Part shown: one piece after another, positions 1-64,000 of the stretch
Layout: each line of letters opens with the position of its first letter
Position numbering within the stretch: the stretch's first letter is position 1
Source of the DNA: a virus
Direction: 5' to 3' (one strand)
DNA: 64,000 nt
Virus record (IMG/VR): IMGVR_UViG_3300028844_003474
Span: 1 to 64,000 of that record
Program-made: the position numbers and the translations under genes
Notes under the pieces: model-generated
Databases searched by the model: none
What the model was told of the DNA's origin: nothing
Seen by the model: the letters and a program-made list of their open reading frames with translations, nothing else

Positions 1-40
1 GCATTATTTATAAGAATATCTTCTAATCCAATAGGCATAA

Positions 41-1669
41 TTAACTTACAGTATAAGTTCCAGAACCAAGGGCGCCAGAGTTTTTAGTTCGAAGTACAGT
101 CATACTTACATCAGCGTTATGCTGATTAGTTAGAGTGAATGGTCCAATATAAATTATTGCAGTGCTAGTTGAGCCCGTAGTGTCGCCTGTGTAAATAGGC
201 AGCCCAAGAGGGTTGTTAATATTGTTAACCGTTACAGCAGTCGGATATACCCAATAGACATAATCATACGATCCGTCACTAGATAAACTTAAATTACCAA
301 CGCTGCTGTACAAAGCGCTTTCTACTGCGTTAGCTCCTGCTAAAGTGCTAGATGTTGTTACAAGCGTTGTGCCATTAGCATTTGTAAGGCTGCCAAAGTT
401 AATTGCAGTAGTTGAATCTAAAATCCAATACCGATACCGTACAGTGCTACTGATAGATTTGTTTGAAATGCCAGATCCTTGAGAATCTGTAAAACTTGAT
501 AACGTTAATTTAGCCGCATTTGAACGAGAGGTAGATGAGCCTGATTGACCTGCAGGAGTAGCGTTAGTTACCAGCAGTGTTCCTGATCGGCTAAAGCTTA
601 CAGTCTGAGATGCTGATGGAGTAACAACAGCATTGGTACCATTAGAGATATAAGTGTCTGTAAAAGCCGCTGTTCCGTTATCAGATGAATTGACATTACT
701 AAAGTTTGAAAACGCTACAGTAAAGTTTGTATCTGAGTATGAAGCCCCGTGCTCGTAAGTACCTGAAGTCCAACCAGATAACGTCATTACTGGTGGTTGG
801 AAATGAATTAATAACTGTCGCAACACAGACTCAATAGACGTACCTTGCGCGAATGTCCCAGGGTCTGTAAAAAACAATTGAGTCTCTGTAGGGTCTAAAG
901 ATGCAGCTAATGAAGGCCCTGGAAGGTTGTTAATTAAAGTAGTGTTAGCATTAATAGCAGCCGTTAACGTAGTATCTGCAGATGCTCTTGTGGAAGCCTC
1001 AGTACTTATGTCTGTTTGAAGCTGTGTAATATCAGTGTCATTGCTTTGAATTGCAGTTAGGTTTGATGCAATGTTTGTTGCATTTGTGCCAATAGAGGTG
1101 CTGTTTACATTAATTGATGCTGTTAAAGCATTGTCTGCAGCAGTCCTATTCGTTACTTCAGTAGCTAAATCAGTTTGCAACTGAGAGATATCTCCAGTGT
1201 TTGTTGCAATAGACGTAACGTTAGTTGCTATGTCTGCATCGTTGCTAGTAATTTGCCCTTGAAGAGCGGTATCTTCTGCAATACGCGCTGCAGTTTCAGT
1301 CGAAATAGAAGCTGTGTTTGTAGAAATACTATTGCTATTTGAAACAATCTCTGTAGCATTAGTACTAATTGCAGTTTCATTATTTTCTACACCATCTTCT
1401 AAATCTTGTAAAGCTCCTTTAATCGTTTCATTATCTACAATAATGTCACCACTAAAAACACCTAAGTTTGTACTTTGAGGAGCTACTCCTGTAAGTACAG
1501 CCACAACTTCTCCACCTCCTCCATAGTAATTAGTAATGTTTAAAGGAGATACAACTACTGTATTTTGAGTAATCTGCTCTGTAATTTCTAACGAGATAGG
1601 ATTAACCGTTTGGCTAACAGATACTGTATTAGCTACAGGAGAAGTTTGGGTGATTGTTAGAGAAGCCAT
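41..1669 (-). CDS. Virion fibre/tail-associated protein with long Thr/Asn/Ala coiled-coil shaft and beta-rich C-terminus
   Basis: Heptad repeats (IATNTxxIxxLQTD, ExxxRxxAD), LGxFSGxII...IKGALQDLE motif typical of phage fibres, position in structural block. Confidence 0.65.
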   Translation of the reverse strand: MASLTITQTSPVANTVSVSQTVNPISLEITEQITQNTVVVSPLNITNYYGGGGEVVAVLTGVAPQSTNLGVFSGDIIVDNETIKGALQDLEDGVENNETAISTNATEIVSNSNSISTNTASISTETAARIAEDTALQGQITSNDADIATNVTSIATNTGDISQLQTDLATEVTNRTAADNALTASINVNSTSIGTNATNIASNLTAIQSNDTDITQLQTDISTEASTRASADTTLTAAINANTTLINNLPGPSLAASLDPTETQLFFTDPGTFAQGTSIESVLRQLLIHFQPPVMTLSGWTSGTYEHGASYSDTNFTVAFSNFSNVNSSDNGTAAFTDTYISNGTNAVVTPSASQTVSFSRSGTLLVTNATPAGQSGSSTSRSNAAKLTLSSFTDSQGSGISNKSISSTVRYRYWILDSTTAINFGSLTNANGTTLVTTSSTLAGANAVESALYSSVGNLSLSSDGSYDYVYWVYPTAVTVNNINNPLGLPIYTGDTTGSTSTAIIYIGPFTLTNQHNADVSMTVLRTKNSGALGSGTYTVS

Positions 1670-2010
1670 TAATAAGCGCTATTATCTACAATTTGAATTT
1701 TTCCTTCTAACAATCTAAGCTCTGGTGTTCCCGTAATATCAATGTAATAAATACCTTGAGGAAACGACAAATTTTCTATTTCAGTAGAAGTTATATGGAT
1801 TACAAAAAGACCATTGGCTAAATCATTTCCAGCTACTGCTGTTAGATCTTTACTTAAAGCAGGTGTTGCATCAAGTCCATTATCCTTAACTGTAAGCATA
1901 ATTGTACTTCCTGAAAGATCGACAACAGAATCTGTATCGTCTTTGTAAGTAATATTAATAATGAGATCTTGATTTGTCTCGGCTTTAATATGATAAGTTC
2001 CAGCTGCCAT
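1669..2010 (-). CDS. BppU-N-like tail/baseplate adaptor protein
   Basis: YKD...VDLSG...LTVK...GxYxIDI...RLLEGKI pattern; translationally coupled to fibre gene. Confidence 0.55.
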   Translation of the reverse strand: MAAGTYHIKAETNQDLIINITYKDDTDSVVDLSGSTIMLTVKDNGLDATPALSKDLTAVAGNDLANGLFVIHITSTEIENLSFPQGIYYIDITGTPELRLLEGKIQIVDNSAY

Positions 2011-3272
2011 TATACAAGTGTTATGTCATAAACGTTAGGTTTACCATCTCCGTTGTTTTCAATAATTGTTATTCCGCTAGAGCTAGTCCACCCGTTTGAT
2101 TCGCTGTAAAAGTTTCCCGTAAAAATGGGAGCTACTGTAATAGAACGATAGTTTGCTTGGTCCCAAGCAATTTCATCTATTTGCTGATACAATCTTTTTT
2201 TACGACGGCTGTGCCAGTGCCCTCCTAATAAGACGTTATACTTATCTTGAACGCCGTATTCCCAAAAGATTTTAGCCATATCGTTTTTAGATAAGCCTAA
2301 ATGATTATGAGTAAGTATATATTGAATGCCATTTATATCTTTAGATATAAGCATAGGATCCCAAACTACATTAATAAACTTACAAGTTTGAGTAAGCATA
2401 TAAGCAATGATTTGAGCTACTCCTCCCTTAGGATCTAACTCAGTTTTAATTGTAGTTCTGTCATGGTTACCACTTACAATAGATATTCCTTTAAGGTTGT
2501 GAACCTTGTCAAGAAAATCTCGAATAATTTGGTAAGCAAGAATAACCGCGTTTGCGCCATGCCCTTGATATTCAAGCTCTTGCCATGTATTAGAATGATT
2601 TAAACCTGTAAAAGATTCTATAAAATCTCCTAATAATACTACTTCAACTGCTTCATACTGAAGCTTGTTAATGTGACGAGCCGCTTGATCTAATCGAGAT
2701 ACAATTACATCGTAACTATAGTCTTGAGTAATCTGCAAGTCTTTAACTTTAGCTCCAACATGAAGATCGGCTAAAACTAAAATGCCTGTATTATTGCCTT
2801 TGACTGCTCGAGGTTTTAACTCTCTAACTGACTTAAGGTAATCTTCTTTAAGATCGTCTATGTCAACTGACGTAGCCTTTCGAGGTACAAGTTTAAGCTT
2901 TACTTGATAGTTTGTATTCTCTCCAGAATCCCAGCTGTTAGCAACCCAGGAATCAACTTCCCATAATTTTGTATCAACGTCAAAGAACTTTAGTGCTTCA
3001 TCTAAAGTAGTTATGCTTTTAGGGCCTTTATAAAGATATTCTTTATTGCCCTTTCCCTCTAATTGAGATTTATGATGCATTCTGTGCTGAGAGTTAGTTG
3101 ATGCAGCTTTGTACTCTGAGATCTTTCGCCTTAGTGTGCGATGTTTAACATCAATTTGAGGCTCACTTTCTAATATAAGAGTAGCCAGTTTTCGATTACT
3201 CTCCCCCGGCCATTCGTTAATGTAGCGCCGAATGATATCATTTATATTCATGAAGTATAGAACTTCAACCAA
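2010..3272 (-). CDS. Calcineurin-like metallophosphoesterase with N-terminal HTH-like region (likely start near 3251)
   Basis: DLH, GD, GNHD, H and GHWH metal-binding motifs in canonical order. Confidence 0.8.
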   Translation of the reverse strand: MVEVLYFMNINDIIRRYINEWPGESNRKLATLILESEPQIDVKHRTLRRKISEYKAASTNSQHRMHHKSQLEGKGNKEYLYKGPKSITTLDEALKFFDVDTKLWEVDSWVANSWDSGENTNYQVKLKLVPRKATSVDIDDLKEDYLKSVRELKPRAVKGNNTGILVLADLHVGAKVKDLQITQDYSYDVIVSRLDQAARHINKLQYEAVEVVLLGDFIESFTGLNHSNTWQELEYQGHGANAVILAYQIIRDFLDKVHNLKGISIVSGNHDRTTIKTELDPKGGVAQIIAYMLTQTCKFINVVWDPMLISKDINGIQYILTHNHLGLSKNDMAKIFWEYGVQDKYNVLLGGHWHSRRKKRLYQQIDEIAWDQANYRSITVAPIFTGNFYSESNGWTSSSGITIIENNGDGKPNVYDITLV

Positions 3273-3296
3273 TATAAAGTAAAATCAAACAAATTC

Positions 3297-3476
3297 TTAG
3301 AACTTGCCTTTGTAAAACGAATGGTTTGCTAAAGAACTACTTGGTTGAGCTTGTTCTAAATCTGCTAAAACTGCTAGCATAAACGTTTTTTCGTTTAAGT
3401 CTAGCATAACAATAGCGTCTGCAGCCTTTTTTACTGAAGCGCTTTCATACGTGTTTATTCCTCCATACGTTAACAT
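3297..3476 (-). CDS. Small hypothetical protein
   Basis: ORF track; ATG overlaps the stop of the upstream gene. Confidence 0.5.
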   Translation of the reverse strand: MLTYGGINTYESASVKKAADAIVMLDLNEKTFMLAVLADLEQAQPSSSLANHSFYKGKF

Positions 3477-4111
3477 CCGCAAATAGTATCAGTTCCATTA
3501 AGGAAGTTAATTAATGTTTGAACCATGCTGTTTACTTCTGTAAGTATAGCTTGAGTATCAAGGGTTGTCATATTTTCTTCTCTACTTAACCCAATTACTT
3601 TGTTGTAAATCAACTCTTGATACGCTTTTGCTTTTACAAACTTCTCACTTAACTCAGTATTAAGTGTGCATTTACACTGAGAATCCAATACTTGTTTAGC
3701 TAAAATTACTAGCTTGGCCTCAACAGTAGGGACATGCAGTAGCCATTGTATATCATCTGATGAACTATGAAATGCTTCGTATTTATATAACCCGTCTTTC
3801 CATTCACTAATAGTAAAAGAACTAGTAGTACTATCTGCTCCAAAATAATCTTCATAGTTATCTCCACCTAAGCTAAAATATGTTTGCATAGTGGTTAAAT
3901 CAAAGATAAATGCATCTGACGTAGAAGGAGATTGAGGAAAACTGAAGTAGATAACATCTGTTAAATCTCCAATTAAAGCGTTTAAGTAACTTCCATCTGT
4001 AAAATAGAAAGTAAGTCCAGTAGGACTTGCAGTAGTTCCCGAAGGAACACGTATACGTCCTACAAGATCAGATGAAGAAGTAAATTCGAATGTTGTAGCA
4101 ATATCTGACAT
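3470..4111 (-). CDS. Putative structural protein (crAss-like tail hub type, Cys-containing C-terminus CKC...CGC)
   Basis: Structural block position; terminal CGC; DGxY motif. Confidence 0.45.
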   Translation of the reverse strand: MSDIATTFEFTSSSDLVGRIRVPSGTTASPTGLTFYFTDGSYLNALIGDLTDVIYFSFPQSPSTSDAFIFDLTTMQTYFSLGGDNYEDYFGADSTTSSFTISEWKDGLYKYEAFHSSSDDIQWLLHVPTVEAKLVILAKQVLDSQCKCTLNTELSEKFVKAKAYQELIYNKVIGLSREENMTTLDTQAILTEVNSMVQTLINFLNGTDTICGC

Positions 4112-4117
4112 ACTATT

Positions 4118-4158
4118 AAAATAAAAGGGGGATGAGAGTCATTTCCCCCACCCCCCTT
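4118..4158 (-). terminator. Intrinsic terminator
   Basis: Minus strand GGGGGGTGGGGG / CTCTCATCCCCC stem followed by TTTT. Confidence 0.7.
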
Positions 4159-4177
4159 CAGATGAATTAAAATAAAA

Positions 4178-4954
4178 TTACGCTACCGACCAAGTGGCGA
4201 TCGCATTCTGATCGTGCAGGACATAAACGATTTCCTGGTCAATGTAACCAGCTCCAAAGTTTTTGTCAAACCGAGTAGTCTGTTTTACAAAAGAAACTAA
4301 AGAGTAGCTTGCCGCAGTTAACAATGCTCCAAAATCAGGTTCTACAACTGGAAAGCCAACCCGGTTAGTCCGTCCATAAATATGAGTAGCTATGTTTTTG
4401 GCAAACTCAATAGCTTCTTCTTTAGTGTATCCTTTATGAAAAGCAAAGGGATTTTCAGCAATTGAAGCGTCCATATCTTCATTTACAGCAACTTTTAATA
4501 CTACATCAGCAGCTGCTGTAATTACAATACCGGTAGCATCTGCAGGAGCAGCGGCGTCTAACACACAGGTTAAACCTCTACCATCGCCAGGATTTAATTC
4601 TGCTCCGGCTATAGCAGTTACCAACTCATCATAAGTTTCGCCAGAAAAAGTCCTTCTAGGAAAAACTTGACGACCGTCAGTAACATCTATAACAGTAACA
4701 TGCATAGTTCTACCGTCACTAAAAACAGTATCATTACCCGTTGTACTTGTAGTAATTGTTAGTTGTTGCGCAGTCGCTTGCACATAGTTATCTTCGGTCG
4801 TGCCTTCAGGGAGCACAATCAGGTCACCTGATGCCGTACCTGCATAAGTAACACCAACGTAAGCGTTAGTTAGGGTAGTTTCACCCAGTAAGTCAGTTGC
4901 AGCTCCTAAATCTTCAGAAGTAGCTACAAAAAGAGATTTTTTAGTATTAGCCAT
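4178..4954 (-). CDS. Putative auxiliary capsid/decoration protein
   Basis: Ala/Thr-rich, followed by a terminator, crAss-like synteny after the ring protein. Confidence 0.45.
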   Translation of the reverse strand: MANTKKSLFVATSEDLGAATDLLGETTLTNAYVGVTYAGTASGDLIVLPEGTTEDNYVQATAQQLTITTSTTGNDTVFSDGRTMHVTVIDVTDGRQVFPRRTFSGETYDELVTAIAGAELNPGDGRGLTCVLDAAAPADATGIVITAAADVVLKVAVNEDMDASIAENPFAFHKGYTKEEAIEFAKNIATHIYGRTNRVGFPVVEPDFGALLTAASYSLVSFVKQTTRFDKNFGAGYIDQEIVYVLHDQNAIATWSVA

Positions 4955-4965
4955 TGTATAAGAGT

Positions 4966-5655
4966 TTATTCAGTTGTTGTAAGTTCACCAGCCGAAGTTT
5001 GATATCTAGGAGATTCAATTGCTTCAATAATTGTTTTCACCGCAATATCAATAATTTCGTGGTGAGTATGTTCAGCTAATTCACTTGTTTGATTTAATTG
5101 TAAGTCAATTTGCTGTGGCGTCCTAATATAATCTAACGATATACCTTCTACTATAAAGTTTTCGTTGTTTTGAAAAACTTTAATATCTCGATCTGAAAGA
5201 GTAGCTAAAGGAGATGCAGAGGTGCTTTGAGCAAAAGGATCTTGTTGCAAAAAGTGTACTTCATGGTTTGCAACAACTCTAACTGGAACTGTAACTAAAG
5301 GGCTTTGTAAAGTTGCAGGCGCACAATTATCCTTGCGTATAGCAGCTCTAATGTTAACTAGATACAGATAGTTTGCAGGAAGGTCATAGTATTGAAATTC
5401 AATACCTGCTTGACCGCTGGTTTCATCTGTGTAATCGTTAGTAATTAACAATCTTAAATCATCTAATCTTTTTTGATTAGCTACAAATCCTAACTGTTTT
5501 ATATCACTATGGCTAAAGGCTCTATCCTTAATAAAACGGTCTTGAGCCCTGTTTAACCAATAGTCAATTTCTTCAGGTAAAAAGTTGTCATATGCAAAAC
5601 TTCCTACTTTTTGAAGTCCTTGATCTACAGCATAATGCAACTCTTGAACCGTCAT
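4966..5655 (-). CDS. crAss-like ring (head-tail connector) protein
   Basis: EEIDYWLNRAQ...KRLDDLR...YIRTP...ELxEHTHHEIIDIAV pattern of conserved crAss ring proteins. Confidence 0.75.
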   Translation of the reverse strand: MTVQELHYAVDQGLQKVGSFAYDNFLPEEIDYWLNRAQDRFIKDRAFSHSDIKQLGFVANQKRLDDLRLLITNDYTDETSGQAGIEFQYYDLPANYLYLVNIRAAIRKDNCAPATLQSPLVTVPVRVVANHEVHFLQQDPFAQSTSASPLATLSDRDIKVFQNNENFIVEGISLDYIRTPQQIDLQLNQTSELAEHTHHEIIDIAVKTIIEAIESPRYQTSAGELTTTE

Positions 5656-6782
5656 ACCTGGACTTTTGTTTTAAGCGTAAAAGTCATATCATCCGGAGAG
5701 TCACCAAACGGTGAATTTCCATTAGTCTTTAAAGTTTCTAAGTGGCTCTTTGTACTCGCATTGAACTTAACTAAGATCTTTAAAGACTTAAGCATGTCAG
5801 CTACATAAGCATTAACCGTAATATGATTATCCCAGGATTTATTTATACTTAGTGGATAAGAAGTTGCAATACTAAGAGTACTTACGTTGCTTAAGCTTAA
5901 TTCACTAGAGCTTAAAAACATGCGATACGATATTGTATTTGTACCTGCTTGCGTCAAAAGCGTCCAATTACTGGCAGTTATCCAAGCTGTATCTGCAAAA
6001 CCTGAACTTGGGTCGTAGCCAATATAAACTTCATCAGCAACAGCTGCATCAGATGGCATAAACAAGTGATATACTTTAGGTCTAATACTTTCAGGAATCT
6101 TCTTTAAAAATTCTGTAATGTTTGTATCAGCACCAGTCCAGTTAAGAGCTTGAATTGTATTTAATTCAGATGTGGTAAAACCACTAAAACCTCCCATTAA
6201 ATATTCATAACCTAGTTTAACGGTTCCTAAAAAAGAAATGTCCGTAAGAGCTTGATCATCTGAATACCCTGAAAAAGGACCATTTGAGTTTAACCAAGAG
6301 TTAGACCATCTGTTATTTCCAGTTATAGGACTTGCTATAACAGTATCAGTAAAAACATCATAAATAGCTGAAGATGAATTGTTTAAAGGTATTACTTCAA
6401 ATTCTGAAGGAATTGCGTCAGTATCTAATCTGTAAGGAGAAGCATCTGCATCATATGCTCCAAAGGGTATAACGGAAAGAGACATTGTATCTACATGCGT
6501 TTTAACTGTAGCTACTTCTGGTTCTCCTGCTGAAACAAGCGTCCAAAAATCCTCGTTATCCCAAGTATTTACATCCTCTCCAACGTATTGATACACGCCA
6601 GGCGTATCTCCAGTTATAATTGCTAAAAACCCAGGTATTTTTTGATATGCTTTAGCATTATCTATAGCATCTTGTAGGGTAGCAAAAAACGAAAGTCCTT
6701 TAATACTTTGATCTGTTATGTCAATAACAGGATAGTTTTGTCCAGCCCCTAAACCAAGACTATCAGGAATTGTAATAGGCAT
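5652..6782 (-). CDS. Putative virion fibre/decoration protein
   Basis: N-terminal IxIPD...YPVID...IKG anchor-like motif; Ser/Thr/Asp-rich. Confidence 0.45.
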   Translation of the reverse strand: MPITIPDSLGLGAGQNYPVIDITDQSIKGLSFFATLQDAIDNAKAYQKIPGFLAIITGDTPGVYQYVGEDVNTWDNEDFWTLVSAGEPEVATVKTHVDTMSLSVIPFGAYDADASPYRLDTDAIPSEFEVIPLNNSSSAIYDVFTDTVIASPITGNNRWSNSWLNSNGPFSGYSDDQALTDISFLGTVKLGYEYLMGGFSGFTTSELNTIQALNWTGADTNITEFLKKIPESIRPKVYHLFMPSDAAVADEVYIGYDPSSGFADTAWITASNWTLLTQAGTNTISYRMFLSSSELSLSNVSTLSIATSYPLSINKSWDNHITVNAYVADMLKSLKILVKFNASTKSHLETLKTNGNSPFGDSPDDMTFTLKTKVQV

Positions 6783-6784
6783 AA

Positions 6785-7972
6785 TTAAGTGTTAAAAATT
6801 ATTGGTGAACTGGTTCCTGGAAATATAGAGTTGGTTTGAGGAGAAACATATGCTATATACTGAATTCTACATTCTTCAGTAGAAGTGCTAAACCCTAACC
6901 CAGTAGTCGGATTTGATGATATGTCTAGTTCTACAGCGGCATTTAACGGTGTTGGACTATACGGAAACGATCCAGCACTAGCACCTACATAAGTACTTGC
7001 TTGACCGCCTGCTGGCATAAACCAGACTTGTTTATATTCGGTTCCGCCTTCTACCCAAAACGTTGCGCTACCTCCTTGTTCTCCTAGACCAACTGTATGT
7101 CCTGTTGCGTATTCTGCTGGATACTCCCATGTAATTGGATCATCATTATCATCTACGTCAGATCCACTATAGTTACCACTTTTAGAATGACGAATTAACG
7201 GATAATAACTAGAACCTAAAGCGATTGAAAGGACTGGCCGATATAGGCTTTCTACAACATTCCAGATGCCGCCCTCAATTGCTCCTGCTATATCACCCCA
7301 TGCGAACGCTCCGCCATCCGCCATGTTTAACATAAACGCAGGAGGCGTCCAAGCTAAACCTGTATTTTCAGTGTTTCCTACTTGATTACCTTCAGTATCA
7401 TTAAGTTTTAAACCAAACCCAAGCGATAGCTTTGAAACGTTTCCGTTTCCTCCCGCAGCAAATCCATAACTAAAATCAGAAGATGGACCCCCTGCAGTAT
7501 AATCTGTAGTTACATCTACATTATTTATCAGCCCTGCAGTACCAGTTACAGTTTCAGTAGCTTCATCTACTGGTGCGTAAACAATTTCAGTAATTACTCC
7601 TGCAGGGTCCTCGTACGAAAACCTAATTCCACCAATAGTAAGCTCATCGCCTGCCATATTAGTAGTTGTAAAAGGAATTAAATTTTGGTTCTCATCTAAT
7701 AAAGAAAAACTTTGAATACCTGCAGTTGGAGTACCTTCTAATATTCTTCGTATAATTTCCTCAAGAGAAGTACCTGCTAGAAACACGTCGCCAATATCTA
7801 TGCTTCCTACAGCTTCACTAGATGTTAAGTTTTCTGATAAAACAGATGATCCCGCTTCTAACTCTGATAAAAATTTAGCAAGCTTAGGGCTACTAACATC
7901 AATAGAATTGTGTTTTCCAGATTTACCTTTAGGAGTAAATCTTCCTTTCGAGTTAAATTCCCTTTTAGCCAT
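6785..7972 (-). CDS. Putative virion fibre/decoration protein
   Basis: GxxFxAGTSLEEIIRRIL motif shared with 41..1669; Gly/Thr/Ser-rich. Confidence 0.45.
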   Translation of the reverse strand: MAKREFNSKGRFTPKGKSGKHNSIDVSSPKLAKFLSELEAGSSVLSENLTSSEAVGSIDIGDVFLAGTSLEEIIRRILEGTPTAGIQSFSLLDENQNLIPFTTTNMAGDELTIGGIRFSYEDPAGVITEIVYAPVDEATETVTGTAGLINNVDVTTDYTAGGPSSDFSYGFAAGGNGNVSKLSLGFGLKLNDTEGNQVGNTENTGLAWTPPAFMLNMADGGAFAWGDIAGAIEGGIWNVVESLYRPVLSIALGSSYYPLIRHSKSGNYSGSDVDDNDDPITWEYPAEYATGHTVGLGEQGGSATFWVEGGTEYKQVWFMPAGGQASTYVGASAGSFPYSPTPLNAAVELDISSNPTTGLGFSTSTEECRIQYIAYVSPQTNSIFPGTSSPIIFNT

Positions 7973-8775
7973 TAGTCAAAAGCTTTTAATTTAGATTTTA
8001 TGTCTTGAAGCATACCGCTATTTCGCTTCAATTTTAACGCTTTAACAGCTCCACTAAGCTCTTCACCAATTTCTTCGTCTCCGAACATGTAGGTGTTACC
8101 TACTTTTCGTAAAACAGTTTTATCAACACAATCATTAATAAGAGAAATGTATTCTAAATCTTTGTCTTCACAGACTCGAATAAATTCTGCAGGATTCGCA
8201 TCAACAAGCTCTTCTAATTCAAGCTCCTTCTGATCCTTGTTGAGGAGGTCAACCTTCCGGCCCATAGCCTTCAGAACCTGACTCATTTTTACTTCATCCT
8301 CACACACTAATATAAGGTGTTTATAAGCACTTTTCCTAATTCTTCCTTCGTTTACTCTTCCTTCTTCCTTTTTCTTAGGATCAAAAAAGTAGTATCGAGT
8401 ACCAGAAATACTGCTGTCTTCTTCTTCTGCTACATGCGGATGATTTATTGCAAATCTAAATTTAACAAAATCAAGAGGAGCTTCAGGATTTCCGTCTGGA
8501 TCCATTGCAATATTTAACTCTACACCTGATTGAGGAACTTCAATTGTAAGCTCTGCATAAAAGCGTTGCACCTTGTGAGCCCACCCAGCTTCAGTAGGAC
8601 TCATTCCAATTATTGGTGGTAAAATTCTTTTTTGTTCTTCTAAACTAAGTCCTTTCAATAAGGATCCAGAAGATTCAAATACACTTCCAATTCGACGTTT
8701 AGCGTCAATGTAAACATCATCAGGAAGGTTTGTAGTATTCTCCCGTCGTAGGAGATAAACGAGTTTATTGCTCAT
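7972..8775 (-). CDS. Conserved crAss-like protein downstream of the MCP (gp75-like)
   Basis: Synteny after MCP; C-terminal LRKxGNxYxFGDExIG pattern. Confidence 0.55.
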   Translation of the reverse strand: MSNKLVYLLRRENTTNLPDDVYIDAKRRIGSVFESSGSLLKGLSLEEQKRILPPIIGMSPTEAGWAHKVQRFYAELTIEVPQSGVELNIAMDPDGNPEAPLDFVKFRFAINHPHVAEEEDSSISGTRYYFFDPKKKEEGRVNEGRIRKSAYKHLILVCEDEVKMSQVLKAMGRKVDLLNKDQKELELEELVDANPAEFIRVCEDKDLEYISLINDCVDKTVLRKVGNTYMFGDEEIGEELSGAVKALKLKRNSGMLQDIKSKLKAFD

Positions 8776-8825
8776 TCTATTTGTTGTTTAAGGGTCTTAA
8801 TAAGGGGTCTGCTATATACTTGAGC

Positions 8826-8960
8826 TTAACCGCTGCAGCTTTCGCAGTCTTCAGGAGAATCTAGGTTACATGTTAATTCACCTGAATCTTGTTTATCAGT
8901 ACTTTCTTTTACCCGTTTAGGATTGAGAAAGCTGATAGTTTCATCTTCTTCGTAGATCAT
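8826..8960 (-). CDS. 44-aa acidic peptide ending CNLDSPEDCESCSG (not in ORF track)
   Basis: Hand translation MIYEEDETISFLNPKRVKESTDKQDSGELTCNLDSPEDCESCSG; ATGA overlap with upstream ORF. Confidence 0.75.
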   Translation of the reverse strand: MIYEEDETISFLNPKRVKESTDKQDSGELTCNLDSPEDCESCSG

Positions 8961-9118
8961 CTCTTTTTTCTTTTTTTCTTTTTCTTCTTAGACTTAGACC
9001 TTTTAAGGGCTGCGTCCGTGGGTGCTCCTTTAGTTCCGGGCTTACGCATACTTTCGCCAGAGCCTGCTTTAATACGTTTACGCTTGGCGTGTATGTTATC
9101 CCATAATCCTCTAGCCAT
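8957..9118 (-). CDS. 53-aa highly basic protein (not in ORF track)
   Basis: Hand translation MARGLWDNIHAKRKRIKAGSGESMRKPGTKGAPTDAALKRSKSKKKKKKRKKR. Confidence 0.75.
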   Translation of the reverse strand: MARGLWDNIHAKRKRIKAGSGESMRKPGTKGAPTDAALKRSKSKKKKKKRKKR

Positions 9119-9138
9119 AATTTAAAAGGTTATAGGAT

Positions 9139-9166
9139 AAAAGGGGAGAGCTGTATTGCCCTCCCC
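9139..9166 (-). terminator. Intrinsic terminator after MCP
   Basis: Minus strand GGGGAGGGC-AATACA-GCTCTCCCC followed by TTTT. Confidence 0.8.
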
Positions 9167-9183
9167 ATTTTATCTAATTAGTA

Positions 9184-10617
9184 TTAGCTACGAATGCACT
9201 CGAGGTGCAAGCAGTTAGTAGCCCGACGAATGCTGATACCACACTCTTTTAAGAAGTGTACAGCTGATCCATCCACGTCAGTTGCACGCAATGCATTTCC
9301 ACCAAAACCTGGAGGAACTGAAGCGCCAGCTACTGCCCAACGAACTAACTCACGATTCTTACGAGTAATCATACTCACATTGTTCTCTCCGTCGTATACA
9401 CTCATATCGAGGAAGATCATCCGATAGCTCTCTAAAGGAAGACCTGTAACGGGGTGACGCTCGCTAGCAAGTGAACGCGCACCGTGATCAAACAAGGGCA
9501 AGTGACGCACAGTAATGGTGTGCCCATCAATGTGCTGGTACTGCGTAAAGAATCCACCAAGAGACAGATTACGACCGCTACCTCCAATAAAGGTTCCAGG
9601 ATCTGTATTCTTAATGTAAGTCTGGTTAGACAGCTCTTCTTTCATAGCATTGTCAAACTCTTCCATGCCACCGAGACCCGTAAAGAGTACGATGTTCATT
9701 TGAGAGGCGTCAGAAGCACCATACAGAGCGTCACGAACAACAGACTTTAATTTCGCTGCCGTCAATGTAGAATAAGTATCTACGTTTGGAATCTGCTCAA
9801 GCACGCCGCTACCCAGAGGAATTACTTTACCGTTCTCATCACGCAAGTGAATAAGACCGTCAGCATCTCTGTTGTAACGAGAGTACCACAAAGCAAGCTC
9901 AGCTTCTTCCTTCCAACGCAACATGTGCTGGTACTCTTCAAAATCGTACCACAAGTTAGTTGAGCGACCACCAACGTTAAATTCAAAATTCACAACGCGG
10001 TCAGGCATGTTGCCTTCGTAGCGATATGACTTACGAATTAAGCTAATTTGGTTACGCATTTTGGAAGGCGCGACCCAGTTGCTCTCATTACCACGCGATC
10101 CAGAGAAAGCGTTAGCTGCAAAGAGCTGCACAGCTTGCTTATTAGATAAAGAATCTTGCGTAATTGTAGTAGCATTGATGCTAGAAGTTACCATTTGAAC
10201 CATGTAAGTCCAACCTCCATTAGATTGAACAGGGTCCGCAGTAACTCTTAATTGCGTGTTTGCTGCATTACCAAACTCAATAATGTAATTCTTAACAAAC
10301 CAACGGTCGTTAAAAGTTACTGTACCACCGCCAGTAGCAGTAATAGCACTATTACCCACGCACATGACGCTCTTGTTCAAGCGACCCATAACAGGGTAAT
10401 CGTATTCTACATCATTGATGTACTTTACATTTCCCATACCTTCCGTAAGGAAAGAAAGAGGGAAACGCTTATCCTCACGCCCAGAAAGGTGCGTAATTAC
10501 AGGGGACAAAACGTCCGGTTGTGTAAGCAGAGCATTAGCTAACGAGTTCTCGTCAGTCATGCCATCTGCATTAAATACATCTTCGTATAAACGAAGTTTT
10601 TTTAAGTTATCAGACAT
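9184..10617 (-). CDS. Major capsid protein (crAss-like)
   Basis: 477 aa; FPLSFLTEG, RNQISLIRKSY, LFTGxGGxxEF, GHTITVRHLPLFD motifs; terminase-portal-scaffold-MCP synteny. Confidence 0.92.
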   Translation of the reverse strand: MSDNLKKLRLYEDVFNADGMTDENSLANALLTQPDVLSPVITHLSGREDKRFPLSFLTEGMGNVKYINDVEYDYPVMGRLNKSVMCVGNSAITATGGGTVTFNDRWFVKNYIIEFGNAANTQLRVTADPVQSNGGWTYMVQMVTSSINATTITQDSLSNKQAVQLFAANAFSGSRGNESNWVAPSKMRNQISLIRKSYRYEGNMPDRVVNFEFNVGGRSTNLWYDFEEYQHMLRWKEEAELALWYSRYNRDADGLIHLRDENGKVIPLGSGVLEQIPNVDTYSTLTAAKLKSVVRDALYGASDASQMNIVLFTGLGGMEEFDNAMKEELSNQTYIKNTDPGTFIGGSGRNLSLGGFFTQYQHIDGHTITVRHLPLFDHGARSLASERHPVTGLPLESYRMIFLDMSVYDGENNVSMITRKNRELVRWAVAGASVPPGFGGNALRATDVDGSAVHFLKECGISIRRATNCLHLECIRS

Positions 10618-10636
10618 AATTTAGTCAATTTTAAGT

Positions 10637-11740
10637 TTAGAGTAAGTCTCGTAAATTAGGTAGTGAGACCGATTTTGTAACACTCGACTTACTACGAGAC
10701 TTCATCCTAGTCGAAGCGGATGGTTTACTCTGAAGCTTTTCTTTTAAGCTTTTAGTCTTCTGGGTGTTACTTACGTTTTTAGCCAGTTTTGATAAATCAA
10801 ATCCTTGGTAAATTAAATACTCTAGGGCTAGTGCTGTTTCCATGTCCATACCGGACCTATCTTTATCTCTTTGGGTAACACCAGTTTTCTCAACAGGTTG
10901 AGTCATCCAATCATAAAATTGGCGTCTCTGTTTAGTAGGAATTTGCATACCTTTTAACTGTCCATTTTGAATAGTTTCAGATACGCTGTTCCAATATTGA
11001 GTTGCTTGTTCTCGTTGCTGATCTGCCTCTATTTTTTGCCTTTCTAAAAGTTGAGACTTATAAGTTTCTTGTTGCTTTTTAAGCTGAGTTAAATATACAT
11101 CTGCATTGTCCTTCAAGATTCCAGCATCTTCGTATGCTTCAGTCATACGAGTAACTTCTTCCTCTCCGAACCCTTGGGCTCTCATACCATCTTGAACAAC
11201 TCTCTTTTGTATAGCAATATCATTATCGCTAATTTCAATAGAATTGTAGTCCATTTCGGCTTGCTGTGCTTGGAAATAAGCTTGAGGATCTCCATTATTT
11301 GCTCTGTATTGGAAATACTCTCTTACATCAGGGAACTGTTCAAATAGTTGCCCTACTTGCTCTTCCGCCATTTTATTGGCTACTGCTGACGTATATTGAG
11401 TTAACCCATCAAAATCATCTGAAAAATCTCCGTCTACGCTATACCCTAACCTTTCAGTAAGGGTATCAATAATAGAAGATTCTGGGTCAGCTTCTGGTTC
11501 TGAAACTAATTCTGGTTCAGAAGCCGCAGCTTCTGGTTCTTCTTGAACATTATTTACAGCTTCTGTTTCAGGTTGTTCAGGAGTTTGAACTGCTTCTTCA
11601 GGCGCTTCTGTTTGTGTTTCTGTTTCCGCGTCCTCTGCAGCTGAAGTTTCAGGTGTTTCTGCTGCAGGCGCTGGTGCATTATCATTTAGCCAATCAACCT
11701 GTTTAAGGTTATCAAGACCAAGTCCTTTGTTTTCTGCCAT
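10637..11740 (-). CDS. Capsid scaffolding protein (crAss gp77-like)
   Basis: Acidic Glu/Pro-rich N-terminus, helical body, between portal and MCP. Confidence 0.7.
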   Translation of the reverse strand: MAENKGLGLDNLKQVDWLNDNAPAPAAETPETSAAEDAETETQTEAPEEAVQTPEQPETEAVNNVQEEPEAAASEPELVSEPEADPESSIIDTLTERLGYSVDGDFSDDFDGLTQYTSAVANKMAEEQVGQLFEQFPDVREYFQYRANNGDPQAYFQAQQAEMDYNSIEISDNDIAIQKRVVQDGMRAQGFGEEEVTRMTEAYEDAGILKDNADVYLTQLKKQQETYKSQLLERQKIEADQQREQATQYWNSVSETIQNGQLKGMQIPTKQRRQFYDWMTQPVEKTGVTQRDKDRSGMDMETALALEYLIYQGFDLSKLAKNVSNTQKTKSLKEKLQSKPSASTRMKSRSKSSVTKSVSLPNLRDLL

Positions 11741-11790
11741 CTTTTTGAATGTAAGTTATATAGTGTTTTTCTCAAAAGAGATTTAAACTG

Positions 11791-13938
11791 TTATTTACTA
11801 TCGGTTTTTCCGTCATTATTATGATCGGTATCCTTGGATGCTGCTTGAATTAGAGCTACTTCTATCTTATTTTGACGGTCTAATTCCTTTTGTTCTGCCT
11901 CCATAGTCTTCTCTAATTGAATTTCTTGCATCTTAGCTTGAGCTTCAGCTTGAGTCTTTTGTTGCTCTTGTTGCCCTGCTAATTGAGCAAGTTTTTGCTG
12001 CTTGGCTTCAACCTCTTTTGTCAGCTGTTTAATTCTAGAGAAGTTATCTGCATCTAAGATTTCTGCAATAGATGAAGCACCGACTCCGTTTTGAGCCATA
12101 GACTGAAGCATTTGACGCATTTGCTCTAGCTTTTTGTTTTCTTTACTTGAGTTTTTAGCAAAGATTCCAAACTCTGTTTCAGAGTAAGAAACTCCTTCAA
12201 TATCAAGCCAGGCATTACGATAGTCGTCCGTAATGTAATTAATTTGTTTCCCTCGTTTAAAAGCGTGTTTTGACAAGTCTAATAAACCTTGATTCTCTTT
12301 TTGTTCAAACTTTTCATACTTCCGGTAAATCTCTTCAGTAATTGCAGTAGATTGAGCAATAGCATCGTTAGTCGTACCCGCTCCGTCTGAGGCCATAATC
12401 TGACCTTTTCTTTGACGGCTGATACCTATGAGCTCTTCCCACTCTTCTTTAATAGCTTGAAGTAGTTGTATTTGAGCAGCCATATACTGCCCTAAAGACA
12501 TGTCTAAAACTTGATATTGGTTAAAGGTAACTCGCTCATTATTCTTTCCTTCTCCTGTAGAATCAATAAAGGCAAACCCCATAGCATCCGCGTAATACAT
12601 GAATTTCTCTTCGTCCCAACCATGACGTTTAGGAATAGTATTCATTTCAATTAAAGCAATTTTATCTTTGTTTTTAGCTATAGTTAGTTCTAACCGATAG
12701 TGAAAAACGTTATATAAAATTTGATAGGGGATACCTAAAGAACATACGCTAATATTTTCAGTATGTCTTTCAGAGTACGCTCTGCCATTGTAGGGCAGTT
12801 TGCAGACAGAAATATTTCCCAAAGAGTTGCGTTGACCTACAACTGGCTGTATACCGGCATAGATATCTCCATCAAGCTCATATCCTTCCCATACTTGATT
12901 TATCCAATACCACTCTACTGCTTCTCCTTCCTCCATGTTTGGCTTGTAGGTATCTGTGACATAAGACATTTGTTCTATTCCAAACTCGTCTATGTATGTT
13001 AGAATACCTACTTTTCTAAAGCTTTTCCAGACGACGTGCAGCACTTCGACGTATCTGTCGTTTTCTCCGAAGTTGTCTGCAACACGCTGCAAGAAGGGAA
13101 TATTAAAAGAGCCAGAACGGTTCCTAGTATGATCCTCGATTTGGTCAATCTCTTTATCACTAAGTAAATCATAAAATTGGTCTATTACAGCATTAACACT
13201 CATAAGTTGACGACGGACTACCCAGTCTCCGTCTTCAATAAATTCTATATCTGGGCTTTTAGAAAAATCAATATTTAAAGGGCTGACAATTTCATATTCA
13301 ACCTCATCCATGCAAATGCCTTTGTAACTGTACACATACCCTGTTACAAGCCAGTCTAAAAAACCTTTTTGCATTTTATCTTCAAGGTCTAGCTTATCTT
13401 TTAAGTAGTTTAAAACCTGCTGACCTACAACAGCTCTTGAGTCTTGATAAGAACTATTAAAGTGGTTTTCTATTTCTTCAGGAGTTTTAGGCTTTGCCTC
13501 TGGCATACCTAAATCAACTCCTTGCTTTTGTACTTCTTGAATAAACATTTCTTGGAGATTAGCTAAAATTTCTTTTTGCTTTTCACTCTCCATTTTAGAT
13601 ACAGCATCCGAATTGCTTACGGTAACCATATAGTTGCTAGGGCGTTGTGTTTTTTCTCCAATAAGAAGATCAATAACTGGTTTAATAATATTATAGTTTC
13701 GAAGTTTTGCAGGAAAATTACGTTTTTTGCCAGAGCTAGAGTTGTAAGGATTAACAACATAGTTGTAATCACTCTCTCGCATCTGACCATTATAAGCTTC
13801 GTAAAGCTTAAGTAAATCGTGTTTACCAGTTGCGCTAAACGTAGACTCTTTAATAAAGCCTTTAACGCAATCGATACCCCATTGCTTTGTTTTTTTAGCA
13901 GTGGAGATTTTTTGTTTTGGTATGTGATTGTGTGCCAT
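11791..13938 (-). CDS. Portal protein
   Basis: 715 aa; NYNIIKPVIDLLIGE, WINQVWEG, CKLPYNG, GISRQRKG motifs; C-terminal Gln-rich coil. Confidence 0.92.
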   Translation of the reverse strand: MAHNHIPKQKISTAKKTKQWGIDCVKGFIKESTFSATGKHDLLKLYEAYNGQMRESDYNYVVNPYNSSSGKKRNFPAKLRNYNIIKPVIDLLIGEKTQRPSNYMVTVSNSDAVSKMESEKQKEILANLQEMFIQEVQKQGVDLGMPEAKPKTPEEIENHFNSSYQDSRAVVGQQVLNYLKDKLDLEDKMQKGFLDWLVTGYVYSYKGICMDEVEYEIVSPLNIDFSKSPDIEFIEDGDWVVRRQLMSVNAVIDQFYDLLSDKEIDQIEDHTRNRSGSFNIPFLQRVADNFGENDRYVEVLHVVWKSFRKVGILTYIDEFGIEQMSYVTDTYKPNMEEGEAVEWYWINQVWEGYELDGDIYAGIQPVVGQRNSLGNISVCKLPYNGRAYSERHTENISVCSLGIPYQILYNVFHYRLELTIAKNKDKIALIEMNTIPKRHGWDEEKFMYYADAMGFAFIDSTGEGKNNERVTFNQYQVLDMSLGQYMAAQIQLLQAIKEEWEELIGISRQRKGQIMASDGAGTTNDAIAQSTAITEEIYRKYEKFEQKENQGLLDLSKHAFKRGKQINYITDDYRNAWLDIEGVSYSETEFGIFAKNSSKENKKLEQMRQMLQSMAQNGVGASSIAEILDADNFSRIKQLTKEVEAKQQKLAQLAGQQEQQKTQAEAQAKMQEIQLEKTMEAEQKELDRQNKIEVALIQAASKDTDHNNDGKTDSK

Positions 13939-15965
13939 TAGACAAATAATTCGCGGTCAAAGAACCCGTTTGTACTCTCTACTGATTGCTCTACTACCGG
14001 TTTATTATATAAATCAACCATAAAAAACATTCCTATTAACAAAGCAGAAACGCGGTCAAAGTTGCCCTGGTCGTTCCATTTAATGAGCTCATCAATTAAA
14101 CCTACATCATAAATATTATGCAAGTTTAACTTCCATTCATCCTTTTCGTTTTTACTTCTTTTATCTTTTAACCAGTCCCTTAAATATAAGACAGCCTGAG
14201 CTTTACGCTGCTTACTTCCCATAGAAAGTCCGTAATTACGTCCTAAGGACTTTGCTTTAAAGTTATTTGAACGATCGAAAATTTCAACTTCTTCCATAAG
14301 ACGATGCAGGTTTTTTGTACGTTTTGCGTACGGAATTACCTCACCTCGATCATTTTCAAATCCAATCTTAGCATTATAATATTCTGCTAAATTAAATAGA
14401 ACTTCATTGTAATCATCCTGAGTTTCAGGACGTCCTACGTATGAAGCTACAATCATGTCATCTGGTTTACTAAAAGGATTAGGACGCTTAAGCACATAAG
14501 CCGATCCAAGAGAATTACCAGTAGAAGTATCATGAGCATAAGGGTCATGCGCAATAAAGTATAGATTTGAGGGAACCTGGTCATTTTCATCACGGTATGG
14601 AGCTTGATACATAACTACACATCCTGTAATGTCATCACCTCTCTGGTGAGGAAACTTTGATACAGGACGTGCTCGTTCCGAAGGTTTAAACTTTAAACCA
14701 TCTTTTGTATTTACGAGAAACCCGGCTGTGCCCACATGTTGCATAGATTTTGTGCGGATGATGTGGCCCCTATGATCCACAAGGGCGGCAGTAGGGAACA
14801 CATTATTACTAGTTTGTAAAAAGGCTTCTCTAGGTTTCCACGGATACTCTGTAATATGTTTATCATAAACTGCGACATCTTTTGTTTCTGTTTTTATTCT
14901 TGACCGTTCATTCTCTTCTTGAAACTTGGCTTTGTCCTCAAGGCTATTGCCATCTTTATCAATAAAGCCAATCTTGTTTCTATAAGATGGAAAAAACCAG
15001 CCGCAATGAGTCCCTTCTCCTCCATCATCCCATATGTTGCTAACTGGCAATAAGTTATAAGGCGTAGGATTGTAAAACATAGACTCAAAATCTATAGTGC
15101 CTCCTTCCATATCACCACCTGTACCAAAAATAATCATCTGGCCTGTAGTAATTCCACCGTCTTCTACAGTTGGACGGGTTGCCATAAATGTGTTTTTCAA
15201 ATTAGAAAAAGCTCCTGCCTCTTCGAATATTACAAGAGTTGCGTCTTTACCACGCGCAGCATCTGGGTTGTCTTTAAAGGTAATAGCCTCAACCTCAGAC
15301 TTGTATCCTTTTTCAACGCCTTGTCCGTTTAAATATTCTAAGTAGCTTGCTTTTTTATGATTTTGTTTATCGATCATACTTCGGCGTTTAGCCCATCCTG
15401 TATGCTCATTAATAAAATCCATATTAGCCGCAGCCATAGTCATGATGCCCTTTGGGTACAAGTACTTTTTGTCAAACGCGCAAAGTAAAGTGTAACTGTT
15501 TTTTACAGTGTTGTAAGTGTTAGTAGTAACTGCTGCATTCTTATATGAAAATCCTTTACGACGTGCCTTTGATACAATTAAATGATGGCCGCCTCCTAAC
15601 CATTCGTCTTCTACTTTTGTGGATAGATAAAGCTTGTCTAACGCTTTTGGCGTAATGCCATTTCTGGCTATTTCCATTAACCAAAAATATTCGTAATCTC
15701 CGTCCCAGAAATGCGGAAATGCAATACTTTTAGTAGCAGATCTACCCTTAATTTCTTCTGTTAGTTTTATTTGACAGTAGTTTAAATAAAAGTAATGGTG
15801 TCCCGTAATGGTAGTATCGCCTACAGTATATCCGTTTTTGCAGCGATCTAGTTCTTCTGTCCAGTAATTAAAGAATTCTTGACTACCTGGAGGCGCATCT
15901 GTATAGATACCTCGTTTTAAAAACCGACGTGCAGCCTCTCTAAAGTATTCAGTGTTCGCTAGCAT
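13938..15965 (-). CDS. terL: Terminase large subunit
   Basis: ITGHHYFYLN, Walker A KARRKGFS, Walker B VIFEEAG, nuclease HDPY and NFDRVSA. Confidence 0.95.
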   Translation of the reverse strand: MLANTEYFREAARRFLKRGIYTDAPPGSQEFFNYWTEELDRCKNGYTVGDTTITGHHYFYLNYCQIKLTEEIKGRSATKSIAFPHFWDGDYEYFWLMEIARNGITPKALDKLYLSTKVEDEWLGGGHHLIVSKARRKGFSYKNAAVTTNTYNTVKNSYTLLCAFDKKYLYPKGIMTMAAANMDFINEHTGWAKRRSMIDKQNHKKASYLEYLNGQGVEKGYKSEVEAITFKDNPDAARGKDATLVIFEEAGAFSNLKNTFMATRPTVEDGGITTGQMIIFGTGGDMEGGTIDFESMFYNPTPYNLLPVSNIWDDGGEGTHCGWFFPSYRNKIGFIDKDGNSLEDKAKFQEENERSRIKTETKDVAVYDKHITEYPWKPREAFLQTSNNVFPTAALVDHRGHIIRTKSMQHVGTAGFLVNTKDGLKFKPSERARPVSKFPHQRGDDITGCVVMYQAPYRDENDQVPSNLYFIAHDPYAHDTSTGNSLGSAYVLKRPNPFSKPDDMIVASYVGRPETQDDYNEVLFNLAEYYNAKIGFENDRGEVIPYAKRTKNLHRLMEEVEIFDRSNNFKAKSLGRNYGLSMGSKQRKAQAVLYLRDWLKDKRSKNEKDEWKLNLHNIYDVGLIDELIKWNDQGNFDRVSALLIGMFFMVDLYNKPVVEQSVESTNGFFDRELFV

Positions 15966-16534
15966 CAGTCTTCGAACATTCCTTTTTTACCGCCACCTCG
16001 TAACTTGCTTTCTCCGCTTTGTTCTTTCTTGACCTTTTCTTCCAAATCATTAATTACATTAGTAATTTTGGGAAGTTTTTCTGCAATATCCAGCAGTTTG
16101 TTTACGTTTTTAACGGCTTCGCCGACCGTATCTACTTCTTCTTCGTCTGCTGCCAGCAACGTTTCAATACGTTGAGTCAGCGCATTAATTGCTTTTTCGG
16201 AACTGATTAAAGCTTGTTTTGTCGTAAGTAATGTTTGTACTGTAGGTGTATTTTGAAGTTCTTTATACTTGCTAATCGCAGCAATCATACGCTGCGAAGA
16301 TTTAAAGTCTCCAGGTAAATCTACATCCTTACAAACTCTAATGTGTCGTTCTTTTTCTTCATACAACTGGTATGGTGACTTATAGTCGTACATGTGGTAG
16401 ATGTATCCAAACCATTTTGTTGCAAGTTTTTTGTTTCGATCTTTATCCTCTGCTATAAGCTTAGAAAATTCTAGTATAATCTTTATTTCAGGATCAACAA
16501 TAACCTGAAATCCTTCTAGCTTAAACAGACTCAT
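15965..16534 (-). CDS. Putative terminase small subunit
   Basis: Immediately upstream of TerL, helical/coiled, ends RGGGKKGMFED. Confidence 0.55.
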   Translation of the reverse strand: MSLFKLEGFQVIVDPEIKIILEFSKLIAEDKDRNKKLATKWFGYIYHMYDYKSPYQLYEEKERHIRVCKDVDLPGDFKSSQRMIAAISKYKELQNTPTVQTLLTTKQALISSEKAINALTQRIETLLAADEEEVDTVGEAVKNVNKLLDIAEKLPKITNVINDLEEKVKKEQSGESKLRGGGKKGMFED

Positions 16535-16763
16535 TTATTCTTTTTTTACCTTTTTCAATGTTTAAGCGTCTCAGCCTGTAAGGATTAACCGAAAACCGTC
16601 CAAAATAGGGAAGTCGTATACTTTCAAATAATCCTTTTGCCATAATTTTTGCAATAAATAAAAATTGACTATCTACAACTCCTTCAATCTCCGCAATACT
16701 GCTTCCAATCTCCTTTTGGATTTCTTTGTATACCTCGTATTTTAATTTATTTCTAGCCAACAC
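16521..16763 (-). CDS. HU/IHF-like DNA-binding protein
   Basis: IRLPYFGRFSVNP signature; basic; typical of crAss-like packaging region. Confidence 0.7.
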   Translation of the reverse strand: MLARNKLKYEVYKEIQKEIGSSIAEIEGVVDSQFLFIAKIMAKGLFESIRLPYFGRFSVNPYRLRRLNIEKGKKRINESV

Positions 16764-16801
16764 AAATAATTAAAAGAAGTAATAGTAAGGGTATAGCAGC
16801 T

Positions 16802-17107
16802 TTATTCTTCATATGTATCAAAGCTTGGAAGGTATCCTGTTATAGAATAAGTGAGCGTAGGGATTGGATCTTCTGGTAAAGGCCATAAAGGATCATCTCC
16901 GCCACCTCCGTCATCTCCTCCATTCTCATCATCATCATCAGGATACCATAGTAAAATAGATATTTCATCTTCGCTAAAACTTATTTCGTGATTAGGGAAT
17001 ATTACACCCTCATCTTTAAACCTTTGGAACTGTTTATCTAAATACCAGAATGCTATGTCCAGCTCCGTAGGAAAGTTAAATTTTACTTCAATCATTCTGG
17101 ATTTCAA
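16802..17107 (-). CDS. Hypothetical protein with Asp/Gly low-complexity tract
   Basis: ORF track. Confidence 0.5.
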   Translation of the reverse strand: MKSRMIEVKFNFPTELDIAFWYLDKQFQRFKDEGVIFPNHEISFSEDEISILLWYPDDDDENGGDDGGGGDDPLWPLPEDPIPTLTYSITGYLPSFDTYEE

Positions 17108-17426
17108 ACTCTATGCTAGTTAGCTTTTCTTTAGGACAGACTAAACTGTTGTATTTATATACTCCAGTAATATCCTTGTAAATACATCCTTTGTCTTTTA
17201 AAGACTTGATGTAATTATTTAGCACAGCTACATTTTTCATGTTTAGCCGTTTTGCTACAATTTTTCGAGCTAGAGCTTGCCCGCAAACACGTGCGTCGTA
17301 CTCAATAAACTCTGCTAACACCTTAAGCTCAGTGCCTGTTAGGTTTAGCACGCCGTTGAGAAGCTGTAAGTACTCAACTACATAGTTGTTCTTATTCAGC
17401 GCTACTTGAACCTTCAGTTTCGCCAT
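17088..17426 (-). CDS. Winged-HTH DNA-binding protein
   Basis: LTxxELKVL...RKIVAKRLN...LNNYIKSLKDKG. Confidence 0.65.
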   Translation of the reverse strand: MAKLKVQVALNKNNYVVEYLQLLNGVLNLTGTELKVLAEFIEYDARVCGQALARKIVAKRLNMKNVAVLNNYIKSLKDKGCIYKDITGVYKYNSLVCPKEKLTSIEFEIQND

Positions 17427-17694
17427 ACTTTTTTACGTTATCAATTTTTCTGCTTAAACGTTTTCCAAGCTGTTGTCTAATGCATTTAAGCAAAAGAATA
17501 ACAACTTGATTTTCTGTGCTAAATCGTTTTTTATTTAATTGGTAAAAACGATCAATTAACATATCAACTACTTCTTCGTTAGTTGTTCCTGAAACATACT
17601 TGCCGTCTGCCTTTTCTGTAAACTGAATTTCTTGATACTCTTTGCTTTTAAAATTAAAAAGCTTGTATCGAATCCCCACTTTAATTGCTTCCAT
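17392..17694 (-). CDS. Acb2/Tad1-like helical hairpin protein (divergent)
   Basis: QxIQF...GTTNEEVxxMLIDRxxxL...FSxEN...L...LxKR pattern. Confidence 0.5.
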   Translation of the reverse strand: MEAIKVGIRYKLFNFKSKEYQEIQFTEKADGKYVSGTTNEEVVDMLIDRFYQLNKKRFSTENQVVILLLKCIRQQLGKRLSRKIDNVKKYGETEGSSSAE

Positions 17695-17778
17695 TATTAC
17701 TGTCCTGTCTCTCTAACGTAACATATGGATTTAACATACACAACATGAGCGAAGCGAAAAAATTTCAAACCAATATAT

Positions 17779-17937
17779 TTAATCGCCATCAAATTCACCC
17801 AGTGGCTCCATCACTACGTCAATTATAACAATTTTCCCTACTTTATTTTGTACTACTACTACAGAACAACCAGGCCAAGACCACGCTGAATAAACATCAT
17901 TATCGTACCCATAATATTCGTGATCTAGTATCGCCAT
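17779..17937 (-). CDS. 52-aa hypothetical protein (not in ORF track)
   Basis: Hand translation MAILDHEYYGYDNDVYSAWSWPGCSVVVVQNKVGKIVIIDVVMEPLGEFDGD, A-rich upstream. Confidence 0.45.
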   Translation of the reverse strand: MAILDHEYYGYDNDVYSAWSWPGCSVVVVQNKVGKIVIIDVVMEPLGEFDGD

Positions 17938-18012
17938 TTTTGTAATGTAACAAGTAATCGCCGTTGGAAAGAATAATTGCGCTTGTCAGAATTTAACAAT
18001 AACTTTATTCAT

Positions 18013-18240
18013 ATGCTCGTAGGGGTATCCAGTAAACGAATTCGTAAAATAGAAGCTGACCTCAAGCTTCTTATGGAAGATCGTAAATCCCATCAAAAAC
18101 AAATTGAAAACTTAATTCAATTGTTTGAGCAATACACTACTGAGTTAGATCGTCGTAAAACATCTTACAAAGTGTTAATGCGTAAGGCAGGTATGGCCCT
18201 GTCATTTATCGCCGGGGTATCCCTCCCCCTTTATATATAA
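18013..18240 (+). CDS. Coiled-coil protein with hydrophobic C-terminus
   Basis: ORF track (ATG at 18013); possible upstream TTG-N20-TAACTTTA Bacteroidota-type promoter. Confidence 0.5.
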   Translation: MLVGVSSKRIRKIEADLKLLMEDRKSHQKQIENLIQLFEQYTTELDRRKTSYKVLMRKAGMALSFIAGVSLPLYI

Positions 18241-18330
18241 GCCCCCCCCCTTTACTCTGGGGTATTGAGTGTGAAGACCACTTAGCGCGGCACCCCCCGC
18301 TCTCTCAAGTTCGAGCAGGTCCCCCCCACG
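18211..18330. other. C-tract-rich strand-switch region; candidate genome terminus/packaging or origin region
   Basis: Several C5-C9 runs within 120 nt at the boundary between late (minus) and early (plus) blocks. Confidence 0.4.
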
Positions 18331-18332
18331 CA

Positions 18333-18358
18333 AAATTAACAAGCAGCGATGTGGTAGC
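18333..18358 (+). promoter_or_regulatory. Phage motif copy 1 (degenerate)
   Basis: AAATTAACAA-GCA-GCGAT-GTGG-TAGC; shares GTAGCGCAAT with copy 2. Confidence 0.5.
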
Positions 18359-18424
18359 GCAATGCGGACGAGTCAGACGATGTTGTCTGCCCGTAAAATA
18401 GAATCGCACTGCGTTCACACACAC

Positions 18425-18832
18425 ATGGCAAAAGCCACTAACCTTGCAGCACGCACTACACAGCGCACTGCACGTCTGCTCGACGACACTGAGCGGAAGC
18501 AACTCGGACTGCCTGAACTGGCTGACCTGCTGATAGCACCACGTCCTACAGACGTCTATCATCATGCATTGGTCACCAAGGATGGTGCACCCATCGTAGC
18601 TGAGGGACGCGAAATACGCGTTCAGATCCAGAGACGAACAACCGTGGACAGTAAGACTGAGTACCATAAGCTTGCATGGTGCGACATCTTGGCTCTTCTC
18701 GGTGGTCGGGACTGGCGTCACTTTGCAGCTTGGAAGGGATGGTATAACACTGCTGATGAATCTAAGGCTGTAGCTGAGGTTCAACTACAAGTTGTACTGA
18801 CTCCTGCACCTGACATGGCTAAAGCGATATGA
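18425..18832 (+). CDS. Early hypothetical protein
   Basis: ORF track, likely start MAKATN; GC-richer codons. Confidence 0.65.
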   Translation: MAKATNLAARTTQRTARLLDDTERKQLGLPELADLLIAPRPTDVYHHALVTKDGAPIVAEGREIRVQIQRRTTVDSKTEYHKLAWCDILALLGGRDWRHFAAWKGWYNTADESKAVAEVQLQVVLTPAPDMAKAI

Positions 18833-19059
18833 TCGATCCAGTAAGACGTACGACTCGAGTCGGCCCTGATTTGATTATCGAAGAGTTTGACTCGGAAGAA
18901 GGTCAATGGATCTGCATTGATGTGAGGCATGCTCCGTGTTGCCATCATTGTGGTGACGATGATCATCACAGTTATGAATGTACAAACAGCGACCTGAACT
19001 GGACGCCTGAAGAGTCTGAACTGTCCATTGAGGATTCACCTCAGTATGGAGACTGCTAA
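18829..19059 (+). CDS. Small CCHC zinc-knuckle protein
   Basis: C-HH-C-GDDD-H-HSYE-C matches CX2CX4HX4C; ATGA-coupled. Confidence 0.65.
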   Translation: MIDPVRRTTRVGPDLIIEEFDSEEGQWICIDVRHAPCCHHCGDDDHHSYECTNSDLNWTPEESELSIEDSPQYGDC

Positions 19060-19080
19060 GCGAATTTGATTCGCACACCT

Positions 19081-19110
19081 AGGGGTGGGGATAGTCCTCA
19101 CCCCTTTATT
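19081..19110 (+). terminator. Intrinsic terminator
   Basis: AGGGGTGGGGA-TAG-TCCTCACCCCT followed by TTATT. Confidence 0.75.
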
Positions 19111-19133
19111 ACCTATAATACACACTAATAAAT

Positions 19134-20234
19134 ATGTGTAACGACAATAACCTGGCTGAAAAACTGCCGATCAAAGACACAAATCTTCCTCAAGCTCTAA
19201 CGCCTGGCTACAATCCATGTAGAAAGTTCTTTCCGGCCTACAGTCCATTATTTGACACGTGGACCAGAGCAGATTATGTGACGTCTCTATCTAATGCTGC
19301 ACATACTTGCGGTATAAGCATGGGAGAGTTCAAAGAGTGTATGCACACCTTGGTTTGGTATAATCCTGACATCTTCAACAGCTTGCAGTTAAGCATTTGG
19401 CACGCGTCTACTACTGATCCTGTACACAGGGTTGCAGCAGACTACAGCGATGCGGCTCTGCATGCACAGTGGCGAGATACTTGGATGACGTATCAATCAA
19501 GAGATTGTAAGACACGAACTCGTATCATGGGTGTTGCATCTCAAGAAGCAATGCTAGACAATGAACGGCTTGCAAACTTGCACGCTGAACACTGGTTGCG
19601 TACGCTGAACGAAGCACTGAGTAAGTTGCATGTTGCACGTGGATCACAACAGATGTCTCGTGCATTGTTTACGGATCCACACAAGGTGGGTTTTTACCTT
19701 GCCAGGTGGTTTGTAATGGAGTCGTATCATAAGCGTGATGAAGGCATCATAAATGCTACTCGAAGTGTTAGCAGAATCTACTCTAAGATGCAGCGTCACG
19801 TTAGACAGCTTGAAAACGCGATGTCAGAATCAAATTACGATGGATACATAGATTTGAAGAATGCACAGACCACATTAAATGAGGTTCAGCATGAGATAGA
19901 GTCTATGGATAACGTTAAGACTAAACCTTGCGGCTGTCCTCACTGTCAGTGTCAGGATCCAGACTATGTAACTGCTACTAAATCAGCAGAAAAGCTGAAG
20001 GAACAGATAGCAATGTTCAAGGAGCTTGGTGGCGATAGAAATACCGAACGGTACACCGAGTTGTGGAATGCATTGCAGAATCAGCTTAATAAGGTGAAAG
20101 ACATAGTATATGCTGTCAATAGTAAGTCAGAAGTAGAGTTTCTTATGACTGACGACTATCACGTTGTAGGCAAGCATATGGTTTGCTTTATTCACTTGGA
20201 TTTAGTTCGTATGAGTAACAGAAAGAAGAAGTAA
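19134..20234 (+). CDS. Early hypothetical protein with coiled coil and CxCxxCxC cluster
   Basis: ORF track; PCGCPHCQC. Confidence 0.7.
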   Translation: MCNDNNLAEKLPIKDTNLPQALTPGYNPCRKFFPAYSPLFDTWTRADYVTSLSNAAHTCGISMGEFKECMHTLVWYNPDIFNSLQLSIWHASTTDPVHRVAADYSDAALHAQWRDTWMTYQSRDCKTRTRIMGVASQEAMLDNERLANLHAEHWLRTLNEALSKLHVARGSQQMSRALFTDPHKVGFYLARWFVMESYHKRDEGIINATRSVSRIYSKMQRHVRQLENAMSESNYDGYIDLKNAQTTLNEVQHEIESMDNVKTKPCGCPHCQCQDPDYVTATKSAEKLKEQIAMFKELGGDRNTERYTELWNALQNQLNKVKDIVYAVNSKSEVEFLMTDDYHVVGKHMVCFIHLDLVRMSNRKKK

Positions 20235-20313
20235 CGTGTTTGAGAAAAGCATCACATTTAACCGTGTGGTGTTTTTCTTTAGATATGACTCTGCCATCGC
20301 AAGCTCGACAGAG

Positions 20314-20339
20314 AAATGAAACCACGGCGACAGTGTAGC
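20314..20339 (+). promoter_or_regulatory. Phage motif copy 2
   Basis: AAATGAAACC-ACG-GCGAC-AGTG-TAGC. Confidence 0.65.
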
Positions 20340-20395
20340 GCAATCGCGGCACACAGTGTGCTACGGAGCGCAGAAATTCCAAATACCTATACAGC

Positions 20396-20758
20396 ATGGC
20401 TGTAGCAACTAACATGGCGACTCGTAAAACTACGGGAAGCCGACAGCTCACAACCGAAGAGCTCAAAGACGTAAGTCACATTGACTTGAGCGACAAGAAA
20501 GCGGTTGTGGCAAGACTCACTGAAGCGGATGGCAAGATGCGCCGTTTCTTGGTTGACCCTGCAGATGGTGAGTTCATCACTGTTCGCGGAAAGAAGATTC
20601 AGCTCTATGGAGTTGACAAAGACCCAGTCCGTAAGGCTGCGTGGCGGAAGAACGCTACGTGGAAGTGTGCGGATGACGTCGAGGAAGGAGAGGGCACCAC
20701 GCGTGCTTACCTCGTGTACGAAGTGCCGATTAGCTTCGTAGAGGACGAGGATTGCTGA
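20396..20758 (+). CDS. Early hypothetical protein
   Basis: ORF track; GC-rich codons; flanked by motif and terminator. Confidence 0.75.
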   Translation: MAVATNMATRKTTGSRQLTTEELKDVSHIDLSDKKAVVARLTEADGKMRRFLVDPADGEFITVRGKKIQLYGVDKDPVRKAAWRKNATWKCADDVEEGEGTTRAYLVYEVPISFVEDEDC

Positions 20759-20777
20759 TATTGTCAGTGTGTGTGAT

Positions 20778-20810
20778 AAGCAGGGGAGTTAGTAGCTCCC
20801 TTGCTTTTCT
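20778..20810 (+). terminator. Intrinsic terminator
   Basis: AAGCAGGGGAGTT-AGT-AGCTCCCTTGCTT followed by TTCT. Confidence 0.8.
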
Positions 20811-20831
20811 ACTTAGCGACTAGTTCATTGC

Positions 20832-20910
20832 AAGCTAGTTTTTCGACTAACTAACTATTTTACTGTCTAACTACCGTAATTAAGCTATGTTTTTTCGACT
20901 AACTAGCTAT
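20832..20910. repeat. Imperfect direct repeat x2
   Basis: AAGCTAGTTTTTCGACTAACTAACTAT (20832-20858) and AAGCTATGTTTTTTCGACTAACTAGCTAT (20882-20910). Confidence 0.8.
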
Positions 20911-20931
20911 AAAGTTCGATGGTAGATCTTC

Positions 20932-20957
20932 AAATGAAACCCTCGCTACGTGATAGC
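20932..20957 (+). promoter_or_regulatory. Phage motif copy 3
   Basis: AAATGAAACC-CTC-GCTAC-GTGA-TAGC. Confidence 0.7.
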
Positions 20958-21074
20958 AAGACAGAGTGAGTACGGGCCAAGCCATATACCACCTGTTTAG
21001 CTATAAATCCATGGCTATACCTTAACTACCTTAGTTATTGTATAGTCTTTTATTAACCTAATAAGTTTTTTATC

Positions 21075-21488
21075 ATGTGCAAAAAAGATAAAGAAGAAAA
21101 GCCAGAAGACTTTATTTGCAAAATAACATGCGGTAACGAAGGCACTGCGTGTCTACTTACCTTCACAACTCATTTTACATTACATAGTTTCTTTCAAGCT
21201 ATCGCAGCTAGCTATCCAGATGTAAATTCTGACAATCCAGTATTGTTACGCTTCTCTGAAGACTATGATGGGTTTCGTATGACCCTTACTTGTACGGGCT
21301 ATGCAGACAGTACGTTTTCTTTTAACATATCTGATTCTAACGTTGATTCTTTTTGTCAGTATGTTATTGGTGACCCTATTAACTATACTGTCAAAGATGT
21401 CTTCATTGGATGTATTCGCAATGAGATGACTAAGGTTACAGGTCGTTATGTTTCACACCTAAAAGAAGAATACCATGTCTTCCAGTAA
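21075..21488 (+). CDS. Hypothetical protein
   Basis: ORF track. Confidence 0.6.
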   Translation: MCKKDKEEKPEDFICKITCGNEGTACLLTFTTHFTLHSFFQAIAASYPDVNSDNPVLLRFSEDYDGFRMTLTCTGYADSTFSFNISDSNVDSFCQYVIGDPINYTVKDVFIGCIRNEMTKVTGRYVSHLKEEYHVFQ

Positions 21489-22032
21489 TATGACAGAAAG
21501 GAACATCATCATATTTGATTTAGATGGTACTCTTGCTAATGTGAGTGTAAGACGTAGTCTTGCTGACTCTGCTAAAGCTAAAGTATTAGGTGAGGTTACT
21601 CATCCTTATGCTGATAAGGAGTTAGTGCAACAGGCTAATGAGGCTTGGTGGCATGAGTGGGAGGGAGTATCCGCCAATATCCAGTATGATAGACCTTCAC
21701 CGGTTGCTGATATACTGCGTGGCTTCCATATGTTGAATAGATTTCACATTGTTATATTTTCTGGCCGTAATAATCGGCTTCATAATGTAACTTTGCGTTG
21801 GTTAGACAAGCATAGAATTCATTTTGATGATTTCTTTATTCGTCCTGCTAACGACATGCGACCTGACGAGGTGTTAAAGAATGAGATGCTTATGTCTAAA
21901 CCTGAGGGGTGGCGTCGTAGAGTAAGAGTTATTTTTGACGATCGTAATAAAGTCGTCAAAGAATGGAAAAAGCTTGCATTGCTTCCTGAACACAGCTTTT
22001 CTCTAGTTCAAGTTGCTGATGGTGACTTTTAA
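21475..22032 (+). CDS. HAD-family phosphatase (T4 PNK 3'-phosphatase domain-like)
   Basis: FDLDGTLA, FSGR, RPD..LK, FDDR, QVAxGDF. Confidence 0.88.
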   Translation: MSSSNMTERNIIIFDLDGTLANVSVRRSLADSAKAKVLGEVTHPYADKELVQQANEAWWHEWEGVSANIQYDRPSPVADILRGFHMLNRFHIVIFSGRNNRLHNVTLRWLDKHRIHFDDFFIRPANDMRPDEVLKNEMLMSKPEGWRRRVRVIFDDRNKVVKEWKKLALLPEHSFSLVQVADGDF

Positions 22033-22040
22033 AAAAAAAT

Positions 22041-22225
22041 CCTGCTGCGGCAGGTATGGGACGTGGTTGAGAACTGTGACCGCAGTCGGTTTAGTACCGC
22101 CACTCCCATTAAACAGGTGATAAACACAGCCTTAAATGTGTTTGATTTTGGTTGACCATGACAAGATGGTCGTCAGTAGATTGTTAGGGGTAGGGGATCA
22201 AAACGTTGGTTCCCTACTGCTACCA
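22041..22225 (+). ncRNA. Cluster of stem-loops upstream of the tRNAs (candidate structured RNA)
   Basis: CCTGC/GCAGG; TGGGAcGTGG/CCACTCCCA enclosing ACTGT/GCAGT and CGGT/ACCG; AAACACA/TGTGTTT; GACCAT/ATGGTC; GTAGGGGATCAA/TTGGTTCCCTAC. Confidence 0.45.
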
Positions 22226-22244
22226 ACAAAGAGTACATAATTTT

Positions 22245-22329
22245 GCCACTGTGATGAAATTGGTAGACATGACAGACTTAAAATCTGTTGGACAGTTTGT
22301 CCGTACCGGTTCGAATCCGGTCAGTGGTA
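22245..22329 (+). tRNA. trnL: tRNA-Leu(TAA)
   Basis: GCCACTG/CAGTGGT acceptor, ACAGA-CTTAAAA-TCTGT anticodon arm, long variable arm, GGTTCGAATCC. Confidence 0.95.
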
Positions 22330-22363
22330 CTAAAACATTTAGCACACCTAACGTGCTTTTTAT

Positions 22364-22437
22364 ACTCCTGTAGCACAACCGGATAGTGCAACATCCTTCT
22401 AAGATGTAGGTTGTGGGTTCGAATCCCGCCAGGAGTA
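22364..22437 (+). tRNA. trnR: tRNA-Arg(TCT)
   Basis: ACTCCTG/CAGGAGT acceptor, ACATC-CTTCTAA-GATGT, GGTTCGAATCC. Confidence 0.95.
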
Positions 22438-22453
22438 CTTTTATTTTAATATT

Positions 22454-22585
22454 ATGTCAAAGATTGTATCCGTAGCTAAAGAAACTGTCTCTACTAAGAG
22501 ACCAGGTATTCACAGCAAAACCAAAACCTCTAATCACAAGAGCAGTAAATGCTATCGTAAAAAGTATAGAGGTCAAGGTAAATAA
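22454..22585 (+). CDS. 43-aa basic protein ending KKYRGQGK (not in ORF track)
   Basis: Hand translation MSKIVSVAKETVSTKRPGIHSKTKTSNHKSSKCYRKKYRGQGK; motif recurrent in aquatic phages. Confidence 0.75.
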   Translation: MSKIVSVAKETVSTKRPGIHSKTKTSNHKSSKCYRKKYRGQGK

Positions 22586-22586
22586 A

Positions 22587-22994
22587 ATCCCTATACCGTC
22601 TGATTAGAGTCAGACACTTAGGGCTGGTCAGTTAAAGACCTTAAAACCCATGAGAGGCTATGGTTCCTCTCGGTTTGTCGGTGGTGTTAGCCGAAGTAAT
22701 CTCCACCTAATGGTACATGAACGTACAAGTGGCCTCTGTCTCATACTCTCTAAAGTTGGCAGAGGCTGCGGATCTCATTGGGGTCTGACTGAGCCTTATT
22801 ACCCAAATCAGTTACTATCTAAAAGTCCTACGCTAAACAATCGTAGGCATTATTTATCAGTCAAGCAATAGTGTACGTGTTACCGCTTGATGTATAGACC
22901 ACGTACCTGTCCCAACTTGGACAGCTTAGTCATAGTTAGAGAGAGTGTAGCTGTTATGCCAGCCTACGGGTCGCAGTGCACTCTCTTGTTTTTT
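22587..22994 (+). ncRNA. Candidate large structured ncRNA (about 400 nt)
   Basis: About ten helices, one H-type pseudoknot and a terminal terminator-like hairpin with U-tract; no convincing ORF. Confidence 0.6.
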
Positions 22995-23005
22995 CACAAA
23001 TAAAT

Positions 23006-23446
23006 ATGGATAGAGAAACAGAAATTACCGACAAGCTATTGCAGCTTATGAGAGTACAACAGATTAACCACAACCTTGAGAATGAGTGTATTAAGCTGCG
23101 TCATGAGGTCGGAAATTTGGAAGAGCGTGACAATGGTCGTCTTATCGAAGATTTGCGCAAAGAAAACTCTGATCTTAGAGGTGAACTCTATAAGCTCAAG
23201 GGGCGGGTGCAGCTCATGGATAATATTGTGTATCTCTACGAGGCTGAGAGGTACTTTGATTTCAAAAAGCCACGACTGTCAAAAGTTTGTCGTGAGCTTA
23301 ATATGGATATGCAGGATGCAGTTGATGTTCTAGCACAAACAGGCCTCATTGAATGGTCTCGACGTGAGACATTCTGTAAACCAAACACAAAGCTGGATAT
23401 GATGCAGTACTGTGTGTTGAGGTTTATAGATCACAAAAACAAGTAG
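23006..23446 (+). CDS. Coiled-coil protein with C-terminal IF2 N-terminal-domain-like module
   Basis: RLSKVCRELNMDMQDAVDVLAQTG...KPNTKL. Confidence 0.6.
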   Translation: MDRETEITDKLLQLMRVQQINHNLENECIKLRHEVGNLEERDNGRLIEDLRKENSDLRGELYKLKGRVQLMDNIVYLYEAERYFDFKKPRLSKVCRELNMDMQDAVDVLAQTGLIEWSRRETFCKPNTKLDMMQYCVLRFIDHKNK

Positions 23447-23448
23447 AC

Positions 23449-23856
23449 ATGGACATTAGCAAGACAAAGTTCATCAAGAACTTCGTGTTTAAAAAGATTA
23501 GCAAAGAAGGGTCTTACGGTGACAACCAAAGATATATCACTTATCAAGCTTGGCTTCACTTACCAAACAACTACAGGCTTTCGATAATAACCAGCCCTGT
23601 TGGTACAGGACTTACTTCAGTTCCTAACACGTATGAAATTGGGTTCTTTTCTAATCATCATCATAATGGGATGATTAAAGCACACAAGGAAGTGTATTGT
23701 TTTAACATCAAAGGTGTAGAAAAAGAGGTTGTTGCGTATCATACGACTGCTGAATATCTCACTCTTGAAGATCTTGAAGAATACCTTGTAGAAATCAGTG
23801 AGTGGCCTACTCGCACCAAAGAGATGGATATCGAAGAAGGTTATATTGACTCTTAA
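23449..23856 (+). CDS. Hypothetical protein (NNYxLSII...YEIG phage family)
   Basis: ORF track. Confidence 0.65.
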   Translation: MDISKTKFIKNFVFKKISKEGSYGDNQRYITYQAWLHLPNNYRLSIITSPVGTGLTSVPNTYEIGFFSNHHHNGMIKAHKEVYCFNIKGVEKEVVAYHTTAEYLTLEDLEEYLVEISEWPTRTKEMDIEEGYIDS

Positions 23857-23878
23857 AATAAATAACCCCTTCGTTTTA

Positions 23879-23955
23879 GCGCTTGTAGCTCAGTTGGTCA
23901 GAGCATCCGACTCATAATCGGCAGGTCGTAGGTTCAAGCCCTACCAGGCGCACCA
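23879..23955 (+). tRNA. tRNA with CAT anticodon, probably Ile2 (lysidine) rather than Met
   Basis: GCGCTTG/CAGGCGC acceptor plus ACCA; CCGA-CTCATAA-TCGG anticodon arm resembles bacterial Ile2; lacks initiator GGG/CCC and 1-72 mismatch. Confidence 0.9.
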
Positions 23956-24067
23956 TAAGGTTGAAACGTCAATCTTGCAGAGCAAACAAAACTGAGTATA
24001 GGTTTGGAATAATCTTCATGATTAGTTTTTTTGGTTTAGGAGTTTTCCAGTTCTCCTAGCTCTGCTT

Positions 24068-24093
24068 AAATGAACCCTACGCTACGTTGTAGC
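24068..24093 (+). promoter_or_regulatory. Phage motif copy 4
   Basis: AAATGAACCC-TAC-GCTAC-GTTG-TAGC. Confidence 0.7.
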
Positions 24094-24122
24094 AAATATA
24101 TATAATACACAAACACAAAATA

Positions 24123-24551
24123 ATGCAAGAACTATTTTATGCAGTTGTAGCAGTTGCCATGGCTATGGCTGCAGTCACAGTTTTCTATCTATCGTACAAT
24201 ATTTCAGAAGCTAAAGCTTTGCGTAAAGCGTGCGATCATTGTAATTCTTATCTTAAAGAGTTAGAAGCAAAGAACACTAAGTTAAAATCACAGATAGAAA
24301 GAGCAGAAACAAAGTCTGCAATGTACTATGCTGTGAATCGAAGTCTAAAAGAGACTATTGACGTAATCCATACAGATCATAAAACGCTTGTAATCAAGTG
24401 GAGTACAGTTGAATCTGCATATCATAAGCTTCTTGAGCAACTGGAACAATTTACTTCAGAGGCTGAAGATCTAAGAGAATTAGAAAAAGACAATAATCAG
24501 CTTAGTATATTCTCTCAAATTAATAACGCAATAAAAACCCCTATGGAATAA
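24123..24551 (+). CDS. Membrane-anchored coiled-coil protein
   Basis: N-terminal hydrophobic helix followed by heptads. Confidence 0.7.
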   Translation: MQELFYAVVAVAMAMAAVTVFYLSYNISEAKALRKACDHCNSYLKELEAKNTKLKSQIERAETKSAMYYAVNRSLKETIDVIHTDHKTLVIKWSTVESAYHKLLEQLEQFTSEAEDLRELEKDNNQLSIFSQINNAIKTPME

Positions 24552-24874
24552 TGATAGACGAGCTTCTTTACGAAGAGGACGACAACCCAGACAAAAACGA
24601 AGACTCAACAAAAGAACTATCTAATGATTTAACTACTGTTAAATGGTGTACAGTAGTCCTTAGATCTATTAAAAGAGCTTTTAAAGAGAATCGAACACAG
24701 GTTATTTTATCTGATGAATTCCAGGCTACGTATCCAATGGGTGCGTGGCCTATTTTATTAGATCAAATTAGAAAGCTCATGGAAACTATGGAAGACTATG
24801 AGCGATGCATTGAAATAGTAGAGTTAAAAGAAGATGTAAATATAAAATTACTTACAGAAAATGTTTCAGAATAA
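24551..24874 (+). CDS. Hypothetical protein with UVR-like EDYERC motif
   Basis: EDYERCxxI. Confidence 0.6.
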   Translation: MIDELLYEEDDNPDKNEDSTKELSNDLTTVKWCTVVLRSIKRAFKENRTQVILSDEFQATYPMGAWPILLDQIRKLMETMEDYERCIEIVELKEDVNIKLLTENVSE

Positions 24875-25094
24875 AGAATGGCAACAAAAATTAAACGCTA
24901 GCATAAACAAGGGTGACTTCCTATTATTCCTGTCACCTGAAAATACAGAGCGATACGATTTTTTAGTTACAAGCCTTCCCCCAGAGTATCAGCCTCTCAT
25001 ACATGCTGCATTTTACGTGTTTCAAGATGAGAAAATGATACAAGAGTTATACAAGGCGGTGCCTGCCTTAGTAAAAGGTGCAATTAAGTCATAA
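24861..25094 (+). CDS. Hypothetical protein
   Basis: ORF track; overlaps upstream gene. Confidence 0.55.
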   Translation: MFQNKEWQQKLNASINKGDFLLFLSPENTERYDFLVTSLPPEYQPLIHAAFYVFQDEKMIQELYKAVPALVKGAIKS

Positions 25095-25111
25095 TATATA
25101 AAAATAAGAAC

Positions 25112-25582
25112 ATGGCTACAACAGAATATTTTAGTGAAGTCGTAGAAGTTTCTAACGACAAGCAAGACAAGAGCGGTAACACTTACCGTACTATTAGAGT
25201 TCAGGCAACGCCTGCAGTGAGTCGGACTAATCCGTTTACAAAACAAGAGGAAGTGTGCCCCGGTACATCACGTACGTTTACTGTCAATTCATGGCAGGGC
25301 GGCGTTGATTCTCCATGGAATCACATTTTTAACATGCCTGCAGGTACTCCAGTACTTGGAACACAGGTTAAGTTAGATGTGCAACCGTACGAGATTGACG
25401 GAAAAACGTTTACCACAGCCACTATTCTCGTTCCTGATACAGAGGATAGTCCCACATGGACACGGAGTTTAGACACTGTGTTACGCTGGGACAACTTTAC
25501 TCCTGCAGGTAGTTTCGTCCCTCCGATTAATGTTATCGAAGAGACTGCTACAGAAGAAGTTACAGAGGCTTTAGAAGTCTAA
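25112..25582 (+). CDS. Putative OB-fold/SSB-like protein
   Basis: Beta-rich, DKxGNxY and VxPYEIDG motifs, acidic tail, followed by terminator. Confidence 0.45.
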   Translation: MATTEYFSEVVEVSNDKQDKSGNTYRTIRVQATPAVSRTNPFTKQEEVCPGTSRTFTVNSWQGGVDSPWNHIFNMPAGTPVLGTQVKLDVQPYEIDGKTFTTATILVPDTEDSPTWTRSLDTVLRWDNFTPAGSFVPPINVIEETATEEVTEALEV

Positions 25583-25629
25583 TTTAACTTAGGATAAAAC
25601 AAAAACTAGACTAGTGTTTCATAACTCTT

Positions 25630-25654
25630 GGGGGGTTTTCTAGTTCCCCCTTTT
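25630..25654 (+). terminator. Intrinsic terminator
   Basis: GGGGG...CCCCC followed by TTTT. Confidence 0.55.
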
Positions 25655-25671
25655 CCTAAAAACATTACAAA

Positions 25672-26340
25672 ATGCCAAACAATACTTATTGTGAAGTAAT
25701 AATTCAAGGGTTAAACCCTGAAATTACATTGGTAGCAAATCGTTTAAATACTTTAGAAACAGATCCTCACGACCGTGATGGGTTTTTAAAAAGTTTTTTA
25801 GATGATCCAGGAGAGGATGCTCAAGGCAGAATAAAAAAAGATGCAAATAACATTCGTTCTCAAGAGTGGGGAACTAAATGGGATGTCTACAGTGTACGCA
25901 ATGTAAGTTTCACTGAGATTCCTGAAGATCAAAAAAACCACTTTACTTATGACGGTGAAATTGAATGCATTTGGGAATCAGCTTGGTCTCCTCCTATAGA
26001 AGGGCTTATAAAGCTATCTAAAAAACATAAGCTTACTATTCAAATTAAGTACGAAGATGAAGGTATGGCTTTTGTTGGCATGTATAAAGTGATTGAAGGT
26101 GAGCCTGTCTTTGATTATTGTTTTCAAGGTGATCAAATCATTGAGGGTTTGTATCGAGTATTTGGAATAGACAGGCTGCGAGATTATTTCAAATTTCACT
26201 TTGAAAACAACCATAATAGCGCTTTTACATTGCTTACAAACCAAAAGCACTGGATGTCCAGAGACATTATGCTAGACTTAATCAATGATTTTTTGATTAA
26301 GCTAAAACCAAAGGACATTAGACCTTTAATACTAGATTAA
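25672..26340 (+). CDS. YubB/DUF1281 ferredoxin-like family protein
   Basis: MPN start, WGTKWD, SAWSPP, YEDEGMxFxG. Confidence 0.8.
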   Translation: MPNNTYCEVIIQGLNPEITLVANRLNTLETDPHDRDGFLKSFLDDPGEDAQGRIKKDANNIRSQEWGTKWDVYSVRNVSFTEIPEDQKNHFTYDGEIECIWESAWSPPIEGLIKLSKKHKLTIQIKYEDEGMAFVGMYKVIEGEPVFDYCFQGDQIIEGLYRVFGIDRLRDYFKFHFENNHNSAFTLLTNQKHWMSRDIMLDLINDFLIKLKPKDIRPLILD

Positions 26341-26343
26341 AAT

Positions 26344-26772
26344 ATGATTACAAGAAAAAACTCTCCATATACTCCTGAAATAAACGATTACATACTTAAA
26401 AATATGAATTTGCGTTTATTGCGAGGGAGATACACTCGTTATTCCGCAGCAAAAGGTGTAGCAAATGAGCTTCATGTTAAGTTTAAAAAGAATTTTAAAG
26501 CCAATGCTATAATGCAAAAGTGGACAAAGCTGAATAATGCAGCTATTCCAGAGCATAGAATCAAATGGAATACTAGTAGACGCTGCTATATACCCTTTAT
26601 GGCAGGAGTTCAACGCGTTTCTAACATTGATTTAAGCAAGAGCATTGAAAAAACTGTAAATGAAGTCAGGCAACTTACTGATTCATTTCAAGTCTTAAAC
26701 TATGTCGATCCTAAAAGTATTGAAATTCATTCTACCCCAGGTAGCTTGAAAGTTCGTATTAACATGGATTAA
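26344..26772 (+). CDS. Putative DNA-binding (Myb/HTH-like) protein
   Basis: YTPExNDYI...AxELxxKF...NAIxQKWxKL. Confidence 0.5.
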   Translation: MITRKNSPYTPEINDYILKNMNLRLLRGRYTRYSAAKGVANELHVKFKKNFKANAIMQKWTKLNNAAIPEHRIKWNTSRRCYIPFMAGVQRVSNIDLSKSIEKTVNEVRQLTDSFQVLNYVDPKSIEIHSTPGSLKVRINMD

Positions 26773-26854
26773 TACATTTGTAATGTTAGAGGAGTCTAAA
26801 TCGGGCTCCTCTACATTACATTAATGTTGACTAAAAAATTTGTCACATTTAGTC

Positions 26855-26941
26855 ATGGAATTTATAAAAGAGAATTGGATTGATTTTACGTGCGCTGTTT
26901 ACTTTGTAGCAGCCTTTATTTTATTTACACTACTGACATGA
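26855..26941 (+). CDS. 28-aa single-TM peptide (not in ORF track)
   Basis: MEFIKENWIDFTCAVYFVAAFILFTLLT; ATGA-coupled to next gene. Confidence 0.6.
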   Translation: MEFIKENWIDFTCAVYFVAAFILFTLLT

Positions 26942-27225
26942 ATAAAAGTTTTTACTTCCTCTTGTTGCTTACGCCAACTGCGTGCACTGGTCCTGATATT
27001 CAAACAGATGTATACACCTATGGATACTCTAATGGTGTAGAAACTTATGAAGGATGGCAGCAATGTGATTTTAAAAGTTGCGAGGAAGTAGAATGTTGTA
27101 TAACTTCAAACATAGATGGAGCTATTATAACCTATGCTCCGTACGGGTACGATAGTTTAGTCATACAAATAGACTGTTGGACTAATGAGTGCCCAGACAC
27201 AGTTTACACACATCTATACAACTGA
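26938..27225 (+). CDS. Cys-rich lipoprotein
   Basis: MNKSFYFLLLLTPTA-C signal peptide II-like. Confidence 0.65.
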   Translation: MNKSFYFLLLLTPTACTGPDIQTDVYTYGYSNGVETYEGWQQCDFKSCEEVECCITSNIDGAIITYAPYGYDSLVIQIDCWTNECPDTVYTHLYN

Positions 27226-27671
27226 TGAACAAGAGAGATTTAAGTAGTATTGACACTATTGTCATTCATACTACTGCAACCCAAGAGAATCAAGAGGTTA
27301 CTATCGAACAAATCGATATGTGGCACAAAAAGAGAGGATGGGACATGGTGGGTTACCACTATGTTGTAGATCTGCAAGGTAAAGTTCATAAAGGCAGATG
27401 TATTACTCAAGTTGGAGCCCATGTTAAAGGGCACAACAAAACGAGTATAGGCATTTGCTATGTAGGAGGCCTTGATGAGAATGGAGACGCCAAAGACACT
27501 CTTAGGCCTATTCAAAAAAATGCTATTGGCTTTATGCTTTTAGCTTTAAAAGCGGTCTTGCAGCAACCTATGGTTGTAAAAGGCCATAAAGAATTCACTA
27601 ATAAAGCATGTCCATGTTTCGAAGTAAAAGACAAATTTGCATGGGAAATAGAGCAGTTAGCTATGGAGTAA
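27225..27671 (+). CDS. N-acetylmuramoyl-L-alanine amidase (T7 lysozyme-like endolysin)
   Basis: IHTTAT, GYHY, GAHVKGHN, SIGICYVGG, GHKEF..KACPCF. Confidence 0.93.
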   Translation: MNKRDLSSIDTIVIHTTATQENQEVTIEQIDMWHKKRGWDMVGYHYVVDLQGKVHKGRCITQVGAHVKGHNKTSIGICYVGGLDENGDAKDTLRPIQKNAIGFMLLALKAVLQQPMVVKGHKEFTNKACPCFEVKDKFAWEIEQLAME

Positions 27672-28054
27672 TATCCTTTTGTTTACTGTTTTTCTCTTCC
27701 TGTTACATACAACGTGAGCCCTGTCCTGCTTATGTAGATGACGCTGTGCCTGCGGGTACATATGACTACAATGGACCTTACGAATGTTCTAGATGGTACG
27801 AGCATAGATACGGATGGATTTGGAGTTCCGACAGCAAAGACGATGCTTTGTATCTCTGGTGGGAAATAACTCAACGTCCTATGTACTTTGAACAAGACGG
27901 AGAGTTTCGTTTTACAGTACGTTCTGACGACCAATTCGAATATAACTTCTTCGCGTTAGTAGAAAGCGCTAGCTGGCAAGACACTATTGGTCACATGCAG
28001 TATTACATTACTACTGATAGGGCTCGTAAATATTGGGACAAAGTACCACTATGA
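27640..28054 (+). CDS. Lipoprotein (start uncertain)
   Basis: ISFCLLFFSS-C lipobox, CPAY motif. Confidence 0.6.
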
Positions 28055-29940
28055 TATACTTAGTGTCACCTCAACAAATTATACTGACAGACGTAGTAAA
28101 ACAAATTACAGCGTCTGAAGCGCACCGAATACTAAAAGATGCAACCTACCTTCAAGTAGATTGTGAGACTACAGGCTTAAATCATATTGAGAATAAGCTG
28201 TTATTAATCCAAGTTGGTACAGCTGAACACCAAGTATTATGGGATGTTCGAGATGAAATGTATCTAACGTTACGATTAATCTTAGAAGATCGTCGAATCA
28301 AAATATTGCACAATGCAAGTTTTGACTACAAATTTCTCAGACAAGCTGATATTCAGCTTTTTAAAGTCTGGGATACCCTTGTAGTAGAAAAGTTATTACA
28401 TAACGGAGAAACAACTCCTAGAGGGTTTTTTAGGCTAATTAACCTAGTAGATCGTTATGAAAATGTAGAATTAAATAAAGAGCAACAAAAAAGTTTTATA
28501 GATCATGGAGGAGAATTTAGTATGGATCAGCTCGTATATGCAGCTAACGACGTTCGATATCTGGAGTCAATACGAGAACAACAGCTTAAGCACTTAAAAC
28601 AAAACGCTTTACTACAATGTGCTAAACTTGAGTGTGAAGCTGTGCTTGCTTTTGCTGACATTGAATACAATGGCATGACTGTTAATAGAGAAGCATGGCT
28701 TAATCTAGCTAACAAGGCCAAAGACAATGCTGTTTCTAGCCAATCTAAATTGAATCAGATTTTACTAGATGATTCTAAATTTAAAAAGTTTGTTCCCAAA
28801 ACGTATCAATCGTCATTGTTTGGAGATGAGACAAATGACAAGTTAAATAGCATTTCTGTCAATTGGTCTAGTCCAACTCAAGTGTTGCCTATACTGCAAC
28901 AGATAGTACCAGAGCTTGAAAATTGTGACACAAAACAGTTAGCATTAGCTTACAATGAAAGACATGAGCTAATTAAGCTTTATATTAAGTTTAGAGAAAA
29001 CAGCAAACTGTCTACTTCATTTGGTCAAGAGTGGCTTGATAAGCACGTTAGTAGCGATGGCAAAGTTCATACAAACTTTCAACAAATATTACGTACGGGT
29101 CGAGTCTCAAGCTCAAACCCTAACATGCAACAAATACCAGCTAATAATGAATATCGCAACTGTTTTATCTGCCCTGAAGGGTGGTCGTACATTTCGTCTG
29201 ACTTCTCGTCCCAAGAACTTTGCATTATTGCCTATGGTTCAAAAGATCCTGTTTGGCTCGAGTCCCTCGAAAGAGGAGAAGACCTTCACTCAGTCTGTGC
29301 GGATCTCGTCTACGGTGATACCTGGCAACAGGCAGCGGAACCAGACTGTGATTACTTACAATCCAGACAAAAGTGTTCGTGTCCAAAGCACAAAAAATTA
29401 CGAACTGCAGTAAAGAGCATTAATTTTGGCCTTGCATATGGTATGGGACCAAATAAGCTTGCAAATCAATTACAAATCAGTGTTGATGAAGCATCTGAAC
29501 TTATTAATAAGTATTTTAAAGTCTTTCCATCCATTAGAAACTTTCTTGACACCAACGCCAAGTTTGGTAAAGAGAAAGGATTCATTAGAACAATGGAACC
29601 TTATCGACGCATACGTTATTTCCCTAGTTGGAAAGGACGAGCTACAGACAAGGCTGATATGGGAAAAATTGACCGAATGTCTCGCAACACTCCCATCCAG
29701 GGAACAGCGGGAGACATGACTAAAGAAGCTATGATTAGATGTCGTCGTGAATTTATGAATAAAAGCGACATTAAAATGGTTATGGTGGTACATGACCAAA
29801 TTGACTTTATAGTCAAAGATCATACAATTGAATATTACACTAAAAGAATAACCCGCCACATGGAAGCTGCTGGTAAATCTATTATCACTAATGGTTTACT
29901 TAAAGCAGACACCACTGTAGCTAAAGCATGGGAAAAATGA
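28051..29940 (+). CDS. polA: DNA polymerase family A with 3'-5' exonuclease
   Basis: DCETTG, HNASFD, YAANDV; TGRVSSSNPNMQQIP, DFSSQEL, KSINFGLAYG, VHDQ; Cys-rich insert CDY...CSCPKH. Confidence 0.96.
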   Translation: MIYLVSPQQIILTDVVKQITASEAHRILKDATYLQVDCETTGLNHIENKLLLIQVGTAEHQVLWDVRDEMYLTLRLILEDRRIKILHNASFDYKFLRQADIQLFKVWDTLVVEKLLHNGETTPRGFFRLINLVDRYENVELNKEQQKSFIDHGGEFSMDQLVYAANDVRYLESIREQQLKHLKQNALLQCAKLECEAVLAFADIEYNGMTVNREAWLNLANKAKDNAVSSQSKLNQILLDDSKFKKFVPKTYQSSLFGDETNDKLNSISVNWSSPTQVLPILQQIVPELENCDTKQLALAYNERHELIKLYIKFRENSKLSTSFGQEWLDKHVSSDGKVHTNFQQILRTGRVSSSNPNMQQIPANNEYRNCFICPEGWSYISSDFSSQELCIIAYGSKDPVWLESLERGEDLHSVCADLVYGDTWQQAAEPDCDYLQSRQKCSCPKHKKLRTAVKSINFGLAYGMGPNKLANQLQISVDEASELINKYFKVFPSIRNFLDTNAKFGKEKGFIRTMEPYRRIRYFPSWKGRATDKADMGKIDRMSRNTPIQGTAGDMTKEAMIRCRREFMNKSDIKMVMVVHDQIDFIVKDHTIEYYTKRITRHMEAAGKSIITNGLLKADTTVAKAWEK

Positions 29941-30182
29941 CATTATCCATTGACAATGACCGGTACCTACAACCGGAAGAACCTGATACTCATACGTTTA
30001 AAGTAGATTTAATAGTAACTGTAGTCTACAGTTTTACTACAGAAATTGAAGCTGTAGGCAGAGAAAGCGTAAAAGGTATAGTTGAAGAGAATCAACGCTC
30101 TCTAATAGAAAAAACAGTTGATTTAGGAGAAAAAGATGAAGTTATGTTTGATATAGACTATATTTCTGAAGGACCTGACTGA
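29928..30182 (+). CDS. Acidic hypothetical protein
   Basis: ORF track. Confidence 0.6.
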   Translation: MGKMTLSIDNDRYLQPEEPDTHTFKVDLIVTVVYSFTTEIEAVGRESVKGIVEENQRSLIEKTVDLGEKDEVMFDIDYISEGPD

Positions 30183-30206
30183 CATACATACGTTTTATCT
30201 ATTTGC

Positions 30207-30252
30207 AATAAGAGTGGTATGCATTACATTGGTGATGCGTACTACTCTTATT
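30207..30252 (+). promoter_or_regulatory. 21-bp stem-loop ending 8 nt before the ATG at 30261
   Basis: AATAAGAGTGGTATGCATTAC-ATTG-GTGATGCGTACTACTCTTATT with three G-U pairs. Confidence 0.8.
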
Positions 30253-30260
30253 TACATCTA

Positions 30261-33200
30261 ATGAAAAGTATTTTATCATCAATAGCGTTAGTACTTACAG
30301 CGCTTTCAATAACAGCACAACCGCCTACGCCTGATTTTTCTTGCGGTCCAAGCACTTGGGATGGCCTAGGTAATAACCCTACGCCGGATGCGCAGGCTTT
30401 TATCTGCTATACTACCTCAGCTCCAATAGGTAAATATATTTATTGGAACCCGTTTGTTCATAATCCTGACATGACTGAACTTGCAATGCCTGCTGAGGAC
30501 TTTGCAGACTGGAATTGGGATAATATTTACGGCATGAAAGGTCGTTATGGAATTAATTTTCCTAGCTATTTAGGAGATGGAGATACATTATCTGCTCAAG
30601 TTTTTGAAACAAAACTGAATCCAACTAGTGAACCAGATGGAGATCTTCAAACTTTTACAGATCACCAATTTGATTTTTATGGAGGAAACTACAAGTTCAA
30701 TATTTTACACCTTGAGCAAGGTACTATTGTAAAAGTGCATCCGGGAGCAAGCATTGAGATTCATACTGCGTTAAGCATTGAGTACGGAGCTGTTCTAGAA
30801 ATTATGCCTGGTGCAACTGTATTGCTTAAAGCTACTAGAGACAATATAGCTGTGACTGACGTTCAAGGTGCGATTGAAGGTACTCTACAAAAAGAAGTTT
30901 ACTTTGATGTAAGTGACACTTGGCAAAGTCTTTCTCAATTTAATAAAGAACTTAGGTTTGTATTTAATCCGGGTATGTATAACGTAGACTTACATAAAGT
31001 TGCTTTAGACATACAGGCAGCTGCCACAGTACCATTGGCTTTTGGAAATTCAGAGCCAAGTGTTCAAATTGGTTATTGGGGAAAACGACCCACTTTCATA
31101 GAAACTCAATCTATGTATGACTTTGCTGCAATCCACACATATGAGTCTCCTTCTAGTTCTTTTGAACTTGTTGGAGACTCTAATCTTTTTGTAGGAGAAG
31201 CTGTTTTAAACACAGATGGATTTGTAATTAGCGAAAACGTCGGTCAAGAGTTTGCTTTAAGAACAAACAGCATGGCAGGTCATTTTTATAATTACAACGA
31301 GGGAGTTAGTATTCTCCCGATCTATCCTCCTACAGAAGACATTGGAACATCAGATGAAGCATTGCTAAACCACTGGTTTAACAGCGATGACTTTACAGGA
31401 TTTGCAGATGAGACTATTAACACAACCTCTGATATATCTAGTTTTTCAAAGACTCCAATAGAGTTAGATAGAACTTTTGCAGTGTCTTTAATGGGAGTAA
31501 CTAACAGTTTAGAAGACTTTAAAATTGTAGTTGAAGGTAAGTTTGACAGCAATAAATTTATTTCTGTCCAAAACTCTACTATAAGCCCGACCTTATTTGG
31601 AGTTGAACTCCCTTACCCTGGAGCTACTGCTACTTATATTGGATACCCAGATGCATATCCTGAACAAAGTGTTTTCTTTGAGTCTACTGCTATTGCAGAC
31701 CCTCCAAACAGTCTTTTATTTGGAGTGGATTTGTATTCTAGAACAGGAGCTGATGATTACTCTTTGTACAGAGGAGTAGATTTTAGCGGCTTGTCTGTTT
31801 TAAATAACAGAACAGGAAATTATTTAGATACATATGAAACCTTATTTACACTGCTTGCAACAGCTTTAGACGCTCAGTTAGCTTTGTTTGACATAGCTCC
31901 TCTTATAGGAAGACAAGATAGTCGAGACTTTAAGATTGACGCAGACACAGATAAGATGTATGAGTCTACAAGTGGAGAAGCTTTTCCTATTCCTGTTTCT
32001 AATTTACTTATTTGGGACGACACCGCTCCTCAATACCCAGGCGTAGAAATCACAGACTTTTATAACATAGAAGACATGAAAATCTTCTATGCAATCGGAG
32101 ATACGATTAGACCTGACGAAATGTTAGCCTATAATTACAATAATCCTTGTGATCCACAAACTATTGAAGGTGTAGGATATGACAATTATTCTACGTTTAA
32201 AGAAATAGGACTTAACTGGCTTAATAAAGGAGGCGTTTCAACTAGTGGAGCTCCTGTAGGCTCTCCTCCTGGAAGTGACACTGTTTATGCAACACGTACT
32301 AATGCTCCTGTATACAGAAAGACAGAGCAAGCTTATGTAAATAACAAACCTGTTTTAGGTTCTATGAAAGAAGCTAGAGTTCCTGTAGGACCTGGTAATG
32401 TTGGAAGTACCGAGATTTACGATTGGACTATTGAAGAATTAAACGACATGAACGAGTTTACTCTTTTGCGATTAGCAGGAGTAACTTTGTTAGGCGATAC
32501 GCTTACCATTGCAATTGTTCCTTTAGCTACAGATGAAGACTACAGTGCTACAGACATTGATTTGTTTGAGTCATCGGTTGCTGTAAATCCAATCATGTAT
32601 TTGTTACCTCCAACAGATGTGCATGTAATGAGTCGAAAGTGGGGGTCTTACGGAAGAGGAATTAATGATTTCAATGACTCTCTTCAACTTGTCATAGACT
32701 TTGAGGCTTTAGACTTTGTAACAAATGGAGCTAACAGTTTTTCAAAGCTATTTATTGATGCTCCTGTCAAACAAGTTGGAGCTTGTGGTCTTTCCGGAGA
32801 CAATCTTGTAGTAGCTACATCTACTGGTAATTTATATACCTGGGCTCCAGATTTTGAGTATGAAATTGATATGAATAGCACGTACAATATGCCAAATGAA
32901 AGTGGCAGTAGTGGAGACTACGGTAGCGGAGCTGTAGTTGACTTGTATTTTACTACTACTCAAGCAGACTTTAACGGAGACGGCTGCGTCACAACTGCTG
33001 ATCTTCTTATATTACTTGGTCATTTTGGTACCAATGTTACTCCTGGTAATTTTCAAAGTGTTGCAGCTGATTTAAACTGTGATGGTGTTATTAGTACATC
33101 TGACCTTCTTATCTACTTAGGCTTTTTTGGACAATGCGCTTCTGATAGTGAAATTCCTTCTGAAGAAGCTGGAACTGTCTTACAAAAAAGAGCAGCGTGG

Positions 33201-33629
33201 TATTTTGGAAATAACTTTAATAATGATCATGTCAGCTATGATATTATTGACGATTATCCTTCGTTTTCTCAAAGTCAAAGGGATTTTCTAAATCTGTGGC
33301 CTTATCCTGGTAAAATAACAGTTGTAGATGATTTAAATATGGTCATAGCTGACAAATGGCTAAACGGTCCTACGACCAATAATGGCGTTACTGGGTATTC
33401 AATAGAATTACCTGCTAATATGCCTACTTCAGCGCAATTAGACACAACCTCTGCTAAATATAGTGTTGATCTCCCTCAAACAGATCCTTCATATCGCATT
33501 TACATCGAATGGCGTGATGCTGTAAGAACTTTCCCAGGTATACCTGGCTCAATAAACCATATATGTTTAGGGTGTAAAGAAGATCCTAATGCAATTTTCC
33601 CCCTGACTCCAACTTTTGTTGCCAATTAA
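30261..33629 (+). CDS. Giant secreted acidic protein with paired dockerin-like EF-hand repeats
   Basis: Signal peptide MKSILSSIALVLTALSITA-Q; DFNGDGCVTTADLLILLGHFG and DLNCDGVISTSDLLIYLGFFG. Confidence 0.85.
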   Translation: MKSILSSIALVLTALSITAQPPTPDFSCGPSTWDGLGNNPTPDAQAFICYTTSAPIGKYIYWNPFVHNPDMTELAMPAEDFADWNWDNIYGMKGRYGINFPSYLGDGDTLSAQVFETKLNPTSEPDGDLQTFTDHQFDFYGGNYKFNILHLEQGTIVKVHPGASIEIHTALSIEYGAVLEIMPGATVLLKATRDNIAVTDVQGAIEGTLQKEVYFDVSDTWQSLSQFNKELRFVFNPGMYNVDLHKVALDIQAAATVPLAFGNSEPSVQIGYWGKRPTFIETQSMYDFAAIHTYESPSSSFELVGDSNLFVGEAVLNTDGFVISENVGQEFALRTNSMAGHFYNYNEGVSILPIYPPTEDIGTSDEALLNHWFNSDDFTGFADETINTTSDISSFSKTPIELDRTFAVSLMGVTNSLEDFKIVVEGKFDSNKFISVQNSTISPTLFGVELPYPGATATYIGYPDAYPEQSVFFESTAIADPPNSLLFGVDLYSRTGADDYSLYRGVDFSGLSVLNNRTGNYLDTYETLFTLLATALDAQLALFDIAPLIGRQDSRDFKIDADTDKMYESTSGEAFPIPVSNLLIWDDTAPQYPGVEITDFYNIEDMKIFYAIGDTIRPDEMLAYNYNNPCDPQTIEGVGYDNYSTFKEIGLNWLNKGGVSTSGAPVGSPPGSDTVYATRTNAPVYRKTEQAYVNNKPVLGSMKEARVPVGPGNVGSTEIYDWTIEELNDMNEFTLLRLAGVTLLGDTLTIAIVPLATDEDYSATDIDLFESSVAVNPIMYLLPPTDVHVMSRKWGSYGRGINDFNDSLQLVIDFEALDFVTNGANSFSKLFIDAPVKQVGACGLSGDNLVVATSTGNLYTWAPDFEYEIDMNSTYNMPNESGSSGDYGSGAVVDLYFTTTQADFNGDGCVTTADLLILLGHFGTNVTPGNFQSVAADLNCDGVISTSDLLIYLGFFGQCASDSEIPSEEAGTVLQKRAAWYFGNNFNNDHVSYDIIDDYPSFSQSQRDFLNLWPYPGKITVVDDLNMVIADKWLNGPTTNNGVTGYSIELPANMPTSAQLDTTSAKYSVDLPQTDPSYRIYIEWRDAVRTFPGIPGSINHICLGCKEDPNAIFPLTPTFVAN

Positions 33630-33630
33630 A

Positions 33631-36600
33631 ATGAAATACATTAAAAATACATTAATTAGCATCTTCTTAATAGGTGCATCTTTTGGAAGTCATGCGCAAT
33701 ATGCAGGCCAGTTCTCTGGAGTTCCTATAAATCTAGAAAGTGTTCCTCACCTTGAATATCTAATAGAGCTTGGTAGTATAGCGTGTACTACTGCTCCTTC
33801 GTGTGTAGTAAACGCTATGTCTTTTGATAATCCAGGAGCTGTAGAAGCTCTTCAAGGATATTCTTATGTAGGCACATCCGATCTTATTATTCAAAATTCT
33901 CAACATTTATCGTTGTGCCAAGGTTCAGCTCCTAATGATCCAAATGGAGTTACTAAAATTATACCTCTCAATACAATGTTTGAGAAAGGTATTAACATTG
34001 ATAGACTTTGGGTAGGTAGGCAAGTTACTCCAGTTTCAATCCCTCAAAGTCATTTAATTATAGACACTCAATATGATAGTCTTATTGTTGATGAAGTATG
34101 GGTTCCTTATGGTGCTACTCTTGAAATTATAGGACCCAATCCTTTAATCGTTAGAAAAGAGCTTCACAACAGAGGCACTATTATATGTGATGAAAACTTG
34201 TTAATTCCTGTAACCACGGATGATCCAGACGCTATAAAAGGTTTTCATGCTTTGTTTGAACAGAAAGGAGAAGTTATAGGAAGATACAGTGCTGAAGTTA
34301 TGCGAAACGAACGTCCTGAGTTTCTTAACTGGGATTGGGTTATAGAGAACTTTGGAGTTCAAGCTACTTTTATAGACTCGCTTCAAATGCTAGGACTAGA
34401 TCCATATGCTATAGGATTGTATGAAGAGATCTATGAGTCACATTTACTAGAAGGAGACCCCTGGTATATGTACAAATTAGAGCTAGATGGTGTAGAAGAA
34501 GTTTATAATCAGTTTTCAATGTCAGGAGTCCCTGTAAAAGGGGTTCGGTTTGGAGGTCAATATAAAGATTTTGCTCGAGTTGCACTGTACAAAGATGCAA
34601 GTCCTAGATTCCCATATAAATGGCAATTTCCTGAAGAAACTACATTACCTACTAGTTACAGTTTTTTGAGTGAACTAGGTGACGAAATTGCAGCTATTTA
34701 TATGAAACAGGAAGATTTAAATTATTATCATAATGTAGTATTGAACAATGCGCCTGAATTTTTTTCTAGCGGAAGTCTAAACGATTATGAAAATTACAGT
34801 GATTCATACACTACTGGAGAGTGGGAGCGAGTTTCGTTTATGAGACCAGAGCTAACGAATGAAATTGGTTTTAGCACTGGAATCCGCACTAGATATCAAT
34901 ATGGCTACGATGCTGAAACTGATACTTATATAGGAGAAGGCAACTGGTGGCCTTGGCAGTATGCAGACGGGGACCCTGGTTACCCTGATAATGTTCCTCT
35001 TCCTTGGGTAGATCCTGAAACAGGAGCGCTTGATTATAGTATTGAACAGATTGCACCAGAATATCTTGATAAAATATCTTATCAAGATTATAGAAACTTA
35101 GGTACTTATGTCAACGGTTCTGCATTTACTACTATAGATACAGACTTAGAAGAAATTTTTGTAAGCTTTGAGTACTGTTTGTCAGAAAATATAATTCATA
35201 CTTTAGAAGGACCAGAAATTTTACCAAATACAAGATTAGTTAATAACCCTATTGCTCAAGGACTTGACACTGTTTGGACTTGGAGACCTGGAGGGTGTAC
35301 AGATACTATTGTATCTACATATGGATTGTTTGACGCTGCACAATCAACAAACTCAGGAATTCTTTGGAATTTTTATTTAATGAATGATCCAACTCAAGAC
35401 AACATTTGGAATTTAACTGAAATGATGGAAAGAGATACTACAGTAGCGGGCTACGATAGTATTTATGATTACAATTGGTATTACAGAAATGAGTTAGAAG
35501 CAAGTCAAAGTATTTTTAATGGATGGGATATATGGTTTTCAAAAAGTCCAGATGTTGGGCCTAATTCTTACAGAGAAGGAAGTTTTTTTGGAGATGTAGA
35601 AACCATGGGTAGCAACGGTAACCAAATATGGGAAAACCCTATTAAATCATTCATAGCAGATACTGCAGGTCGTTTTATGCCTCAGTTATATGGAGATGCG
35701 ATAAATTGGGATTCAATTCTTGCACAGAATAGTTATTATGGTAACATAAATCTAGCTCCAAAGTTAGATAGCTGGCTTCCAGATATTCCAGAGCTTGGTT
35801 ACATGATGGATTTTTATCCAGATAGTATGAGAATGGATCCAGTAGAAACAAATCCTGCTTATGCTTGGTGGGGTGCTGATTGGGTTGCTCCTGATCATTC
35901 AACGCCTCAGCCGTTTCCTACCATGTCATTTCAATATGTTGGAGGTGTTCAAAATACCGAGTGGATTGATAGGTATACTGGATATTCTTGGATGAATACT
36001 TTAGATGCATACAACGATTCTAGGATGACTTATCATCCACAAACGTTTGAATCAGATCCAATAATACCTAATCTTCCGCCAAATAATAGTGAAGACCATC
36101 TTATATCATATAAGTTACCTACTGCTACCGATTGGGTTTATACATACGCGCCTAACGGCTTATTGTATGAAGCTCAAACATGGAGTGAATGTCTTGAAGT
36201 AAATGATACAACCTTTTGTATTAATTATTTTAACGGAGTTAACCAAGCTTATGATGAGTGGGGTATTTCGATAGAAAATGATTTAACTAGTATTTCTAAT
36301 AGCGCATACGATGACGCTGATCTAGAAATAGCTTTTAATAACTATTATACTCGACGTAACAGATGGGGTTCTCTAGCAAATCCTTTACATGGTTATTTAG
36401 ACTTGGATTTAGTTGCTGACCGCTATTTTGAAGATTATCCTGAATCTAATCACTTAGAATTTGCTTGGTGGAATCCTCAAAACACTACTGGCACTTCTAA
36501 TACAAATCCTGGAAATGTTCTTAATGGTACACGAAAATACTGGAGACGTAAGTATCATAGATATGGAGACGAAATTGTTCAAGACGAGATTGAATATTTC

Positions 36601-39555
36601 CTTACGTTGCTGACAGAGCAGTTTTTTGCTCAAAATGGAGAAGGTTTTTCTAATGAGTTAACTGAAGTCATTCTATCATTTTTAAATGAAGACGGAATAG
36701 CACCCGGTACTCCTGCATTTAACTGGTTAATAAGCGCTCCTGTTAATCCTAATGGTTATGTCGGTATTGGGCAATATGCAATGCCCGGATCAGGAGTTTG
36801 GGCACAAAATAGTTCAGGATCTCCCGTAAGTCTGGAAATAACTGCAGATATGGGTGTCTATGATTTTGAATTTCCTTTAAGCACAGGTAATGAAGTTTAT
36901 CTCGGATCAGCAGGTCCTGGAAGTGATGGAACTGGATACGGAGGACGTGCAGCAGTTGCAAGTCAATCATCTCAGAATTACACTCCTGCAGATCATTCTA
37001 CAATAGTTGTACTTGACTATGTAAATGACAGTACGTATATGCCTTGGATCTTTTTACACCATCGATTTATGGACGATGCTACAAATGGTTCTGAGCAAAT
37101 TTTTGAAGACAACCATAACTCTATGCCAAACTTTCCATGGGTCTTTACAGACTCTACTAAAGTTAGAGCTTCTAATTACGTTGAAGAATATGGTCCACAC
37201 AATCAACAACCCTTGTATGTAAACATTCCTCAACCTCTAGATACTAATGAAGGTGCTTGGTGCTTTATCCCTACTCTTTTTCAAGACACGGGATCTACTT
37301 GGTATGATGTAGAGTCTGGCAACATTTATAATAGACTTGGATTAGAGTTGTTTGATAGTAATGGGGATATTACTAACATCATTTATTTAGATGAAGGAGA
37401 TACTCTGTGGATAAGGCATAATGATCCGTACGATTGGCCTATTAAAGGCAAAATGTATTTTACCAACTTATATGGAGACATTAATGGAGATGGTATAATT
37501 AATATTAATGACCTTATAGAGTTGTTTACATACTTTTTGTTATGTGAGGATGAAGCTTCTGAAATTGCATATTTTGACGCAAATGGAGACGGGTGTATTA
37601 CTACATCTGATTTCATAGTAGTCTTAGCAAACTTTGGAGGTACTGTAGGTAGTGCTATTGGTGACTTTAGCGGAAGTGTATGGGATGAAGTAGGCCCTGA
37701 AAGATTGGCCTACAGTGGAAATAGATGGGATCACCCTGATTGGCCTACTGCAGACATTGAAGCAGCTTTTGTTGGAGGTACTTTCCCAAGTATCTATGAA
37801 ATTGGAAACGTTAATGCTACAAAGATTTTAAATATGCCTGGAGAGAAAATTCAGGTGTTTAACAGCAGATTAAACAGTTTTATAGAAGGTCAAAACTCTA
37901 TTCAACTGCCAACAACTGGAGGTCCTTACTTTATTGTTACAGACAGAACAGTCTCATATTATGATGTAACTGAAGTTCCTGACGTTGTTACTGTAACTGC
38001 TACAGATGCTACTATTAGCGATGCTAACGGAGGTAAAACTGCAGTTCTTCCTTCTTTAGCTGCTGCATACGTTGGGGGCGCTAATCAGTTTTGGACAAAC
38101 TTCTATGAAGACATGAAGACAATAGATGGAGGATTTGATGCAGATAATGCTGATGCTCCTACGTTGGCTCAGGTTTATTACGGTATTAACTCTGGAGTAA
38201 GCGCTAATCCTCTTAATTTAAACAATGCTAAAGTTGAAGGTTTAATTGACATGTTTGGCGCAGGTGATGCTAGACATGGATATACTCTTGAATCTTCTAT
38301 TGGCGTTCAAAATGACGATCGATGGACTAAAACTGCTACAGGATACACCAACTTTAAGCTAAATAGAGATTATCCACTTTTTCAGCCTACTATGGTTCCT
38401 CTGGCTTACGCTTTACCTAGAGTTAGAAGTTCTAGAGACGAAGAGCAAATTTTACCAAGATTTGAAACACAGGCAAAAATAGATAGACTTTTTAACGACG
38501 GTATAGCTGAGAATTTTGATGAGTTTAGCGAACTTTCTGGAAGAAGAGAGCCTGGCGTTACAGAATGGGGAGGAGACATTAAAGTACATTATGATGTTCC
38601 TTTACATAATGGTGTATTAGCAATGTGTGATTTCATGACACTGCAAGATTATTTTGAATTTAAGATGTATGGAGTTAGTCCTAAGTTTGGACAAACTAAT
38701 GCAGGTTCTTCAAATCCTAGAACTGTTACTGAAAGCTTTGGTACCGTTTACAATACTGGAGCAGTTGAAGGTGTTCCTAACGCTCCTGGTATTGGATACG
38801 CTCCAAGCTTGTGTAACAATCTTGCAGATTACAGCAGTAATATTGTAATTCCATTTTTAACTGCTAACATTGGAAATACCGTAGTATTACCTCAAGATCC
38901 TACGCCTGTTACTCAAGACGGAATTCAGCGTAATACTGATGATGCAGGTCACCAAAACTGGTTTGGAAATTCTGCTGCATTTGTACATAACGGAAGTTTT
39001 GGACCGCTTGTATATGATTTTAATATGAATGGTACTTGGGATGCAGATGATTTGACTATTTGGAATAACTTGGTTACAGTATGGACTGACAATAATATCA
39101 GAGAAGGTCAAGAATCTTATTCTGATGCAAGTTATTACAGGCCTGCAACAGACGCTTTAAATGAAGCTGTTAACGTCATACATGACTATGAGGATGGAGG
39201 ATCTTATTATGCTTCTTGGAATTTTAACAAATGGTTTGATGCTACTGCTACTGCAGATCCATTCGGCTACGTTGACAACTGGCATGCTTGTTTAAACCAA
39301 CCAGAATGGAATTTAAACCTAATAAACCTTGTAGAATTAACTACAACTGCGTTTAAAGGAACAAGTGTTAAAGAAGATTCATTTTTGTACAACACTGATA
39401 GAACTGGATTTAATCCAAGTTTACTTGTTCCTACAGTCTTAAACAATTATGGAAAAGTTGCTATAGGCGACTATGTACCCGCCGGAGATTTACTTGAATA
39501 TCAAGTTGTACCAAGTAGTAATTACTTTCCAGTTACAATGTATTGGCATCCTTGA
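33631..39555 (+). CDS. Giant secreted acidic protein with paired dockerin-like EF-hand repeats
   Basis: Signal peptide MKYIKNTLISIFLIGASFGSHA-Q; DINGDGIININDLIELF and DANGDGCITTSDFIVVLANFG; extra DFNMNGTWDADD. Confidence 0.85.
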   Translation: MKYIKNTLISIFLIGASFGSHAQYAGQFSGVPINLESVPHLEYLIELGSIACTTAPSCVVNAMSFDNPGAVEALQGYSYVGTSDLIIQNSQHLSLCQGSAPNDPNGVTKIIPLNTMFEKGINIDRLWVGRQVTPVSIPQSHLIIDTQYDSLIVDEVWVPYGATLEIIGPNPLIVRKELHNRGTIICDENLLIPVTTDDPDAIKGFHALFEQKGEVIGRYSAEVMRNERPEFLNWDWVIENFGVQATFIDSLQMLGLDPYAIGLYEEIYESHLLEGDPWYMYKLELDGVEEVYNQFSMSGVPVKGVRFGGQYKDFARVALYKDASPRFPYKWQFPEETTLPTSYSFLSELGDEIAAIYMKQEDLNYYHNVVLNNAPEFFSSGSLNDYENYSDSYTTGEWERVSFMRPELTNEIGFSTGIRTRYQYGYDAETDTYIGEGNWWPWQYADGDPGYPDNVPLPWVDPETGALDYSIEQIAPEYLDKISYQDYRNLGTYVNGSAFTTIDTDLEEIFVSFEYCLSENIIHTLEGPEILPNTRLVNNPIAQGLDTVWTWRPGGCTDTIVSTYGLFDAAQSTNSGILWNFYLMNDPTQDNIWNLTEMMERDTTVAGYDSIYDYNWYYRNELEASQSIFNGWDIWFSKSPDVGPNSYREGSFFGDVETMGSNGNQIWENPIKSFIADTAGRFMPQLYGDAINWDSILAQNSYYGNINLAPKLDSWLPDIPELGYMMDFYPDSMRMDPVETNPAYAWWGADWVAPDHSTPQPFPTMSFQYVGGVQNTEWIDRYTGYSWMNTLDAYNDSRMTYHPQTFESDPIIPNLPPNNSEDHLISYKLPTATDWVYTYAPNGLLYEAQTWSECLEVNDTTFCINYFNGVNQAYDEWGISIENDLTSISNSAYDDADLEIAFNNYYTRRNRWGSLANPLHGYLDLDLVADRYFEDYPESNHLEFAWWNPQNTTGTSNTNPGNVLNGTRKYWRRKYHRYGDEIVQDEIEYFLTLLTEQFFAQNGEGFSNELTEVILSFLNEDGIAPGTPAFNWLISAPVNPNGYVGIGQYAMPGSGVWAQNSSGSPVSLEITADMGVYDFEFPLSTGNEVYLGSAGPGSDGTGYGGRAAVASQSSQNYTPADHSTIVVLDYVNDSTYMPWIFLHHRFMDDATNGSEQIFEDNHNSMPNFPWVFTDSTKVRASNYVEEYGPHNQQPLYVNIPQPLDTNEGAWCFIPTLFQDTGSTWYDVESGNIYNRLGLELFDSNGDITNIIYLDEGDTLWIRHNDPYDWPIKGKMYFTNLYGDINGDGIININDLIELFTYFLLCEDEASEIAYFDANGDGCITTSDFIVVLANFGGTVGSAIGDFSGSVWDEVGPERLAYSGNRWDHPDWPTADIEAAFVGGTFPSIYEIGNVNATKILNMPGEKIQVFNSRLNSFIEGQNSIQLPTTGGPYFIVTDRTVSYYDVTEVPDVVTVTATDATISDANGGKTAVLPSLAAAYVGGANQFWTNFYEDMKTIDGGFDADNADAPTLAQVYYGINSGVSANPLNLNNAKVEGLIDMFGAGDARHGYTLESSIGVQNDDRWTKTATGYTNFKLNRDYPLFQPTMVPLAYALPRVRSSRDEEQILPRFETQAKIDRLFNDGIAENFDEFSELSGRREPGVTEWGGDIKVHYDVPLHNGVLAMCDFMTLQDYFEFKMYGVSPKFGQTNAGSSNPRTVTESFGTVYNTGAVEGVPNAPGIGYAPSLCNNLADYSSNIVIPFLTANIGNTVVLPQDPTPVTQDGIQRNTDDAGHQNWFGNSAAFVHNGSFGPLVYDFNMNGTWDADDLTIWNNLVTVWTDNNIREGQESYSDASYYRPATDALNEAVNVIHDYEDGGSYYASWNFNKWFDATATADPFGYVDNWHACLNQPEWNLNLINLVELTTTAFKGTSVKEDSFLYNTDRTGFNPSLLVPTVLNNYGKVAIGDYVPAGDLLEYQVVPSSNYFPVTMYWHP

Positions 39556-39560
39556 TCATG

Positions 39561-39586
39561 AAATGAAACCCTGGCTATGATATAGC
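39561..39586 (+). promoter_or_regulatory. Phage motif copy 5
   Basis: AAATGAAACC-CTG-GCTAT-GATA-TAGC. Confidence 0.7.
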
Positions 39587-39588
39587 AT

Positions 39589-40836
39589 ATGATGAAAGTA
39601 AACAGCAAAAAATTAAAAAGACAGAAAGAAGTATTACGTAAATGGGTAGCAAATAAGTGTAAGGGCACGTTAGAAGCGTGTACAGGATTTGGCAAAACTT
39701 ACACTGCAATATTAGCTATTCAAAAGACGAACGAGCAATATCCAGATTACAACATACTCGTTGTAGTGCCTACAAAGCACTTAAAGACGCAATGGAGTAA
39801 TGAAATTAAGAACCACGGCCTCACTAATACTGAGGTCGTGGTCATTAATACGGGTATTAAACAAGCGAGAAACTGTGATTTTTTAATTCTTGACGAGATA
39901 CATAATTACGCTAGTTATGTATTTAGCAAAATATTTTCACTGGTTTCTTACAAATGGGTTTTAGGATTAACTGCAACTTTAGAAAGACGAGATCAAAGAG
40001 ATGTTTTAATTAGAGATAAAGCGCCAGTTATTGATAGAATAACATTAACAGATGCTTTAAAAGAAGGTTATGTTTCAGAGTTTGTAACTTATAACGTACC
40101 GCTTATCCTTAGTGAAGCTCAGAGTAAAGATTACCAAGAGATGAGCAATGAGTTTAGTTTTTACTTTTCTAAGTTTGGTCATGACTTTGGTTCAGCAATG
40201 CACTGTCTTAAAAGCAAACCTGCTCGTGAAAACATAGCTAGAAAACAAGGAGTTACAGAAGGTCAAGTAATGGGATGGGCAGCTCAGTTTCAGAAAAACC
40301 TAGCTCGTAGAAAAAGTTATTTGTACAATCACCCTATTAAGCTAGAAGCAGCTGGTCGCATTGTAAACAGTGTGGATTTAAAGATGATAACTTTTAGCGA
40401 AAGCATAGATTTTACCAAAAAACTTACGGATATTACACATCCTTGGTCTGCCGCGTATCACGGCAAGATGGCTAAGTACCAAAGAGATGCAGTCCTTAAA
40501 GATTTTGAGGACGATAAGAGAGACATCAGAGTAATCAACGCAGCTAAAGCGTTAGACGAAGGATTAGATGTACCCGGAGTAGAAGTGGCGTTGATCTGTA
40601 GTGGTACCTCGGGGGGTAGGCAAAACATCCAACGCACAGGACGTGCAATTAGATTTCAAGAAGGGAAAAAAGCATTCATCATTAACTTGTATATAAAGAA
40701 TACACAAGATGAAAAATGGTTGCGAAAAAGACAAGAAAAGAACACTAACACGGTGACTCTAGAAGGAGTTGATGATTTGCTTTACAAGATTGCAGGAATC
40801 GAATCAGATAGAGTCACATTTGACCTATTTCAATGA
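39589..40836 (+). CDS. Superfamily 2 (DExH) helicase
   Basis: TGFGKT, DEIH, LTAT, LDEGLDVP, QRTGRAIR. Confidence 0.93.
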   Translation: MMKVNSKKLKRQKEVLRKWVANKCKGTLEACTGFGKTYTAILAIQKTNEQYPDYNILVVVPTKHLKTQWSNEIKNHGLTNTEVVVINTGIKQARNCDFLILDEIHNYASYVFSKIFSLVSYKWVLGLTATLERRDQRDVLIRDKAPVIDRITLTDALKEGYVSEFVTYNVPLILSEAQSKDYQEMSNEFSFYFSKFGHDFGSAMHCLKSKPARENIARKQGVTEGQVMGWAAQFQKNLARRKSYLYNHPIKLEAAGRIVNSVDLKMITFSESIDFTKKLTDITHPWSAAYHGKMAKYQRDAVLKDFEDDKRDIRVINAAKALDEGLDVPGVEVALICSGTSGGRQNIQRTGRAIRFQEGKKAFIINLYIKNTQDEKWLRKRQEKNTNTVTLEGVDDLLYKIAGIESDRVTFDLFQ

Positions 40837-41393
40837 CCATAGATCTAACCCGTTTCGTAACATTTTTGCGAGATGCGAAAATAACACCAGGCCAGTACAT
40901 ATTTCTGGCTACTATGTATGAGAAGAAATACAATCTCATATACATGCTTAAAGAAATAAGAAAAAACATAGTTACTAAAGAAGAATTAGAGGATTTAATT
41001 GATCGGAAGTTCATATACAATTGGAATCCTGAGGGCAGTTATGCTCTTGATCAATATGAGGCTACACAAAAGTTTATAGACTTGTATGAAGGCAAAGCTG
41101 AATGGGTTTGTGCCGAGCAGTTTATAGATGCTTTTCCAAGATTCATAAACATAAACGGCAAGCAAGTGCCTGCTCGTAATTGTGATTTAGATGTACTTGA
41201 AAAAAACTATTATCGTAAGATAGTAAAAAGAGGTTTACACGAAGAAGTCATGAAACAACTACTATGGGCTGTAGGTAACCACAAGGTATCTATGGGTATA
41301 GAAAAATGGTTTGTGTCTCGACAGTGGGAAGCTATAGAAGAAATGAGAAATTTTGAAAGCAATGTCAGCCTCCCAAGCGAACAGCAATTCTGA
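40833..41393 (+). CDS. Putative replication initiator/helicase loader
   Basis: F..FP..I.ING...AR and MGIEKW..SRQWE; directly upstream of DnaB as in crAss-like phages. Confidence 0.5.
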   Translation: MTIDLTRFVTFLRDAKITPGQYIFLATMYEKKYNLIYMLKEIRKNIVTKEELEDLIDRKFIYNWNPEGSYALDQYEATQKFIDLYEGKAEWVCAEQFIDAFPRFININGKQVPARNCDLDVLEKNYYRKIVKRGLHEEVMKQLLWAVGNHKVSMGIEKWFVSRQWEAIEEMRNFESNVSLPSEQQF

Positions 41394-42351
41394 AGGATTG
41401 CTAATTAAACAAATAGGTGCTTCGATAAAAGAAACTGAGCAAGAGATTTATTCATCAATGACAGGTGATCGTAAAATTATGCGATCGCGTTGGAACTCGT
41501 TGAATAGATATTTGCTTGGAGGATTTGAATTTGGGCAGACCTACATGCTTTGTGGCGCTTCAGGCCATGGCAAGAGTTATATGCTTAACAACTTGTTGCA
41601 AGACTTTATTGACCCTACTATTCAAAAACATCGTTGTAAGATTTTACACTTTTGTTTTGAAATGAGCGCCAGCTCAGAAATCATTAGGAAATTAAGTAGC
41701 ATTACTAGTATATCATATCGAGACATTCTTTCAGCAGATAAAACTTTAGGTCAAGATGAGTTTGGAGTTATTCAAGAGAAGTTACAAGAGATTAAAGAAC
41801 AGCCTATCTATTTTTGTGAAACGCCTGGCAATCGTGCAGATTTGTACAACACGATTAAAAAGATGCGTCAAAAGTTTCCTGACGACAACTTAGTTGTTAC
41901 GCTAGACCATGCTTTACTGGTACAGCAAATGACAGGAGAAAACGAAGTGCAAACTTTAGCAGAATTAGGTAAAATGTTTATTCAAATCCGCAAAGAGTTC
42001 AACACTTTAAATATTCTACTGTGTCAGTTAAACGACAAAATAGAATCTTCAATTCGTAGAGATCCAGGAGCAGCATCGTTGCACTTTCCTACTAAAACAG
42101 ATATTCATGGTTCTAAACAGTTGTATCATGCTACTGACGTTTGTCTAGTAATGCATCAGCCTGCTTTATTAGGACTGGAAGTCTATGGTAGACAACATGT
42201 TCCAACTGTGACTGAAGATGGGCGTAACTTGATAGCAATGCATGTGTTAAAAAACAGGCATGGTACTCAAGGGTACACTAGATTTGTGTCTGACCTGCAT
42301 GCAGGTAGAATTACAGAATGGGTTGACACAAGAACACACATAAATTTTTAA
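41353..42351 (+). CDS. dnaB: DnaB-like replicative helicase (no N-terminal domain)
   Basis: GASGHGKS, FEM, LDH, QLN, KNRHG. Confidence 0.9.
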   Translation: MKAMSASQANSNSEGLLIKQIGASIKETEQEIYSSMTGDRKIMRSRWNSLNRYLLGGFEFGQTYMLCGASGHGKSYMLNNLLQDFIDPTIQKHRCKILHFCFEMSASSEIIRKLSSITSISYRDILSADKTLGQDEFGVIQEKLQEIKEQPIYFCETPGNRADLYNTIKKMRQKFPDDNLVVTLDHALLVQQMTGENEVQTLAELGKMFIQIRKEFNTLNILLCQLNDKIESSIRRDPGAASLHFPTKTDIHGSKQLYHATDVCLVMHQPALLGLEVYGRQHVPTVTEDGRNLIAMHVLKNRHGTQGYTRFVSDLHAGRITEWVDTRTHINF

Positions 42352-42353
42352 AA

Positions 42354-43022
42354 ATGGAACTACCTAGTAAAAAAACAAAAGCAGTAATTCAAGACCCTAA
42401 GTTTTTATTGCTTTATGGATCTCCCAAAGCGGGTAAGACTTCGACACTGGCTAAGCTAGATAATTGTCTTATTATCGATACAGAACAGGGCACAGATTAT
42501 GTAGAAGCATTAAAGGTTAACGTTAACAGTTTAACTGCTTATACAGCGATGAGCAAAGCGTTTGCTGCTACTGATGTAAAGTATGATTACATTGCACTTG
42601 ACACTATTGACAACTTAGCAACCTGGGTTGAACAATATGTATGCAAGCAAAATAATGTAGCTACTATTGGTGACATGGAGTATGGTAAAGGTTTTGCACT
42701 TGTACGTGAAGCTGTTATTAAAGCTATTATGAAGTTGCAAGAATTTGCTACTAAGGGTATTATAGTTGTAGGTCACACTAAGACTAATACAATTATAGAT
42801 GAGGATCACAACAAGGTTATTAATATGAATGAGCTAAACCTTACAGGTAAGCTTAAGAATGAGTTAATGGCTAATGCAGATGCTATTGGATTTGTGTTTA
42901 GAGAAGAAGGCAAACTGAAGATTTCATTTAAAAGCGGAGAAGTTGCTACAACAGGTAGCCGCTGTCACCACTTAGCAGATCAGATTTTAGAATTTAATTG
43001 GAAAAATATTTATATCGACTAA
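42354..43022 (+). CDS. AAA_24/Sak4-like ATPase
   Basis: YGSPKAGKTS, IDTEQG, IALDT, YGKGF, ADAIG. Confidence 0.85.
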   Translation: MELPSKKTKAVIQDPKFLLLYGSPKAGKTSTLAKLDNCLIIDTEQGTDYVEALKVNVNSLTAYTAMSKAFAATDVKYDYIALDTIDNLATWVEQYVCKQNNVATIGDMEYGKGFALVREAVIKAIMKLQEFATKGIIVVGHTKTNTIIDEDHNKVINMNELNLTGKLKNELMANADAIGFVFREEGKLKISFKSGEVATTGSRCHHLADQILEFNWKNIYID

Positions 43023-43654
43023 TGTTTACAATAGACAACACACCAATAAATCGGGGGTTTCAACCTATGCCTGCCGGTACTAACGAGAATGTAAAACTCG
43101 TAAGAGTTGCATACGAGCCCTTTAAAAATGACGGAACAGGCGACAACGTCTTAAAGTTTGAATTTAAAGATGAGCAAAACAGGAGCTTTACACATAACGA
43201 ATGGGAGATAAAACCTGATCGTATTAAGCAAAATGCTCAAGCTTGGAATACCGACTACAAAGAGCTTCTTGAAAAAGAACTTGCTAGTATGTCAGAACGC
43301 ATTAAGCATATTATGGCTGCGTTTATGCCGTATGAAGACATTAAAGTTGCTGGTTCAACCTGGGCAGACTTTGCTAGAGCTATAATAGACAATCTTGGAG
43401 ATCGGTTTGAAGACGTACCGGTTAGGATTAAGCTAATCTTGAATAAAAAAGATTATTGTACGTTCCCTAAAAGAGCTATCAATGATTTTATTGTCAAGAT
43501 GAGCGCTCCTAATACCTTTTCATACAATCCTAAATACGATCGTATAGAACCGTTAGGTAAGACAGATTCTGATCTTAATGACATTTTAAACGGCACGCCT
43601 GCGCTTGAAGAGCCAATAGCAACACGTGCAGAAGACGATGATTTATCTTTTTAA
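43022..43654 (+). CDS. Putative ssDNA-binding protein
   Basis: Follows Sak4-like gene; acidic tail DDDLSF. Confidence 0.65.
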   Translation: MFTIDNTPINRGFQPMPAGTNENVKLVRVAYEPFKNDGTGDNVLKFEFKDEQNRSFTHNEWEIKPDRIKQNAQAWNTDYKELLEKELASMSERIKHIMAAFMPYEDIKVAGSTWADFARAIIDNLGDRFEDVPVRIKLILNKKDYCTFPKRAINDFIVKMSAPNTFSYNPKYDRIEPLGKTDSDLNDILNGTPALEEPIATRAEDDDLSF

Positions 43655-43705
43655 TTCGTTACACCGAAAGTGTAATGGAGTTTCGCTATAAGTGAAACCT
43701 TAGGT

Positions 43706-43736
43706 GAGGGGGGCTTTCGAGTCCCCCTCTACTTTT
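43706..43736 (+). terminator. Intrinsic terminator
   Basis: GAGGGGGGCT-TTCG-AGTCCCCCTC followed by TACTTTT. Confidence 0.8.
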
Positions 43737-43739
43737 AAT

Positions 43740-43916
43740 ATGAATTTAGAATTTCATCTTCACGGAAGATCTCCAGGATATTCTGCAGCTCCCCATAAAC
43801 GATTTTATATGGGGTGCTACCAATCAAAATACGAGCTTATGCGCGCACACGCATGGTTCTCTAAATTTTATTATGACATGACTATTAAAACAGTTAGCTA
43901 TGCTATACGAGATTAA
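43740..43916 (+). CDS. Small hypothetical protein
   Basis: ORF track, ATG after terminator. Confidence 0.5.
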   Translation: MNLEFHLHGRSPGYSAAPHKRFYMGCYQSKYELMRAHAWFSKFYYDMTIKTVSYAIRD

Positions 43917-44886
43917 ACAAAAGATTACAAAAGACTGGATATTAGAAAAAGTTAGTCAAGAGCAAGTAATGGAATACTATTTACACGTTCCTGTACAAAC
44001 TCGAGTCAAGTTTAAATCGCCTTTACGTCAAGACAAAAATCCGTCTTGTTCCTTTTTCTACAGTAAACAAGGCAAACTCTACTTTAGAGATTTTTCTAAT
44101 AACAAGAGCTTAGATTGTTTTGACGTTGCGTGTCAAGTAACCGATCTGCCTTTTAAAGAAGTACTGGCTCAAGTGGTTTCTGATATGAATTTGCAAAGTG
44201 AATCTTTTATAGTTAAGAACTATGAGCATCTTAATGCAGCTAAAGAAGACGCTAAAAAAGATACTCAAATCACAATTGCTCCTTTATTAGACGAGGATCA
44301 GTGGGCTTTAGACGCTTACGGCAAGAATTTTTGGCTGGAATACGGTATTACACCTAGTACTTTACGCAAGTTTAAAGTGTTTCAACTAAACATTGCTTAC
44401 ATAAACAACTCTCGAGTTTTTACATATAACGGAGTAGAACCTGCCTTTGCCTACTATTTTGAAGCGGGACTTTTCAAATTATATTTTCCACACTCCACAG
44501 GCACTAGGTTTATGCAAAATACAACGCATATTCAAGGCTTACAGCAACTGCCAAGTAAAGGAGACTTGTTAGTTATTACCAAAAGTCTAAAAGACGTAAT
44601 GGTATTTAACGAATATCGTGTTCATGCAATTGCTCCTCAAAGTGAAAGTTACAGTTTTTCTGAAGAAGATGTCTTAGATTGGAGCAAACGGTTTAGTCGC
44701 ATTGTTATTGTATACGACTTTGACTATACCGGAGTCACCAATGCTAATAAGTGGAGAAAGAAGTATAACTGGGAATACAAGTTTGTACAAGGAGCTAAAG
44801 ACATTTCAGATTTGTACAAAAGCTCCCCTTATCATGCAGAACAATGGATCAATTCTTTAAAACATGATAGTAATCGAGATACCTAA
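43900..44886 (+). CDS. DNA primase (crAss-type DnaG/TOPRIM)
   Basis: SPLRQDKNPSCSF, ITKSLKDVM, APQSE, YDFDYTG, KDISD. Confidence 0.9.
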   Translation: MLYEIKQKITKDWILEKVSQEQVMEYYLHVPVQTRVKFKSPLRQDKNPSCSFFYSKQGKLYFRDFSNNKSLDCFDVACQVTDLPFKEVLAQVVSDMNLQSESFIVKNYEHLNAAKEDAKKDTQITIAPLLDEDQWALDAYGKNFWLEYGITPSTLRKFKVFQLNIAYINNSRVFTYNGVEPAFAYYFEAGLFKLYFPHSTGTRFMQNTTHIQGLQQLPSKGDLLVITKSLKDVMVFNEYRVHAIAPQSESYSFSEEDVLDWSKRFSRIVIVYDFDYTGVTNANKWRKKYNWEYKFVQGAKDISDLYKSSPYHAEQWINSLKHDSNRDT

Positions 44887-45511
44887 CTATTTAACACACG
44901 TCCAATTAACAAAAGGAAGACGCCCAAAGTATTACAGTAAAAACGGCCATATTCCTAAAAAATATCAAAAGTATAAAGACTATGATGTTAAAGGAAGGCT
45001 GCTTGACGAATCTGGCAAACCGTTAATTGCTAATCCTGCATCAATTAACAAGCCTAGAATCAAGAAGATAAACGGTCAAGAATTATATAGTGGCAATATG
45101 CCTCCTCATCTAAGAAGCAAGATTGTAAACTGCATTAAAGAACAGTTTCAAGCTGTTGTTTGCAAATGTAACCCATTAAGCGAATTTCCTATAGCTATCG
45201 AGGCGGAGTTACACACAATTCCCGGTATAATGAATTGGGACTTAGATAATCAATGGATTTACCACAAATGCTTTCAAGATGCATTAGTAGCAGCAGGACT
45301 TATACCAGATGACAACATTTTCTACATCACTAAAGCTCCATCCTTTTCCTACTACCCGGTGGAGAGGCTGGAAGACCGCAAACTCATTTATAGAATTACC
45401 AAGGATGATCGACCCGAACTCCGAAGTCACCCCAACTACAAAGCGCACTACAGCTCAAAACAGATTTTATTGGAAAATAGTAGTCCCAATAGTTTGCTCA
45501 ACCTTGACTGA
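44864..45511 (+). CDS. RusA-like Holliday junction resolvase
   Basis: WDLDN...KCFQDALV.AGLIPDDN. Confidence 0.8.
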   Translation: MIVIEIPNYLTHVQLTKGRRPKYYSKNGHIPKKYQKYKDYDVKGRLLDESGKPLIANPASINKPRIKKINGQELYSGNMPPHLRSKIVNCIKEQFQAVVCKCNPLSEFPIAIEAELHTIPGIMNWDLDNQWIYHKCFQDALVAAGLIPDDNIFYITKAPSFSYYPVERLEDRKLIYRITKDDRPELRSHPNYKAHYSSKQILLENSSPNSLLNLD

Positions 45512-45773
45512 TCACGGGTGGGATCGTTCAACTGTTATTGACGGTGCATTGCCTGCGCCTTTAACTTACACTGATACACACAATTGGCTTAAGGCTAATT
45601 TTGCACTTACAGATGAAATAAGAGAAGACGGAATTGTTTTAGGCATGAAGATTATGTCTACTACAGATATGACAATAAAAAGATTTAGTGTCTACATCGA
45701 AAGCATTCGACAGTGGGCAGCAGAGTATATGAATACAGAGATTCCAGATCCACAATTACAATATGAATTATGA
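45405..45773 (+). CDS. NinB/YbcN-like recombination protein
   Basis: RTxAQNRFYW...STTxMT...F..YIE.I..WA...IPDP. Confidence 0.75.
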   Translation: MIDPNSEVTPTTKRTTAQNRFYWKIVVPIVCSTLTDHGWDRSTVIDGALPAPLTYTDTHNWLKANFALTDEIREDGIVLGMKIMSTTDMTIKRFSVYIESIRQWAAEYMNTEIPDPQLQYEL

Positions 45774-48004
45774 AAATAGCAAAACAACAACGCCAGTATG
45801 AATCCAATATAACTGGTCAAAAGAAAAGCATGGGCTTTGCTCCAGATGCTGCATCTCATCTAGCAGAGTTAATGTCTAATTCTGTGTATTCTGATAAGTA
45901 CGGTAGTATTATTCGCGAAGTTGTGTCTAATGCGATTGACGCAACTAAAGAAGCAGGATCTAAAGAGCTTGTAACAATTACAGTTGAAGCTGCAGCACAG
46001 ATGTCTGAGCAAGTAAGCACCTTAACAGTAAGAGATTACGGCTTAGGTATTACTCCAGATCGTATGGATAATATCTTTACTCAATACTTTGCATCTACAA
46101 AAAGAGACACTAACGAACAGATTGGTGGTTTTGGCATTGGTGCCAAAAGTCCTTTTGCATACACTCCTTTATTCTTTGTACAAACGCACATAGATGGAGT
46201 TACACGAAAGTACATTCTTGAAAAGACAGAGTCAGATAGAACATGTACTCTTATGGATGAGTACGAAGAAGCTACAGCAAATGGCACTAGCATTACAATT
46301 CCTATTCACTCTAGCAAAGCAGAAAAACAGTTTATTAAAGCAATTCAAAAGCAACTTGTATTCTTAAGCGATAAGGTAACAATCTATGTACCTCATAAAT
46401 ACAACTTTAAAATGCCTAAGGTTGTAGATTATGGGTCTATTCTCTGTATATCAGATCTAGACTACGATACGTATGACTCGGAGTCAAGGTATACTAACAC
46501 CGAAGGCATAATGATCTGTCTAGGTGATATCTATTATGAAATACCGGCTATAGATGACAGAAAAGGAAGTAGAAATTTTGCAATTAAATTTCCAATCGGA
46601 GCGCTTAGTCCTACTTTGTCTAGAGAGAGTATAGAAATTAACGATACAGCTAGAAAACTTATTAGTGACAAGCTTGATGAAATAGATATATTGTTTGAAA
46701 CCTGGCGTGTAGACCAATCTAAGCCAGTGTTTAAGATGGAAGACATTTTAAACAGGAACAATAGATATGTTGTGTATCCAGAATCTGATATTACTGTATA
46801 CAGTGGCAAGAATATGGGTTACAATGGAAATCAGATATCTGTTAGAACGATATATGAAGGATGGCCTGAAAAGATTACTTATTACAGTGCTATAATTGAT
46901 AAAATTATTACTTGTAAAAGCTACAAACGAGACGGAAAATGGACTTCGTCTAAAGTATGGGATTTTTCATCAACTGTTATTCGAAGGACAGACTGGAAGA
47001 TAAGAAAAGACAATTATCAGATAATGCTTAAAGGATCTGATTTTAAGCTTGGAACTATTGGTAGGGAATATATTTCTCACAAATTTCCAAATGAAAATGT
47101 CATGCTTCTAAACGTAGAACGCGATATTAAAAGTGTTATACTTGATGTTTGCGGTAAGCATGATTTTTTAAATGAAGAAACCTTAACTGCTGCAGCTAAA
47201 ACCTTAACTCGCACTCTTAATGAGTACTTTAAACGTAAGTGTATTCGTCTTAAAGACTATCAACCAGATGATGAATGGCTTGAAGCTCGCAAAGTGCGTG
47301 TTAAAAATGAAAGAGTTCTAAATAATACTTGGACAAAAGAAGCTCTTCAGGTAGAATGCCCTGTTAAAAAAGTATGGGCAGAGGGTAAGTTAACTAGAGA
47401 GATAATTAAGTATGAAGATGTAAAGAAGCATCAAGATCGATACATTTTTATGCCATATCAACTGGCTAAAACGCTTTATCTTAGTTCAGAACCTACTAAG
47501 CCTGTTACTATCTATGCTGCAAGCGTTCCTAATCTTAAGAAACTTACGAGTTTAGGTGCTCATGTTTGGGATGAAAACCGATTAGCCAAGCACAATGCTA
47601 GAGAATATAGTAAATATGAGATTGAAATATTACGAAACTCTTTATTGAAAGCAATATCTAGAGAGTTAAACGATAATAATCAAAGTTTTGTAGAGTTTAT
47701 AGATAGTATGATTTCTAACGTACTTCCAAACTGTACAGAGTCTGCAGTAACTTTTGGTTACACTAAAGCACCGAAGTATTATTGGGAGATTGAAAAAGAA
47801 TCTATGGCTAATGGAGTGTACACAATAGATGGTACAAAATACAACGTTAAGAAAATAGCTAAACAAGTTAGATTGTACAAAAAGAGATTATGCAGAAGCG
47901 TAGAAGGCAAAGTACTTTGTTGCCAGATCTACGCTTTTGATAGACCCCATTTAGAGATTACGTTTTCAGAATATAAGAATTTATTTCACACTTTAATTAA
48001 ATAA
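45770..48004 (+). CDS. rIIA: rIIA-like protein with GHKL ATPase domain
   Basis: YSDK..IIREVVSNAIDA, DYGLG, STKR..N.QIGGFGIGAKSPFAY. Confidence 0.88.
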   Translation: MKIAKQQRQYESNITGQKKSMGFAPDAASHLAELMSNSVYSDKYGSIIREVVSNAIDATKEAGSKELVTITVEAAAQMSEQVSTLTVRDYGLGITPDRMDNIFTQYFASTKRDTNEQIGGFGIGAKSPFAYTPLFFVQTHIDGVTRKYILEKTESDRTCTLMDEYEEATANGTSITIPIHSSKAEKQFIKAIQKQLVFLSDKVTIYVPHKYNFKMPKVVDYGSILCISDLDYDTYDSESRYTNTEGIMICLGDIYYEIPAIDDRKGSRNFAIKFPIGALSPTLSRESIEINDTARKLISDKLDEIDILFETWRVDQSKPVFKMEDILNRNNRYVVYPESDITVYSGKNMGYNGNQISVRTIYEGWPEKITYYSAIIDKIITCKSYKRDGKWTSSKVWDFSSTVIRRTDWKIRKDNYQIMLKGSDFKLGTIGREYISHKFPNENVMLLNVERDIKSVILDVCGKHDFLNEETLTAAAKTLTRTLNEYFKRKCIRLKDYQPDDEWLEARKVRVKNERVLNNTWTKEALQVECPVKKVWAEGKLTREIIKYEDVKKHQDRYIFMPYQLAKTLYLSSEPTKPVTIYAASVPNLKKLTSLGAHVWDENRLAKHNAREYSKYEIEILRNSLLKAISRELNDNNQSFVEFIDSMISNVLPNCTESAVTFGYTKAPKYYWEIEKESMANGVYTIDGTKYNVKKIAKQVRLYKKRLCRSVEGKVLCCQIYAFDRPHLEITFSEYKNLFHTLIK

Positions 48005-48006
48005 AA

Positions 48007-49137
48007 ATGCCTAATAAGGTAAACGCGTCTCGACATGATGAAACAGTTCATGTCATGTTTGAAAACCAGATATTTGCAAAGCACTTTGACACGTGCGAAG
48101 AATCGGCAAATTTCTATCAGCAGGTTCAAACTGTCTCTGTTAACCCGTCTGAGGTTAATATTAATACGTTAAGATCTCAACTTGATTTCAGCTATCGGTT
48201 GAGTCTTGAAGAATTGCTTGTTAGAAAAGGAGGACTTTTCTACTTGAAAGGATATGAAACAGCTCCTCTTCCTGATGAATTGGTAGCTAAAATCAAGAAA
48301 GCTCTTGATAATGGCAAGTCTATTATGCCGCTTGTTAACTTTTGGAAATTGCTTATGTGCAATCCAGATACGCATGTGCGTAACGACTTGTTTAAGTTTA
48401 TGGAACACTATGATTTTCCAATTACTGATAACGGTTACTTCATTGGTTACCGAGCTTGTAAGCAAACTAACAAGACGTACAACGCTGTTACAAACTTTAT
48501 CCCTAAGGAGTATTTAACGCTTAAGGCTGAAGGTCGTAACCCGTCTGATTACACTGCGGTTAAAGATCCTAAAGGAGGAGATTTAAAAGCTGTGCTTACA
48601 GAGGTTATTACAGATGACACTGGTAATTTCATTGCTCCTGAAAACGTGCTTGGCAACTTAGAAGAAATGTTTGAAGAGCAGAACAACGGTCTTGTAGAAG
48701 CGCCTGAGTTTACAGACTTCTATAGCGGCACTACTCAAGTACGTCTTGGTGGTACAGTTAGTATGCCTCGTGACCAATGTGATAATAATCCTAATCACGC
48801 TTGCAGCCGCGGTTTGCATATTGGTACTCCTCAGTATGTACAGAACTATGGAGGTTCTAAAGCTGCATACATTGCGTGCTTAGTAAATCCAATGAATGTT
48901 GTTGCAGTACCTGGTGACTACAGCTACATGAAGATGCGTGTATGTGAGTACTATGCATATGGTATGCTTGACTTGAGTAAAGGTCAGGAAATTCGCACTC
49001 CGTATTTCGAGATTGATTACAAGACCTGGGAAGCTCGTGAGCTTGATCGACTCTTGAAAACAGTAGAGGCTGAAGAGCAATCTACTATAGTTGAAGGGTA
49101 TCGAGAGATCCTTGGCGAACGTGTAGTCGTTGCATAA
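48007..49137 (+). CDS. rIIB: rIIB-like protein
   Basis: LVNFW..NP, ITDNGYFIGYR, MPR..CD.NP..CSRGLH, VNP..VVAVP.DY..KMRVCEY. Confidence 0.9.
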   Translation: MPNKVNASRHDETVHVMFENQIFAKHFDTCEESANFYQQVQTVSVNPSEVNINTLRSQLDFSYRLSLEELLVRKGGLFYLKGYETAPLPDELVAKIKKALDNGKSIMPLVNFWKLLMCNPDTHVRNDLFKFMEHYDFPITDNGYFIGYRACKQTNKTYNAVTNFIPKEYLTLKAEGRNPSDYTAVKDPKGGDLKAVLTEVITDDTGNFIAPENVLGNLEEMFEEQNNGLVEAPEFTDFYSGTTQVRLGGTVSMPRDQCDNNPNHACSRGLHIGTPQYVQNYGGSKAAYIACLVNPMNVVAVPGDYSYMKMRVCEYYAYGMLDLSKGQEIRTPYFEIDYKTWEARELDRLLKTVEAEEQSTIVEGYREILGERVVVA

Positions 49138-49143
49138 TTGATA

Positions 49144-49174
49144 GGGAGGGGAAGGTTTAAGACTTTCCTCTCCC
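49144..49174 (+). terminator. Stem-loop (terminator or processing site)
   Basis: GGGAGGGGAAGGT-TTAAG-ACTTTCCTCTCCC; weak U-tract. Confidence 0.55.
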
Positions 49175-49184
49175 AACAATTACT

Positions 49185-50039
49185 ATGGTTAAAAAAGTTG
49201 TACGTAAGTCTATGAAAATCCGCGCTAGTGGACGCTCTACAGACTATATCAGCCCGTCTTTCGGATATGGATGTTTATTTAATTGTAGCTATTGCTACAT
49301 GAAACGACATTTATCTACAGGACTTACTATTGCTACCAACACAGATAGTATATTACAGGAGATTGACAGGCACTCTCACTTTTACGCTGACGTAGTAAAG
49401 CCTAATCAAACGCACGCAACCTATATTACTTACGATATTAGTTGTAATGAAGATTTTGCATTACACTCTAAGTACCATGACTGGCAAAAGATTTTTGAAT
49501 TTTTTAAAAATCATCCTACAGCTATGGGGTCGTTTGCTACAAAGACAGTACCTACAAACTTCTTAACTTTTAATCCTAATCAAAAAATTAGAATTAGATT
49601 TTCTCTTATGCCTCAAAAACTAGCAGACATATTAGAACCAAACACTGCAAAAATTACAGATAGAATTAAAGCTATTGATCAGTTTGTAGAAGCAGGTTAC
49701 GATGTGCATGTAAACTTTAGTCCTATTGTATTGTACAAGGGCTGGAAAAAAGATTACACAGAATTGTTTTATGAGCTAAATACAATACAGAGCAAGAGTG
49801 TTGTAAAAGCCGAGTGTATTATGCTTACCCACAACAAACAAAAGCATGAATACAATATTGAAAATAACTTGCCAGGTGAAGATTTATTGTGGAATCCTCT
49901 TATTCAAGAAAATAAAGTTTCTCAATATGGAGGTCACAATCTTCGATACCAACTACCAATTAAAGAGTTGGCTATAGAAATGTTTAAGGAAACACATGAG
50001 CGTGTGATACCTTGGAACACTATTCGTTACATATTTTAA
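49185..50039 (+). CDS. splB: Spore photoproduct lyase-like radical SAM protein
   Basis: GCLFNCSYCYM (CxxxCxxC), YDISCNEDF, RIRFSLMP, LEPNT, GYDVHVNFSP. Confidence 0.85.
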   Translation: MVKKVVRKSMKIRASGRSTDYISPSFGYGCLFNCSYCYMKRHLSTGLTIATNTDSILQEIDRHSHFYADVVKPNQTHATYITYDISCNEDFALHSKYHDWQKIFEFFKNHPTAMGSFATKTVPTNFLTFNPNQKIRIRFSLMPQKLADILEPNTAKITDRIKAIDQFVEAGYDVHVNFSPIVLYKGWKKDYTELFYELNTIQSKSVVKAECIMLTHNKQKHEYNIENNLPGEDLLWNPLIQENKVSQYGGHNLRYQLPIKELAIEMFKETHERVIPWNTIRYIF

Positions 50040-50048
50040 TTAAACATT

Positions 50049-50687
50049 ATGAAACCAGAAATATATGCAGGTTTGGAGCCTGGTGTAAAAGCTTTTGTTG
50101 TTTGTAAACTTGTTCCTGAATTTACTCCAACAACAAGAATAGAACGTGTTGAAGCAGGCATACACGCATTGTCAAAAATATATGGAATAGATGAAAAGAA
50201 TTTACGAAATCCTCCTGATCGCCGCATGATGTGGGTGGAGCCTCGGAGTATGCTTTTCTTTTATTTACGATTGTGTGGAGATACTTACGCCGGTATAGGT
50301 AGAGAGTTTAAACGTAATCATTGCTCTATTCTTAATAGCGTTAAGAATATTTCAGCTAGACTTACTTTTTATAATAGTCCAGAAAGAGCTGGATTAATAC
50401 AGTTGTTAAATGAGTTAGGACATATACCAAGTGTTATAGTAAACACATGTGCAGGCAGTATGTACTTGGATGAAATATTTGATAGCCAGAATTATGGAAG
50501 ATTTTTTAGACTTGACATGGCACGGTATGAAGCTATAATAAACAAGTACAATAGCTTAGCTTTAAAAGCTAGAATGACTAAAACAGAAGGGCCTAGAGTT
50601 AAGACTTATGCAAACAGGATTTCTGAAAAGCCTTTAAACCATTTATACGATCGTAAATTTAAAGTGAAACATAATGCTAGTGCATGA
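50049..50687 (+). CDS. DnaA C-terminal (domain IV)-like HTH protein
   Basis: R...PR...Y...IGREFKRNHCSILNSV. Confidence 0.7.
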   Translation: MKPEIYAGLEPGVKAFVVCKLVPEFTPTTRIERVEAGIHALSKIYGIDEKNLRNPPDRRMMWVEPRSMLFFYLRLCGDTYAGIGREFKRNHCSILNSVKNISARLTFYNSPERAGLIQLLNELGHIPSVIVNTCAGSMYLDEIFDSQNYGRFFRLDMARYEAIINKYNSLALKARMTKTEGPRVKTYANRISEKPLNHLYDRKFKVKHNASA

Positions 50688-51690
50688 CCCTTACTATGAT
50701 GTTAAAGCTGTAAGCAACAGCTCTCTTAGACATATTAACCCAGCGGAAGGTGGGTCTGCTAAACTCTTTAAACAGCACTGGGAAAACTTAGGACCTAAGC
50801 TTAAAACAAGCAGCTTAGAGTTTGGAAGCCTATTACATCTTGCTGTATTAGAACCACATCTTTTAGACTATCAAGTTGATCAGAGCAATACCCCTGATAA
50901 AATTCGAGACATCTTAAAAGATTTGTATACTCAAACTATTGAAAGCGATGCACTTGCAGCCACTATTGTAGGAGAAGAGGTTGAAGTAGGACCGATCGAA
51001 GACTATGCCTACTCTATTATTGGAGTATGTGACAAGCACGCTTATGGCAGAACTTGGAAGACAGAGACAAGGATGAACAAAATACTCTCTTCTGGATATG
51101 AGTATTGGAACTTGTTGCGTAATTCTAAAAAGTTTATTATTACTCAAGCACAGCACGACTTAATGCAAGTCTGCTTAGAGTCTATTAAAAACAATTCAGC
51201 TGTAAATCAAGCTTTGTATGGAATTACAGGAAAAGGCGAGTGCGAAACTTTTAACGAGTTAGAAGTACACTGGTCTGATCCGATGCTTTCTTTTCCCCTT
51301 AAAGGAAAGATTGACAGGCTTCAAGTTAATCATACTGAAAAAACCTTTCAGATCATTGACCTTAAAACTACTAGCAAAGCTTTAGGTCAATTTCATGAGT
51401 CGTTTGAACACTATCATTACTATAGACAAGTAGCTTTTTACGAAGAAGCTGCTCGTTACTGGCTTTCTCAAAAGTATCCAGGGGAAAAATACGAAGGAGA
51501 AAACCACACAATTTGTGCTGTAGAAACTAAGCATCTTAATCAGTGCAAAGCTTTTACAATAAAGTCAGATAGTACAATCCGAGGCAATAATGAAATGTAT
51601 GATTTGTTAGTTAGACTTGATCATCATTTTAAAAACAATGCTTGGAATAATGATTTAGAAACACTAAAGAATATAAGAGTATATTTATGA
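50674..51690 (+). CDS. PD-(D/E)XK exonuclease VIII-like (DUF3799-type)
   Basis: SNSSL, FGSLLH..VLEP, KGKIDRL, IIDLKTT, YYRQVAFY. Confidence 0.88.
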   Translation: MLVHDPYYDVKAVSNSSLRHINPAEGGSAKLFKQHWENLGPKLKTSSLEFGSLLHLAVLEPHLLDYQVDQSNTPDKIRDILKDLYTQTIESDALAATIVGEEVEVGPIEDYAYSIIGVCDKHAYGRTWKTETRMNKILSSGYEYWNLLRNSKKFIITQAQHDLMQVCLESIKNNSAVNQALYGITGKGECETFNELEVHWSDPMLSFPLKGKIDRLQVNHTEKTFQIIDLKTTSKALGQFHESFEHYHYYRQVAFYEEAARYWLSQKYPGEKYEGENHTICAVETKHLNQCKAFTIKSDSTIRGNNEMYDLLVRLDHHFKNNAWNNDLETLKNIRVYL

Positions 51691-51691
51691 T

Positions 51692-52201
51692 ATGGATTTA
51701 CTCTCAGATTTAATTCAATCTATCGATTGGAAATCAGATTATAATAAAGAATTAAAAAGAATAAGATCCGAAATATCTAAGGCCTTAGGTATTCCCCGGT
51801 CTTCTTTGGTTATCGGGCAAGACTCAGATGCTGAACGTCTTTATTGGAAACTATGGAATTTAGCGCGGGAGGATAGAGCTGTAAAGCGAAAACTCCGCAT
51901 TAAAGAAATAGCCAATACTGATTTTAAGCATCTGAGTAATGCTCGTGCCAATGATCTTGCAACTTTACAGTACGCAAAAGAAATAGAAGCTTCAAGAGAA
52001 CATGCTATCTACAGTCCTGACAACAAGACTGTGTATACTGCATCTAGTATTGAGCGTGCACAAGCGGCACACGATAAAAACATGAAGACTTACAAGAATT
52101 GTAATAAACGAATTAACAACATGTTGAATTTAGATTACAGTCATTTATCTCAAATACAAGTTTGGTACGGAGCTGAAGACGAGCCTGATAAAAGAGATTA
52201 A
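51692..52201 (+). CDS. Hypothetical protein
   Basis: ORF track; stop overlaps the convergent vRNAP stop (TTAA). Confidence 0.6.
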   Translation: MDLLSDLIQSIDWKSDYNKELKRIRSEISKALGIPRSSLVIGQDSDAERLYWKLWNLAREDRAVKRKLRIKEIANTDFKHLSNARANDLATLQYAKEIEASREHAIYSPDNKTVYTASSIERAQAAHDKNMKTYKNCNKRINNMLNLDYSHLSQIQVWYGAEDEPDKRD

Positions 52202-55200
52202 TTACCGTACAAGGAGTAAGCTTGGTGATTTGCAATGCTTTCTTCTAAAGCGGTGTAATGTTTCCAGCCAAACGTTCCTCTAGCTAAGTACGACGTTGCT
52301 TTAACATCTCCGTATCTAAAGCCGCCTTCAAATCGATCCCATTCCCCTGTCCATATAGCTTTTAACGCTTCTACCCCTGCAAGTGCAATAAAGCTTATTG
52401 TTCGAACGGAAGGTATTGGATCTTTACCAATACGTTTTAAAGTGTCGCCAATTTCAAAAGGAGATACAAAAGTCAACATCTCTTTCTTTAAACGCTCTAC
52501 ATGATAGAGTAACTTTGCTTTGTAGAATTCATCGTTAACCAGGAAGAGTTCATCGTCATCAGAGTCTTCAATTTTAATCATTGAAGCAAGCAGCCAGAGA
52601 GCTGCAGTACTCGCCATGCCAGTCATCATTTCATACATAGCACGTTTAGCAGCATTAACAACGTGAGGTTGATCCTTGTATTGCTCCATTAAAAGACTGA
52701 ATTTCATGAGTTGTTTTTCATTGTAGCTCGTCATGAAATACGTATGCATCATTTTACCAAATCCACGGTACCAACCAATTTCAGTTTCTTCGCGTGCTTC
52801 GCTAAATTCTTCAGCTGCAAAACGTTTAAAAATGCCGTGAGGAATCCATTTACGATATTGTAATCCTGCTTGACCTAAAGCATGTCTAGCAATTGTACCT
52901 TGATCTTCCTTGTTGTAAGCACCATGAATTCGCTGCAACCGACTAAGCAACTTTTGTTTAAAGTTTGCCAGCTCGTCTAAAGTCAGATCTACTTCACCGT
53001 AAGGACGAATGATTTTTGCTCCTTCTGGAAGTACAACTCCTTCTGCAGCCGTGTAATTCAGAGCTTCATACAAATTAGTCTCACTACCATCGGCTAAGAT
53101 TACCTTTTGTCCAAGCATGTGTGCAATCATAACTTGATTTTGCATCAAGATTTCACCCATGTTTTGACCGTAAAACAAACGATTCATCCACACTCCCATT
53201 CTATCACGGACAAAAGAGATTTCTTTTTGATCCATAGTAACGTCGAAGAACTTGATCAGTCCGACTGTTTTGTTATCTGTAACAAACCCAGCCTTCTTTT
53301 TCCCATGTGCCATTCTGTGTAGCTCGCCATAGTTAGCGGCTATTTTTTTACGGGCATTACGCGAATCCTTGTTTGTATAGTAGATACCTCCTGCGTTTTC
53401 AATTCTTTGTTGAACCGAACCATACAAAAAGTTGTTTAACCAAGAAGAAGGGTTAAGACCAATACCCATCATAGAGTTGTAAGTCAGTATGCGATCTACA
53501 ATTTTAGAAAAAGCATCTTGATCAACCCAGCCTTGACCAAAGTATCCTTGCAACATATGTTCCAACGATTTTTTAGCACGACTTTCACTTCCTGCAATGG
53601 TCTTCTTTTTAACTTGTTTTTCTTTACCAAATCCAATAACTGATTTGGCATCAATCTTAGAACTAATTAAACGCATGTTGTCGATCTGATCTCGAGAAGC
53701 CAGCGAAAATGTTTCAATAGTATCTAAGGCTTTTTGTTGGGATGCACTAACAATAAACTCTGCAATTGTTTCTTGCAGATTAGTCATAACTTTTTGCCCG
53801 TCACGAGTAAATAAGAACGAAGGTTGAGATCGCACATAGACAGGTTTATCTTCTGCATCTAATCTTTCTTGCAACTCTTCACCTGTAATTGTAATAAGCT
53901 TACGAGCTTTGTCTTCAAGCTCTGTAAATACAGTAAGCTCTCCCTCACTAAACTGAGGAATGAGGTTTCGGTCAAAAAATTTATGATCTCTGCCTAAAGC
54001 CGAACGCATTAGAGTTTTAAGATCCTGTATAGTTTGTTTTTGAACCTCAGTAAGCAGATCATACTTGTCATTTTTGTACTTGTCAATGACTTGAAGTCCT
54101 CCGTTTGGATCCCACTGGTCGTTCCGGAATTCATCTTTTACTTTCTCTTGCTTGTACTTACTAAAAGCTTTTGGCTGACGTTGACCTGCTCGATTGACTT
54201 CACTGTATTGGATGTCCCAGTCTCGTAACGCTTCTTCACCTTTAGCTTTAGCTGCAGCCCGATCTGTTCTGTAAGTTTTTAAATCTATTTCCCAAGTGTG
54301 ATACTTCTTCCAAACTTTTTTGTCTACGTTAGCAAGCATGTATTCAATCTCTTCAAGACGAGCTTTGTCTTCTTGACTCATAACCCCGATCCGCTCGGCA
54401 TTTTCTTTGATTGTAGCTTGCTCTTGCTCTAAAGCTTTATACTCTTCAGTCCGCTTTCGATGCTTGTACTTTGTATAGTACTCAGGCGTAAATTCTTGGA
54501 TAGTATTTTCTGCTTCAAAAATTTTAACATCCTTAGAATTATCTCTATCCATATAGTATCTACCAGTAATAGGTGAGACAAACCGTTTGCGGTCTTCGTC
54601 TAAAATTTGCTCCCACTGATTACCTGCATCCAGGTACGTCTTGCTAATTTTATTCAGATTTGAAATCTCTTGTTGTGCTTCTAATCCATGTCTATCAAGC
54701 GTGCGTTTAACTTGAAGACTTAACAGTTTAAGCACAACTGCAGATTGTTCTTTAGACCCCATAAAACCTTCTCTCCAGAAACCACTATCTAAAGCGTATT
54801 TCCAGAGGTTACCGTCATCAGACAAATCAAAAATGTTAGTTGCTAATTTTCTAATGATAGGATCAGCTGAAGCTTGCTTAAGTTTTTCGCTAATAGCCTC
54901 TTTTAATACATTGTCTATACGTTTTACTTGACCCGTAAGCGTATCACCTAACTGACCTAAGCGCGCAATGTCTGCACTAGGAGCACGGCTTTTTTCTCCC
55001 GGAGCTTTTGGATTAAATCCAACTGCAGCTTGTTGCATATTTAACAATATCTGCCTTGCGTTGTATGCCCGGTTGTAAAACTGACGATCAATTTCAGTCC
55101 ATTCTCTGCCTTTTATATTATCCAGGTAGCCAGCACTTTGCTCTAACAGCATATTAGTGTCAGAAACAACTTCTTCAGTTAAATCTGCTATACGCCCTAC

Positions 55201-58200
55201 AATTTGAGAACGCATGTCACTTGTAAGTCTACCCAGAGTACGGTTATTGTTCATCAACGTTTCTAACAACTTAATCTCTTCGTCTTCAGAAATACCAAGA
55301 CGACGCATATGTTGAATACGTTCTGCAATAACTTCTCTTACGCCTGTTAGCATTTCCATCTCATTTAAATGAGACTTTAATCTTTGCTCAGCTTCAAAAG
55401 ATAAAAGGTTATTGATGTGTACATCTTTACCTCTAAACATGTTACGAGCCAGCTGTTCTGCAGCGTCTACTGTAACTTCTCTGCCCATAACACGGCTTAA
55501 GAATTTAGAAATAGCTCTAAAAATTCTACGGAAAACAGTTTGGATTTTACTTACACCTAACTCTTCTGCATACACCGTGTCGCCTTTTAAGCCCATAGCT
55601 GTAGCCAGGACTTCCATATCAAGATCACGCGTTGTTTTTTCAGAGTACAATGCTTGTGTGTCTCGGTAGAGCTGCGTGCCTCTTAATTCTTTAATAGCTT
55701 GCTGAACCAGGGGGTGGTTGTAGCCAAGCATTTCGATATAGATGTGTGCAAACTCGTGAATTAACGTGTCGCTTCTCATCTTGTCAGGATGAATTCTAAT
55801 CTCGGCTTTACCCTCAACCATCTGCACTCCACCGGCACCTTCTATACTACTGTCAAGAATAACTTTAACTTCGACACCTGCATCTCTAAAGAGTTGTGTA
55901 AGCTTGGCTTTACGTTCAGCAAACTGACGTTCAGGTTTAGAACTTCTTCCTACTTTGCTTTCCTCTTTTATTTCAGATTTAGACATACTTTCAGTGTCTT
56001 CTACGCCGCGTTCAAACTCAGCGCGGAGTTCACTCATAGTTCTGTCTTCATGAAATCTGCTTGAAGTTAGAGGCCTAGTGATATAACCACGCTGTCCTCC
56101 AACTGTGAAATAAACACGTTGAACTTTATCTAGTGTAACCGCAACCATGCGATTAGTTTGGATAGCTTTTAAATGAGAGTTCTTACCTATTATTTCATAG
56201 ACATTAGGACTAAGAGCAGCCAACAGTTTTATCTCAAGAGGATCTTGTATAGGATTCTCAAGCTCTCTAAAAAATACTTCTGGTAAGAACTTTGTTAAAG
56301 TGTCTCCACCAAAACGCCAGCCGCTACGCTCTGCTTCATATTCAGCCAGAGCATAGGCAAATTCTTTTACGGCGTTGTCTTCGCTTTCAGTTAGTTCTTT
56401 CCATGCTTCATAAAAATCTTGACCCATTTCAGGATCATGAATACGTTGATGATGATTAACATCAATAAATATGTTTCCGCTACCTACACCAAAGAGATTG
56501 CTAGAAGCCATAACAGCAGTATCACGGACGTATAAGTTTTCTAGTACAAACTTTAAGCTTGAGTCATTAGCAACTTTTTTACGACCAGCGTTACTCTTGA
56601 AGTAATCAAAAAAGTCTTGAATGTTCCAAGTCTGGTACTGCCCTTTTTTACGGGCAGGTCTAAGCTGAGATACATTCTCTACTCCTTTAAGCTCTCCCAT
56701 ACGCAAGTAAGAGCTAGTACCTTCCTTGCGTCTAGCAGAAATAAAAGCTTTAGATGCCATATATTTCTGGTGACGATCAGATTGGTCAAACGTAATACCT
56801 TCGCTTGACTCTAAAGCTTCGCTGAAATAAGGTATACCAAGAGACATTAAAATGTCTAATGTAGTTTGAGCAATGTCTAAGTTCTCTTTGACTACAGGCA
56901 AGTGCGTAATGTCTAACGGACTTCCTGCACCGCTTAACAAACTTTCAACACCTTCAAAAGTTTGTTGACCTGTAAGGAAAGGAATAAAAGTTGTACCTAA
57001 CTCTGACAGCTTTTCTTCTTGAGTGCGCATCAACTTTTTAAGCGGCTCAAGTTTAAGGGAAAGCTCTGTGTTCCAAGCAATTACAGCTTTTAACCTCCAG
57101 TTGTCTTGGATTTTATTTTCTATTTCTTCCTCGGTCAACTCATTGTTGATATAGTCAATAGAATCTTGATCGGTTGCAGCTTCCCAAGCTTCCTCCATCG
57201 TAAAGCCAATCATGTGTAGATCCTGCCAAATCTGAAAGTTGTTAAGTCCAATACCAAGTTGACCGTACACAGGGTCTATAGCACCGTCCATAGATGCACC
57301 AACTGTTTGTGCATTAAAACGAATACGGTCTGGCGTTAATGATCTCCACGTTACTCTAGAAATCATCTTACCTCCCGGAGTTTCAATGTCTGCATCTAAA
57401 TCAAATGCAATTTGATACCGTTGCAGATTCAACCAGAACGTATTGTTCTTTGCAGAAATACCTTTTAGTCCAATACCTGCAATGTTGTCTTGGAACATAC
57501 GCTGGTGAGACAAATAGGAGTATGGGTTTTCCGCAACATAAGTATCAAGATTAACGCCTTCTATTTCCCTGCCTGGAAGTTTACCAGCTTGGTTTAAAGT
57601 CTCCCTAAAATTTCTAAGAATTACAAAATCTTGTTCTTGCAGTACTTCTTCCTCAAATATTTTAGGATCAGTAAGAACTTCAAATACAAGTTGCAAATAC
57701 TCATTCCATACAGATTCGTATGCAGACAAATCTTCTTTAGACTTGTGTACTTTCCAGTTGAGATACAACTTGTCGTTGTCAAAGTCAGAACCCATCTGCG
57801 CAACAAAGTCCGGCGGTACAAGCATACCGTCTTGACCTTCAGGGAGGAAGCCTATTACTTTAATTACTGCAGAAGTGTTTTTATGCTCGCCTGGAATACG
57901 ATAAGCCAGCATAGTGAGAACACGATCCGGAATAGATTCGATAGGACTGTTTCGATACTCTGCCGGTAAGAAAGCTTTAGACACAATAACTTCAGCAGGA
58001 AGAACCTTACCGTCTTCTAAACGCATACCTTTTAAGCCATCTTTAATTCCCAAGTCTGGCATTTGCACCTGCATACCTCCCGGTATTTTTAAATGCTTGT
58101 AGTCTCTATGTAAAATAGCAAACAATGCGTTTACCATAGGACGAGCCATCATAGGATTGTTAAGAGCCCTATCCTTACTACGCAGCATTTCAACCAGAGC

Positions 58201-61200
58201 TTGGTTGTTTTCGTCAACGTGCTCCAACAAGAACTCGCGTAACTTATTTCCTTTTAAAACAGGTATAACGCCATCGTACTTAATCTGACTATTACCTTCT
58301 TCGTCTAGCTCAGTTTCAAAGAAACGATTTAACAGTTCTGCATGCTTCATGCTTAACAGCTTGCGTTCTTTACGAAGCAACTCAGTAACCATCTTAGTTC
58401 CAGAGACACCTCTAGGACCAACACGTTCTCTACCGTGCAGATTTCCTGTAACAATTTTACTAACCTGTGTCATCCAACCTGTAGTGTTGTTGACTGACAT
58501 ATGCTGCGGGTTGTGAACTTGGTGACGGTAGTGGTCAACTGGTAACTCCTGTACAATCGAAGCAATTCCCTCGTCTAAACGATCTTCAATAAAATTACCT
58601 TGAGCGTCAAACAGTTCAACCGGAGTATACTCTCCTGATTTTTGTGCAGACTCTACATGAGCTTGATCCAAATTTTTGGCCTCTATGTAACGCAACATAC
58701 CTTCAAGCCCTGCTCTCTCAGAGAGAGGATTACCTTTACTGTCTCTAAGAAGAGCAGGCACAAGAGGTAAAACAGCTGTTTTTAAAAAGATTGTTTTACC
58801 CTTATGCTTTCCAAAGTACATAGGTTTGTACGGTGTAATTAACGCAACTGTATCTTTGTTATTAAGCTCCTGGTTGTTCAGTGCTTTGTCAATAGCAATG
58901 CGTTTTGCATCAGTTAGCTCTCCGTGGTCTTCAAGTAAATCACGATAAAACTGCAAGGACATATAAGTCACACCGTCTGCACGGTCTACTTGTGAAACCC
59001 AGTCTAAATCAATCTTAGGTTCTTTTATAACTACAGATCTAAAGGTTTGTCGGTCTTGGTAACGAGCAGATTGTCTTGCGTTTGCTGTACCATTAGACTG
59101 AGGGCCTTTAGCTCTCTTTTGCATCTTGACCGTATTGTATCCAAACTCTGCATGAGTACCAGAAACCCAATGCGCGTAGTCTCTATGCGAGATATAAGTA
59201 GCAGTTACTAAATCATTGAGGTGATCTGCAACATGCTCAGTAAAGGTCATACCTGCTATGGGACCTGCGTCTGTCATCTGTCCTATTTCAAGAAAACGTT
59301 GACGCACAAAAAGATCAGCAGCTTTTCTTAGTTTAGGATCAGCCATAATTAGCTTAACCTCTTTTTCAAAATGCGCTTCTATATGTTTTACTGGATCTTG
59401 TGCTTCAGCAAGACCTGGAATAGAAGCATTTTCTCCATGTGCTGCAATTTCTTCACGAGCAATACGAGTAAGCAACTCTCGTTTTTCGTTGTCTTTCATG
59501 TCGTGCCACGCACTACGAACTAACCATGTGTTTTCTGCATCAGAAGGTGTGGGTACTGCAACATAAGAAAGCTCCATAATTGCTCCATCCGATTGAGGAA
59601 CTCTATGAAACAACGCATGTAAATCATAAGCCAGCTTTTGCTCTCCTCGTAAATTGGTATAAGGGGTGTTGTTTAGATACCCAAACCTTACAATGAAAGG
59701 AGAATGTGCATTACTAAGCCAAGACGTTTTAGTGCCTTCTCTAGACACCCAACTCGTGCTTCTCAAACTTGGATCTTCTTCAAGCCTTTTATTAAAGTGT
59801 GCTGGATCATTAAGTAACCGTTCGGTCTCTTCAGTAACATACGACGGAAGCATGCGAGAGTAAACATAGGTTCCCTCACCATTTCTATACTTCAGCGCAA
59901 CGGCTCCCATATCAACCTCAATAAGCTGACCTAAAATGTTAGATCTAAGCTTAGCAACAAACTTATTGGTAGCAATACGCTTAGTCTTTAAGTCTTGTGC
60001 TTGAGTAATGGGTTCTACTTGTTTTAAAATTTCAATAAAATTTGTAGAAAATGCACGAAGCTCGCTGTTTGTCATAGTTGACAAACGGAACTCTAATGCT
60101 CCAATTTGAATTGTGTTTAGTCCAAAATCCTGAACCGCTTCTGCCAGAGCTTCACGGTCTTTAAAAGTTTGCAATGCTTTGATACGATTCAAGAATGTAC
60201 CATCAGAAATATATTCTGCTGTTGTTTGAATGATACTGGTTCTGTTGTAATTAGTTAAAACGTCAAGAGGCTCTTGTGCTTTGTGAACTTTAGGAGCCTT
60301 AGACAATTCACGTTTTTGCTGACCGTACATGTCGTAATAACTAATTACATTATTACTAACATTAAGTTCGGCTGTGTCCGCTTTCTTCATTGATACGAAG
60401 AACTGAGTCTGCAATATTTTATCTGAAGTTTTAAGCTTAGAATATAGAAACAATAAATTAGGATTCTTTACAGACATTTGTTCAAGCCTGTACATCATAT
60501 CTTCTAAAGAAGTAGCGTCATTTAAATGATGCAATAAGTAACCAAAAACTTGATTAAAGTCCATTACTCTGGGAAGACCCGTCCGACTCATCTTGTCAAA
60601 CTTGCCTTCCTCTTTGATCTTTTCCATTAACTTCTTTAACAGCTCCGCCTTTTGTTTAGAAGGCATAGAACGGCGAAGCAATTGTCTTAAATCAGATGTA
60701 CCGGATGTAGGCAACATAGGAACAGATCCAATAAGGTTCCTAACACTTGCAGGAATTTTACTTTTAGGATCAATCGTTTCCATACTCTTACCGCCGTATT
60801 GTTCAGCAGCAGTAGTACCAGTAATTGCATCTGCTTTTAAAGAGTCAAATATTCTGTTACGAATAGAAGTCTTACTTGCAAAATATTCAACCAGGTTTTC
60901 AGAGCTTTCAACCATCTCTTCAATAAGAGGATCAATAACGTCTGTATTTACGCCGTCTTCTCTCATGAAGTGCAGTGCACCGTGTATAATGCCATAGCGT
61001 CTAAACGCTAATCGAAGCATGCTTTTTGCGATGTCTGCTTTTACTTGGTTATTTACAACCACTTCACCTGTATCAGGATCAATTTCTTGAGAAAGTCTAT
61101 TTATGTTAGTTACAATCGAGATAACATCAGAAGCACCTTCGACAGATCCGAACTTTTTAGTAAGATAACCAGTAGCATTATTTATGCCCTGTTCTAACGA

Positions 61201-64000
61201 AGGAGCAGTTTCTAATATACCCTTATACTCAAAGACAGTGTCTATCACTTTGGCAATAGCCATGGGCAAATGCTGTTCGAATTCTTTGCGAGTAGGTGTG
61301 TCAAAGGGCGGAGCCTTCATAAACCTATTCATAAACTGCAAAGATCTCTGACTAGGCTTCTGAGCAAACTTACCCTTATTGATGTGTTGCATCAATCGAC
61401 GCGTTTGGTACTGTCTTTGGAAAATAGATTTAACTAATTCATACAACTCAGAGAAAAACCTACGGATAACGCTCTTGTCTTTCATAGACAAGCCTTTTGT
61501 TACCATATACTCTCTAAAGGTCTCTGCAAGTTTTTCATTTAAAGCATAGTCTTTTAACTCTGCATTTGTAATTGGCTGGGTGTCAAAGTCTCTTTGCGGA
61601 TTAGCATCGATAATCTCAGCACGCGCAGCTTCTAAATCTTTTTCTGTAATTGTATACTTACGTTCAGCCTCAGCCATCACCTTAGCTCTACGTGCAGGAG
61701 ACAAAAACACATCAGTTACCGCGTGAAATGCCTCGTGATACTCTGTACCTACAACAGCCTCGTCACTAACAACAAGCATCCCTTGCTCCCATACTCCATA
61801 CGCGCGTGTGCCGCCACGTACAATCAAACCTTTTACACGTTTAAAGCCAAGTTGAGGTAAGTTTTCTGCAAACCAAGCTTCAGCTTCTGCCATATCTTGA
61901 TCAGTTGCAAGTACGTTAAGTACACCAGAGCCCATAGCTCTTTCATGAGATAAGAAAGCTCCACCAAATGGAAAGAAAGGATCAGTACCTGAAGGGTCTT
62001 CTGTGTTTGTAGGCTTAGAAGGCTTGGGAACTCCAGATGTAATTAGCTTTTCAGCTGCAACAATTCTGAGTTTAATGTGAGTACGCTCTGTATCAGGAAA
62101 ATACCTACTTCCTTCTTGTCGATTAGGAGCGCCTGGATATGTAAAAGAAATTGTTTCTCCTGATGCATTTGTAACAGGAGCAATTGGAGAGTTTACAGAC
62201 TCCATTAACCTGTCTATTAAAGCTTTACCTCCCAGGTAATCATCAACTTGACTTAGGTCTTGAATAAGAGTACCATCTTTACTTACAACAATAGAAGGGC
62301 TGAATGGAAACTCTCGCATCATTTCAAGATCTTGCAACTCACTGTCGTCAAGAGCTTGCATTCCGCTTTCTTCATGGCGAAGTCTAAAGACGTCCCTTCC
62401 GTTCTGCCTAAGCAAGAAGCTACCATCAGCTTCATTGTAAACAATACCTGTATCAATGGTACTATTAGGTGTTGCAACTACAGTGTACTGACGAAGTTTA
62501 GATGCTTTAGTTGCCGCATCAAGTTTAGGATCTTTAAAAAGATCTATGACTGCATTGTCAATGCCCATTTTTTCCAAGGACACTTTAGGCACACGAACAT
62601 AAATAAGGTTACCTCTATCATATACAGGAGCATAGACTTGACCAATACCATAGTTAATTCCATCTTCTTCTAAAAGCAAACCATCTTGATACGGATTGTC
62701 AATTGCTTCTCCTGTTTGAAGACTGTACATACGTATATTGCCGTCAGCATCAGGTAGCATAACCGCAACCCCATGCTCATTGATAGCGTCTCTTATCTCA
62801 ACAATATCTCCTAACTTAACCGTAGAATCTGCAGAAGGTCTAAGTAGATTACCTCGCGCAGACCCTTGATCGTTAGGAAGTTGCTGAAACTTAAACACAT
62901 CTTCAGCCAAACCTAGTACAACAGTATCTGTATTTTGAGCAGCAAGAGCTTCTCTAAGTTGTATTAAACGATCTATATTAATCAGGGCATCAATAGCATG
63001 TGTATGCGTATTGAGATGCATCTGATCTTTAAGATTTAAGGTAATAGACTCTTTATTAAACGCTTCTTGTTGACGTTGAGCCTGTCCCATCAAAGTATTA
63101 ATCTTAGGCAAATAACCTAAGCGTACTTTTTCTCCACCTATTTTAGCAAAAATAACCCAGTTAGTCTCAGACCCTGGATCAACGTCGTATTTAAACTCAG
63201 TACTATCCTTGTTATTTGGGTTATGTTGTAGCTTTTTAAGCCCTTCAAGCCCTTGACCTTTAGTATTGACGCCTTTGTTAAGCTTTACGCTTGATACTTT
63301 TTCAGGAGATTTATATTCAGTATCGTCCTTTTCAATAGTAATCTTAACGTTAGTCTGCTCACCTTCATTTTGAGCTTCAATAACTTGTAAGATTAACCCC
63401 CAAATTCTTGCCTGTTCTTCATTTAATTCCAGGCTATCTCCTTCTTTTAAACGAGTTTCTAAAAACCCAAGACCAAAGAGATCGTCTCCAACAGTTAAAG
63501 GACCGCCTTTAGTAAGAGCCTCAAACAATTGATCCATATAGATGGCAACTCCATCAGGAACAATCATACCCTCACGTTGTATTGTTCGGTCTAAAGATTC
63601 TGCAGCTCCTTGAATTTCTCGAGCCACTCTAATAATATGATTACCAAAAGGCTGTAAGTTTAATTCTTCTGTAAGGCTAAACAGAGTATTATTAATAGTA
63701 AAAACATTAGAAAGATTTTTACTAGACGCTTCATCTAAGACAACTCTTTTCTGTTCGCTTTGAGCGTTTACCTGAGAAATAATTTTTGCAAATGTTTCTC
63801 CTTTTTCTAAACCTTCAAGAATAGCACCTGCTATTTCATTAAGGTTTTCCATAGCTTCATCAGCTTGAATTAAATCTTTTTTAATAGCGTCATAAAGATT
63901 TACTTCTTCGCCTTGCGCTGTAATTACTACAAAGTTGGGAACAAAGTCTTCAATAGCTTTATTAACAATAGAATCTGAGATGTCTTGCATGTTACTAGAC
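52198..64000 (-). CDS. Virion-packaged RNA polymerase polyprotein, probably 5'-truncated by the window edge
   Basis: YRIP...S...I..IGFL and QMGSDFDNDKLY catalytic DxDxD motif (about 57770-57793); HEAFH and HEFAH zincin motifs; no stop codon between 63990 and the window end. Confidence 0.9.
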   Translation of the reverse strand, partial: SSNMQDISDSIVNKAIEDFVPNFVVITAQGEEVNLYDAIKKDLIQADEAMENLNEIAGAILEGLEKGETFAKIISQVNAQSEQKRVVLDEASSKNLSNVFTINNTLFSLTEELNLQPFGNHIIRVAREIQGAAESLDRTIQREGMIVPDGVAIYMDQLFEALTKGGPLTVGDDLFGLGFLETRLKEGDSLELNEEQARIWGLILQVIEAQNEGEQTNVKITIEKDDTEYKSPEKVSSVKLNKGVNTKGQGLEGLKKLQHNPNNKDSTEFKYDVDPGSETNWVIFAKIGGEKVRLGYLPKINTLMGQAQRQQEAFNKESITLNLKDQMHLNTHTHAIDALINIDRLIQLREALAAQNTDTVVLGLAEDVFKFQQLPNDQGSARGNLLRPSADSTVKLGDIVEIRDAINEHGVAVMLPDADGNIRMYSLQTGEAIDNPYQDGLLLEEDGINYGIGQVYAPVYDRGNLIYVRVPKVSLEKMGIDNAVIDLFKDPKLDAATKASKLRQYTVVATPNSTIDTGIVYNEADGSFLLRQNGRDVFRLRHEESGMQALDDSELQDLEMMREFPFSPSIVVSKDGTLIQDLSQVDDYLGGKALIDRLMESVNSPIAPVTNASGETISFTYPGAPNRQEGSRYFPDTERTHIKLRIVAAEKLITSGVPKPSKPTNTEDPSGTDPFFPFGGAFLSHERAMGSGVLNVLATDQDMAEAEAWFAENLPQLGFKRVKGLIVRGGTRAYGVWEQGMLVVSDEAVVGTEYHEAFHAVTDVFLSPARRAKVMAEAERKYTITEKDLEAARAEIIDANPQRDFDTQPITNAELKDYALNEKLAETFREYMVTKGLSMKDKSVIRRFFSELYELVKSIFQRQYQTRRLMQHINKGKFAQKPSQRSLQFMNRFMKAPPFDTPTRKEFEQHLPMAIAKVIDTVFEYKGILETAPSLEQGINNATGYLTKKFGSVEGASDVISIVTNINRLSQEIDPDTGEVVVNNQVKADIAKSMLRLAFRRYGIIHGALHFMREDGVNTDVIDPLIEEMVESSENLVEYFASKTSIRNRIFDSLKADAITGTTAAEQYGGKSMETIDPKSKIPASVRNLIGSVPMLPTSGTSDLRQLLRRSMPSKQKAELLKKLMEKIKEEGKFDKMSRTGLPRVMDFNQVFGYLLHHLNDATSLEDMMYRLEQMSVKNPNLLFLYSKLKTSDKILQTQFFVSMKKADTAELNVSNNVISYYDMYGQQKRELSKAPKVHKAQEPLDVLTNYNRTSIIQTTAEYISDGTFLNRIKALQTFKDREALAEAVQDFGLNTIQIGALEFRLSTMTNSELRAFSTNFIEILKQVEPITQAQDLKTKRIATNKFVAKLRSNILGQLIEVDMGAVALKYRNGEGTYVYSRMLPSYVTEETERLLNDPAHFNKRLEEDPSLRSTSWVSREGTKTSWLSNAHSPFIVRFGYLNNTPYTNLRGEQKLAYDLHALFHRVPQSDGAIMELSYVAVPTPSDAENTWLVRSAWHDMKDNEKRELLTRIAREEIAAHGENASIPGLAEAQDPVKHIEAHFEKEVKLIMADPKLRKAADLFVRQRFLEIGQMTDAGPIAGMTFTEHVADHLNDLVTATYISHRDYAHWVSGTHAEFGYNTVKMQKRAKGPQSNGTANARQSARYQDRQTFRSVVIKEPKIDLDWVSQVDRADGVTYMSLQFYRDLLEDHGELTDAKRIAIDKALNNQELNNKDTVALITPYKPMYFGKHKGKTIFLKTAVLPLVPALLRDSKGNPLSERAGLEGMLRYIEAKNLDQAHVESAQKSGEYTPVELFDAQGNFIEDRLDEGIASIVQELPVDHYRHQVHNPQHMSVNNTTGWMTQVSKIVTGNLHGRERVGPRGVSGTKMVTELLRKERKLLSMKHAELLNRFFETELDEEGNSQIKYDGVIPVLKGNKLREFLLEHVDENNQALVEMLRSKDRALNNPMMARPMVNALFAILHRDYKHLKIPGGMQVQMPDLGIKDGLKGMRLEDGKVLPAEVIVSKAFLPAEYRNSPIESIPDRVLTMLAYRIPGEHKNTSAVIKVIGFLPEGQDGMLVPPDFVAQMGSDFDNDKLYLNWKVHKSKEDLSAYESVWNEYLQLVFEVLTDPKIFEEEVLQEQDFVILRNFRETLNQAGKLPGREIEGVNLDTYVAENPYSYLSHQRMFQDNIAGIGLKGISAKNNTFWLNLQRYQIAFDLDADIETPGGKMISRVTWRSLTPDRIRFNAQTVGASMDGAIDPVYGQLGIGLNNFQIWQDLHMIGFTMEEAWEAATDQDSIDYINNELTEEEIENKIQDNWRLKAVIAWNTELSLKLEPLKKLMRTQEEKLSELGTTFIPFLTGQQTFEGVESLLSGAGSPLDITHLPVVKENLDIAQTTLDILMSLGIPYFSEALESSEGITFDQSDRHQKYMASKAFISARRKEGTSSYLRMGELKGVENVSQLRPARKKGQYQTWNIQDFFDYFKSNAGRKKVANDSSLKFVLENLYVRDTAVMASSNLFGVGSGNIFIDVNHHQRIHDPEMGQDFYEAWKELTESEDNAVKEFAYALAEYEAERSGWRFGGDTLTKFLPEVFFRELENPIQDPLEIKLLAALSPNVYEIIGKNSHLKAIQTNRMVAVTLDKVQRVYFTVGGQRGYITRPLTSSRFHEDRTMSELRAEFERGVEDTESMSKSEIKEESKVGRSSKPERQFAERKAKLTQLFRDAGVEVKVILDSSIEGAGGVQMVEGKAEIRIHPDKMRSDTLIHEFAHIYIEMLGYNHPLVQQAIKELRGTQLYRDTQALYSEKTTRDLDMEVLATAMGLKGDTVYAEELGVSKIQTVFRRIFRAISKFLSRVMGREVTVDAAEQLARNMFRGKDVHINNLLSFEAEQRLKSHLNEMEMLTGVREVIAERIQHMRRLGISEDEEIKLLETLMNNNRTLGRLTSDMRSQIVGRIADLTEEVVSDTNMLLEQSAGYLDNIKGREWTEIDRQFYNRAYNARQILLNMQQAAVGFNPKAPGEKSRAPSADIARLGQLGDTLTGQVKRIDNVLKEAISEKLKQASADPIIRKLATNIFDLSDDGNLWKYALDSGFWREGFMGSKEQSAVVLKLLSLQVKRTLDRHGLEAQQEISNLNKISKTYLDAGNQWEQILDEDRKRFVSPITGRYYMDRDNSKDVKIFEAENTIQEFTPEYYTKYKHRKRTEEYKALEQEQATIKENAERIGVMSQEDKARLEEIEYMLANVDKKVWKKYHTWEIDLKTYRTDRAAAKAKGEEALRDWDIQYSEVNRAGQRQPKAFSKYKQEKVKDEFRNDQWDPNGGLQVIDKYKNDKYDLLTEVQKQTIQDLKTLMRSALGRDHKFFDRNLIPQFSEGELTVFTELEDKARKLITITGEELQERLDAEDKPVYVRSQPSFLFTRDGQKVMTNLQETIAEFIVSASQQKALDTIETFSLASRDQIDNMRLISSKIDAKSVIGFGKEKQVKKKTIAGSESRAKKSLEHMLQGYFGQGWVDQDAFSKIVDRILTYNSMMGIGLNPSSWLNNFLYGSVQQRIENAGGIYYTNKDSRNARKKIAANYGELHRMAHGKKKAGFVTDNKTVGLIKFFDVTMDQKEISFVRDRMGVWMNRLFYGQNMGEILMQNQVMIAHMLGQKVILADGSETNLYEALNYTAAEGVVLPEGAKIIRPYGEVDLTLDELANFKQKLLSRLQRIHGAYNKEDQGTIARHALGQAGLQYRKWIPHGIFKRFAAEEFSEAREETEIGWYRGFGKMMHTYFMTSYNEKQLMKFSLLMEQYKDQPHVVNAAKRAMYEMMTGMASTAALWLLASMIKIEDSDDDELFLVNDEFYKAKLLYHVERLKKEMLTFVSPFEIGDTLKRIGKDPIPSVRTISFIALAGVEALKAIWTGEWDRFEGGFRYGDVKATSYLARGTFGWKHYTALEESIANHQAYSLYGN

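Follow-up and report, generated by a model that had tools for sequence, protein, structure and literature searches.

The stretch at positions 22587–22994 of the window, the 64,000-nt length of phage DNA analysed here, very probably encodes a genuine structured RNA that is conserved and belongs to a new family. We consider it likely that this is a conserved structured non-coding RNA of a marine crAss-like phage lineage, belonging to a new family and acting in its own right. Its action as a stand-alone (trans) RNA is a more tentative proposal, for which our confidence stays slightly below even. The fold was compared with that of a homologue in a second marine phage (L091), and all but one of the initially listed helices were maintained there, with compensatory changes.

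Genomic Setting of the Candidate RNA

The window comes from a 74-kb IMG/VR virus record, of which it makes up the first 64 kb. Its family-A DNA polymerase was closest to crAss-like phages, with ~26% identity. The runs holding the stretch were marine metagenomes from 10 studies and their copies were near-identical, so the RNA seems to be widespread in marine samples. The neighbouring genes are all on the plus strand (Table 1), and 10 of the 96 pairs of the RNA are G-U on this strand, which was counted among the reasons for choosing it.

The initial annotation had located the RNA in a tRNA cluster. This was correct for the window, which has three tRNA genes, but it did not hold for the second member. 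The sister phages L003 and L002 have three tRNA genes and one, respectively, and G003, the whole record behind L091, has none. Because the complete genome of the homologue is free of tRNA genes, the tRNA neighbourhood is probably incidental and not a family trait.

The 43-aa basic peptide encoded upstream of the RNA (…PGIH..KTSN.KSSK.Y.KKYRGQGK) is a member of a phage family that is widespread and whose tail, SKLYKKKYRGQG, is nearly invariant. The family was seen at 80 viral loci in several unrelated groups, with a tRNA directly upstream in four other loci, and the peptide had no Pfam or PHROG family match. Its gene was rejected as a marker of the RNA: another ORF follows directly in most of 73 loci, and no downstream stretch resembles that of the window.

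Inside the 210-nt non-coding stretch, a hairpin with the loop UUUAGU (22095–22105) has counterparts in the non-coding tracts of both L002 and L091. This GGTTTAGTACC-type hairpin has only four pairs and was dropped as weak. A diverged relative found in run X12 lacks 22032–22112.

Table 1. Features of the candidate RNA and its surroundings, in window positions. S1 and S2 are the two stems of a pseudoknot; L091 marks the letters or state in the homologue.
Feature	Position	Strand	Remarks
Polynucleotide-kinase-type phosphatase gene	21475..22032	+	Pfam HAD_PNKP 8.7e-20; PHROG polynucleotide kinase
Non-coding stretch, 210 nt, 5′ of tRNA-Leu	22033-22244	+	
tRNA-Leu(UAA), then tRNA-Arg(UCU)	between non-coding 22033-22244 and 43-aa ORF	+	ARAGORN
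43-aa basic peptide ORF (context, outside the RNA)	22454..22585	+	stop 3 nt 5′ of P1
Candidate RNA, 408 nt	22587..22994	+	5′ domain 22587-22772; 3′ domain 22776-22994
P1 CCCUA/UAGGG enclosing P1a GUCUGA/UCAGAC	22589..22623	+	P1 22589-93/22619-23; loop UUAGAG 22604-22609 invariant
P2 hairpin GGUC/GACC	22626..22640	+	L091 AGUC/GACU, G-C to A-U on both sides
73-aa ORF inside the RNA, judged not a gene	22650..22871	+	broken in L091
P3 hairpin GAGAGG/CCUCUC	22652..22671	+	L091 AAGAGG/CCUCUU, compensatory
P4 hairpin GGUGG/CCACC, inner stem UUA/UAA	22680..22707	+	
P5 hairpin GUAC/GUAC (self-complementary)	22713..22726	+	invariant in both, no covariation for or against
P6, 12-bp stem GTGGCCTCTGTC/GGCAGAGGCTGC with G-U pairs	22729..22769	+	loop holds invariant ACUCUCUAAAG
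PK1, H-type pseudoknot, found in this analysis	22779..22813	+	loops 3, 1, 9 nt
PK1 S1 UGGGG/CCUUA	22779-83/22794-98	+	L091 CGGGG/CCUUG, U-A to C-G on both sides
PK1 S2 GACUGA/UCAGUU	22787-92/22808-13	+	L091 GACUG/CAGUC, G-U to G-C
P9 hairpin CCUACG/CGUAGG	22827..22847	+	L091: different hairpin CGCC-UUCG-GGUG between conserved flanks, length differs
PK2, H-type pseudoknot, S1 UCAAGC/GCUUGA, S2 GUACGUG/CACGUAC	22861..22906	+	
P12 hairpin CUGUCC/GGACAG	22907..22924	+	L091 ACGUCA/UGACGU, same place
P13 terminal hairpin AGAGAGTGTA/TGCACTCTCT, then TTGTTTTTT	22939..22994	+	three tiers
P13 outer and middle stems	outer 22940-49/22977-86; middle 22951-54/22973-76	+	RNAalifold
P13 apical stem	22962-22972, 22963-22970, 22964-22969	+	22971 bulged; UACG loop
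ORF146	23006-23446	+	directly 3′ of candidate RNA
ORF135, then tRNA-Met	downstream of ORF146	+	

The Homologue in L091 and the Search for Further Members

The DNA polymerase, 72% identical in protein, led to two sister phages, L002 and L003. These share the downstream genes o156, o222, and o160 with the window, and the candidate RNA is absent there. Alignment of the neighbour protein o156, only 49% identical, led to L091, in which the homologue of the candidate RNA occupies L091:3412–3962. This marine phage genome is complete, is 85 kb long, and carries terminal repeats. blastn aligned the RNA of the window and that of L091 in a 178-nt block (79% identity) and a 211-nt block (64%), with a ~165-nt insertion between them in L091. 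The 5′ domain of the RNA showed 82% nucleotide identity to L091, compared with 59–67% in five shared protein genes nearby, and the candidate RNA is therefore the best conserved DNA of the neighbourhood.

The L091 RNA lies directly behind an AAA_33 kinase ORF (L091:2734–3426) and overlaps its stop codon. On the 3′ side it is followed by a further 726 nt of non-coding DNA and then by an ORF unrelated to ORF146. Two things recur in both phages: the genomic slot, which lies 5′ of the o107/o77/o156 block, and the presence of an end-healing-type enzyme 5′ of the RNA.

The covariance model R1 (core 22646–22772) matched the window and L091 only (85 sources, four whole phage records). A blastn search with the stretch and its L091 homologue against 50,697 GenBank phage records returned only 29-nt chance matches in Vibrio phages. 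An exact 22-mer scan of viral contigs gave no match; the common variant T22739C would break that word. The PNKP phosphatase and ORF146 proteins likewise found nothing in viral contigs. Among metagenome contigs, ORF146 found a single one, which begins 54 nt before the gene and does not cover the RNA. Two conserved DNA patterns returned the L091 contig alone from viral contigs; the match of one pattern in genome contigs was a patatin-like coding gene and was discarded as chance. Known membership stands at two diverged members (window and L091) together with the near-identical marine variants.

Two observations on these relatives are recorded here. The relative in run X12, ~12% diverged, aligns on both sides of 22854–22935 (PK2 and P12) and not across it; ~88 nt are unalignable, with the joint from 22853 to 22936, which fits the rapid re-lettering of the PK2/P12 segment in L091. 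In L091 itself, the 726 nt at L091:3967–4692 hold no ORF and fold with z = −3.7, forming with the RNA a 1.26-kb non-coding tract.

Structure of the 5′ Domain

Six hairpins in a row (P1/P1a and P2–P6) form the 5′ domain, whose linkers and loops are almost invariant. MFE folds of the window and L091 5′ domains, made separately, gave the same hairpin series. RNAalifold on the untouched MAFFT alignment showed 49 pairs, which were 100% paired, with six changed on both sides. In the control, where the 3′ partners were slid by 1–3 columns, the values fell to 36–42% paired with 0–1 pairs changed on both sides. Shuffles of the 5′ domain reached the observed values in 2 of 500 cases.

P1 was wholly re-lettered in L091 (CUCUCA/UGAGAG), where a helix of different length occupies the same place, and the enclosed P1a (GACUGA/UCAGUC) showed one compensatory pair. 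P4 is a longer helix in L091 (GGUGAUG/CAUCACC) with a compensatory G-C to A-U change. Ten pairs of P6 were kept, one of them changing from G-C to G-U. The population variant T22739C, present in three runs, turned a G-U pair of P6 into G-C.

Structure of the 3′ Domain

Two H-type pseudoknots (PK1 and PK2), the hairpins P9 and P12, and the three-tier terminal hairpin P13 make up the 3′ domain. The long-range helix TGACTGA/TCAGTCA (22786–92/22855–61) of the initial annotation is present in the window but cannot form in L091. The local GACUGA/UCAGUU, part of PK1, is conserved in its place. Support for PK1 is moderate, since beyond the changes given in Table 1 the remainder is invariant.

The pseudoknot TCAAGC/GCTTGA crossed with GTACGTG/CACGTAC (PK2), also proposed initially, was recovered in L091 with the same topology and different letters. 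With the L091 helices of the re-lettered parts (PK2, P12, P9, and P1) picked by eye, GACAUG/CAUGUC was crossed with GCAAUCG/CGAUUGC in the same order, and 9 of the 13 pairs were changed on both sides with none broken. The 73-nt segment of PK2 and P12, lying between two conserved anchors, is unalignable with L091 in sequence and the same in topology. In dinucleotide-preserving shuffles with Watson–Crick pairs only, an H-type knot whose two stems each had at least six pairs appeared in 1.0–1.5%, and a knot with a following hairpin, as in the PK2–P12 arrangement, in none of 20,000. When G-U pairs were allowed, the knot alone appeared in ~20%. As knots are common once G-U is allowed, the Watson–Crick-only figure is the relevant one.

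P13 showed 18 pairs in the RNAalifold comparison with L091, with two compensatory, three one-sided compatible, and no broken pairs. In the window, P13 (22939–22987) followed by the U-tract UUGUUUUUU has the form of an intrinsic terminator; it was missed by a simple terminator scan, as its loop is longer than 8 nt. L091 keeps the P13 hairpin and lacks the U-tract. Since the hairpin is conserved and the U-tract is in the window only, P13 is primarily an element of the fold and only secondarily a terminator.

Support for the Fold and Folding Energy

The helices drawn in the initial annotation (P1/P1a, P2, P3, P4, P6, P9, P12, PK2, and the terminal hairpin) were all found in place in the window, and 12 of the 13 were kept in L091 with compensatory changes. 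Covariation was read from two diverged sequences, the window and L091, whose position-matched helices showed 54 unchanged pairs, three one-sided compatible pairs, 18 compensatory pairs, and no broken pair.

The MFE of the 408-nt stretch was −127.7 kcal/mol, with z = −3.3 against shuffles (−2.75 in a re-run); the L091 RNA gave z = −4.9. For 24 other 408-nt segments of the same strand, mostly coding, the mean z was −1.75 (sd 1.36, minimum −4.1). The minus strand folds equally well (−128.7 kcal/mol vs −127.7 kcal/mol). Folding energy was dropped as a marker of the region, since its z lies within the range of the other segments. The case rests on comparison and not on energy, because the z value is not exceptional for this genome.

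Several coding segments of the plus strand within 18400–52000 showed z below −3.8, for example, at 31000, 43600, and 49200. Energy z-scores alone mislead in this genome, as its coding segments fold better than shuffles on average.

Comparison with Known RNA Families

Rfam 15 was searched by cmscan with permissive filters (E ≤ 10) over positions 21900–24100 of the window and 2400–4800 of L091. Three tRNAs only were found at the gathering score, and no family matched the candidate RNA at E ≤ 10. GOLLD, ROOL, HEARO, OLE, and raiA had no match at E ≤ 10 in the window or L091, where only tRNAs and chance matches appeared. The reported absence of tmRNA and RNase P was borne out: ARAGORN detected three tRNAs and no tmRNA, no Rfam tmRNA family matched, there was no tRNA-like end pairing, and no RNase P family matched at E ≤ 10. 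Models of self-cleaving ribozymes (HDV-like/theta, hammerhead, twister, and others) had no match inside 22587–22994 at E ≤ 10. As read from the sequence, PK2 is a plain H-type knot without the P3 and P4 hairpins of a nested double pseudoknot. Nor does the RNA have the character of a riboswitch or attenuator: the downstream genes differ, L091 is without the terminator, and no riboswitch family matched.

A 2023 catalogue lists 8,495 unnamed candidate structured RNAs from IMG/VR (PMC10690425), and the present RNA may be among them; we found no description of it in the literature searched. The initial proposal of a new or diverged large phage RNA is supported, and "new" fits better than "diverged GOLLD or ROOL", as no Rfam family matched. 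Judged by its sequence against Rfam 15 and the literature, the candidate would best be placed as a new family within the loose kind of large structured phage RNAs.

GOLLD is a large phage or prophage RNA of >800 nt, often found near tRNA islands. The candidate is similarly phage-encoded and large, with many helices and pseudoknots and with one well and one less conserved half, and in the window it lies among tRNA genes, as GOLLD often does (bioRxiv 10.1101/2024.12.08.627333). However, the Rfam model of GOLLD did not match it at E ≤ 10, it is half the size, its conserved half is the 5′ half compared with the 3′ half in GOLLD, and its second member is in a genome without tRNA genes. ROOL, a phage or prophage RNA that forms an octameric cage, frequently has tRNA genes as neighbours (bioRxiv 10.1101/2024.12.08.627333). 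GOLLD and ROOL both form RNA-only cages (bioRxiv 10.1101/2024.12.08.627333). The candidate shares with ROOL its phage origin, a comparable size (~400–550 nt here), multiple pseudoknots, and no known protein partner. Its loops could also kiss, with UUAGAG facing CUCUAA/UCUAA and with the self-complementary GUAC. It differs in having no match to the Rfam model and in its unrelated sequence and secondary structure.

With tmRNA the candidate has in common a length of ~400 nt and a string of H-type pseudoknots, but it is without the tRNA-like end pairing, the T-arm, and the tag reading frame. The tRNA cluster of phage T4 contains species 1 and 2, stable non-tRNA structured RNAs of unknown function, which are ~120–140 nt long, share a transcript with the tRNAs, and are processed like tRNAs. 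Compared with these, the window RNA is three times larger, is pseudoknotted, and also occurs in a tRNA-less phage.

Expression and Proposed Action

RNA-library contigs on the stretch were of low depth in three runs, similar to the neighbouring genes, and may derive from DNA; these runs were selected with this stretch, and the contigs show neither strand nor ends. The RNA would be part of the plus-strand early/middle transcript, 3′ of the tRNAs and the 43-aa ORF, and P13 with its U-tract would also end the transcript in the window phage. We propose that the RNA acts in its own right and not as a control element of one neighbouring gene. Both the upstream and the downstream genes differ between the phages, and this speaks against a control element dedicated to any single gene.

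The invariant single-stranded motifs are UUAGAG, CUCUAAAG, UCUAAAAGUC, GGUUUGUC, and CCUAAUGG. These may form a contact surface for a protein partner or for RNA–RNA contacts, either inside one molecule or from copy to copy. CUCUAA, in the loop of P6, and UCUAA (22818–22822) are both complementary to UUAGAG of the P1a loop. As in ROOL/GOLLD, such loop complementarities could link parts of a single RNA or bring separate copies together. Loop–loop contacts of this kind show no covariation because both partners are invariant.

Alternative Explanations

The RNA could be a cis-acting leader or attenuator for ORF146, in which P13 and the U-tract terminate transcription unless the 5′ strand of P13 pairs with the P6 loop. 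The U-tract after P13 ends 12 nt before the ATG of ORF146, and in both phages the P6 loop (ACUCUCU) repeats the letters of the P13 3′ strand, so that an alternative pairing with AGAGAGU is possible. In L091, however, P13 has no U-tract, there is no ORF146 homologue, and the next ORF is 726 nt away. Both switch partner sequences are invariant and nothing covaries in support of the switch, and ~350 nt of conserved pseudoknotted structure far exceeds what an attenuator needs. We regard this explanation as unlikely, and we judge in much the same way a 3′-UTR or processing module that protects the mRNA and tRNA precursor on its 5′ side from 3′ exonucleases or directs cleavage. Such a module would suit the position of the RNA, which starts 3 nt past the stop codon of the 43-aa ORF and overlaps that of the kinase in L091, leaving no room for its own promoter directly upstream. 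End-healing enzymes on the 5′ side in both phages (HAD_PNKP phosphatase; AAA_33 kinase) and the candidate HDV-like ribozyme further downstream in the L091 non-coding tract point in the same direction. The upstream genes are nevertheless unrelated between the two phages, and simple stabilisers consist of one hairpin, whereas this RNA spans 400–550 nt and has two pseudoknots and invariant loops. Within the window RNA, none of the self-cleaving ribozyme families matched.

It is very improbable that the stretch is an unrelated run of hairpins or a small protein gene (73-aa ORF, 22650–22871) without RNA-level function. The folding z within the range of coding segments of the same genome and the open 73-codon frame in the window speak for it. 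The initial annotation had held that a conserved coding signature of this ORF would speak against the RNA, and the opposite was found. In L091 the ATG is replaced by ATA, a 2-nt deletion shifts the frame, and a stop follows after 33 codons. The differences fell on codon positions 1, 2, and 3 in 3, 6, and 4 cases (hand count), which is no third-position bias, and a Pfam search of the ORF gave no match. Nucleotide conservation is above that of real genes nearby, and at least 18 compensatory pairs with none broken also stand against this explanation.

Sister-Phage RNA and Neighbouring Elements

In the sister phages, the corresponding genomic slot contains a different conserved structured RNA (L003:4918–5080 and L002:3703–3856). 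It showed 26 predicted pairs, six of them compensatory, and had no Rfam family, with only a weak manA match (E = 0.21). The whole non-coding tracts at the slot cover L003:4921–5154 and L002:3570–4392, and the L002 tract (823 nt) gave z = −4.4. Like the window RNA, this element lies beside tRNAs and 5′ of the o107/o77/o156 block, and the L003 copy is directly behind the same 43-aa ORF. It was rejected as a diverged copy of the window RNA: there was no sequence similarity, and the core covariance model had no match in L002, L003, or their whole records.

A candidate HDV-like self-cleaving ribozyme is predicted at L091:4492–4568, in the non-coding tract 3′ of the homologous RNA. It matched drz-agam-1 weakly (24.8 bits with a cut-off of 37, E = 0.006 in a local search), and P1–P4 could all be drawn. 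HDV-like "theta" ribozymes have been described in gut phages (PMC10879173).

The two halves of polynucleotide kinase/phosphatase are split between the phages, with the HAD_PNKP phosphatase in the window and the AAA_33 kinase in L091, each 5′ of the RNA. The RNA ligase family PF09414 had no match in any of the four phages, and a link to RNA ligase was dropped for this reason.

Implications

Large structured RNAs of unknown function are rare, and their study has paid off, as with the GOLLD and ROOL cages. The present RNA can be transcribed, probed, and imaged without a cultured host, and it is testable now because its secondary-structure model is supported helix by helix.

There is a small chance that a new class of large "ornate" phage RNA, having its own activity, has been sighted here for the first time. 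One possibility would be an RNA-only assembly, by analogy with ROOL/GOLLD, through the invariant complementary loops (UUAGAG with CUCUAA/UCUAA, and GUAC). The other possibility is that the RNA ends would be made or healed by the adjacent polynucleotide-kinase-type enzymes in both phages.

The presence of a different RNA at the same slot in the sister phages suggests a site of large-RNA swapping, comparable to the exchange of accessory protein genes. If the end-healing possibility is true, the slot upstream of o107–o156 would be a cassette site that exchanges unrelated large RNAs.

Follow-up and report, generated by a model that had tools for sequence, protein, structure and literature searches.

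Two giant dockerin-bearing proteins in a clade-specific island of a marine crAss-like phage are probable exported effectors of the cell envelope

INTRODUCTION

By the usual view, few phage proteins act outside the cytoplasm, and those that are known, such as spanins, exclusion lipoproteins, and some endolysins, are small. Proteins that act in superinfection exclusion or receptor masking, for instance T5 Llp and T4 Imm and Sp, are exported, made during lytic growth, and act at the envelope. Of the dockerin-like modules found outside cellulosomes, many lack a known cohesin and may serve other roles. Algal polysaccharide is degraded mainly by marine Bacteroidota, which are abundant.

Other precedents come from phages of Bacteroidota. 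The so-called Q-rule is specific to the signal peptidase I (SPI) substrates of Bacteroidetes, with a mean Q-value of 71%, and is in itself no sorting signal for secretion by the type IX system (T9SS) (PMC5837995). Prophages of Porphyromonas gingivalis encode proteins with Q-rule signal peptides that have been interpreted as an adaptation to Bacteroidota export, and the proteins as potential modifiers of the outer membrane (PMC10367356). The flexible islands of "Cryophage" encode T9SS type A cargo with C-terminal domains (CTDs) and catalytic or PA14 domains (Bellas et al. 2020, PMC7468147).

Here we describe two tandem genes, ORF-A and ORF-B, in IMG/VR record IMGVR_UViG_3300028844_003474. The window analyzed comprises positions 1 to 64,000 of this record (64,000 nucleotides). 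A first-pass annotation, made from the sequence alone, had read the two products as secreted T9SS cargo carrying dockerins. We have compared this reading with sequence families, structure models, and the gene order in related phages.

RESULTS

The locus in its phage. The record of 74 kb (87% complete) belongs to a marine phage that, judged by its crAss-type major capsid protein (MCP; PHROG 11589, E = 1e-89), portal (PHROG 6547, E = 1e-127), and TerL (PHROG 6681, E = 3e-143), is Crassvirales-like; the MCP is 32 to 34% identical to those of crAss phages. No tyrosine integrase was detected in the 74 kb, and the lineage is therefore probably lytic. Given the crAss kinship and the Q-rule signals described below, the host is probably a member of the Bacteroidota.

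ORF-A and ORF-B follow each other on the plus strand, separated by a single nucleotide, and together fill 9.3 kb, about 12.5% of the record (Table 1). Both stand apart from the structural block, which is on the minus strand, and share their strand with the replication and lysis genes; PolA flanks them on one side and an SF2 helicase on the other. Their placement "inside the replication module" at first pass is right as to these two neighbors, but genes for an amidase endolysin and for two lipoproteins adjoin PolA directly upstream, so that the label needs a qualifier. An RNA hairpin stops 8 nt short of the start codon of ORF-A, and an out-of-frame reading, MHYI.DAYY, upstream of ORF-A is shared with the homologue P0012, which suggests that this DNA is conserved. 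The hairpin motif between ORF-B and the helicase is one of the repeats of families D1 and D3, copies of which stand at 20313, 20925, 24061, and 39554. Contigs from a metatranscriptome library (X19) match PolA, ORF-A, and ORF-B at 99% identity, a match for which DNA carry-over is possible.

TABLE 1 Features of the island and its flanks, in window coordinates
Feature	Position	Strand	Basis or remarks
Putative small Cys-rich lipoprotein (MNKSFYFLLLLTPTAC...)	26938..27225	+	Translation; non-canonical lipobox
N-Acetylmuramoyl-L-alanine amidase, endolysin type	27189..27671	+	Pfam Amidase_2, E 8.3e-13, 49.2 bits (cut-off 26)
Conserved SPII-type lipoprotein	27608..28054	+	Lipobox FSSC; LSGC/TSGC in relatives
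PolA with 3'-5' exonuclease	28033..29940	+	Pfam DNA_pol_A, E 3.5e-70; DNA_pol_A_exo1, E 3.5e-21; PHROG 17
Acidic ORF, 84 aa	29928..30182	+	Translation; travels with the island
RNA hairpin, 21 bp	30207..30252	+	MFE -31.7 kcal/mol; z -8.0 vs 200 shuffles
ORF-A	30261..33629	+	1122 aa, start MKSIL
ORF-A signal peptide (MKSILSSIALVLTALSITA, then Q)	30261..30317	+	Read from sequence
ORF-A right-handed beta-helix domain, about residues 28-270	30342..31070	+	AF2 model; beta-helix proteins matched in VIA
ORF-A type I dockerin (DFNGDGCVTTAD... / DLNCDGVISTSD...)	32964..33113	+	Six-frame search, E 8e-9
ORF-B	33631..39555	+	1974 aa, start MKYIK
ORF-B signal peptide (MKYIKNTLISIFLIGASFGSHA, then Q)	33631..33696	+	Read from sequence
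ORF-B type I dockerin (DINGDGIININD... / DANGDGCITTSD...)	37471..37623	+	Six-frame search, E 2.5e-10
Third single EF-hand/F-hand-like loop, ORF-B C-terminal region (DFNMNGTWDADDL)	39016..39054	+	Translation
Repeated intergenic hairpin motif (GAAATGAAACC..GCTA.....TAGCA)	39554..39587	+	Between ORF-B stop and helicase start
SF2 helicase	39589..40836	+	Pfam ResIII, E 3.1e-18; Helicase_C, E 1.8e-13; PHROG 16

The giants are genuine phage genes. The GC content is flat at 0.37 over the island and its flanks. Many marine runs contain the locus. Contigs of independent marine studies span the PolA-ORF-A junction (X3, 28332-30806), the ORF-B-helicase junction (X3, 39320-40134), and the whole stretch from ORF-A to DnaB (X5, a contig of 13.3 kb), and pieces of the locus occur at 99% identity in a viral-fraction metagenome. 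Two odd joints (36642>37480 in X19 and 29509>40973 in X5) were disregarded because their flanks were shorter than 30 nt. Among the genomic contexts of relatives, drawn from IMG/VR and one JGI contig, the order PolA, ORF-A-like, one or two ORF-B-like, helicase is kept in three related contigs (G001, L019, and G002), and G002 is a complete DTR genome of 85 kb that carries the island. The contigs of family members reach at most 80 kb apart from this complete genome, and a scan of the genomes of 185,579 bacterial and archaeal species with the ORF-B alignment found no relatives. Syntenic relatives and coverage across the two junctions had been named at first pass as checks, and a chimeric assembly with host DNA, visible as a break in coverage or composition, as a refutation. 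The gene order shared with relatives, the independent assemblies that cross both junctions, and the even composition together refute such a chimera.

A clade-specific island. At about 75 sister-phage loci, and likewise in L017, L021, and L022, the island is absent and the helicase follows PolA by 0.2 to 2 kb. The ORF-A/ORF-B pair is thus a clade-specific accessory island, found in a small sublineage only, and the number of ORF-B copies and the ORF-B C-terminal module differ among phages. In the carriers, the island also holds a lysis-type set, lipoprotein-amidase-lipoprotein, upstream of PolA, and amidase homologues adjoin PolA in island-bearing relatives only. Homologues of the first, small Cys-rich protein (at the same place) and of the 84-aa acidic ORF are restricted to L004, L019, and L020; as its lipobox is non-canonical, the former is a putative lipoprotein. 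The second lipoprotein, the gene of which overlaps the start of PolA with its 3' end, belongs to a family of nine members with invariant C32, C39, and C60 and is present in four of four island-bearing contigs and at none of the approximately 75 sister loci. Its place beside the amidase suggests a role in lysis rather than as the phage's own anchor for the giants; a predicted complex of its residues 33 to 148 with the ORF-B dockerin (residues 1265 to 1350) and two calcium ions scored an ipSAE of 0.02, from which we draw no verdict. Since the giants and the lysis-type genes occur together in one clade only, their association counts as one evolutionary event.

Export signals. Both proteins start with MK, followed by a hydrophobic core, a small-x-small motif, and Gln (ITA/Q in ORF-A and SHA/Q in ORF-B), and they show the basic n-region, the hydrophobic h-region, the small residues at -3 and -1, and the Gln at +1 that define Q-rule substrates. 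The +1 Gln is invariant in 25 of 25 sequences (12 members of the ORF-A family, 10 of the ORF-B family, and 3 further L019 homologues). In the ORF-A alignment (A2), Q20 is invariant and A19 nearly so, in the ORF-B alignment (A3), Q23 is invariant, and the pattern persists down to 24 to 30% identity. A crude scan of the genome returned ORF-A and ORF-B as the only SPI/Q-type ORFs. The invariance of a Bacteroidota Q-rule signal peptide strongly suggests that both proteins are exported by the host Sec machinery and processed by SPI, and the pattern of a Sec signal peptide before Gln, proposed for both ORFs at first pass, is kept throughout the two families. Invariant cysteines are found at positions 28 and 49 of ORF-A and at positions 854, 863, 1305, 1322, and 1887 of ORF-B.

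Dockerins and a further calcium loop. In a type I dockerin, a calcium loop D-x-[ND]-x-[DN]-G-x5-D and the helix after it make up a segment of approximately 22 residues, and two such segments stand in tandem. The two-loop modules of ORF-A and ORF-B both fit this definition, and neither family alignment shows any change in the loop residues. Pfam Dockerin_1 (PF00404; gathering cut-off, 22.9) matches ORF-A with 27.3 bits and ORF-B with 33.4 bits, as well as 9 of 12 ORF-A family members and all seven ORF-B members searched (A1). For the ORF-B dockerin, a profile search of PDB sequences retrieved 2y3n_B (E = 2e-7), and the AF2 model of ORF-A superposes on solved dockerins. In both proteins the sequence, and in ORF-A the fold as well, shows the dockerin to be real. 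The paired DxNxDGxxxxxD repeats had been reported from the letters alone, together with a proposal to examine them by HMM and structure prediction; the Pfam scores above cut-off in both proteins and the dockerin fold in the ORF-A model bear them out. In ORF-B, the dockerin is internal. Over the 74 kb of the phage, cohesin (PF00963) was without a match at E <= 1, and no member of the CsgG family is present. Closer to the C terminus, ORF-B carries a third, single loop in which D1796, G1801, W1803, D1807, and L1808 are invariant (A3) and which, by its motif, may also bind calcium. Our literature search found no paper on a dockerin protein in crAss-like phages, in agreement with the earlier remark that no such system is known to have been described in Crassvirales.

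Architecture and families. ORF-A comprises the signal peptide, the beta-helix, middle regions, a beta-rich region, the dockerin, and, at the C terminus, a module with CLGC...F.AN at its end. In ORF-B, the signal peptide is followed by about 1260 aa, the dockerin, a post-dockerin module, and a conserved C-terminal region of about 530 aa. The ORF-A family counts 13 full-length or nearly full-length representatives with 24 to 57% identity among 1.84 billion representatives, and the ORF-B family counts 10 members with 27 to 93% identity. A beta-solenoid-like N terminus had been suggested for both proteins. For ORF-A, a right-handed beta-helix is supported by the AF2 model and the VIA matches; for ORF-B, an AF2 model of residues 790 to 1974 (10-row alignment) had a mean pLDDT of 35.6, too low for use. 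The "shared layout" ascribed to the two ORFs does not extend beyond the dockerin region: in a profile-profile comparison (hhalign), the families align only at this module and approximately 60 residues after it, by which we rejected ORF-A and ORF-B as whole-length paralogues.

A tblastn search with ORF-A, ORF-B, and the ORF-B dockerin against 50,697 GenBank phage records gave no match, PHROGs contained no family that matched either protein at E <= 0.01, and the ESM Atlas had no usable match for ORF-A or for ORF-B residues 790 to 1275. Among shorter relatives of the ORF-B C-terminal region, only one contig-end fragment was found. A fold search of BFVD with ORF-A returned nothing convincing; its top row was a "putative hemin binding protein" of an uncultured marine phage (E = 5e-5; TM, 0.12 to 0.21; rmsd, 27.6). 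We recognized no catalytic motif in ORF-A or ORF-B, and Pfam lyase and hydrolase families matched neither protein nor their family members. As to type V secretion, no Pfam barrel or POTRA family was found in either ORF, and the model of the ORF-A C terminus shows no barrel.

No recognizable T9SS sorting domain. The segments after the dockerins had been likened to a type A CTD, and both proteins had on this ground been taken for T9SS cargo; neither claim is sustained by the data. PF18962, TIGR04183, and TIGR04131 gave no match at E <= 10 in six-frame and protein scans, in which the controls had no T9SS organism above the cut-off. The last 150 residues of ORF-A are modeled as helices and four strands (pLDDT, approximately 70 to 87), and the VIA rows listed for ORF-A include no CTD structures. 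In ORF-B, the candidate segment (approximately residues 1405 to 1445) is internal, with about 530 conserved residues after it. The module homologous to this ORF-B segment is C-terminal in ORF-A and in one L019 paralogue.

Protein evolution. In a single pair of close strains, dN/dS is 0.52 to 0.53 for the giants and 0.05 to 0.15 for the helicase, DnaB, Sak4, and a 218-aa ORF; judged by this one pair, ORF-A and ORF-B evolve approximately 10 times faster than the adjacent replication genes. Relaxed constraint could account for part of the high ratio. Fast evolution fits a role at the interface with the host and does not discriminate among the roles proposed at first pass, namely receptor masking, adhesion, and grazing protection during a carrier state.

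DISCUSSION

Host-type export signals combined with dockerin modules make action at the envelope of the infected cell, and not in the virion, the most likely role of ORF-A and ORF-B. We regard the two proteins as exported, non-virion envelope effectors of a crAss-like phage, encoded by a clade-specific island, and put the probability of this reading at about 0.6. During infection, the host Sec machinery would export both proteins, SPI would expose the Gln, and the host glutaminyl cyclase would probably cyclize it, while the conserved cysteine pairs would form disulfides. The proteins would then act in the periplasm, on the envelope, or at the surface, with the dockerin as a calcium-dependent tether to a partner that is not encoded by the phage as a recognizable cohesin and is most likely a component of the host envelope. 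Their large variable domains may bind or cut glycans or proteins of the envelope or surface. The likeliest benefit would be a cell surface so altered or occupied that later phages are blocked or progeny no longer stick to debris; aid in breaking down the envelope at release would come next. Without a route across the outer membrane, the proteins may stay periplasmic, which would fit poorly with a role at the surface. The more specific picture, in which probably lytic phages re-dress a Flavobacteriia-type cell envelope with Sec-exported, rapidly diversifying giants tethered through their dockerins to a receptor module of the host or an unrecognized one of the phage, we hold only tentatively and would sooner doubt than assert.

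Several other explanations deserve consideration. Conceivably, the giants are egress factors: together with the amidase and the lipoproteins, and as exported enzymes or as breakers of the envelope, they would release the progeny at lysis by opening the outer envelope, capsule, or surface layer. An Amidase_2 endolysin with a lipoprotein gene on either side is encoded on their strand and within 2 to 3 kb of them, they were gained or lost as one with this set, and a beta-helix is also the fold of pectate lyases and phage depolymerases. However, no lyase or hydrolase family matches, the known disruptors of the outer membrane (spanins and disruptins) are small, sister phages do without the island, and co-occurrence with the lysis genes amounts to a single event in one clade, so that we think this role rather unlikely, though it is the strongest of the competitors. 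Less probable still is the original proposal of T9SS cargo, by which the proteins would pass first through Sec and then, by a C-terminal domain, through the host type IX system, with the dockerin fixed on a cohesin scaffold at the host surface. The probable host belongs to a phylum in which T9SS is common, and phage-encoded type A cargo has a published example in "Cryophage" (PMC7468147). ORF-A and the L019 paralogue of ORF-B do end in a conserved post-dockerin module of approximately 100 to 150 aa, which could be an unrecognized sorting domain, and the weak BFVD match to the "hemin binding protein" of a marine phage may be added. Against these stand the failure of all three CTD models to match at E <= 10, an ORF-A C-terminal model whose helices and four strands do not readily suggest the Ig-like 3+4 beta-sandwich of seven strands described for type A CTDs (PMC11285876), the approximately 530 conserved residues beyond the proposed segment in ORF-B, and a Q-rule that does not sort proteins to T9SS (PMC5837995).

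Giant size, a beta-helix, fast evolution, and turnover of paralogues are also typical of tail fibers and tailspikes, and weak Foldseek rows point to T5 tail-tip and tailspike proteins (E = 0.03 to 0.1). The giants might be fibers or receptor-binding proteins of the virion whose genes stand apart from the structural block, with N termini that stay uncleaved, or proteins that virions pick up after lysis. We find this quite improbable: a small-x-small-Q signal peptide in all 25 sequences has no rationale in a virion part assembled in the cytoplasm, PHROG and GenBank phage records gave no match, the genes lie in the strand block opposite to capsid, portal, and tail genes, and calcium loops and conserved pairs of cysteines suit proteins that live outside the cytoplasm. 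Finally, outside the phage families only the dockerin has relatives, with some 300 environmental proteins matching this module alone, as might be seen if the locus were a chimera of assembly, or host DNA that the phage has captured recently and that has no function there. With no break in composition, both junctions bridged in independent studies, synteny in four phage contigs of which one is a complete genome, full-length conservation down to 24 to 30% identity, and no homologue of the ORF-B alignment in the bacterial and archaeal species genomes, we attach next to no weight to this explanation.

If ORF-A and ORF-B are indeed exported envelope effectors, this phage spends approximately 12.5% of its record on two giant proteins that leave the cytoplasm, and relatives with a second ORF-B copy spend more. 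The invariant export signal, the fast evolution, and the turnover of paralogues point to a role in an arms race at the surface of marine Bacteroidota. Should the dockerins tether the proteins to a host partner, the result would be a modular surface-display system run by a virus and a handle on superinfection, debris adsorption, or release in crAss-like phages. The giants would then represent a new class of extracytoplasmic phage effectors and the first functional system of the cohesin-dockerin type used by a virus. The analysis also yields two new protein families and one lipoprotein family.

In comparison with known systems, the resemblance to T5 Llp and T4 Imm and Sp would be one of proposed function only, since those are small lipoproteins or membrane proteins. 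With the right-handed beta-helix adhesins and depolymerases (Pet, Hbp, VacA p55, pectate lyases, and phage tailspikes), ORF-A has its predicted fold in common. The dockerins recall type I dockerin proteins outside cellulosomes and enzyme complexes built on cohesin and dockerin, for instance Clostridium perfringens NagH/NagJ (PDB 2ozn) and the Pseudobacteroides cellulosolvens Cel48 dockerin (PDB 2y3n), but here they are encoded by a phage that carries no cohesin, the ORF-B dockerin is internal, and the domains joined to them fall into no known family. The likeness to "Cryophage" lies in a Bacteroidota-type host and in genes for secreted or surface proteins that vary between phage variants; unlike the "Cryophage" cargo, ORF-A and ORF-B have no recognizable T9SS CTD and no catalytic or PA14 domain. 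Similarly, the P. gingivalis prophage proteins (Matrishin et al. 2023, PMC10367356) are phage encoded and carry a Sec signal peptide that exposes an N-terminal Gln. Those cases concern temperate oral phages, for which a dockerin is not reported, whereas the proteins described here are giants of 1100-2000 aa from a marine crAss-like phage.

Results

The source record, a 74,143-bp IMG/VR virus with a CheckV-estimated completeness of 87%, encodes on its minus-strand block a large terminase, portal, and major capsid protein of the crAss type (PHROG E values of 3e-143, 1e-127, and 1e-89, respectively). The major capsid protein is 32 to 34% identical to those of crAss-like phages of Bacteroides and Flavobacterium. 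No integrase was detected in this 87%-complete record. A minus-strand ORF of more than 3930 aa presumably codes for the giant protein of virion RNA polymerase type that crAss-like phages typically have. ORF-A and ORF-B, whose coordinates and sizes had been given correctly by the first-pass annotation, lie a single base apart (stop to start) between DNA polymerase A (PolA) and an SF2 helicase, followed by DnaB, a Sak4-type ATPase, primase, rIIA, rIIB, and an exonuclease. The rIIA/rIIB-like genes are a further membrane-associated function within the same plus-strand block.

Features of the window discussed in the text
Feature	Coordinates	Strand	Remarks
Repeated intergenic motif	20313-20339, 20925-20958, 24061-24094, 39554-39587		GAAATGAAACC..GCTA(5 nt)TAGCA; small hairpin
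tRNA genes Leu(TAA), Arg(TCT), Met(CAT)	22245-23955		three in all
Small Cys-rich putative lipoprotein	26938-27225	+	island gene upstream of PolA
Amidase_2 endolysin	27189-27671	+	E = 8e-13
Conserved SPII lipoprotein	27608-28054	+	nine family members, lipobox Cys invariant
DNA polymerase A	28033-29940	+	upstream of ORF-A
222-aa ORF			beside PolA; one of four further island genes
84-aa acidic ORF	29928-30182		between PolA and ORF-A; conserved in island-bearing phages only
Perfect 21-bp RNA hairpin	30207-30252		ends 8 nt ahead of the ORF-A start; dG -31.7 kcal/mol, z -8
ORF-A	30261-33629	+	1122 aa from MKSIL
ORF-B	33631-39555	+	1974 aa from MKYIK
Single EF-hand-like loop	39016-39054		near the ORF-B C terminus
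SF2 helicase	39589-40836	+	downstream of ORF-B
rIIA-like and rIIB-like genes	45770-49137	+	PHROG 612 and 609
ORF of >3930 aa	52198-63999	-	runs off the window

The giant genes are real and phage borne, as the earlier reading had assumed. Flat GC content, bridged junctions, kept synteny, homologs on phage contigs, and the lack of a cellular homolog in the species genomes searched together refute both a chimeric assembly and inert host DNA. GC content is 0.37 over the island (the giants and their neighbors) as well as its flanks. The locus was found in marine metagenomes of seven studies, and when contigs from four of the runs were aligned to the window, an independent assembly spanned both PolA to ORF-A (28332 to 30806) and ORF-B to helicase (39320 to 40134). 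ORF-A through DnaB was recovered on a single 13.3-kb contig at depth 40 in a second study, and pieces of the locus occurred at 99% identity in a viral-fraction metagenome. Gene order is kept in the 95% identical metagenome contig L003 and likewise in three more distant phage contigs: G001 and L019, which carry PolA, an ORF-A homolog, and two ORF-B paralogs, and G002, with PolA, ORF-A, ORF-B, and helicase. The G002 genome is complete, is 85,481 bp long, and has terminal repeats. A search of 1.84 billion cluster representatives yielded 13 full-length or near-full-length relatives of ORF-A (24 to 57% identity), and the ORF-B family has ten members (27 to 93%). The members of both families come from environmental contigs no longer than 80 kb. 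No bacterial or archaeal homolog was found in 185,579 species, represented by one genome each.

When 80 IMG/VR loci with PolA relatives were searched using profiles of three families, ORF-A and ORF-B appeared only where PolA is at least 65% identical to that of the window (the window, G001/L004, L019, and G002/L020). In L021 and L022 (PolA identity, 58 to 62%), L017, and ~75 sister loci (45 to 49%), the helicase follows 0.2 to 2 kb after PolA. Four more genes (the 222-aa ORF, the Cys-rich putative lipoprotein, the amidase, and the SPII lipoprotein) adjoin PolA in the same four giant-bearing contigs and in those only. Since these neighbors and the 84-aa ORF travel with the giants, the original placement "inside the replication module" is true of their position next to PolA and helicase but incomplete: they belong to a clade-specific set of envelope-directed genes flanking PolA. 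As every carrier comes from one clade, the co-occurrence of giants and lysis-type genes counts as one event. The lysis-type trio immediately preceding PolA on the plus strand (26938 to 28054) adjoins PolA only in giant-carrying phages. It may pair an endolysin with spanin-like proteins, to act on a Bacteroidota host.

In both giants, MK at the start leads into a hydrophobic core; residues -3 and -1 are small, and Gln comes next (ITA/Q and SHA/Q). This Gln is invariant in both family alignments and present in 25/25 homologs whose N termini were inspected, including those at 24 to 30% identity, so that the proposed Sec signal peptides, and with them predicted Sec export, are well supported. In Bacteroidetes, Gln follows the cleavage site in on average 71% of signal peptidase I (SPI) substrates and is cyclized to pyroglutamate in the periplasm (PMC5837995). 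Its conservation is without rationale in a protein that stays cytoplasmic, and we infer that both signal peptides are cleaved. The conserved cysteines (C28, C49, and a C-terminal CLGC in ORF-A; five invariant ones in ORF-B) fit an oxidizing compartment. A crude scan of all ORFs revealed no other SPI/Q-type N termini in the genome.

The dockerin is well supported in both giants, and ORF-B has a third, single EF-hand-like loop conserved across its family. No recognizable cohesin is encoded by the phage, and CsgG is likewise absent. ORF-A includes a beta-helix. The best viral fold match of its model in BFVD (E = 5e-5, although TM is 0.12 to 0.21) is a protein of 587 aa from an uncultured marine phage. 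It is annotated "putative hemin binding protein," a name that recalls HBP35, a T9SS cargo. For ORF-B, nothing was recognized outside the dockerin in Pfam, NCBIfam, PHROG, PDB-sequence, and Atlas searches, and modeling of residues 790 to 1974 failed (pLDDT, 35.6). Because profile-profile comparison of the two families aligned only the dockerin and ~60 following residues (97.8% probability), the shared layout proposed earlier holds for signal peptide, dockerin, and a short post-dockerin module but for nothing else. Relatives carry two ORF-B paralogs (L019, 14200 to 17730 and 17718 to 20759; L004, within 13389 to 23383). One L019 paralog, of 1177 aa, ends ~100 residues past the dockerin and lacks the ~530-aa C-terminal region of ORF-B, which is thus an optional module.

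In comparison with L003, ORF-B shows 125 nonsynonymous and 64 synonymous differences, giving a dN/dS of 0.52; the ORF-A tail reaches 0.53. Other genes of the pair have lower values: helicase, 0.05; DnaB, 0.07; Sak4, 0.13; and a 218-aa ORF, 0.15. ORF-B gene number (one or two) and C-terminal module also differ among phages. Such fast change, albeit measured in one strain pair, and copy/module variation are expected at an interface with host or competitor.

The hairpin ahead of ORF-A could serve either to terminate transcription downstream of PolA and the 84-aa ORF or to gate the translation of ORF-A. Its DNA seems conserved, given that a spurious upstream reading of the region, "MHYI.DAYY," recurs in the ORF-A homolog P0012. 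The repeated motif, one copy of which occupies the 33-nt ORF-B/helicase gap, is a candidate promoter or terminator for middle genes.

Discussion

The giants are real, phage-specific, frame-conserved accessory proteins, each with a dockerin and a signal peptide that obeys the Q-rule. The first-pass annotation is largely confirmed as to genes, Sec export, and dockerin but not as to type IX secretion (T9SS), and its proposal of T9SS export with docking to a host scaffold is not well supported. Gln after the SPI site does not by itself sort a protein to any compartment or to the T9SS (PMC5837995). The C-terminal sorting domain (CTD), as published, forms the very end of the protein and folds into a 3+4 Ig-like sandwich of seven strands (PMC11285876), which the predicted C terminus of ORF-A does not appear to resemble; in ORF-B, ~530 conserved residues lie after the segment that had been likened to a CTD. 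Neither six-frame searches at E ≤ 10 nor protein scans of the giants matched PF18962, TIGR04183, or TIGR04131. The post-dockerin module, which is C-terminal in ORF-A and in one L019 ORF-B paralog, could be an unrecognized sorting domain, yet we consider it unlikely that the giants are T9SS cargo.

Most likely, host Sec would export both giants and SPI would trim them, with pyroglutamate and disulfides stabilizing the products. Their site of action would be the periplasm, the envelope, or the cell surface and not the virus particle, with the dockerin serving as a calcium-dependent tether to a probably host-encoded partner and the large variable parts binding or cutting envelope components. Complex prediction gave no support for the conserved lipoprotein as the phage's own dockerin anchor, a result that counts neither for nor against it. 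We favor surface alteration, by which other phages are excluded or progeny are shielded from debris, and place second a role in egress together with the neighboring amidase and lipoproteins.

Secreted dockerin-bearing proteins are common in bacteria, and ~300 environmental proteins match the dockerins of the giants alone. No dockerin match to ORF-A or ORF-B queries was found in GenBank phages and PHROGs, and in the portions of the literature accessible as full text, "dockerin" and "crAss-like" occur together, each in passing, in a single paper, apparently a study of an anaerobic-digester virome. Judging from their sequences, the giants appear to be phage-encoded exported envelope proteins. Besides the bacterial dockerin proteins, the closest precedents are two: prophages of P. 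gingivalis encode Q-rule proteins (PMC10367356), and "Cryophage" encodes T9SS cargo, there with recognizable CTDs and CAZyme or PA14 domains (PMC7468147). New in comparison with known exported phage envelope proteins are the giant size, the dockerins, and the setting in a crAss-like phage whose 87%-complete record has no detected integrase.
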